Assembly (NCBI GenBank): GCA_030141605.1
Contig: JAQGDQ010000436.1
Span: 133,950-197,949 of the forward strand
DNA: 64,000 nt
Reading direction: 5' to 3'
Source: Tubiluchus corallicola
Taxonomy: Eukaryota; Animalia; Priapulida
Under the pieces are notes generated by a model. The model searched no databases and had not been told where the DNA came from. It saw only the letters and a program-made list of their open reading frames with translations. The position numbers were made by a program, and so were the translations under genes. Positions 1-64,000 of this stretch are shown here, piece after piece. Each line of letters opens with the position of its first letter. Position 1 is the stretch's first letter.

Positions 1-770
1 TCTGGGAGCTAAACATTTAATCACTTGCCTATCGGTTTCCTTTTGATGCTCTAGTTGCAAATCGCGCTTTCATGCAGGTACAGTAATCAGCTGGTATTCC
101 TCGTGACTTACAAGAGTAAATATCATGCAGCAAATAAGAGCAATGTAAGTGAGCAGACGATTCAGAATTGCTTTAGTCATGCACAACAGCAGATTTTTAT
201 AATTACGAGAATTTTGTGGGTCAACTTCTTCGCAAGAAAATGAAGCAGTCGACTTTGAAGGAATTTCTGTAATTTTTGCAAATAAACAGACTTAGAAAAG
301 TCTGTGATTTAGAAAAGTATACTTTTCAATTTATTGCTAATTCACTTATATAAATTAGTATTTTAAAATATTTTTTCTAATTTTTAACTGCACAAAGGAA
401 TTTAGGTATTACTTCGTTTCTAAAATTCATTAAAAACCGTTGCAAGGCATAGTAAGCTGATGATTCATACTTCTACACCTGTGATACTACACCCATCAGT
501 TAATAGGTTCACTCGATTAATTGGGTCAAAACATGTCGGTGCCAAAGTGAGTCTATTAAATAGCATCTATTGTATTTCATAAAAAGGTTGTGGGTCTCTA
601 TGCAGTAAGATTCACTAGACTCGTGATGTGCTCTTCTTTTATGATAGTTTCAACGAGACACTTCACGTTACTCTGTCAATCTACAAAGTTTAATGACAAG
701 TGTGCTGTGATCTCGAACCTTGTTGTAGTGTTCGTGAGCTGCATGATTTACGTTAATTTGGGTTTTCTAG

Positions 771-3700
771 GTACAAAAGCTACAGAGGGCAGCACTGAGA
801 GATCCAGTAAAAGTTGAAGTTTCGACAAAATACCAAACAGTTGAGAAATTGCAGCAGTTCTATATTTTCATTCCCACTAAATTTAAGGTTAGTTTATGTA
901 AATCTATTTGCAGAAGTGTGTTTTATTGATTTTTGCTGGTTCATTGTTAAAAATAGAATGCCGTACCCATTGTTTACAGGTTAGTAATTGTTAAGATCAT
1001 TATTTTTGTTTTGACATTACTAATGACTTTCATTAGATTTCATTCAACACTTTCGGGATTTCATTTTCATGGTATTGTTCACTGTGTAGCACTTATGTGC
1101 ACATGTAGTTTCCAGTTTTCAAAGACGTAAATTGACAATTAAACTTGGGGTTTAACGGTTACCCAAGAAAAGTAGATTGACACATTTCATAGAAGTCTTA
1201 TTAGGAAAGCTTTAAATATAAGATGGCCATACATAACCAAAAATGAAGATTTACACACTAGAACGAAAGAAATTTATTGGCGTTCAAAAGTTAAGATCCG
1301 AAGATTGAGATGGCTAGGACATCTTCTAAGATTACCAAATGAAGCACCAGTAAGAATCGCCTTAAGGGAAGCGTTAAAACCTTGCAAATGCCACCTGGTA
1401 AACCTAAAACAACTTGGATAGATAAGATAAATAAAGATGTTCAACAACTTCAACTAAATCTATCTTTAGGAGTAGAAGAACTCCCGTTGTTCGCTGCAGA
1501 TAAAAGAGGGTGGAATACTCTGATAAGTGTTGATACCTCAATACCTACATTAGGTGGAATGAGACTTTGAGAAACTGATGATTTTCATATCTCTAAAATT
1601 GTTTACATTAAAAATAAACCTACGGATAATTTATTGCTTATATGCTCAGGCAATAAATAGCCGGTGAAAGCTGCAATTGTTTCATTGTAGCGAAATTCTA
1701 ACCAAGAGTTAGATGCTTCAGATAAAGCTTTGTTTAATTATGAATAAACCCAGCAATTTTCTGTTCTGCGTCATGTTAGGTCTCCCAAATTAAGCATTAT
1801 TTGCAAGAAATCTTTGAACTCATCGCTTATCATCAGTAAAGAGAAAGAAGTAGCATAAAGCTATTAAAATTTTTTTTGTGAAAAGAATTGGCACGAGCTG
1901 TCAGTTCTCTTTAATAGTAGTAGGTCTTGTTCTAATATCAGAAGATGTTGAGGCATTAGCAGCAAAGTGCCCTTAAACAGATCCCAATTTTGTCTAGAAA
2001 TCCTAGTCTGGAAGTGTTTTTTTTCTGATGTAGGATCTTTGAAACAACTACACCTACATATGTACCATCAAGACATGGCTTCTAATATTTTAATTAATTC
2101 CTTGTTTACTTTTCTTTTAGGATTGCTATTTGGTTTCCATTTTGAATGATTTGGCAGGCAACTCTTTCATGATTTTCTGCAGTACGTGTAACAACACGCT
2201 GCGGACCGCCCTGTTGCTGCGGAACCTCGGTTTCAACGCCGTTCCGCTGCATGGACAAATGGGACAGAACAAACGTTTGGGAGCCTTGAACAAATTCAAG
2301 AGCAAAAGTCGCTCAATTTTGATAGCGACAGACGTGGCAAGCAGGTACTTGGCCTCTGTCTCTATTCACACCTTTGCAAATTCGCAGAATTTTCACTGAG
2401 AATTTTCTGATGGTGTTTACTTTTCTTGAATTTAAGACCTGCTCTATACTAGTCGAAGAGGAACTAGCTAAATTTGTTATCTCTTACTGCCATCTGGTGG
2501 TAACATTTGATCAAACTGGAAATAAGAAAGATTTTCCCCACAGAAGGAATAACAAATGCCCAGTGATGATGAAATTTCTAGATATTTCTGATGTTAAGCT
2601 AGGCACTGATTGGTTGGAAAAATTTGGAACGAACAAGTTTTAGGATTGATAGATAGTCTGATAGAAAGTGTGAATGTTTTCTGTGGAGTTTATTTGTTTT
2701 AAAAATTTCACTTACTTAACGTTAAACTTTGTCGTTGTTAATTGATTTCTTGAAGATTAGTCTGTTTTGAGTTTGTTTCTTGCAGCATTAGAAGTAGTAG
2801 ATACATCCATGTAGGATTTACCGTCCTACATATTATTCAAATATTGCTACATTTGGTGGACAGAGAAACAGCAAATTCTGGCTGTAGTCTTCAATAATAT
2901 ATAATAGATTATTGAAAGCACTTGTTGACCATTACTAATGATTGTCTTTTCTATTTTTACCTGTTTGTATTAATTGATTTTATCACTGCCAGATTAGACT
3001 TATAGAATTCAGTTTTTGTCCGTTGCTAATATCAGTTTTATTGTTTTCAGAGGTCTGGATATTCCTCATGTCGATGTCGTTGTTAATTTTGACATTCCAA
3101 CCCATTCTAAAGACTACATTCATCGAGTTGGTCGTACGGCTCGTGCGGGACGTAGTGGAAAGTCCATCACGTTTGTTACACAGTACGTTTTCATGCTAAA
3201 CTGCCTTTTAGGCTCATACAGAGAAAAAACCGAAGAGTAAACTAGATTTCTAGTAGCTCAGTTTGTTCAATGTAAAATTTCTTTTCATTTCTTGAAATTC
3301 AGTCAAATTCAGTCAAGTTTTGGGAAGTTTATTTTTTGCTAAAGTGTGCCTTCATTGCATAATCAATGCTTGCTATTGTTAACTTTTGGCAAAACAGTTG
3401 CTGTGATAGATTGTGTTTAAACTGTGTATTTAAATTGTGTTTGTGTTCTGTTAATGAGCTTGTATACCGTTTCATTGAAGGCAGGTTTATAGCTGTTCTT
3501 GTGACTGTGTTTAAATATCTAATGAGTGCTTAGTGGGGACGGCTTTGTTGAGGTCGAATGTTGTCTCATTGTCAAGGATATTACTCAAAGATGAGTTGCT
3601 AAACTGCTTACATTGTCTAGCCATGTCTGCATGCATCTAAATCAGCAAAACTTTTTCTGTTAGGCACCAATTCAGTTATTGAGTGTTGCCTAACTTTAGT

Positions 3701-4725
3701 TGCTAGGTACATGAGGATGTAAAATGTGACGATATGGATGCAATCATTTATCATTTGATTTGGTTGCTGTGCAGATATGATGTGGAACTGTACCAAAGGA
3801 TAGAGTATCTCATTGGAAAGAAACTACCGCTTTATAAAACGGAAGAACCCGAAGTGATGGTATTGATGGAGCGAGTGACGGAGGCCCAGAGAATAGCAAA
3901 AATGGTAATAATTGTAACAGACTTTTACAACTTCATGAATTAAAATTAAGTAAACTGTTCAATGTCTTTTTTTGCAAATCATATATTTGTTTTCATGTGT
4001 TTTGGTTATGCTTATAAAAGCCACTGATATGGTAGTTCATCCAGAAATATTTGTGTGTGTAAAACCACCATCTCAATTACAAACGAGATTCTATATTCAA
4101 TCTTAGCTATGGTGTTAGCTCTCTTAATATATCTGAATATTTATTATATATTGTGCTGTACAACTGCTGAAATAGTTTTTTTTTTGTTGTAATGGATATG
4201 CTCAGTGTTTGACATTTAGCGATAAAATTCCAGAACATTTGTTTTATGTAAATTTCAAGCCGAACAGCTTTACACCGAGATTTCGGAAGGGCCCAAGAAA
4301 ACCATACGTGTGCTTGCATAGCAAAATCGTCAATAAGTCGCAATTAAGCTTTTCTACTTATTCACATACCCTGAATCTTCATTTCATGAGAATAATTTCG
4401 ATACCAAGTTCATCACTCTATGTTATTTCTAAGCCTCGATCTTTCATGATCCGTGCATCTGTCAAAACCTGTTTGTATTTTCATTTTACCATGTTTTTGT
4501 TATTGTTATTTGGCACAAATGAGCCTTTTACTAATTTGTCTTGTCTGTAATTTCTTGTAGGAAATGAGAGATATGGAGGAAAAGAAAAAGACGCCTGGTA
4601 ATCGACACAAAGGTGTTGATGATGATAACGACGACACAGAGGAAGCTTTTGGAGTGCGGAAAAATTTGAAGAGATCTAAACAGCACAAACATGGCGGCAA
4701 ATTGAAAAAGAGGAAACAGTTTTGA
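771..4725 (+). CDS. DDX47: DEAD-box RNA helicase DDX47/Rrp3, last five coding exons (5' part lies upstream of the window)
   Basis: Exons 771-887, 2121-2344, 3051-3182, 3775-3904 and 4561-4725 have GT-AG ends and compatible phases. Translation: [24 protein letters not shown]...[18 protein letters not shown]...ATDVASRGLDIP...[16 protein letters not shown]...[10 protein letters not shown], then a basic tail. Stop TGA at 4723-4725; AATAAA at 4776-4781. Confidence 0.96.
1140..1570 (+). mobile_element. RTE-like LINE 3' fragment (degenerate)
   Basis: Broken frame reads TWGL...IRWP...[13 protein letters not shown]...[11 protein letters not shown], typical of the C-terminal part of RTE-clade ORFs. 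A related copy lies at about 37815-38652. Confidence 0.75.
4306..4450 (+). mobile_element. Truncated copy of the ~660-bp TIR element at 54485-55144
   Basis: gtgtgcttgcatagc...caattaagcttttct...gataccaagttcatcactctatgttatttctaag matches the left ends of the copies at about 42648 and 54485. Confidence 0.7.
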
Positions 4726-5254
4726 TGATGCGCATATTTGTAATTTTTAGTAATCTTGTACAGTTTCAGATTTACAATAAAGTTTTTATTTGTGACATAT
4801 TTTTTTGCTTTTCGATATTTTTAAACAGCTGTCATGAACAGAGATAAAGCTATTGAAATTAAACTCTAGGTAATGTTATGTTGGGTGGAAACGGCATAAT
4901 ATTGTCAGTTCAACCTGTGTCAAAGTACTAGAAAAATTATTGTTGAAATATTTACTAAAACTTTTATGTGTTCTACATTAAGCGTGCATACAAGAATATA
5001 ATAATGTTAAGATAAAACGCATTTTACACAAAATTGCTTGTGTTTGACATTAATAATTGTTCAGTTTGTTAAAAAGTGACCTTCAAAGCTCTTTTTAATT
5101 TATAATCACTTCTCTTTCAAAGAGGTAAAATTTCAGTTCGTTTGTTGGGTTTTAAAGCATATTTTTAAAAAGTTTTGTGAAATGCATTAATTTTATTGAA
5201 AGAATTTATGTAGTAGCAGTAAATGATACATGGCTCTGCCAGAAATTATTTCCA

Positions 5255-7991
5255 CTAGCAAAAGCTGGTGAAACGGCTATCTATCCATGACCAGGACCAC
5301 CATCAGCCCCGTTCCCGTTCTCTAGAAATAAGAGGTATAAGTTTTGCAAAAAACGGCCGAAAAATGGCCCTTTTTGGAGGTTTTTCGCCCCCGTTCCTCC
5401 CGATTCGAAAAATAAACCCCAATGACATGACACTAGATCGAGATCTTTCGTTTGTTATATAGATCGCCGCAAATGGTGCCACCGTCGAAGCTGTAGCCTC
5501 GAATTTTATATATACACCAGCAAAATTAATATATAGAGTAGCAAAGGCCCCGCACAAAATTTTGCACATGAATACACTTATAATTGACAATGCGCGAACT
5601 TCTACCTAGTGTTCGTTTATTTTCCTAACGCAAAGCCAGTAGCAGCAGCTTTTACTGAATTAAAGTTATAAGGTTACAGACAGAATATAATGGATGACGT
5701 CAGAACAATGGCTTTGCGTCAGCAGTTTTCCAAACGAAAATTGCTAAAAATAGAACATCTAATTAACTCGTCCGCACTCTTTTTGGTAGATGTGTCCTAC
5801 AATATAGCCCACATCATCGTGTAGCCCTGACCTTGCTCTTTCTAAAGAGCTATATATCTCCTTTCGAGAGTCCCACCAGGCGCCGCTAGAACGTTTTTTC
5901 TGCAGGCTGTTTGGTCAAAATTTCGAAAAAATCGCGCGTTGGGTCCGGGAAAACGCGAATTCTAAATACACCTACCGCCGAACGGGCTATCTAAGCATTA
6001 TTGACACTGCTCTCGGCACATTCCCATTCTCTAGAAATAAGAGGTATAAGTTTTGCAATTTTTTGCAAAAAATGGCCATTTTTGGAGCTTTTTCGCCCTC
6101 TGTTTTTTCGGGTTGGCACGATTAGAAATAAACCCCTAATGGCACGATACTAGATCGAGACCTTTCGTTTGATAAATAGATCGCTGCAAATGGTGCCGCC
6201 GTCGAAGCTGTAGCCTCGAGTCTTATATATATATATAAATATATAAATAAATATATATATATACCAGTAGAATTAATATATACTAGCAAAGGTCCCGCAA
6301 AAAATTTTGCTTATAAACCCACGTATAATCAAAAATACGCAAACATCCTACCTAGTCCTCATTTATAACGCAAAGCTAGTGGTGTGTTTTGTTTCTCTCG
6401 GAAGGCTCGTAGATCAAAACACTTCATCAAATTAAACTAGTTTATTATGCGAGAATTCTACAACAGAAAAGTATGAAGGAAAGCGAAATGTTTACAGTTA
6501 AACGTTTAAGCGTATCTGCAGATACAAGAATACAAGAGAATGTGAGAGAATCAGAGAATGTGCGTGTATGCCAATGAACTTCAGCGGCCAGCTTCGCCTT
6601 ATATAGCTGTGCCAGGGAATAATCTAGAAAGAAACTTCTAGAAAATTCTACAAGGTAAGACTATTGTTCTACTATACAATGGAACGTTCTACAATGTTCT
6701 ATTTAATTCTAATAGATGCCAGCGATCTCCACAGCAGCGAGCAGCAGTTTGTACTGAATTAAAGTTATAAGGTTATAGACAGAGTATAATGGTGACGTCA
6801 AAACAATAACATCAGCAGTTTTTCAAGCAAAAATTGAGAAAAATAGAACATCTAATTAAGTCGCCGGCACTCCTCTTGGTAGACGTGTACTAAAATACGG
6901 CCCACATCATCGTGTAGCGCTCTTCTTGCTCTTTCTAAAGAGCTATATATCTTCTTCCGAGAGTTCCACCAGGCACCGCTGGAACGTTTTTTCTGCAGGC
7001 TGCTTGGTCAAAATTTCGAAAAGATCGGGAATTGGGGCCGAAAAATGTCTGTTACGGGACACCGAGGCCCTCTCGCGAATTCTAAATACATCTACTACAC
7101 CCACCACTGAACGGCTATCTATCCATGACCAGGACCACCATCAGCCCCGTTCCCGTTCTCTAGAAATAAGAGGTATAAGTTTTGCAAAAAACGGCCGAAA
7201 ATGGCCATTTTTGTAGGTTTTTCGCCCCCGTTCCTCCCGGCAGGCCCGATTCGAAAAATAAACCCTCAATAACACTACACCAGATCGAGACCTTTTGTTT
7301 GATATATAGATCGCCGCAAATGGTGCCGCCGTCGAAGCTGTAGCCTCGAATCTTATATATACACCAGCAAAATTAATATATAGAGCAGCAAAGGCCCCGC
7401 AAAAAATTTTGCTTATAAGCCCACTTATAATCAACAATGCGCGCACATTCTACATAGTGTTCATTTATTTATCTAAAGCAAAGCGAGCAGCAGCTTTTAC
7501 TGAATTAAAGTTTTAAGTTTATAGGCAGAGTATAATGGATGACGTCAGAACAATGGTTTTGCGTCAGCAGTTTTCCAAGCGAAAATTGCCGAAAATAGAA
7601 CATCTAAGTAACTCGTCGGCACTCCTTTTATTGGACGTGTTCTAAAGCATGGCAAACACAAGATCGGGAATTGGGGCCGAAAAATGTCTGTTGCGGGACA
7701 CCGAGGCCCTCTCGCGAATTCTAAATACATCTACTACACCCAGCACTGAACGGGCTATCTATCCATAGCCAGCACCACCATCGGCCCTTTCCCGTTCTCC
7801 AGAAATAAGAGGTATAAATTTCGCAAAAAACGGCGAAAAACGGCAATTTTTGGAGGTTTTTCGCCCCCGTTTGTCTCGGTTTGCCCGATTCGAAAAATAA
7901 GCCCCCAATGGCACGACATTAGATCGAGACCTTTTGTTTGATTTATTGATCGCCGTAAATGGTGCTGTAGCTCTGGCCTGTAGCCTCGAAT

Positions 7992-8027
<36 letters not shown>

Positions 8028-8046
8028 AGCGAAATTATTATATACG
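5255..8046 (-). mobile_element. Head-to-tail array of about four non-autonomous Helitron-like units
   Basis: Units start on + at about 5255, 5538, 6283 and 7385 with (c)tagcaaa and end in (TA)n-ccagc(a/g)aaattaatatata. Read on minus, they begin TCTATATATT and end near CTAG. They are homologous to 11001-11878. Confidence 0.75.
6380..6733 (-). mobile_element. Probable solo LTR inserted in a Helitron unit
   Basis: A 354-bp insert absent from the sibling units. On minus it runs TGTGGAG...TATATAAG...AATAAA...CA, the order expected of an LTR. No clean target-site duplication. Confidence 0.5.
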
Positions 8047-8049
8047 ACT

Positions 8050-8157
8050 AGGATTCTGGTTTTAAGTGTTGGGAGGAACCTGACCAGGATTCTGGTTTCA
8101 AGTGCCGGAAGGAACCTGACCAGGATTCTGGTTTCAAGCGTCGGGAGGAACCTGACC
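8050..8157. repeat. 36-bp tandem repeat, 3 copies
   Basis: Unit aggattctggtttcaagtgtcgggaggaacctgacc, directly abutting the Helitron array. Confidence 0.85.
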
Positions 8158-8546
8158 AGCAATGTAGGAAGAATTAACAAAACTTACAAAAGGAAAATTA
8201 TAAGCATCACTGAACTCTCCCAAGACTAACTACGAGAATACACATTGTAATCTGTACAATAATGACATCACAAAATCGTTTAAAACATTTTAGACGGTTT
8301 TAATTATATTTATTTCGAACATTAAAGCATACAAGCGAAAATTCTATAATATAAAAATTTAAATTTCTTAAACACAAGTAGTAAGTCAATATAATTCGAA
8401 TAGTAGAATACGTTATGGACTTTACACGACTGATTTGTAATATAAACAACAACGGACAAAATTAATGGTTTTTGTAAAAAACAAACAATTTTTCCTAAGA
8501 ATAAAACAACAAATAAAAAGGGTCACCAAAATTAAAACAAAATTTT

Positions 8547-10586
8547 TTAGCCTAATCTTTTTGTGCATAACTCAAGCATTTTGCATGCTGAAGTTGTAAA
8601 TTCTTTTCCAATAACACGCTTAGGATTCCGCGAACCACAGTACAAGCGTATGTACCTCCACTCATCCTCCAGAGACCAGATAAGACGATTGTCGCAGACC
8701 AACCACATACCTAGAAAATAAAATCCTTGTTAGCCATAGGCGTACGATGCTTGGGGTTAAGGGGGGAGGGGGCGATTGCCTTCCCACAGCAAAAGAATTG
8801 TATTTCAGGGCAAAAGCTAATTATTTTGAGAAGCCAATAATTACGTTTTAAAATTTTGAAATTTAAGATTTCAGTGTTCAAAAATTGCTTGCGTACTGCC
8901 TTACGCGCCTCTCTCTCTCTTCACTGCCTGCAACTAAAGATTTCTTTGTGTGACGAATTGTTTATAAACTTTAATAATTATAAAGCTATAATAATGCCTG
9001 CTATAGTTCACTAAACCTCATAAGTCCATTTTTCACTTGTTAAGCACATGCTCCTCAATGTGCTGGCAAAGTTATAGACGTGTTTGCAAAAGGAAAAACA
9101 TAATCTGGGTCACCATTATTTCTTTAATTTGAATTTGTCAAACGTTAGAAAAACTATTGTGAAAGTATTTGCATGTTTGTTCAGTGAAAATGCAAATCTT
9201 TGACTTGTGTCTTGTTAGACTAGTGATTTCTTAGTAAAGGATATTTATTATAATTTGGTGTTCTTGCATTTATTTATTATTACTATTGCAATTGCTATAT
9301 GGTGTGATGTCAGGAGCTGATTGTCTCCCCCCCTCAAATTAGAGCAACTTGGAAAATTTTCAGAGCAAATTTATTGTACCTCCCCCTTGTGAAACTTCCT
9401 CCCGTACGCCTATGTTGCTAGCATTTCTGTAATGAGTAATTTTAATAAAACATTCTGCCACGTGAAACATTTTGAAACCTTGTTCAGGACAAAAAATTGC
9501 GGAATTTGGTTTTAGTAATTTCTTTGAATTTTTGCTTAGTCACATCCTGTTAGCTGGAGCTTTGTTGTTCACCCACTGAATTAAGCAGTAAAATACATGC
9601 ATAAATTTACAAACATTTATTAGTTTTAGATTTACCCTGAGTAAATAAAGCAAAAATTACAATCTGCAAATCACGAAGCCTTCTGGTAATGCACGTTATA
9701 CAAGTTATACCAGCACACCAGGAAGGGGGGCTAGCTGTTTCAAACCTCCCCCGCACGAATTCTGGCTAAATAAACCTGAGGCCCGTAACGACTGTTTACC
9801 AACCTAATAACAGATTTCGTTTTTATGATTTCTAAAGGCAAGGATCTTTTTATAAAGGAGATTTTCCAATGTTTACTAGGGATTTTTTCGATATTTTGTC
9901 ACTTCTGTTTGCCAAAGGTGAAACTTACCTCTAACCATTATACTAACTTCAGAAGTGGAACGACTTGGGTGTAGCTCAGGCTTCTCTATGCTTTCCACCC
10001 CCTGTACATGTAAGAAAGAAAAGTCTGGATGTTGAGTCAGATCCAAGGCAGGAATTTTCAAATCTCGACTGCCAAAGAAAATGATCAGTACTCGTAGACC
10101 AGTTACTTCAGCAAAAGCTTGTGGGTGTATGTGCAAGAGCTCAGCATTATAAGCGAATGTAAGCCGTTCAACGGTACCTACAATAGCATTAGCATGCAAG
10201 GTAGTGAATTTACTTAAGTCTATAGATAATGTACGCACTGATTTGCCGGTAAAATTCATTCTGAAAGGATCTCCACCTGCTGATTCGTCGGTTATGAAAT
10301 GTTCGATATCCAGCTTACGTATAGGTTGAGGAAGCTTATCAGCTATATTCTGAATATCTTCAGGTTTCAAGCAATAACCTTCATATGGTGTTCCCCGGTA
10401 GCACTTTCGTTCTTGAACGTTTGGCCTGCAGACTATTGTACAATTGTCTCCACTGTAATAGCGTGTGATATGAAAGCATAAGTGGTGGTCAATCATTTCA
10501 CAAAAGTCTGAAAACCCTGGCTGAATGCACATGACAACAATAATAAATGCACCACAAAGGATTATAGAAACTTTAGGTGCCTCCAT
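8547..10586 (-). CDS. Secreted leucine-rich-repeat-like protein, 2 coding exons, about 273 aa
   Basis: Exon 1 runs 10586-9929 (ATG at 10586, hydrophobic signal-like MEAPKVSIILCGAFIIVVMCIQPGFS, donor G|GTAAGT). Exon 2 runs 8710-8547, is phase-compatible and ends TAA. It has a Cys-rich N-cap, degenerate LRR strands (IRKLDI, VRTLSI...FTTLHANAI, VERLTFAYNAELLHIHPQAF) and an LRRCT-like WLVCDNRLIW...C..RNPKRVIG. No transmembrane segment. Confidence 0.75.
8735..9414. mobile_element. hAT-like MITE in the intron of the LRR gene
   Basis: TIR cataggcgtacg...cgtacgcctatg; 8-bp flanks ttgttagc and ttgctagc (7/8 match). Confidence 0.8.
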
Positions 10587-11000
10587 CTTAGGTGCAAACA
10601 AGTCAACAAGTTAAGTTGGTACGCTTGACTGACTTCGAAAGGGATATTGAAGGTAGGAGACAAAAGTTTCAACTGAGCAAGAATTAGAATGTTTATGATG
10701 AATGTCAGCCATCACTAACAATAGACAATGCTGCACCGTAACTATGACAACATGACGTAATAATGTCTCTCGGTAACTTATTAGAATTATTATATGTACA
10801 GCAAAAACATTTCTTGAATATTCGGAAAAACTAAACCTAAACTATGCTATAATTGCAAAATGTTCAGGTTTACTTTCTTAAAATAACATTCGTTCATTTT
10901 TATCAGCGGCAATGATTTCTATTGAGTTTCTTTAAAAATTGAAAGTTTGGGATCGAGATTTTGGTGTCTGGATCATAATGACTGCAATCCATAATGACGA

Positions 11001-11878
11001 CTAGCAAAGGCCCGCAAAAAATTTTGCTTATAAACCCACTTATAATCAACAATGCCCGAACATTCTACATAGTGTTCATTTATTTACCTAAGCCTAAGGC
11101 AAAGCCAACAGGAGCAGCTTTTACTGAATTAAAGTTATAAGATTATAGGCAGAACATAATGGATGACGTCAGAACAATGGTTTTGCGTCAGCTGTTTTCC
11201 AAGCGAAAATTGCCAAAAATAGAACATCTAATTTACTCGTTGGCACTCCTGGTTGACGTTTCCTACAACATAGCCTACATCATCGTGTAGCCCTGTTCTT
11301 GCTCTTTCTAAAGGGCCATATATCTCCTTTCGAAAGTCCCACCAGGCGCCACTAGAGCTGTTTTCTGCAGGCCATTTGGTCAAAATTTCGAAAAAATCGC
11401 GAGTTGGGTCCGGAAAAACGCCCTTTACGGGACGCCGTGACCCTCTCGCAAATTCTAAATACGCCTATTACACCCACCGTTAAACGGGCGATCTATTCAT
11501 AGCCAGCACCAGCCATGGCCAGTTCCGTTCTTCAGAAATAAGACGTATAAATTTTGCAAAAAACGGCAGAAAAACTGGCCATTTTTGGAGGTTTTTTGCC
11601 ACCCGTTCCTCCCAGTGGGCCCGATTAGAAAAATAGACCATGAATGGCACGACGCTAGATCGAGACCTTTCGTTTGATGTGTAGATCGCCGCAAATGGTG
11701 CCATCGAAGCTGTAGCCTCGAATCTTATATATATATATAAGATTCGAGGCTGCAGCTCTGACGACGGCACCATTTGCGGCGATCCATACATCAGCCGCAT
11801 CTATATATATCACGTATATGTATCACATATACCATATCACATATATATATATATATACCAGCGAAATTAATATATAGA
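11001..11878 (-). mobile_element. Complete non-autonomous Helitron-like element
   Basis: Minus strand reads A|TCTATATATT...GCAAAATTTTTTGC (short hairpin)...CTAG|T: TC start, CTAG end, AT target, no TSD, no TIR. Confidence 0.8.
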
Positions 11879-12649
11879 TATACCAAGAATATTAATATAA
11901 TAGATGACAATAATTTATCAATTCAATTCAATTTTATTTGCACGAATACATACAATGTACATTGGCAGAGCAATACACGTTAAATACTGGCTGTGTGCAA
12001 AGTTATTTTCATAACAAATGTTAGGATATGGTATACTGTTACTAACATCACAGTTACATAAAAATTGTATAATTTAGCAATGGAAAAAGAAAAATGACCT
12101 AAAAGTAGTAAGTATCTGTACAAGCTTTTTAAGTGAAAGATTATTAAAATAAAATAATGAGAGTTACAAAAAAATTAGTTAGAGTCTGCTGCCAAAGTGC
12201 TGATTTCTTCTTCCCTAGGAATCGGAGTTGTTGCCAAAAGTTTCTTGCATTGATGTCGTAGATGTATAGATAGATGAACTGATGCGGATTACGATCCAAA
12301 CTTATAAATACATAACGCACAAAGCCTATAAAAATAAAATAAAAAACGATTAATAAAATGTACTTTATGCAATGTACAATTATACAGAAATGCTTAAAAT
12401 TCTTAACTCTTAAGCACTTGAATAGTTCAGAGATTTCCATTCAATTAAATTCAGTTTATTCACTCAAATATGTGATAAAAAAATCTTGGAAAATGGGCTA
12501 TGATTTATTATAACTATTACACAAAGTACTTTCAGTAAATTAACAGATAAAACCAAACAGAGAATTTTAATTAATAATTAACTAAGACTAATAATAGTAA
12601 AAGCTTACAGATATTTACATTAGACAAAATAATATTATGTGAAACCAGC

Positions 12650-13110
12650 ATTCCTCATTATTGTTTGTGTGTGGTATAGGGAGTTTTGTTTGATCTACAG
12701 AGCATGCATTCACTGATAAAGCTACCAAAATTGTTAAGGTCAGACTTATTGTTGGAGCAAAATAACCAAAATATGGAAAAAACCGAGCCCTTTAAAAAAG
12801 TAAAATTATAAAAATTATAATTGTTGTCTGATTTCTTTATATGCGGGGCATTCAAACACAAAGTGGTGCTCATCCTCTATTGGGTTTTGTATGTTATCTC
12901 TACTACTGATGCAGAAGGAACAGAGTCTTTCATTTTCTTTTTGGTTTATATATCTGCCTTTTTCAATTTGTAGGTCATGATCGCTTATTCTGAGGTTCGT
13001 TACCTTACATCTGTGTTGCTTATTAGTTATGGTTTGAAGGTATGGCTCTACATGGTATGTGTATTTCATGCTTCTGTAAAACCTTAACTTGTTCTTTCCT
13101 CTAGTTTTCT
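12650..13110 (-). mobile_element. CR1/L2-group LINE 3' fragment
   Basis: NKLRFY...EPYL...LRISDHDLQIEKGRY...ERLC..C...IEDEHHFVFECPAY is the zinc-knuckle-like C-terminus typical of these LINE ORF2 proteins. Confidence 0.8.
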
Positions 13111-13126
13111 GTTGTCATTAAATAGT

Positions 13127-13141
13127 CAACAGATGGCGCTA
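13127..13141 (+). promoter_or_regulatory. CTCF/YY1-like motif about 140 bp upstream of the HID1 ATG
   Basis: caacagatggcgcta resembles the CTCF core (CCASYAGRKGGCRS) and overlaps a YY1-like AGATGGCG. Motif match only. Confidence 0.3.
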
Positions 13142-13277
13142 CGGGCAGTTGTATTGATTTTGCAAGCGTGTGGTGGTGGCAGGCAGTTTCCTCTGTCAGT
13201 CAGTTACTATCAATGTTGTTGTTTCCTCTTACCGTGCGTAGATTATTTATGTAAACATATTGTTGTGTTTTAAAAGT

Positions 13278-16200
13278 ATGGGCAATACGGACACAAAATT
13301 GAATTTTCGAAAAGCAGTTATTCAGTTAACAACTAAAACACAGGTAAATCTCTGTTTCATGTCATGTTTGGAGTCACTGATCTGTCTCTACTCTACTAGA
13401 ATCAGAATGAAATTGAATACATAAAAGGCTTCACATTTTTCATAGCTCCAGCTGTGTGATATAAAATCAGATGTTTTTATAAAACCTAAAAACCGCTACT
13501 AAAATAAGCAAGTACAAGGTTAGTTAAGTACCAACATTCAATTTTATTTTCTCAATGGCAGTTCGTCATAATTATTTTTACATTTCATTGCAGCTGAGAA
13601 GGAGCAGCGAAAGACCTATTGGTCACTTGGTCAGCTGCCCTTATTAAAAATACAAGTTTACTCACAGGCTCATGACATTTTTTAGGTGTTTGTGTATGTA
13701 TAAAAGGCAAAAGCAACAAAAATCAACTCAAAGGAGAAATGCAATTCAAAGCATAACAAGACATAACATCAAGCAAAAAATTAATGAAATTCAATGTAGA
13801 GCAAAAAATTCTACTCAAAGCAAAAATGCAATTTCACTCAAAATAAAAGGAAGTTATCACAAGCAATGCAAAACGGAATTTAACTTATAGCAAAAAATTA
13901 TATCAAACAAAATGAAACTCATAGCGAAAATTTTATAAAGCAAAAGCAATTCAACTGAAGGTAAAAGAATTTGTTAAAACCAAAGCAAAACAGAATTCAG
14001 CTTAGTTTTTTTTTCAATTACTAGTAGGCCTATAAATGATTGCATTTCATTGGTATAGTGGATTTGAAAAGCGTTTTGATCTCTTTTGTTAAGTTATCTG
14101 AAAACTTATCATTCAAACTGTAAATATGCATTCAATTTTTCATGATTAATAACTATGTTATTGTTTGTTAGCCTGTTGAGGCGAGTGACGATCAGTTTTG
14201 GGACCAGTTCTTTGCTGAGACGCTTGTTGGCGTGCAGGACTTTTTCACTCTCATACCAGCAGCGGAGATACGAGCATTGCGTGAAGAATCTCCATCCAAC
14301 CTTGCTACGCTATGCTATAAAGCCGTGGAAAAACTTGTTCATGCTTCCGAGTCAGCATGTGGAACGCAGCTTGAGCAGCAAATTGGTAATTCATTTAGTA
14401 ACTAGTCATTAACAGAAGACTGAAAATGCCCATATACAGTAAGTCCTTGCTTAACGATCTCCACTTAACGACGTTTTGTTTTTGTGAGCAATTTTGCGTG
14501 CAACGTGTTGCTGTAGCAACCAGACTAAGTATGTAGGTAAAATTCCCAAGGTCGTCCCAGGGCTTGGTTTTGACTCTGCAGTGTTTCTTGTTCAACAGCT
14601 GTCTAGTCTTAAACATTAACCAAACAGAAACCGCTATAGCTAGGCATTGGTAAGTAAAATATCTAAGTGGTTTCAGGCAAACAGGAAGATATTAATCGTA
14701 CAAATATGAATAAAACTCATAGAATTTTAACTTATATGATTTAAGCAGTACTGAATTTTGTCTCTGAAATGTATCTGAATTCTTTTACATTGCTGCCTGT
14801 AGAAGTCTTGGCTTCGTTTAACAACGTTTCACTTAACGTCGCATTTTGTTGGAATCCATTATCGTTAAGCGAAGACTTGCTGTACTGTAGTTATTTTACC
14901 TTATAGGAACATTTAGTTTATCTTTTTTTTTACTGCAACAAACCACTAAACCAGATATCAAAATACTTTTAATCAATGATAATAAAATTTCTTCCTTTAG
15001 TTTTAAACTGTGTGAGGCTTCTCACCAGGATCATGCCGTACATTTTTGAAGATCCGGAGTGGAGAGGATTTTTCTGGTCAACTCTTCCGGGACAGCAGGA
15101 AGACGAAAATGGCGAGGTGATTGAAGGTTTTATTGCCAAGTGTCGCTGTTTTGCTCGTGAACTATTCATTTGTAAGCTGTAGGCATGGTCCAAAATCGAC
15201 ATTCGTCTTGCAATTCATTTAACACCAATTACATGCTTTGTTGAAGTTTACATGTATGTAGAAATAAAAGTAATAGCTCTGTATCCTTGTCACCAAGAAA
15301 GTCACAAGAAAGTCACAGCTAAGAAATTGTATTGATTTTTTTATTTGTTTTTAATTTTCCCTATCAAGTTTGCTGACTTCCATTTTTCTACATACTGCAT
15401 ATCTATCTAATATTGACGTATATATTTGAATAGTTTACTGAGTATTGTATTTTTGTTTTTAGGCAATACCCTTGGCGCAGTCTCTAGTTAATGCATGCTG
15501 TGTAAGTAAACATTTTCTACATATCTTATTAAGCCATAAACATTTGCTTTTGTTGGCATATGTAGTCCAGTAATCAGTATCAATAAAGAAATTTAAAATA
15601 TTACTAGTTAAAACCATAATCAAAATTTGTAATCAGTAAGTATTTGTGTGTAAGCTATAACTGATTTTTCTCAAATTTTCTTAAACATTTGTTTGTAAAC
15701 TTGTTACTTGTTCAACAATAACTGTTTCTCTTTGTTTAAAATGTTTGTGAGATCTTTTATTTTGCTTTTAGGACTTGCTGTTTTGTCCGGATTTTACCGT
15801 AAGCACGTCTAAGAAGGTTGGACCCGTACGTATATACATATACATATTTGCATAAATTTGTTGTTATCAGCAAGCGAATTATTCTTGGAGATATCACACA
15901 AAAAAATTTCTTTTTTGATGGTGCCATATCAGTGCTGCAATAATTCTCACATTAATACCAAGATGTCATTTTTTGTCTAAAAAAATCCTCTAAACGCTCT
16001 TTATCAGTTTTAAGACCACAAATTTTCTGGTCAATGGTGACGTTCAAGTCCATTAAGTACGAAAACTACGGATGATGTTACCATTTCACTTAGTTGTTGT
16101 TATGCTTAGGATGTGGCAGAGGACCTTCAGTCTATTGATTCATGCGAATACATCTGGGAGGCGGGTGTGGGTTTTGCTCATTCCCCTGCAAAACACCCCC

Positions 16201-19200
16201 AGCACCTGTCGAATCGCACTGACATTCTCAAGCTCATACTCACCTGTTTCTCAGAAAGCATGTACATTTGTTCAGGTAAAAAACATTAATTGTATTCGTC
16301 TATGCTTTGTGCAGCCAGGATTGCTTTTGATTAACTCACTGAATATATATTGTTTATTTCTAAGATTGCAAGTAACCTCTTTTGATTAATTTAATGTAAA
16401 AATTGTCACTATTGAAATTAAAGTATACATTTTATAGGAGTTTTAAATTAATTTAGTTTTTTTGACAAATTTTGCATTTACAAAGAAGCAAGCTTTTACT
16501 TTAAAAGAGTTTTACATAATTTTTGCTAAGATATTTAAAAATTGTCAAATTTAAAATCAATGTTAAATTTTTATCTAGATACTCAGTCACAGTCCAATAA
16601 GTGGATTCTCTACTTCACCTCTGCAGAGAATCGTCACGCGTTGCCTCTCTTCACCTCCCTTCTGAACACGGTGAGCGCGTACGATCCGATTGGCTACGGC
16701 ATTCCCTATAATCATCTCATGTTCACCGACTACGTAGAACCCCTGGTGGAGACCGCGTTACAAGTGCTTGTGGTCACGCTTGATCATGATTACTCTGGAA
16801 ATGATGAGGAGTTTTCTAATGAGGTGAGCCGGGTTGTTTTCATTAATTTGTGGCACTTCTGGTTATACTGAATTCACGCTTTTGGAGAAACATTAGTGTC
16901 AGTTATGTATTTGATGAATGGCAAAGATCAAAATTTCAAAATTTGCATTATGTTTATTATCTTATTATTATGATTTTGAATTATTGTTATTATTTTTAAT
17001 CTATTCAAGTTCATAAGAAGAAACGCCAAACTAACCCAATAAATCACTGGGTGTAGCAAGTGGTCATCAATAGTTAAATAATTACTATGCTTCATCAGGT
17101 TTCGGGGCTTAACTGGATCTCCAATCGGCTTTAGTGGAATATGCTGTTATCTGTATGGGATATGGCAATATAGTGCAACAGCCAACTAACACCTTGGTTT
17201 TTAGTGAGCTGTGTGGAAGGTCTAGTTAACTGCAAAACCTGATGAAGCATAGTAACTGTTTCTTGGCAATTAGCCTTTTCTTGGGCTGATGCATCTTCAT
17301 CTGTGTCATTTGACTTGTTGTGAGAGTTAAAATTGTAAACAATAATAATAATAATAGCTTAATAAGTAGTATAATCTTACGGGAAGGTTACATACGTAAC
17401 AAAGAGATTTTGTTCAATTATTTACATGTTGCATTTCAGAACAACGATAACCTTTTCATCAACTATCTGTCTCGGATACATCGTGAGGAAGATTTCAGGT
17501 TTATCCTGCGTGGACTCAGCCGTCTTCTGACCAACCCTCTGGTGCAGACGTATCTTCCCGGTTCCTGTAAGAAAGTGAATTTCCATCAGGAACTGCTCAT
17601 CCTTTTCTGGAAAATGTGTGATGCCAATAAGGTAAAGATCATTTATGTTAAAAATTAATTAACTTGTGGCTTCGTTTCAGTGGCTTCATTTTGTTTCGTA
17701 ACAGAGATTTCTAAAGAATTTCTTGTCCCTCTAAAATTTAAATCAGTTCTTGAGTCGTATGGGCCTAATTAGTCAATTTCTTTAATTGAAAATAACATAT
17801 CTTTATGTTTTTTATAGTTCGATATATAGTTTAACACAACTTTCGTAACACTGCAAAAATGGCTAACTTGGTTTATATCATCGAACCTAGCGCATTATCA
17901 CCATTAGCATCAATTCATTATCATTGTCATCAGCATTGATATCACCATCGTTGTCATCATCATCATCATCGTTATCAACATCTTCTTTATCGTTTTCTCG
18001 CTTCTGTTTACTTCGCTCCATTTAACATATTTTTTGTTGTTGTTGTTTATATAATTAATTTAGTCTTATCCACATTGAGCATAACTCATAAGTTAATTTT
18101 GTTTGCTGCACTCATAGCACTGTAATGCACTGTTAATTTGTAATTGTATAACTACTTGTATTTTTGTATTGTGCTAAATGGATGAATAAAGAAATCTAAA
18201 ACTAAGATCAACTTGGAAATAAAGAAAATGCACAAATGATAGATATTATAAGTCGCCTTTACAACATTTAATCAGATTATTGAACTGTAAAGAGGAAATC
18301 AAATGAAACATTTTGAGAAATTTAGTTGTTTTGTTTTAATGGTCGGTTTGCATAACTCGTGTTTGCTTTTCATGGCTGACTAGTTTTTTGATACGCATAT
18401 TTTTATGTAAATTGCTAAGTAATTTATTAATACTAAAGTAATTATTAATACTAAGTAATTATTAATGAATTAAGTGCTAACTAAATTAATATAGCTTAGT
18501 TAGTTATTGTGACTTGAATTATCCTTTTACCATTTATATATTTTGCTGTTTTTAACTGTCATATGTTGTCTTAATAAACTAAGTGACTTAATGTATCGTG
18601 ACGGAAACACATCAAGGCTTGAATGCATTCTTTACAAACATGTTAACGGTGTTGTTCATTGACCGACCAGGTTTTGCTACAGCTCAAAATTTAAAAAGTA
18701 AAGGTTTGATAATCTCAATTCTGACGTCTTATCAGGAACTTTTTTATCCCGGGGGAGTATTTTTAATTTTTGAGTAACGAAGGGATATATGCGAATTAGA
18801 TTAAAATAATTATGTAGGAAACGTTTAGTAGAATTCACCTGAGCCATAAGAAGCCAGTTTACCATACAGCCATACAGCAAAGCCTTCGTGCATGATTTTA
18901 TGTTTAACGTGGCAGAATTAGTTCCCAATTTCCATTGCATGATCAGAATTTATGCAACTATTAAGAGTATAAGAGTGTTTATCCAAAATGTCTTTACTTA
19001 GCCAATTTCCTGGGTAAGTTTGAGAGCACAAAACTGTCGGGTAGTGATGTTAAGCTCTAGGGTTTCATTGTTGTAATTTTACGAATTTTATTGTTTTTTG
19101 CAGAAGTTCCTTTTTTACGTTTTGAAAAGTTCCGATGTTCTCGAGGTTCTCGTCCCGATTCTGTACCACATCAACGACGCTCGAGCTGACCAGTGTAAGT

Positions 19201-22200
19201 AAGGTTGTTAAATCAGGTTTTGATGAACATTTTATACAGAACGAGAAATTCATCTGTGGGCGTGGTTTACTACAATGTTAATCATAGAATCCAAGCTTCT
19301 CTAATGAGGCAACTTTATGGTGGGTACACCAAATCCTACACGTGTGTGTCGTAAGAATGACATGTCATGTCACGGAAAATTTCATAAGAATGTTTTTAAA
19401 GTGTTTGCTTCATACCACGCATTGGTGCAACTAAGTTAACAATCTCCAAATGTACAATGAGACCGGTTTTTTAATCCTAGTCTAGTTCTTGACATTCGGT
19501 TTCCATGTTACTGCCTTGGTTTTGTGTTCGGCCTCACGTTAAACTAACACCCTGTGTGAATTCTTAGTATTATTTATGTTGTTCGCCTTCCGGTTTCTTT
19601 TTGTACGTTTGCGCAAAACAGATGGGGTTTGTTACAGTTACAGTTTACAGTTCACAGTTATAGTTTACAGTTACAGGTTACAGTTACAGTTTACAGTTAC
19701 AGTTCACAGTTACAGTTTACAGTTACAGTTTATTTTATTTAACATCAGTTATTAGTCTATAAAGACTGTTTTCTGCCATAAATAAAAACATTGCCTAATT
19801 AAAATACATAGAATCTCTGTAGCCAAGAGAATACTATAAGATTAAGAGAGAGATGGTTAAGAGACAGAAAAAACTAGCACCCTAAGTGGAAAAAGCATAT
19901 TTAGGTACAGTGGACTCTCGTTATAAGAATCACCTCGGGAGAAGGCAAAGTGATTCTTATAACGAGCGATTCTTATAACGAGCATGGCACAGAATTGGTT
20001 TAAAAAAATTTTATGCACATAAAAATTATTTATTTCCCGAAATTACGCTAGAAACGACATGAAACAGCATAATGTTTTTCTGGCCTAAAAAGGACCTAAA
20101 AATTCCTAGACTAATGTTTTTATTTCATGGTTGGGTAAATATTTCATGATGCCAGAATTGCCTTAAAATTTTTTTAATGCACATAATTTTTTTCCCGAAA
20201 TTGTGCTGGAGACGACAGAAAACTCTACATCTACTGCTTGAAAAATATCGATAGCTTGCTTTGCTTCATTTCTCCTCTGGTGAGGCGGTCAATTTCGGCC
20301 CCCAACCGTTTCAATTGAAGGTTGTCCTCGAAGACTCGTGCCACCTTCTCGCTGGCCAACCCTCGGAAGCGCGTCATAAGCGGCGATGATTTTCACCTTT
20401 TCACTCACACTTCTGCTTTTCCGTTTGGATGCCATTTTTCAACTGACTGACACGCAAACAAACAAATTTGAAATCTCTGACAATGGAGTTGGCGCCAAAA
20501 TTGCTTCTACTATCGAAAGAAGGGTGATTCTTATACGAGCGGATTTTCACTAGGAAAATGCCGATTCAATTCGGGAAACGCGATTTTGATTCTTATATCG
20601 AGCTGATTCTTATACGTGTGATTCTTGTAACGAGAGTCCACTGTAATTAAAAATACATAATACATATATAATAGAATACAAATATAATATGAAATATAAT
20701 ATAATAACTGCATACATAATATGACATATAATTACAGAAAGAAATTGACTATAAGTACAAGGATCTTAAATGAAACATATTTACTTGATCAAAGTACTTA
20801 TTTTCACATTCCTATAATTATCAGAAATTTCATATAGAAGACACAAGATTAAATTTATAAAACGTACGAAGTTTAAAATTAAAGCTATTTGCAATTAAGT
20901 TTTTACAATAAAATATACACAATGATAAAATATGGGATTTGAATGCGGTATCTAAATGAGGTTGTGGTGAGTTTGATTCTCTCCTGGGGCACAATATCGG
21001 CAGTGACAGATTATACCGTCCCATTTGTTTATTAGACTTACAAAAGATGTTAAGTTGGGGGCATCACGATAGGTATTCATCGGGTAGGTTATTCCATAAT
21101 TTGGCTCCTGTGTAGCGGAAAGAATTTAGACCGTAGTTAGTGGTTCTGCAATGTGCGATAACAAGTTCTAGGTTATCAGATCCTTCTGATGCTTGAAAAA
21201 GATCATTAGGGTCAGAACATTTATTTTATATATATATAATTTATTTTGCATACCTATGTAGCTGTTTCCCTTAACCTACATAAAGCGAGGTTTGGGCATT
21301 TGACTGACTATAATAAGCCGTCATAATCTGCTTCGAAATCATTAAGAACAAATGGATATCTCTTTTTTGTATTTTTTCAAGCGTCATAGTGTTCGTTTCA
21401 CCTGTTGAATGGCCTTAAACATTGTGGGTTTTGGTTTTAGCTTTGACTATCTCATTTTTTTATTTTCTGTTGTTTTTTCTGGTCTCTGACACGTTTCTGA
21501 ATATTGCAGTAGGGTGTGTTGACCGGCTCTCTTTTGCTGCTGCATAGACGACTATGTGCAAATTTTATTCGAAGCATTGAATCTTGACACTTTAGTTCAT
21601 TTTCTATTTAGTGATGCTGTTATTTGTTAGTTACAGCATGCATTGCCCTAATGTAATAGCTGATTAGGTTTTTATCGCTAATGTTATTCACTTGTTAAAA
21701 ATATCTGTAGTACCATGCTATCATTTCCTGTCATTCAGTTGTCCACTACGTTTACATAGGTGTCCAGTGGCAGCTCGTGTATAGGTACTGTGGAACTGCA
21801 GCACCCCCTATTTTCACTCAATATTATCGATAATATTCAATATAATAAGTATTTTTGTTTAATTCTTTCTTTATACTTGTACGGAACCAAAGCACGTGAG
21901 GGTAGTACTGTTTGCTTCACAACCCAGCCCAGTGTTGTGTTTGGCTGTTGTGTGCATTCGGCCATGCACACATGTCTGAGATAACATGCTGTACGCTGCA
22001 CTGTTAGCATCTGCTGTTAGGCAGAGAAAGTACTGTTTCTCACACAGTTTGTTGTCAGTTCTCACATGCTCAAAAACCGTGTACCGGCATATTCTTGAAC
22101 TGTGGCAATTTAGGCTATTCGTAAGCAAGAAAGTTTGTTGTTTAGAATTTTATGAAGTTTATGTATAAATTTTCGTATGTCTGTTTGTTTAAAATTACAA

Positions 22201-25200
22201 TTACAAATTACAACCTTAAAATTACATTGTTTGTTTCGTTTTACACAGTACTAAAAATTTTCTGAAGCAGCAACCCCAGTAATTTTAACTACAGGCTGCT
22301 ACTGGAGGAGTCATACTTGCATTCTGTTGATGTATGAAGGTTCTTGTTGTATTTCAGCTCGTGTTGGACTCATGCATATTGGAGTGTTCATTTTGTTGTT
22401 ACTCAGCGGGGAACGGAACTTTGGTGTTCGATTGAACAAGCCGTATACAGTGAGAGTGCCAATGGACATACCCATGTTCACTGGAACGCATGCTGATCTT
22501 CTTATCATTGTACGTACACGAGTGTTACAAATTACTGAGGAGGCCTGTAAAGTACATTCTTTTATGAAATTGCTTCAAAAAATGTGTAAAACCATCAGCA
22601 ATCTTCAAAACCAGTGAAAAATTTGTGCAGACATTTTTGAGAGCAAACGGGCAAAAAATATTTAAATGTCAGCGAAGGTTGTGCAAAAACTTTTTAAGCT
22701 TAACTTGAGGATTAAATTAAAATTATAATCAAGAATGCGCAAACATTCCACATAGGAGAGTGTTATTTGCTGTGCTTTTCCTGGTTAATGATTCCAACAA
22801 ATTAGTAGAGATGTTGATATTGTGTGTCTTCAAAGGCTGAGCTGCTCAATCTAATCAGTAATATAGCAACAAAGTGTATGTTCTGTATAAGCTGCTGATC
22901 AACAGTTCGCCAGTATGAAACTTGAAACTACACAGTCACCATTCTCCCTTCGTAGGTCCATTCTTCTTTCAAAACAGATATAGAACTGTTCGCTATAATC
23001 CTTGCGGAACGCCATGTGAAGTATTTTTGTAAGCTCACTTTCTAATAATTTTTTTGAAAAAAATCTCATGGTTTGGGTCAAGAAAGAGCTGATCATTGAC
23101 CACAAAATCTAAGTATGCACATTGCACACACACAGTTAAGTGGACAATTCTGGGCTGGATCTTAGTCACGTTCCTGTTCATTTGAACAAATTATGTAAAT
23201 ATTGGGCCAAAGATACTTGAAATTTCTTTTCTATCCTTTCTACCTTCCTGTTATTCCCACTTTTGGTCCTAATTTGAAAAATATATCATCTATAAAAGGT
23301 CGTTAAATTGAGACCACTCATTCGATGTGTGAGTAATCCATGTAGACATTGGAACTTTCATTTATATACATTATATGCATGTAAATTACATTATATGTGT
23401 ATAACAGTATGCCAGCACTGCCTGACATTTCAAAACTTTTTTCATTGTGTAGTTTATCTAAACTATTTTGTTTTTCGGAAACGTATCCAAAAAATGTTCA
23501 GCCGAGGTTTCTATACTGAGTAGTAATGCGTTTATATATAATTTTAATAATATACGTTTTGTCTTCTTGTAGGTATTCCACAAGATTATCACTACAGGTC
23601 ACACTCGTCTTCAACCTTTGTTCGATTGCCTGCTTACAATTATTGTCAACAGTAAGTACTAAGTTGACAACGTGCATGATTGAATTGTTGGTGTCAATAT
23701 GAAAATGTTTCAAGTCAAGAATGTGTCATACTGCAACAAATTCAGGGCTTGTGGAAGAATGAATTTTAAAAAGTGAAGTACACAAAGAAATGCTAAGGAA
23801 AATTCAGTTTGACTAATCGTAATAACAGTTTATTGGTTATTGCAATCAACTTAAAGCAATGTAATGCTGTTGTGATAATTGTTCATGTTCTATCGTGGTT
23901 GAGTAGTCTGTATAGATGATATTATGTGGTTTGATTCATTAATACCAGTTTAGTACAAAGGTGACAATATAGAGGGTGCAAAAGTTTCAAACTCATGCGT
24001 GCGTCAAAATTGAAATTCTGTCAGTCCAATCAAAAAGTTTTGCTCAAATGAACTTCTGCAAGACTGTCTAGACTTTCAGGTTTGCGAGTCAGTGAACTTG
24101 CATAGAAGCATTCCTGTCTTTGTGCAGAGTTCAGGTACTAATCGTTTACAACTTTTAACATATAGAGCTTTGCTGGCTGTGTTACCGTAGCGGCTGATGG
24201 AAAGTGCAGTGTGTGCTATTCCCAAGTCAAATCACAATCATTTTTACGTTACTTTGCAGTTTCACCGTATCTGAAGACTCTTTCAATGGTCGCCAGCACC
24301 AAGTTGCTCCACCTATTAGAGGCTTTCAGTACTCCGTGGTTTCTCTTTTCCAGTCCGACGAATCACCACTTGGTGTTCTTCTTGTTGGAGGTGTTCAACA
24401 ACATCATACAGTATCAGTTCGACGGTAAGTAGTACATTCACGATAGGTGTTGTGTTAGTCACCTTCACTCCTGAGTTCATTGGTCATGGATACAAGTCAT
24501 GTGGTTTCAAATACTTTGTTTCCTATGTGTTACTCATTGTTTGTGTACTATTGTTTCCTATGTGTTACTCATTGTTTGTGTACTATTGTTTCCTATGTGT
24601 TACTCATTGTTTATGTACTATTGTTTCCTGTGTGTTGCTCATTGTTTGTGTACTATTGTTTCCTATGTGTTACTCATTGTTTGTATGTTATGTCTTGTAT
24701 CTATATTATTTAACTGTAAGGTGTTAAATAGACACCTGTGCTAATGTTGTTCGTTGACTGAGCAAGATAAATAAATGTTAAGTGTTTTTAGCTTGTAAGT
24801 TTGATTATATAGTGTTTTGTTCTTCGAGAAACTGATTCTGTCATTGCATAATGGTAGAATGTACTCATAATGGTAGAAGGTACGCGTTGAATAATTCAAT
24901 TTTTGTGACAAAATTGGTCAGTAGAAGAGAAACATGAAAAAACGTGACTGAAGTTGAATTTGAACCTAGGACCTTTGGATTACAAGTGCATGCTTTTACT
25001 AACAATTGTTGATCAAATCTCCTGTGGACCTTAAATACGTTTTCTTTATCAGGTAATTCCAATCTGGTGTACACAATCATTCGCAAACGAAATGTTTTTC
25101 ATCAGTTGGCTAACCTGCCAACGGATGGTGTCACGATCGCCAAGACGCTGGCAAAGAAGGGCAAGCGGACATCGTCACAAGTCAGTGCCGATAAAAGTAC

Positions 25201-28200
25201 GGAAGAGGTGGAGGGAAGGATGGAAGGAGCAATTCCAGCAAAAGAAGCTGAGCCTGGCACGCTGAATGCTTCATTATGTGCAACACCTGGTACTTGGTTT
25301 TAATTGTTTTTTATTGTTCCTGATAGAGAAATGCACAAAGATTTCTGGCCACTCTTAAGAAGTTGTTTGTATTTTTGTGTTTGTCCCTCCCTAAAGCTTT
25401 TGCGAGTTTCTTTCGCTGTTACGCTGAGTGATGTAGTCAGTTACAAAGTCAGAAGACATGGATTTATGCTGAATATTTGTCCAATGGTCTTTTTTCTTTC
25501 AGTTTGATATCTTTATTTTTCATCTTCTGGTTTGTCTTGCAAGTTGCAGAGAAAGTGGAGATACTTTTAATTGCACTCACTAATATTATTCATAAATGGT
25601 AGCTGAGTTGTAGGAAAGCCTGATAAGCTTTCGTAAAGGTTAAATTTTGCTAGGCGTAATTTAAAGTCAGTCATGTGATGATTTAATTACGTACTCGTAA
25701 AGGCAGTTGCAATAAAGAGAATTGATCTTATGTTATTCAACTTGTTTGAAGAGTGGTGATTTGAAGTTATGCTCTGGTTGCATGACTTACGGCACATCAA
25801 GCTAGTAAGTTTTCTTTCAGACAGCAAACTCACAAGCTTTGCAAGTTTTTGTTGGCAGACTATTGCAAATTCTCAGTCAGTTCCTGCAAGTTGATATCTT
25901 GCTAGTTACTGTCTAGTGTGGATGTCTTGGCGAGTTACTGTTGACACTTCTCTCGCAGTGAATAGAGAAGTGAGTGTCAGCTATAGTGGAGTCACTCGCA
26001 GTAAGTTTTGCTCTCTAGTCTGAACACGCTTGCAAGTTACTGTCTAGTGTGGATGCCTTGGCGAGTTACTCTCGACAGTTCTCGTGCAGTGAATAGAGAA
26101 GTGAGTGTCAGCTGTAGTGGAGTCACTCGCAGTAAGTTTTGCTCTCTAGTCTGAACACGCTTGCAAGTTACTTAGCGAATTTACATGGCCAGAAAACTCA
26201 CTAGTCTGAACGTGCCATTAGAGTCTGAATTGGGGTTAGAGTTAGAGTTAGGCTTAACTCCATAAGGTTCAAGTGTAAAATATGATGATTTCCCTCGGTA
26301 GTTCTGCTTTAGTTGCTAAGTTCTGCTAAGTTCTGCATTGTTAGTGTAAATGTTATAGTTAGTTTGGGTTTGGATTAAAGATAGATTTAGTGCTTACTGT
26401 TTCATTAATGTACTGTCTGAAAACACACTATAAGCACAGCAGGTAATAGTGCGAGAAACATTAGCTGTGTTCAATATTTGCGGTTTGATTTGCCGTGCTG
26501 ATTTAATCTGTTGTGGAAGCAGCATCCAAACATGGCTAAAATACTTCTGCTGGTTCAGTGGCTCAACTTAGAGGGTGATTTTTGATAGTAGTCTAGGTTC
26601 CTGTTTTGCCACAAGCATCAGCATTGAGTAGGCCATGCCTTTGAATGCATATGAATGCAGCATTCTAGATTGCAGTGTGTAAAATTGTATAAAGAAGTAC
26701 ACAAATAACAGTAAAATAAGATTTCTGCTATTGACATTGTAGCTATTGGTAAGATGACAGAAGAGTCTCGACCATCCACATCGATGCCGACGTTAAAGGA
26801 AATAGCTGAAGATTCTCGCTCCGCAGCGGAAACCGTGCAACCTGCCGGGGAGAATGTGGTTGATGTGGGAGCAGGCGGCGATGCTCGTGCCACAGAAGGC
26901 ACAGAGTCTGCCCCGGAAGAGGAACAGGAAGAGAAGAAGCGAGGTCAACTGGAGAAGAGTCACAGTCTGGTAGGTTTGTTGTAGTGTTGCATGATATGTT
27001 CTTTGTTACTTGTGTTTTTCGCAAGACAGCTACAAATGTACGTTATTATTGTATATACATTATACATATGTGTATGTCTAGCTGGCTTGTGAAAATGCTC
27101 TGATGACGATACTGCATTGAAACGTAAGCAGTAAAGAGATGCCATGTTGTTATCAACAATAGTCGTTGTTTTGATTTGATTATTGAGATTATTGAAACGA
27201 ATAAGTTGCCGTGTTAATGTATGCTGTTAGATTTGTGTATGTGTTTCTTAATGACTTTAATTCACATGTTTGTTTACTGTTGTAAGAAATCCTTGCACTT
27301 TACAGATGGTCCACTGAAGCCGGTAGTTAAATATTCTGTTTAACATGTAGTAGCATGTGATTTTTATGTATAAACTTCTCCGCTTGAAACAACCCTTTCA
27401 TCGTCACCGTGGATGTTTTGTCTCCGACATGTTTCATGGACATCGTTTTCTTGCAGCCAACACCCCCTGTCAGTCCGACTCAGTCATTGCATTCCACGAA
27501 ATCAGAGAAACTGAAGATGAGTCGATCAGAAAACATTGCGCTGAATTCACAAGCTTGGACACCGACTCCGGAGTGGGTGAGTACTGTTTTTGTCACACCT
27601 AGTGCTATGGTGGGACCGTCTGAAAAATTAAATTGCCATTTTATTTTTTGCAAAATTCTTGAAATTTGTTTTGGTTTGTGATATGATATTTTTACTTTAT
27701 TTATGTTAGTGATCCTTGCTCATTCCTCAATGGCTGTTTGCACAAGTATTTGTTGTTATTTACAGTGTTAATTGCTTATAAAGTTAATAAGTATTTTATT
27801 TATGAATGAAAGGAAAAATCTAGAATTATTGAAGTTTTTAAATCAAACTTTACTGTAAGAAATAGTCTAGTTTTGAATTCGTTCTTTGGTAAATAATCTT
27901 TAAATTATTGCTGTCATAGAGTTACTCCATGAATGTGGAATTTAGAACGTCATTTACCATTGCTATAGAATCCATTTGGTTGTAAAAATTTACACTACGG
28001 AGTAACTCTATCATGACGTGATGATATAAAAACAAACAGTCTGTTTATAGAGTTACATCGCAAATGACGAACCCAAAAATGAATTCAATTGGTTGTTGAT
28101 TACTCTAGCACACGTAAACTAGCATTTGGAAATGCTTGATTGGTCGTTGAGCTATAAAGCTTGAACAAAGATCTGTCATCATCATCATCATCATCACCAA

Positions 28201-30993
28201 GGGGGTTGTGTTGTCTAATGGTCATAGTGTTGGCCTTGTAAACAAAGATCCCCGGCTATGATCATATTCAGTCTCGAGCTTCGACTTTTCACATTTCCTA
28301 CTTTTCAGTTAAATTCGGTTTTCAAATTTGAATAATTGTGGTTCAGATTCTTTCGTGTATGTTGTTTGTTTGAAAAAATTGCACTCTGCTAAAATTATTG
28401 ATTTTTTGTACGCTGACACTTGCAGGTGATATCCTGGAAGCAGAAGTTACCCCTGCAGACGATAATGAGAATGTTGCAAGTTTTAGTGCCACAAGTTGAG
28501 AAGATTTGCATTGATAAGTGAGTTTAATTTCTGCATTTAAGCAAATTAATAGTGGTGTTCTTTGTGTTTTTTACATATCACCCTAAGTAAGGCCAGAGAC
28601 CAGTTTAAGTAGGGGCTACTGTAGAAAAGGGAAGGCATGAGTGCGTGTCCTGAGAAATGGAATCCTTTAATTTACTAGCAATGAGAAGTATCTACTAATG
28701 TTCTTCATGTTATAGTTAACAGCTTCCTGATAAAGAATTCCACACATAAGCAGCTCAAGTGAAGAAAATGGATTTATTAGCAGCTGTTTTCCATCTCGAA
28801 GTGTCCAGGGCAAGAATATAAGAAGCAGCACTAAAACGAGTTCACTACACCTTGCAAAACTGTTCGTCATTCCGCAATGTTACAAGACTTGTTTGAGTCT
28901 GACTGGTTGTGGTCGTTGTTGCGCAATTTCCTGTTGTGTGGTTCCTAATTAGTTCCATATGTAGGATATTTATGAAAATATACTAGAAATTTTGATAATT
29001 GCTAATTAGTAAATAAGTTCTTATAGTTAAAACAAATTATTCGATAAAACATTTATGCTACGTTATAATGTTCACTGGAAAATTAAATTTGCTCTTACGC
29101 CTGGTTTACGCTGAGACATTTGACATCGGACAAAATCGATTTTTTGAGGGCTAAATGTCTAGAGAAAATGCAAAAAGTTTCTGATTTTGTCCATTATGAC
29201 GAACTGAAACAGCAAACGAGGAATTGTGAAATTGCAACTCTGACTGTAGAATGTTTGATTGTACAGGGGATTGACAGATGAAAGCGAGATATTGAAATTT
29301 CTACAACACGGCACTCTAGTCGGACTGCTTCCTGTACCACATCCGATACTAATCCGGAAGTACCAAGCTAACCAGGGAACCAGCATGTGGTTCCGTACAT
29401 ACATGTGGGGAGTCATCTACCTGCGGTGAGTTGTTTCCACATAGAGATTAGTGAGGTTGTAAAAAAAGTTGTTTTTTAATGCATGTGTCACATACGGAAC
29501 GCCAACAGTGTTGTGAGTATAATAACACGATTTGATAACACAATCGACTGTCCTAGCAGCTGTCTTCAGCCATTTTGACGTAAAAATAACAAAATGGAGT
29601 GGAGCGAATGCTTACAAAGCACATAAGTAAACAAACTGACAAAAAGTTACACAGTGAATCCAAAGATGAAAAATACCCACCGTGAACGATGATGATCAAA
29701 TAGCAATCACAGAGCAATAAATAGTCAGAAAATCACCTATGACTTACAAAACAAGAATGTGCTAGAAACAGGAATTTTCCTACTCGACAAGATGTATTGG
29801 GAATGACCAGGAACTGGTACCTTATTAATGATACCGCTCTAAGACTGTAAGATGAGCCACTGTACCATCAGAGGTGTCCTGGCCATGCTTGGGTATATGT
29901 TTACTGGATGAAACAGAAAAAATGTGCCGTAGTTTAGAGTGCAAAATGATTAGAAGCAAGCATTTTGCATTAACATTTCAAAGCGTGACACTACAATACA
30001 TTAACTTTTGGCTGTGGAAGTTAACACTTCATACTTTTAGGAGTTTTTAAGTTACGGCTGAAAAACTTCTGCACGTTAAAAAATTAAACGTTTGAACAGT
30101 AGCTAATCATTAATTGAAAAATGGCCATATTTCACCGTCGACATGCTTAAAACATTCAGTAGTCAATACATGACAACTGAACAACACAAAAATCAACCAG
30201 CTTGCATCTTGGTCATCACCAGAGAAAACAAAGTACTGGTAAAAATTTGTTGTCAAAAGAAAATGGAATTTAATCCTACAAACTAGGGATTGCTGGAATT
30301 CCTAACAACAGCTGAAAAGAGTTGTTTGATGTGAAGGACCCAAGGCAAAAATTATTGAGTAGTGGAACCAAGTACCACTTAAAGAAGTGAGAAACTGTGT
30401 AAACTGTTAGAAGAAACGCCGTGAAAATGCACTTGCTAGTTTGCTTTGGGGGACACGTAGAGCGTTTGCGGTAAATTTTAGCAGTAGCCATCCATGAAAA
30501 TTACTCCTGCATTTTACTCTTTTGACTTGTTGTTTTAAGACTTCTGTATCTGTGGAAAAATCCAAAGAATGACTTAAAATTTTTTGGAGTTTACACACAA
30601 GCGTCTGTAACGCCACTGTGATAATTTTCAAGAGTTTCCATTATTTTCTTCCTGTATTATCATGATCTTGGCACATTTTTTTGGACATCTCGTATATCGT
30701 ACCTGTATGAGACAAACACTAAAATGATCAGAATCAGTATGTTGAATGAAACCACTCAGAGAGAGTAATGAACCTGCTTACATAGAGCACAAGTGCTTAC
30801 CGCTTGGTCATGAACACATTTTAATTTTTTTATACATTTAGTTTAACTTTTTTCGTTAGTTTATTTTGCTGTCTAGGGTCGTCTAAAATCAATGGTATTT
30901 CATGCCATTCGTTTCATTTGTGTTTATAGGAATGTAGACCCACCGATATGGTATGACACAGACGTGAAATTATTCGAGATTCAGCGAATCTAA
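13278..30993 (+). CDS. HID1: HID1 (dymeclin/HID1 family Golgi protein), complete, 18 coding exons, about 825 aa
   Basis: Exons 13278-13343, 14172-14385, 15001-15116, 15463-15501, 15772-15825, 16110-16275, 16579-16823, 17440-17631, 19104-19194, 22358-22509, 23573-23651, 24260-24424, 25053-25289, 26743-26969, 27457-27576, 28426-28517, 29267-29425, 30930-30993. All are GT-AG with continuous phase (2478 nt). Starts MGNTDTKLNFRKAVIQL (myristoylation-type MG), contains LLLSGERNFGVRLN and IIQYQFDGNSNL, ends PPIWYDTDVKLFEIQRI*. Confidence 0.97.
14437..14882. mobile_element. Tc1/mariner (pogo/Tigger-like) MITE
   Basis: TA|cagtaagtccttgcttaacga...tcgttaagcgaagacttgctg|TA, imperfect TIRs with TA flanks. 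Confidence 0.75.
19630..19730. repeat. (GTTACA/GTTTACA)n microsatellite
   Basis: Directly visible 6-7-bp repeats. Confidence 0.85.
19908..20643 (-). mobile_element. pogo/Tigger-like internally deleted DNA transposon
   Basis: TA|cagtggactctcgttataagaatcac...gtgattcttgtaacgagagtccactg|TA. A minus-strand remnant from 20435, MASKRKSRSVSEKVKIIAAY, resembles the pipsqueak-type N-terminus of pogo transposases. Confidence 0.85.
20700..21200 (-). mobile_element. CR1/L2-group LINE 3' fragment
   Basis: Minus frame near 21085-21155 reads HCRTTNYGLNSFRYTGAKLWNNLP. Boundaries approximate. Confidence 0.65.
21765..22304. mobile_element. hAT-like MITE (degenerate)
   Basis: Ends cagtggcagc...gctgctactg; 8-bp flanks taggtgtc and gaggagtc (6/8 match). 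Confidence 0.55.
24516..24685. repeat. 35-bp minisatellite, about 5 copies
   Basis: Unit ttgtttcctatgtgttactcattgtttgtgtacta. Confidence 0.9.
24888..25005 (-). mobile_element. tRNA-derived SINE-like remnant
   Basis: Minus strand ...cttgtaatccaaaggtcctaggttcaaattc (B-box-like). A similar degenerate copy lies on + at about 28200-28335. Confidence 0.4.
25903..26172. repeat. Tandem duplication of about 128 bp
   Basis: agttactgtctagtgtggatg...gtctgaacacgcttgca occurs twice in tandem. Confidence 0.85.
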
Positions 30994-33900
30994 ATATAAG
31001 ACTTGATTTTTTCCACACCTTTCATCTTTGCATTCCTTAACAATGGTACGCTAGTGACATCTGCCAAATAGAAGCCTAACAAACTTTCAGTTTGTATCTT
31101 GGTCGAGAGAGCATCTCTTTAAGTTTTCATTGCTGCATTGCAATATTTGAATCAGTGTTTATATGTCGTGAATGATGTTTTGACTTGATTTTAGCAAACT
31201 CTTCGAAATCACAAGGCATTGTGGCCAGATTCCTGAGTATTACAGGGACATTTAATGAAGAAATTATTCATTTAGCCCAGTATCATTACGCAACTAATTA
31301 AAGTGGAACAAATGTGCACTAAAACGTTTTTAAATGACAATTTTCAATTTTTTACTTTCCTCGTTTTAGAGTTTTTTGTGTCCTCTTCAAAGATCCTCAT
31401 GTTCTAAAAACTGTATGTCATCCTGCATGTAGGGGCATTTTAACCAATAGGCTAACTAGGCTACTGCCTAGGGTGCCAAAGCTTGAGGGTGTCACATTTT
31501 AGAAAAAAATCTGATTATCCTCGGAAAATGTGTATACTTTCATATTCATGTAAAGTGCACATCTTATAACTCACCACAGGCAGTTACTGAGGGCAGCTTT
31601 TATATAAGTGCCACGTAACGGACAGGTGCAAGGTATTACACAACAAGTAGTTGCGCAACCTGCTTGAATATAAACCCTATGAAAATACATGTAATTAATA
31701 ATAACCGTGTGTAAACTACGTTGATAGTGTTTCTAATACACCACAAGTAATTGTTTGATCTGATCTTTATATAAACGACCATAAATTAACAATAGAGATG
31801 GATTGGACAGAACGATTATTCTAGGGCGTCGTAAAGTCCCTGCCTGCAAATGCTGATAATAATGCAGCACATGCATTAAAGTGTTTAACTAAGAAACAAC
31901 TTTCTACGAGTTAAAGTAATAGTCATTAACGACAAGTATTAAGCCTGACTTGCTCAGTAATACGATATTTTCTAAATCGCTTTTGATTTATGAGCTAGAT
32001 TTTCTTCATACATGTAAACTGGCATCTTAAAAGTAAGTCCTGTTTAATTTACGTGACTTGTGTCAGGACCACAATGTAGCTGTTTATCAAGTACAATCCT
32101 CTGACATGAGACGCTAAACCTGTAGAGAATATTCTAGATGCACATATATATTTGAAGACCTTCTCTTTAAATGAGAACACTAGAGGCAGTATGATAAGCC
32201 TGTCGAGAAGAAATTTTTCTTATAGTCACCTATTCATTTTTTGTCCAGGGCTAGCATTATTTAACTTTACCGTCAAACATTATGATCTCTCAGCATACCT
32301 ATTGAATTTAGGCTTATTTTGGCTAATACTAATCAATCTTAAAACTTCAGTGTGACCTGATTGGCTCAATTTTTTGGCTGCACAATTTAATCATTCATAG
32401 ACAATTATATTAATTATACCTATTTCTCTATCCTACTAATCACATTCATGTTCCGCAAAAATGATTCAGAAAAATTGAAGCCGTATTTACTGTTATGCAC
32501 TCTCTCTATTAAAATTTTAAAATGACATTAAAATAAGTTTTCTTTGTTAGCTAGTATGGATGTGTTCCCTGGTAGTTACAAATATGCTGTACATTTTCCA
32601 GTTAGTAAACAGTATTGTCATTGTTTTGTAAAATTTTGTTGATACCTCCTTGTCTGTTACTCTCTGTCCAGTTGAATTTTTGTTTATATTCGTATTATAC
32701 AGCTGCTTGAAGAAAATAAGGTGTTAAAATCACATGAAATATCATACTTTTAACAAGCGATTTTTCCTATATAGTACTTTTCAAACTGTAGTGAACTAAA
32801 TGTGAATGTAAGTTGAGTGGATTTCAGCGGTTTTTGTAGATAATAGTTTTCTGACGCATTCCAGTAACTGTAGACATAATATACGGGGAAGGGGAATAGT
32901 AAAGGAATAATTTCATGTAATTTTACAGGTTCGTCCAGCAAAAATGTTCCCTCAAATTAGCTCATAATCCTACATTTTGGTAGAGGTGTGTAGAAGAGAT
33001 CGACATCAACTCGTAGCCCGGTTTCTCCTCTTTTTCCAATGAACTGTAAATTTCGGCTTTAAAGAAAAACAGCTATTTTTCAAGCATCTGCCACTCCCAG
33101 GATAGCGGGACTAGAAGTTATTTTGTGGGAATGTTTTTTTAGACGACCCTGCATATGTGGCACATGTATAATGGACAAACAGTCAGTTTTTGTTTTGCCA
33201 ATTACAGGACATAGATGTCTCAGATACCTCGTAATAAATACTTTTTACCACATGCCTGTAACACTCAAATTTTGAATAATTATTATCAATACATGTATGT
33301 GCTTTCAAATTGTCCCCATTGTGGAATGAATTATTTATTATCCTAATTTTAAGATTATTGATTATTAGAATAAACACAGAATTATTGAATTTTTGAAACC
33401 TTTCCTATACTTCCGTTAAGTTTAGTTTCAAAAAATCAATAATTGCGGTTCGTTTGTTCTTATCTTTAAAACTGTCTTAGCGTTATTTTTTTGAAGTTAT
33501 AGAACTTGATTTCCTGGCACAATAAGTGCAAGCGATTTTGTTTTATTATGGAATTATCAGTATCTTCAGTTTGATCAAACGTTTTCCTTATGTGGTCAAA
33601 TCAAATTATGCAAAACCTCCTTACAATTTGTGCTGTGCCATTTTGAATGAATTCTTTCTTTTTTTTGATATTTAATGCACAACACTATGTATTATACATA
33701 TTGTAGTTGTATAAATGTATTATATATACAGTAAATATTGTATTTATTTATTTGAATGTATTTTTAAAGAATATCTTAAAGAAAGACAGCATTGTGTATA
33801 CATTGATGTATAGGTTGTTGTTTCGTGTAATAGACGTAAGCATTGGATAAACTAGTTCGATTGTTTATGTGATATTTCTGGACAAAAAGTACGCAAAAGT

Positions 33901-34519
33901 GTTTGCTGCTGATTACGCCATCATTCAGAGGGTATAATTTGTGTAGTAATGACTGCAAATTCTGTATTGCGTAGTCTTTTTTGAATCCTGATGTTTAGAA
34001 GGTAAAAGCTAAGTTGCTTCATCTAAGCATATCTAGAAGACAATTACTTCTGTTAGTTCAATAACTGATTCTAGGGGCTTTGAAGTTGTGGTATTGATCT
34101 CAGGAACTAATTTTGCTTTGTTAAATTCATGGTGTATTCACCCTCAGATCACTTTGCACTGGTGAGTAGGGATAAAAAATATCCAATACTGTGACTCCAA
34201 TATTGGCCACATGCTGTGGTTCGTGGTCATCTTGTGCCCATAGATGTTACTGAGTTACTGGTTTTTCTACTCACGTATAACCAGTAATTAGGGAAGCCCT
34301 GTAGATTCAAGGGTTGTAATGAGGTGAATACCTGTAAGTTTAATTGCAAGTGTTAGCAAGTCATGTGACACAGCGGCCAGGCAGTGCAGACATTTGAGTT
34401 TGTGGCCAGTGATGGAGTGACAAACAGTTTGTGTTTCATTGATGTAGTCTCGTTTGCGAGCGTACCTGATTGCATACACCTGAGGTAAAGAGTCACACTT
34501 CTTGCCTGTCATCTAAACA

Positions 34520-37500
34520 ATGCCAAATCGTGCACCAATGAAAAGTGGTAAGTTGTTATGATTATTTTTTCATTGCTGAAATTTTTTACGTATCAATTTG
34601 AAAATGCCTACAAAAAGATAACTAAATAAAAGTTATGATGTGAAACATGCATGTATCATCGCAGTCAGGAAGCAGAAGAAAGGACTTTGTTAGGTGCCTG
34701 ATGCACAGTGGAATTCCAAATAGTCAAAGAAAAATGATTAAAAAGCAATGGATTATTGGACAATTTAAAAAAAGAAATCAGTATAGCAAACTGGGATAGA
34801 AATGATGGGTAACAGAATGTTTAAGAAAGGAAGTTTGGGAAAATTCTACTTAATGAGTTAAGAGTTTACATCAGTATGTGACAACACAACTGTTTAATGT
34901 TAATCACATTGTCCATTGTATTGATACTTTGTCGTTAATCATCCAGTTGCAGACAAACCACTCAAATCACACGTTTCTCCTAGTCCTTTAATTGCTTACG
35001 TATCCTGCTAGCCTATGGTCTGCCATTTTTTAGATATTTTGTATAGTGAGTTGTTAACAATATTAGTTGTTTGGCACAAATTTTGTTGTAAAATTGAATT
35101 GTTGTCAATTTTTAGAGGTCTTCGCATCCAGCTCGAATCTTTCAACATAATAAGTAGATTTTTCTCAAATGTTACACAAAGGTCCTTGCACAAGTACAAC
35201 AGTTTATACAATTTTTTGCTAAAGAACTAGGCTTCGTGTAATATATGCTCATAACAGATTCAAATAGGTGTAATAATAGGGCTATTCTATTGCTTTAGGT
35301 ACTTATCAACTCAATCAGCTTGGTAGAAGGTTCAAAAACGGAAGACCATTACCGACGGAGCTGCGTCGCGAGATTATTGCCATGTTCCTGCGTGGCGTGA
35401 AACCTTGCGTAATAAGCCGTCATCTCCGAGTATCACATGGTTGTGTGAGCAAGATACTTAGCAAGCACCAGGTATGTTCCATTAGACTGCGCGGAAAAGC
35501 ATTCAGAAATTGGCAATTATGAAATTACTGATGCATAGGTCACTGCATTTGCAAAAGGACAATGTGAGAGAGTCTCACTTGCAAAATATGAATTCCTCAA
35601 ATTTGGGCGTCATTTGTCCCGGCTTGTACTTGGATAGTGATATTCTATATTGACCAGGGGACGGTTTCGCAAAGCCGTCACTAAGTTAACGATGTCGTTA
35701 TTACATTCAATTCACTATTAATAATGATGTCGTTAAGTCAGTGACGGCTTTGTGAAACTGGACCCAGGGTATCTTTATTGAAATGAACCCTTACTTTGTC
35801 GGGGGTTGCGTTCTCTAAACTTAACTTTTGTTCCATTATATGCATGTTTGTTCAGATAAACTTCTTCAAGAATTATTATGATCCTTTTTTAGTTTAGAGA
35901 CTTACTTCCAGGAAAGCCTAATAAGCAACTCCTGCTTCGTATGAAATGAATATTAGTAAAAATATGTGAGCGCATTAAAACAATGGGAGAAGTAGTATAA
36001 TGCTTTTGATGTATTGTGTTAATTTAGTTTGACTGTGACTGTGAGAAAATATTTTTTTTTGCTTAAAGTTACAAATGTTGTTGAGAAATGAATACGGGCT
36101 ACATAATTCTTACACTTTTTTATTGTAGGAGTGTAGTAGCAGTAATCAGTCGCTGGTTAACAGTGATGATTGCGTTACAACCCTGGCATCATCCACAGAA
36201 AGTGGCAATCTCGTTGGGTCAGTGACTGGAACTTATCAAGGTTTCCTTTCTGCTTCTGTTATAAAGCAGAACTTTATACTTGATTATCACTCTTTATGAT
36301 TTTGTGCATAATTCTGAGTGACACATGTTCTGCTGTAGTCTGAAGCTTAGCCTCACATCAGTGCAGTTTCGTTTGACCTGGGTGCTCTGTTGACTTTTAA
36401 AATTTCGCTGAACAGCTATATGATTTTATTTTAAAATGCCCTATTTTTCAAAATCTTAGCTTAACTGTCATATTACAAAATTGTTACGTTTGATTCAGTT
36501 TTGTAAAGTTTTATCAAATTGACGCATTGCGAGTCGTTATGGGTGTAACTATAGTTAAGCGTGTGTGCTATAACTTCTAGTATGTGTCTGTACGGCATTT
36601 TATCGCTTTCTACATAGCTAATAGACACCTCATTTATGCCATCTGTAGGTGTAAATCACATATTGCGCAACAGAGAAAAACTTTTTTTGGAAAACAAACA
36701 TAGACGAAAACGACTATCATTCACATTGCAACAGCTGAGCAGTTTAGAAGCAGCATTCAAACAAACGCCGTATCCGGACATCGCTATAAGAGAAGCACTT
36801 TCTCAACACCTGAATCTTACCGATACGAGAGTTCAGGTATTATGGTATAATTAGCAGTAAATTACTACTGCAGTTTAGCATGTGGTGTTATAATCCTGTT
36901 GCAAGCTGTCTGTTGAAAGCATGATCTAGCTTTCTCGTACAGTTGACAGAATTAGTTCCCAAAATTCACAAGTTAGTAAGCTAGAAGCAATTTCACGAAT
37001 TTTGTTCTTGAGCCAATGTATAAAGCTAAGTTTCTGAGACAGTCAGTTTGTCAACAGATAAACAAATATTGGTTACAACATTAGATCAATTGCTGTTGTC
37101 TATCTGTGTACTAATTAGAGGTAGTAATGCTTAACTTTGGCAGTTTGGTTCTGAGATATACCACTTGCACGGTGTATACAAGTGGTTTTTTTAGAAATGG
37201 AGAGTGCATTGTGCAGACTGAATATCATTTCTTTTTATGGACAAGCTGAAGACTGAAGGGGGGTTACAGTTGTTGGGAGGTTTAGAAAGTTAGACTGCAT
37301 ATCAAATTTTAAGCGCATGCCTGAATTCCACGAGTGTATTTCAATAAAGTTAAGACATTTATTTTTAGATCTGGTTTAGTAATAGGAGAGCAAAGTGGCG
37401 AAAGCAAATGAGAGTGACATCTGTTATGGGAATGGAAAATTACACAGGAACCTCTGATTCTCCTCTCATAGCAGGTATGCTGAAATCAGTGCTTTTATAA
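34520..37500 (+). CDS. Divergent Pax3/7-like transcription factor: PAI subdomain plus S50 paired-type homeodomain, RED subdomain absent (about 204-210 aa)
   Basis: Exons: 34520-34547 ([10 protein letters not shown], donor GTAAGT); 35299-35471 ([57 protein letters not shown]); 36129-36240 (Ser/Thr-rich linker); 36649-36836 ([46 protein letters not shown]); 37369-37474 ([13 protein letters not shown]...). All phases join and the VQ|IWF intron is at the PRD-class position. The end is uncertain: read-through to TAA at 37500, or a splice from 37474. Confidence 0.88.
35655..35765. mobile_element. Hairpin MITE, about 110 bp
   Basis: Inverted arms gtttcgcaaagccgtcact...agtgacggctttgtgaaac. The same arms bound 57781-59190. 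Confidence 0.75.
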
Positions 37501-37662
37501 AGTTACTATAACTTAAACCGAAATTTGGTATTAATTGACAGTTTAAAGCTTGTTATTATGAGATGTCATGAAAGTAGTGCTAATATAGTTCTGTTTTTAT
37601 GCTTTTGTACATGTAGCACTCTTACAGTGTTAATTTAGTGTCTAAAGCTTTTCTCTAATGGA

Positions 37663-37812
37663 TAATAATAATAATCTTTATTTAAAGTCGGCTTTTGGGT
37701 CAACAATTAACATTAGCTCAAAGAGCTATTATCGCCGACACTATATAACAATCTACAACTACATAACAGAGACTATTATTACCCCACTTTTACCCTAAAT
37801 ACCATGCAAGGC
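37663..37812 (-). mobile_element. 5'-truncated copy of the SINE at 49372-49693
   Basis: Reverse complement of about 49485-49635, including the (ATT)n tail. Confidence 0.8.
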
Positions 37813-37814
37813 AA

Positions 37815-38652
37815 TTAACGTTATTAGCATATTTATGTACAACACCAGGGATGAGAATTTTCCGCGGATACGCGGAATTCTGAGTTTTTGGAAGACCAGT
37901 AGTGCCATTTTTGTAAATTGCGTAAATTCGTTGAGAAAATTTTTTATGGACCCGGTACATTATTTCACAAGTTGACCGCTAGGTTGCAGGCCGTCACTTT
38001 GTTTACATCACGTACATCAGTGTAACCACGTGTATATCTCTATGTATAAAAATATAGAATCAATTGTGCGGAGTTATTTGAGTCAATTACAGACAGTTTT
38101 TATATACTTTTGCATAGGGGAGCGGCCAGTACTTAGACATTTTTGAGACAATTAGGTATCATGTATCCTTGATAGTTGAGTATTTTAAATTATGCATGAA
38201 ACAAGGTAATTGATATTTTAAGTCCACTTAGAGGTTCTCTATGGTCACAAAATTGCAATTTGTTGCTGCCTACGCAGCCTCCAAATGCCTGTTTCAGAGT
38301 TTTTTGCAATTTGTCATTCTCATCCCTGCAACACTGAAACATGGGGTTTAACGACTTTACTCAATAAGGACAGATTGCCGCATTTCATAGAAGTTTTCTA
38401 TGGAAAGTTTGAAAGACAAGATGACCATATGTAGTCAAAAATAAAGATTTGTTCACTAGAACGAAAGAGTTCAAAAGTCAAGCACTGAAGATTAAGAGGG
38501 CTAGGTAAGATCAACTTTAACCATATTTAGCTTTAGGAGTGGAAGAACTTGTGCTGTTTGCTGCAGATAGGTGCAGTGCTGTAATGAATGTTATAGCCTT
38601 GATGTCTGCAGTAAGTGAGACTTTCAAGAAGAAGAAGAAGAAGAAGAAGAAG
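37815..38652 (+). mobile_element. RTE-like LINE remnant with (AAG)n tail, interrupted by a MITE
   Basis: VISIFMYNT|ETWGL is split by the MITE at 37846-38328. The sequence is similar to 1140-1570 and ends in about nine AAG repeats. Confidence 0.7.
37846..38328 (+). mobile_element. MITE with CAGGGATGAGAAT TIRs, copy 1
   Basis: TIR cagggatgagaat...attctcatccctg; flanks caacac and caacac. Confidence 0.9.
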
Positions 38653-38815
38653 AGTATTGTAATATATATTACAATATGTAATATAGAAAGATATACCATA
38701 CCGTTGAACCCTATGATTTCAAAATGATTCTTCAATTTAATGATAATGAAAAAATATCAAATAAATGATAAGAGCAGAATAATTAGATAACTTTATTTGG
38801 TTTGTTTCTATACAG

Positions 38816-63115
<24,300 letters not shown>

Positions 63116-64000
63116 GTTGGTAAAATTTTGCTTCTTTTTCTTCTTCCTTTATCAATTTTATTTTCATTATATATTTAGATTAGTAGGAAGATCCAGTTTA
63201 ACGTTTTTTTGCAAAGCAGCAAGTATTGTGTTTGTTAGCAAAAAGTTCAGCTAAGTTGAGATTTGGATTGAACTATTTATAGATAAATTGATTCATAGAT
63301 GATTATCTTAATTTAAAAAAATACATTTGTAAAATTAGTGATTAACAAAAACAATTCGTGTACACGATTTACACTTCTGCTTACGTAGTGGTGTCCGTAA
63401 AAGGATTTTAGGTTATTTTATTACGTCAGTGTTCACTCGTTCTGTAACCCCCCCCCATACTTTTAATTTAGTTTAGTTTATTATTATCCAATTCAGTACA
63501 ATATAATGACCTTAAGCACACAGTCACATCAAAATTATTACATCTACTGTATCAAATTGTTATGTTTCATACACTATCGTTATCATAAAAGAATAATTGT
63601 ACTGCAGTGGGCTAGAGAAGCAAAGGCTTGTATAAGCCCACTGTCATGTGAACCCGATAAAAAAAGGAATGGATGAGTGAACAAAGAAAGAACTGGGAGA
63701 AAGGTTAGATCACACAGGAAGGGTAGAAGGATGTGTTAGTGGAAATGGTAGGAAGAAAGATAATAGATTGTGCTATGTTGACATCAGCTCTAAAGATTTA
63801 TCAATGAGGCCTTGTTCTGCATAATCTGTACCAGGATTTTTTTAAGCTATACTGTCTTTTTAAAGCTGCATTGGTTATGTATGTCTTGACTTGGCTTCTT
63901 CTTGTCATGCTGTACTCACAGAGCTAGTTTACCTGGTCTGTTGGCAGTCTCTTCTTGGCTAAGAGAGTCGTTGTTGTTGTTGTTGTTGTTGTTGCTGTTT

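What the first reader, a model, noticed from the sequence alone, without database searches (positions are those of the whole stretch)
34520..37500. Pax3/7-like gene with half a paired domain: PAI plus S50 homeodomain, no RED subdomain
Seen: exon 35299-35471, which the ORF track misses, encodes a clear PAI subdomain with the Pax3/7-type [17 protein letters not shown]. It splices in phase to an unrelated Ser/Thr-rich 37-aa exon and then to a homeodomain with WFSNRR. I found no ETGSIxPG linker, RED helices or octapeptide between 35472 and 36648. Known: S50 marks Pax homeodomains; Eyegone-type proteins lack an intact PAI but keep RED; nematode NPAX proteins are PAI-only. Inference: PAI plus homeodomain without RED is an unusual architecture, possibly a lineage-specific Pax subfamily. 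The intact frame and splice sites suggest it is functional.
Basis: partly seen in the sequence, partly recalled or inferred. Interest (0 to 1): 0.85.

Follow-up and report, generated by a model that had tools for sequence, protein, structure and literature searches.

The report
Pax gene with a fossil RED
An invertebrate Pax gene, likely a Pax3/7 duplicate, keeps the first half of its paired DNA-binding domain and its homeodomain but has only broken remnants of the second half, so it likely binds DNA with two domains instead of three, a layout that also appears in database entries from several unrelated animals.

Summary
Exon 35299-35471 is a PAI subdomain (Pfam PAX positions 4-64 of 125), the homeodomain has S50, and no intact RED is encoded in any frame of the window. 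RED is not absent without trace. Its last turn and helix survive at 36624-36674, the best of 127,864 positions scanned and above 500 of 500 shuffles. The 'unrelated' middle exon likely holds a frameshifted trace of the preceding RED part (amino-acid test p 0.003-0.008 uncorrected; DNA-level test not significant). RED therefore likely decayed in place while PAI and homeodomain kept 49 of 53 conserved columns, which points to a functional, fast-evolving gene. Pax3/7 origin is favoured, but Pax6 is not rejected (AU p 0.18). The layout is not unique: 18 of 135 PAI+homeodomain proteins from a targeted search have too little room for RED (bdelloid rotifers, a chiton, Trichinella, an unnamed 13-row clade). 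It is absent from the passages of the Pax reviews I read. Splicing is unshown, and the proposed donor at 36240 scores poorly. The scan's index showed no earlier finding of this. Verdict: new variant of a known kind, moderate interest.

The parts
34520..34547 (+). Predicted first coding exon (ATG, 9 codons + 1 base); start codon not verified
   Evidence: GT donor and frame fit
35299..35471 (+). PAI subdomain exon; keeps 29 of 31 conserved columns; Arg at paired-domain position 10 where 119 of 119 comparison proteins have Gly
   Evidence: Pfam PAX 4-64/125; AlphaFold pLDDT 88.9, three helices; Foldseek 1pdn TM 0.84
35654..35768 (.). High-copy inverted-repeat element (MITE-like) in intron 2
   Evidence: 50-nt arms, 80% complementary; depth about 200 times the flanks
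36129..36240 (+). Predicted middle exon: strong acceptor, weak donor; 3' end uncertain
   Evidence: Acceptor 8.8 (99th percentile), donor -3.3 (13th percentile); 3 of 4 allelic changes are synonymous in this frame
36173..36229 (+). Likely out-of-frame remnant of the RED loop and middle helix, inside the middle exon
   Evidence: Predefined profile p 0.0035-0.0075, post-hoc wider profile p 0.0005-0.0025; DNA-level alignment not significant
36624..36674 (+). In-frame remnant of the last RED turn (DTSFMPSV) and helix (GVNHILRNR), one residue short; the turn part is coding only if the acceptor at 36618 or 36625 is used
   Evidence: Rank 1 of 127,864 positions; 0 of 500 shuffles
36649..36836 (+). 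Exon with RED helix remnant, 8-residue spacer and homeodomain residues 1-46 (alternative acceptors at 36618 and 36625)
   Evidence: Pfam Homeodomain E 9.3e-14; acceptor scores 4.7, 5.1, 1.6
37369..37500 (+). Exon with homeodomain residues 47-60 (WFSNRR, S50) and a short tail; either spliced on at 37474 or read to the stop at 37498-37500
   Evidence: no convincing next exon found

Best explanation
This is a Pax gene, likely a fast-evolving Pax3/7 duplicate, whose RED subdomain likely decayed in place and which is predicted to make a transcription factor that binds DNA through PAI plus an S50 homeodomain. Shown: an intact PAI, an intact homeodomain, no intact RED, and an in-frame remnant of the last RED turn and helix. 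Inferred history: deletions, and probably two compensating frame changes, destroyed the linker and the first two RED helices, and a further deletion removed the octapeptide and the acidic pre-homeodomain extension, while the frame from PAI to homeodomain stayed open. Inferred function: it would bind composite PAI-plus-homeodomain sites, as RED-deleted Drosophila Paired does, without the octapeptide that recruits Groucho co-repressors, and perhaps with shifted PAI specificity from three basic substitutions at paired-domain positions 10, 11 and 13.
For: PAI keeps 29 of 31 and the homeodomain 20 of 22 columns conserved in at least 90% of 119 proteins, despite an end branch of 0.75-0.99 changes per site and a RED decayed past HMM detection. 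This contrast implies selection on PAI and homeodomain after RED was lost. Remnant statistics. Against run X2, 6 of 9 coding changes are synonymous, pN/pS 0.15, binomial p 0.006-0.014. Run X5, a diverged holder from another study, covers the PAI exon with 26 substitutions and no gap over 35265-35483. Drosophila Paired is the best solved match for PAI and the best single-domain match for the homeodomain. Profile scores favour Pax3/7 over Pax6: PAI 99.7 vs 64.2, homeodomain 113.4 vs 96.4. The 30-row tree puts it on the Pax3/7 side, 99/97. RED-deleted Paired rescues embryonic patterning and viability, and PAI and homeodomain are needed in one molecule (PMC4345280, introduction and section 3.1 read).
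Against: No splice junction is shown. The donor at 36240 is weak. The nonsynonymous density (3 of 459 sites, 0.65%) is close to the non-coding density in the same contigs (18 of 2,300, 0.8%), so the low pN/pS may reflect high synonymous variation; only 9 changes from one comparison, and X1 and X2 are on record as one sample. The DNA-level test of the middle exon gave 27-56 of 300 shuffles and 10-64 of 300 genomic windows at or above the observed score. Grouping with Pax6 is not rejected (AU p 0.176), and the 122-row tree leaves it unresolved next to another long branch. The helix remnant scores higher against Pax6 and other families (10.4, 14.8) than against Pax3/7 (4.2). Gly10 to Arg breaks an invariant PAI position.
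Confidence: 0.62

Rival explanations
1. A Pax3/7 duplicate under relaxed selection or already a pseudogene; the open frame is a by-product of choosing among several possible splice sites.
For: Long branch; Gly10 to Arg and losses of linker, octapeptide and pre-homeodomain extension; weak donor and several frame-compatible models; nonsynonymous density close to non-coding density.
Against: 49 of 53 conserved columns kept while RED decayed heavily; no stop or frameshift in PAI or homeodomain exons; synonymous excess; gap-free PAI exon in diverged run X5.
Confidence: 0.15
2. The protein is made but acts mainly as a competitor of a canonical Pax3/7: it would occupy sites or pair through the homeodomain, with a weakened PAI and little or no activation domain.
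For: Only about 28 residues follow the homeodomain if the last exon reads to its stop, and no further exon was found; substitutions in the PAI hairpin region; no octapeptide.
Against: A usable donor at 37474 (score 4.3, 89th percentile) allows a longer C-terminus; a canonical Pax3/7 in this genome is not shown. This differs from the best explanation in output, not in origin.
Confidence: 0.13
3. The gene derives from another paired-plus-homeodomain family (Pax4/6 or Eyegone) and resembles Pax3/7 through divergence.
For: AU test does not reject Pax6; the helix remnant has Asn where most Pax3/7 rows have Ser and scores better against other families; no Eyegone reference was in my trees; the Pax3/7 extension is absent.
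Against: PCVIS and SHG motifs as in Paired, unlike PCDIS and SNG in Pax6 (alignments); both domains score higher against Pax3/7; the turn remnant scores 10.8 against Pax3/7 and 1.9 against Pax6.
Confidence: 0.07
4. An assembly artefact: an intact RED exon exists but is missing from this window.
For: The DNA runs are short contigs and no single record spans the gene; the lists of joints and loose ends were cut.
Against: Contigs of X1 and X2 tile the introns with few differences and the loose ends shown lie at repeats; RED remnants already sit in the expected order and strand.
Confidence: 0.03

Closest known systems
Pax3/7/Paired/Gooseberry family (Drosophila Paired, PDB 1pdn and 1fjl; Owenia fusiformis PAX3/7, P0206)
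   Same: PAI with PCVIS and SHG motifs, full S50 homeodomain; best solved match for PAI and best single-domain match for the homeodomain; about 61-64% identity to the nearest rows.
   Different: No intact linker or RED, no octapeptide, no 18-residue pre-homeodomain extension (score -12.2 against a training minimum of 20.8); Arg at invariant Gly10.
Engineered Paired lacking RED (prd-Prd delta PBC; PMC4345280, abstract, introduction and section 3.1 read)
   Same: PAI and homeodomain in one protein without RED; rescues segmentation, viability and male fertility.
   Different: An artificial deletion of residues 75-125; here the loss is natural, includes the linker, and leaves remnants.
RED-less Pax3/7-like database proteins: Didymodactylos carnosus P0223, Adineta ricciae P0174, Liolophura sinensis P0248, Trichinella papuae P0264, Daktulosphaira vitifoliae P0242, and an unnamed 13-row clade including P0006 and P0147
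   Same: PAI followed by an S50 homeodomain with no RED hit.
   Different: All 18 short-gap proteins keep the TGS start of the linker and none keeps the last RED helix (joint score at most 11.5). They do not group with the window gene. The named ones are gene models I could not check for missed exons.
Eyegone and nematode NPAX (PMC4901127 and PMC4448998, passages read)
   Same: Pax proteins that lost one paired subdomain.
   Different: Eyegone degrades PAI and keeps RED and homeodomain; NPAX keeps PAI without a homeodomain. The passages list no PAI-plus-homeodomain form.

Membership tests
Pax (PRD class) | PAI subdomain | tested here: met
   Pfam PAX 4-64, E 8e-21; predicted fold matches 1pdn, TM 0.84
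Pax (PRD class) | Complete 128-residue paired domain with linker and RED | tested here: not met
   RED HMM best 1.7 bits window-wide; remnants only
Pax (PRD class) | Paired-type homeodomain with Ser50 | tested here: met
Pax3/7 | PAI and homeodomain closest to Pax3/7 | tested here: met
   most family labels rest on recalled motifs, with P0206 and P0212 named
Pax3/7 | Phylogenetic placement in the Pax3/7 clade | tested here: inconclusive
   99/97 in a 30-row tree with long branches left out, AU against Pax6 p 0.176; unresolved in the 122-row tree
Pax3/7 | Octapeptide between paired domain and homeodomain | tested here: not met
   No pattern match in three forward frames; only 8 residues lie between the helix remnant and the homeodomain
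Pax3/7 | 18-residue N-terminal extension of the homeodomain (10.1101/701656, section 9 and passages read) | tested here: not met
   Score -12.2 against training median 35.2, minimum 20.8, 41 proteins; the paper says nematode orthologues also lack it
Pax3/7 | A canonical Pax3/7 paralogue elsewhere in the genome | not testable with these tools
   No genome held; only one PAI locus in the 64-kb window
Pax4/6 | SNG motif in the PAI recognition helix | tested here: not met
   Window has SHG; the Pax6 chain has SNG
Eyegone | Degenerate PAI with intact RED | tested here: not met
   The opposite pattern; no Eyegone sequence was available for a tree
NPAX | PAI without a homeodomain | tested here: inconclusive
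   A homeodomain lies in frame downstream, but the join is not shown by RNA; read-through of the PAI exon stops after 16 more codons

The most novel reading that the evidence does not exclude
PAI-plus-homeodomain without RED is a recurrent, unrecognised fate of Pax3/7 duplicates, the mirror image of Eyegone, reached independently in rotifers, a chiton, nematodes, an unnamed clade and this animal. This gene is a caught intermediate in which the RED exon was recoded by compensating frame changes into a new linker under selection, while basic hairpin substitutions gave PAI a new DNA specificity.
Probability: 0.3. Interest if true: 0.68.

Novelty: new variant of a known kind. Interest (0 to 1): 0.45.

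Why it matters
RED is deeply conserved yet dispensable for most Paired functions in flies (PMC4345280). Natural RED-less PAI-plus-homeodomain genes show which duplicates can lose it, and they offer ready-made proteins for testing what RED, the linker and the octapeptide add to DNA recognition. The remnants here record how the loss likely happened. The impact is on Pax evolution and annotation; it is not a new kind of system.

Tried and rejected
No whole genome is held, so paralogues and synteny were not tested. No RNA holder was listed; run X6, a guessed RNA run, was laid and touched only repeats; this says nothing on expression. Run X5 has no cover over the middle exon; it is a low-depth run and this was not used. 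The individual X5 differences were mostly not printed, so dN/dS against it could not be computed. Orthologue searches: the PAI exon gave 17 hits among 22 candidates, best 71% identity; the homeodomain exon gave none among 45 candidates; both are weak negatives. A possible intronic remnant of the middle RED helix at 36576 was rejected (338 of 127,942 positions score as well). Linker and first-helix remnants in the middle exon were not significant (p 0.30-0.79). A weak match of the 7 residues before the homeodomain to Pax3/7 did not hold over 18 residues. A single-sequence fold of 36618-36836 was low in confidence (pLDDT 63.9) and is not used. A transposase origin of the PAI was rejected: Tc3 matches at 26% identity, E 0.13, against 60% and E 1e-5 for Paired. 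The Atlas look-ups gave no names for the host or the unnamed clade. Host identity: a quick HID1 tree groups the window with insects and one unnamed row (SH-aLRT 93), outside the sampled lophotrochozoans; no priapulid was in the set. Nine paper searches on Pax subdomain loss listed no description of a natural PAI-plus-homeodomain protein that I could see in titles, abstract starts or the passages read; a search for the human counterpart of the Gly10 change found none. Most subscription papers are not in the library, and bioRxiv supplements (such as those of 10.1101/2023.07.18.549157 on larvacean Pax37 duplicates) and the alignment supplement of PMC4901127 were not seen and may show such proteins.

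Full report
Observation. The five predicted exons (34520-34547, 35299-35471, 36129-36240, 36649-36836, 37369 onward) have GT-AG ends and join in frame. Of 131 six-frame segments of 22 residues or more in 34400-38790, one hits Pfam PAX, at profile positions 4-64 of 125 (E 8e-21), and two carry the homeodomain halves. The PAI exon folds into three helices (pLDDT 88.9 with a 32-row alignment) and matches the Paired structure 1pdn (TM 0.84). A RED HMM built from 68 full-length Pax proteins finds nothing above 1.7 bits in six frames of the 64-kb window, and four sub-HMMs find nothing either. No intact RED is encoded. DNA contigs of runs X1 and X2 tile the introns with few differences, so a dropped exon is unlikely, though no single record spans the gene.

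RED left remnants. Ungapped profiles are more sensitive to short pieces. The nine residues at the start of exon 4 match the last RED helix: 5 of 73,768 other nine-mers score higher, and p is 0.0036 in shuffled linkers. The eight residues just upstream, in frame, match the preceding turn. Together they rank first of 127,864 positions (21.0 bits, next 14.9; best of 83,898 positions in HID1 proteins 13.4), and none of 500 shuffles of 35472-36700 reaches that score. In the middle exon, a shifted frame resembles the RED loop and middle helix: p 0.0035-0.0075 for a predefined profile (one of four tried) and 0.0005-0.0025 for a wider one chosen after seeing the match. A DNA-level global alignment of that exon was not significant (27-56 of 300 shuffles), and linker and first-helix profiles found nothing. 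I treat the last-helix remnant as shown and the frameshifted remnant as likely.

Gene model. A splice-site matrix from 14 introns (12 of the neighbouring HID1 gene, 2 of this gene) scores the donor at 35471 and the acceptor at 36129 at the 99th percentile, but the donor at 36240 at the 13th. Acceptors at 36618 (phase 0) and 36649 (phase 1) score alike. A CTAAT sits 27-31 bases before 36649 (branch-point consensus recalled). Four models keep PAI and homeodomain in frame, including one that skips the middle exon. All lack a working RED. The 3' end is open: splice at 37474 or stop at 37498-37500.

Function. PAI keeps 29 of 31 and the homeodomain 20 of 22 strongly conserved columns on a branch of 0.75-0.99 changes per site, while RED between them is wrecked. 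This is the main argument for selection. Against run X2, 6 of 9 coding changes are synonymous (pN/pS 0.15, p 0.006-0.014). However, replacement density (3 of 459 sites) is close to non-coding density (18 of 2,300), so this support is weak. Run X5, about 12% diverged here, covers the PAI exon without a gap. One invariant glycine (paired position 10, Gly in 119 of 119) is Arg, with basic residues also at 11 and 13; the effect is unknown.

Family. Paired is the best solved match for PAI and the best single-domain match for the homeodomain (DUX4 ranks higher only by summing two domains). Profiles favour Pax3/7 over Pax6. A 30-row tree, chosen from 122 rows with most long branches left out, gives 99/97 for the Pax3/7 side but does not reject Pax6 (AU p 0.176). 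The 122-row tree is unresolved. Eyegone, Pax2/5/8 and Pox-neuro were not sampled. The octapeptide and the Pax3/7 pre-homeodomain extension are absent. It is best called Pax3/7-derived rather than a full member.

How unusual. A profile search of 1.84 billion representatives, built to favour RED-less proteins, together gave 167 proteins after dropping two cluster mates. Of these, 135 have PAI and homeodomain, 31 lack a RED hit and 18 have under 69 residues between the domains. This is no frequency estimate, and some of the 31 look like exon-skipping gene models. Of 10 RED-less proteins looked up, five are named: two bdelloid rotifers, the chiton Liolophura, grape phylloxera and Trichinella papuae. 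The chiton protein has the accession next to a canonical Pax3/7 and groups with it, which suggests a tandem duplicate. Thirteen unnamed rows form a RED-less clade (SH-aLRT 95). I suspect larvaceans, whose Pax37 genes are expanded and divergent (10.1101/2023.07.18.549157, section 2.1 and passages read), but did not test it. The window gene is not close to any of them and differs in losing the linker while keeping the last helix.

Literature. PMC4901127 (passages) lists Eyegone, NPAX and Pax10 as domain-loss forms and no PAI-plus-homeodomain form. PMC4448998 (passages) describes NPAX. PMC12486386 (passages) notes a butterfly Gooseberry isoform lacking the last two RED helices. PMC4488758 (passages) links the octapeptide to Groucho co-repressors. 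PMC4345280 (abstract, introduction, section 3.1) shows that RED-less Paired rescues most functions. PMC5333810 and 10.1101/481135 (passages) added nothing on this. My searches are listed under Tried and rejected; the library lacks most subscription papers.

Host. The neighbours are a DEAD-box helicase, an LRR-like gene, HID1 and a REJ-domain gene. A quick HID1 tree puts the animal with insects, outside the sampled lophotrochozoans. Other notes on this genome suggest a priapulid; I could not test that.

Verdict. A real Pax gene with intact PAI and S50 homeodomain and a RED that likely decayed in place; probably functional (about 0.75 counting the competitor reading); splicing and expression unshown. 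New variant of a known kind; interest 0.45.

Noticed in passing
window 38817-45129: Exons of a REJ-domain (polycystin-1-like) gene begin at profile position 209 of 452, 1.3 kb after the Pax gene on the same strand. No earlier REJ exon was found in 30990-38790. Its 5' part is short-exoned, diverged or missing, or lies further upstream with the Pax gene in an intron.
   Followed up: partly
window 35654-35768: High-copy inverted-repeat element with 50-nt arms in intron 2 of the Pax gene, also present in the diverged run X5.
   Followed up: partly
window 13278-30990: HID1 gene, at least 14 exons, 75-78% identical to invertebrate HID1 proteins; used for host placement and splice-site training.
   Followed up: yes
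window 9879-10610 (minus strand): 244-codon open frame with a signal-peptide-like start and a weak LRR_8 hit (E 0.006), between the helicase and HID1 genes.
   Followed up: no
proteins P0006, P0141, P0146-P0149, P0151, P0153, P0155, P0191, P0192, P0224, P0226: An unnamed clade of 13 Pax3/7-like proteins with only 30-66 residues between PAI and homeodomain, several from multi-member clusters; probably a real RED-less subfamily worth naming.
   Followed up: partly
   Followed up: partly
window 36271-36406: A stretch of intron 3 aligns in the diverged run X5 (23 substitutions, 1 gap in 137 bases); possibly a conserved non-coding element.
   Followed up: no
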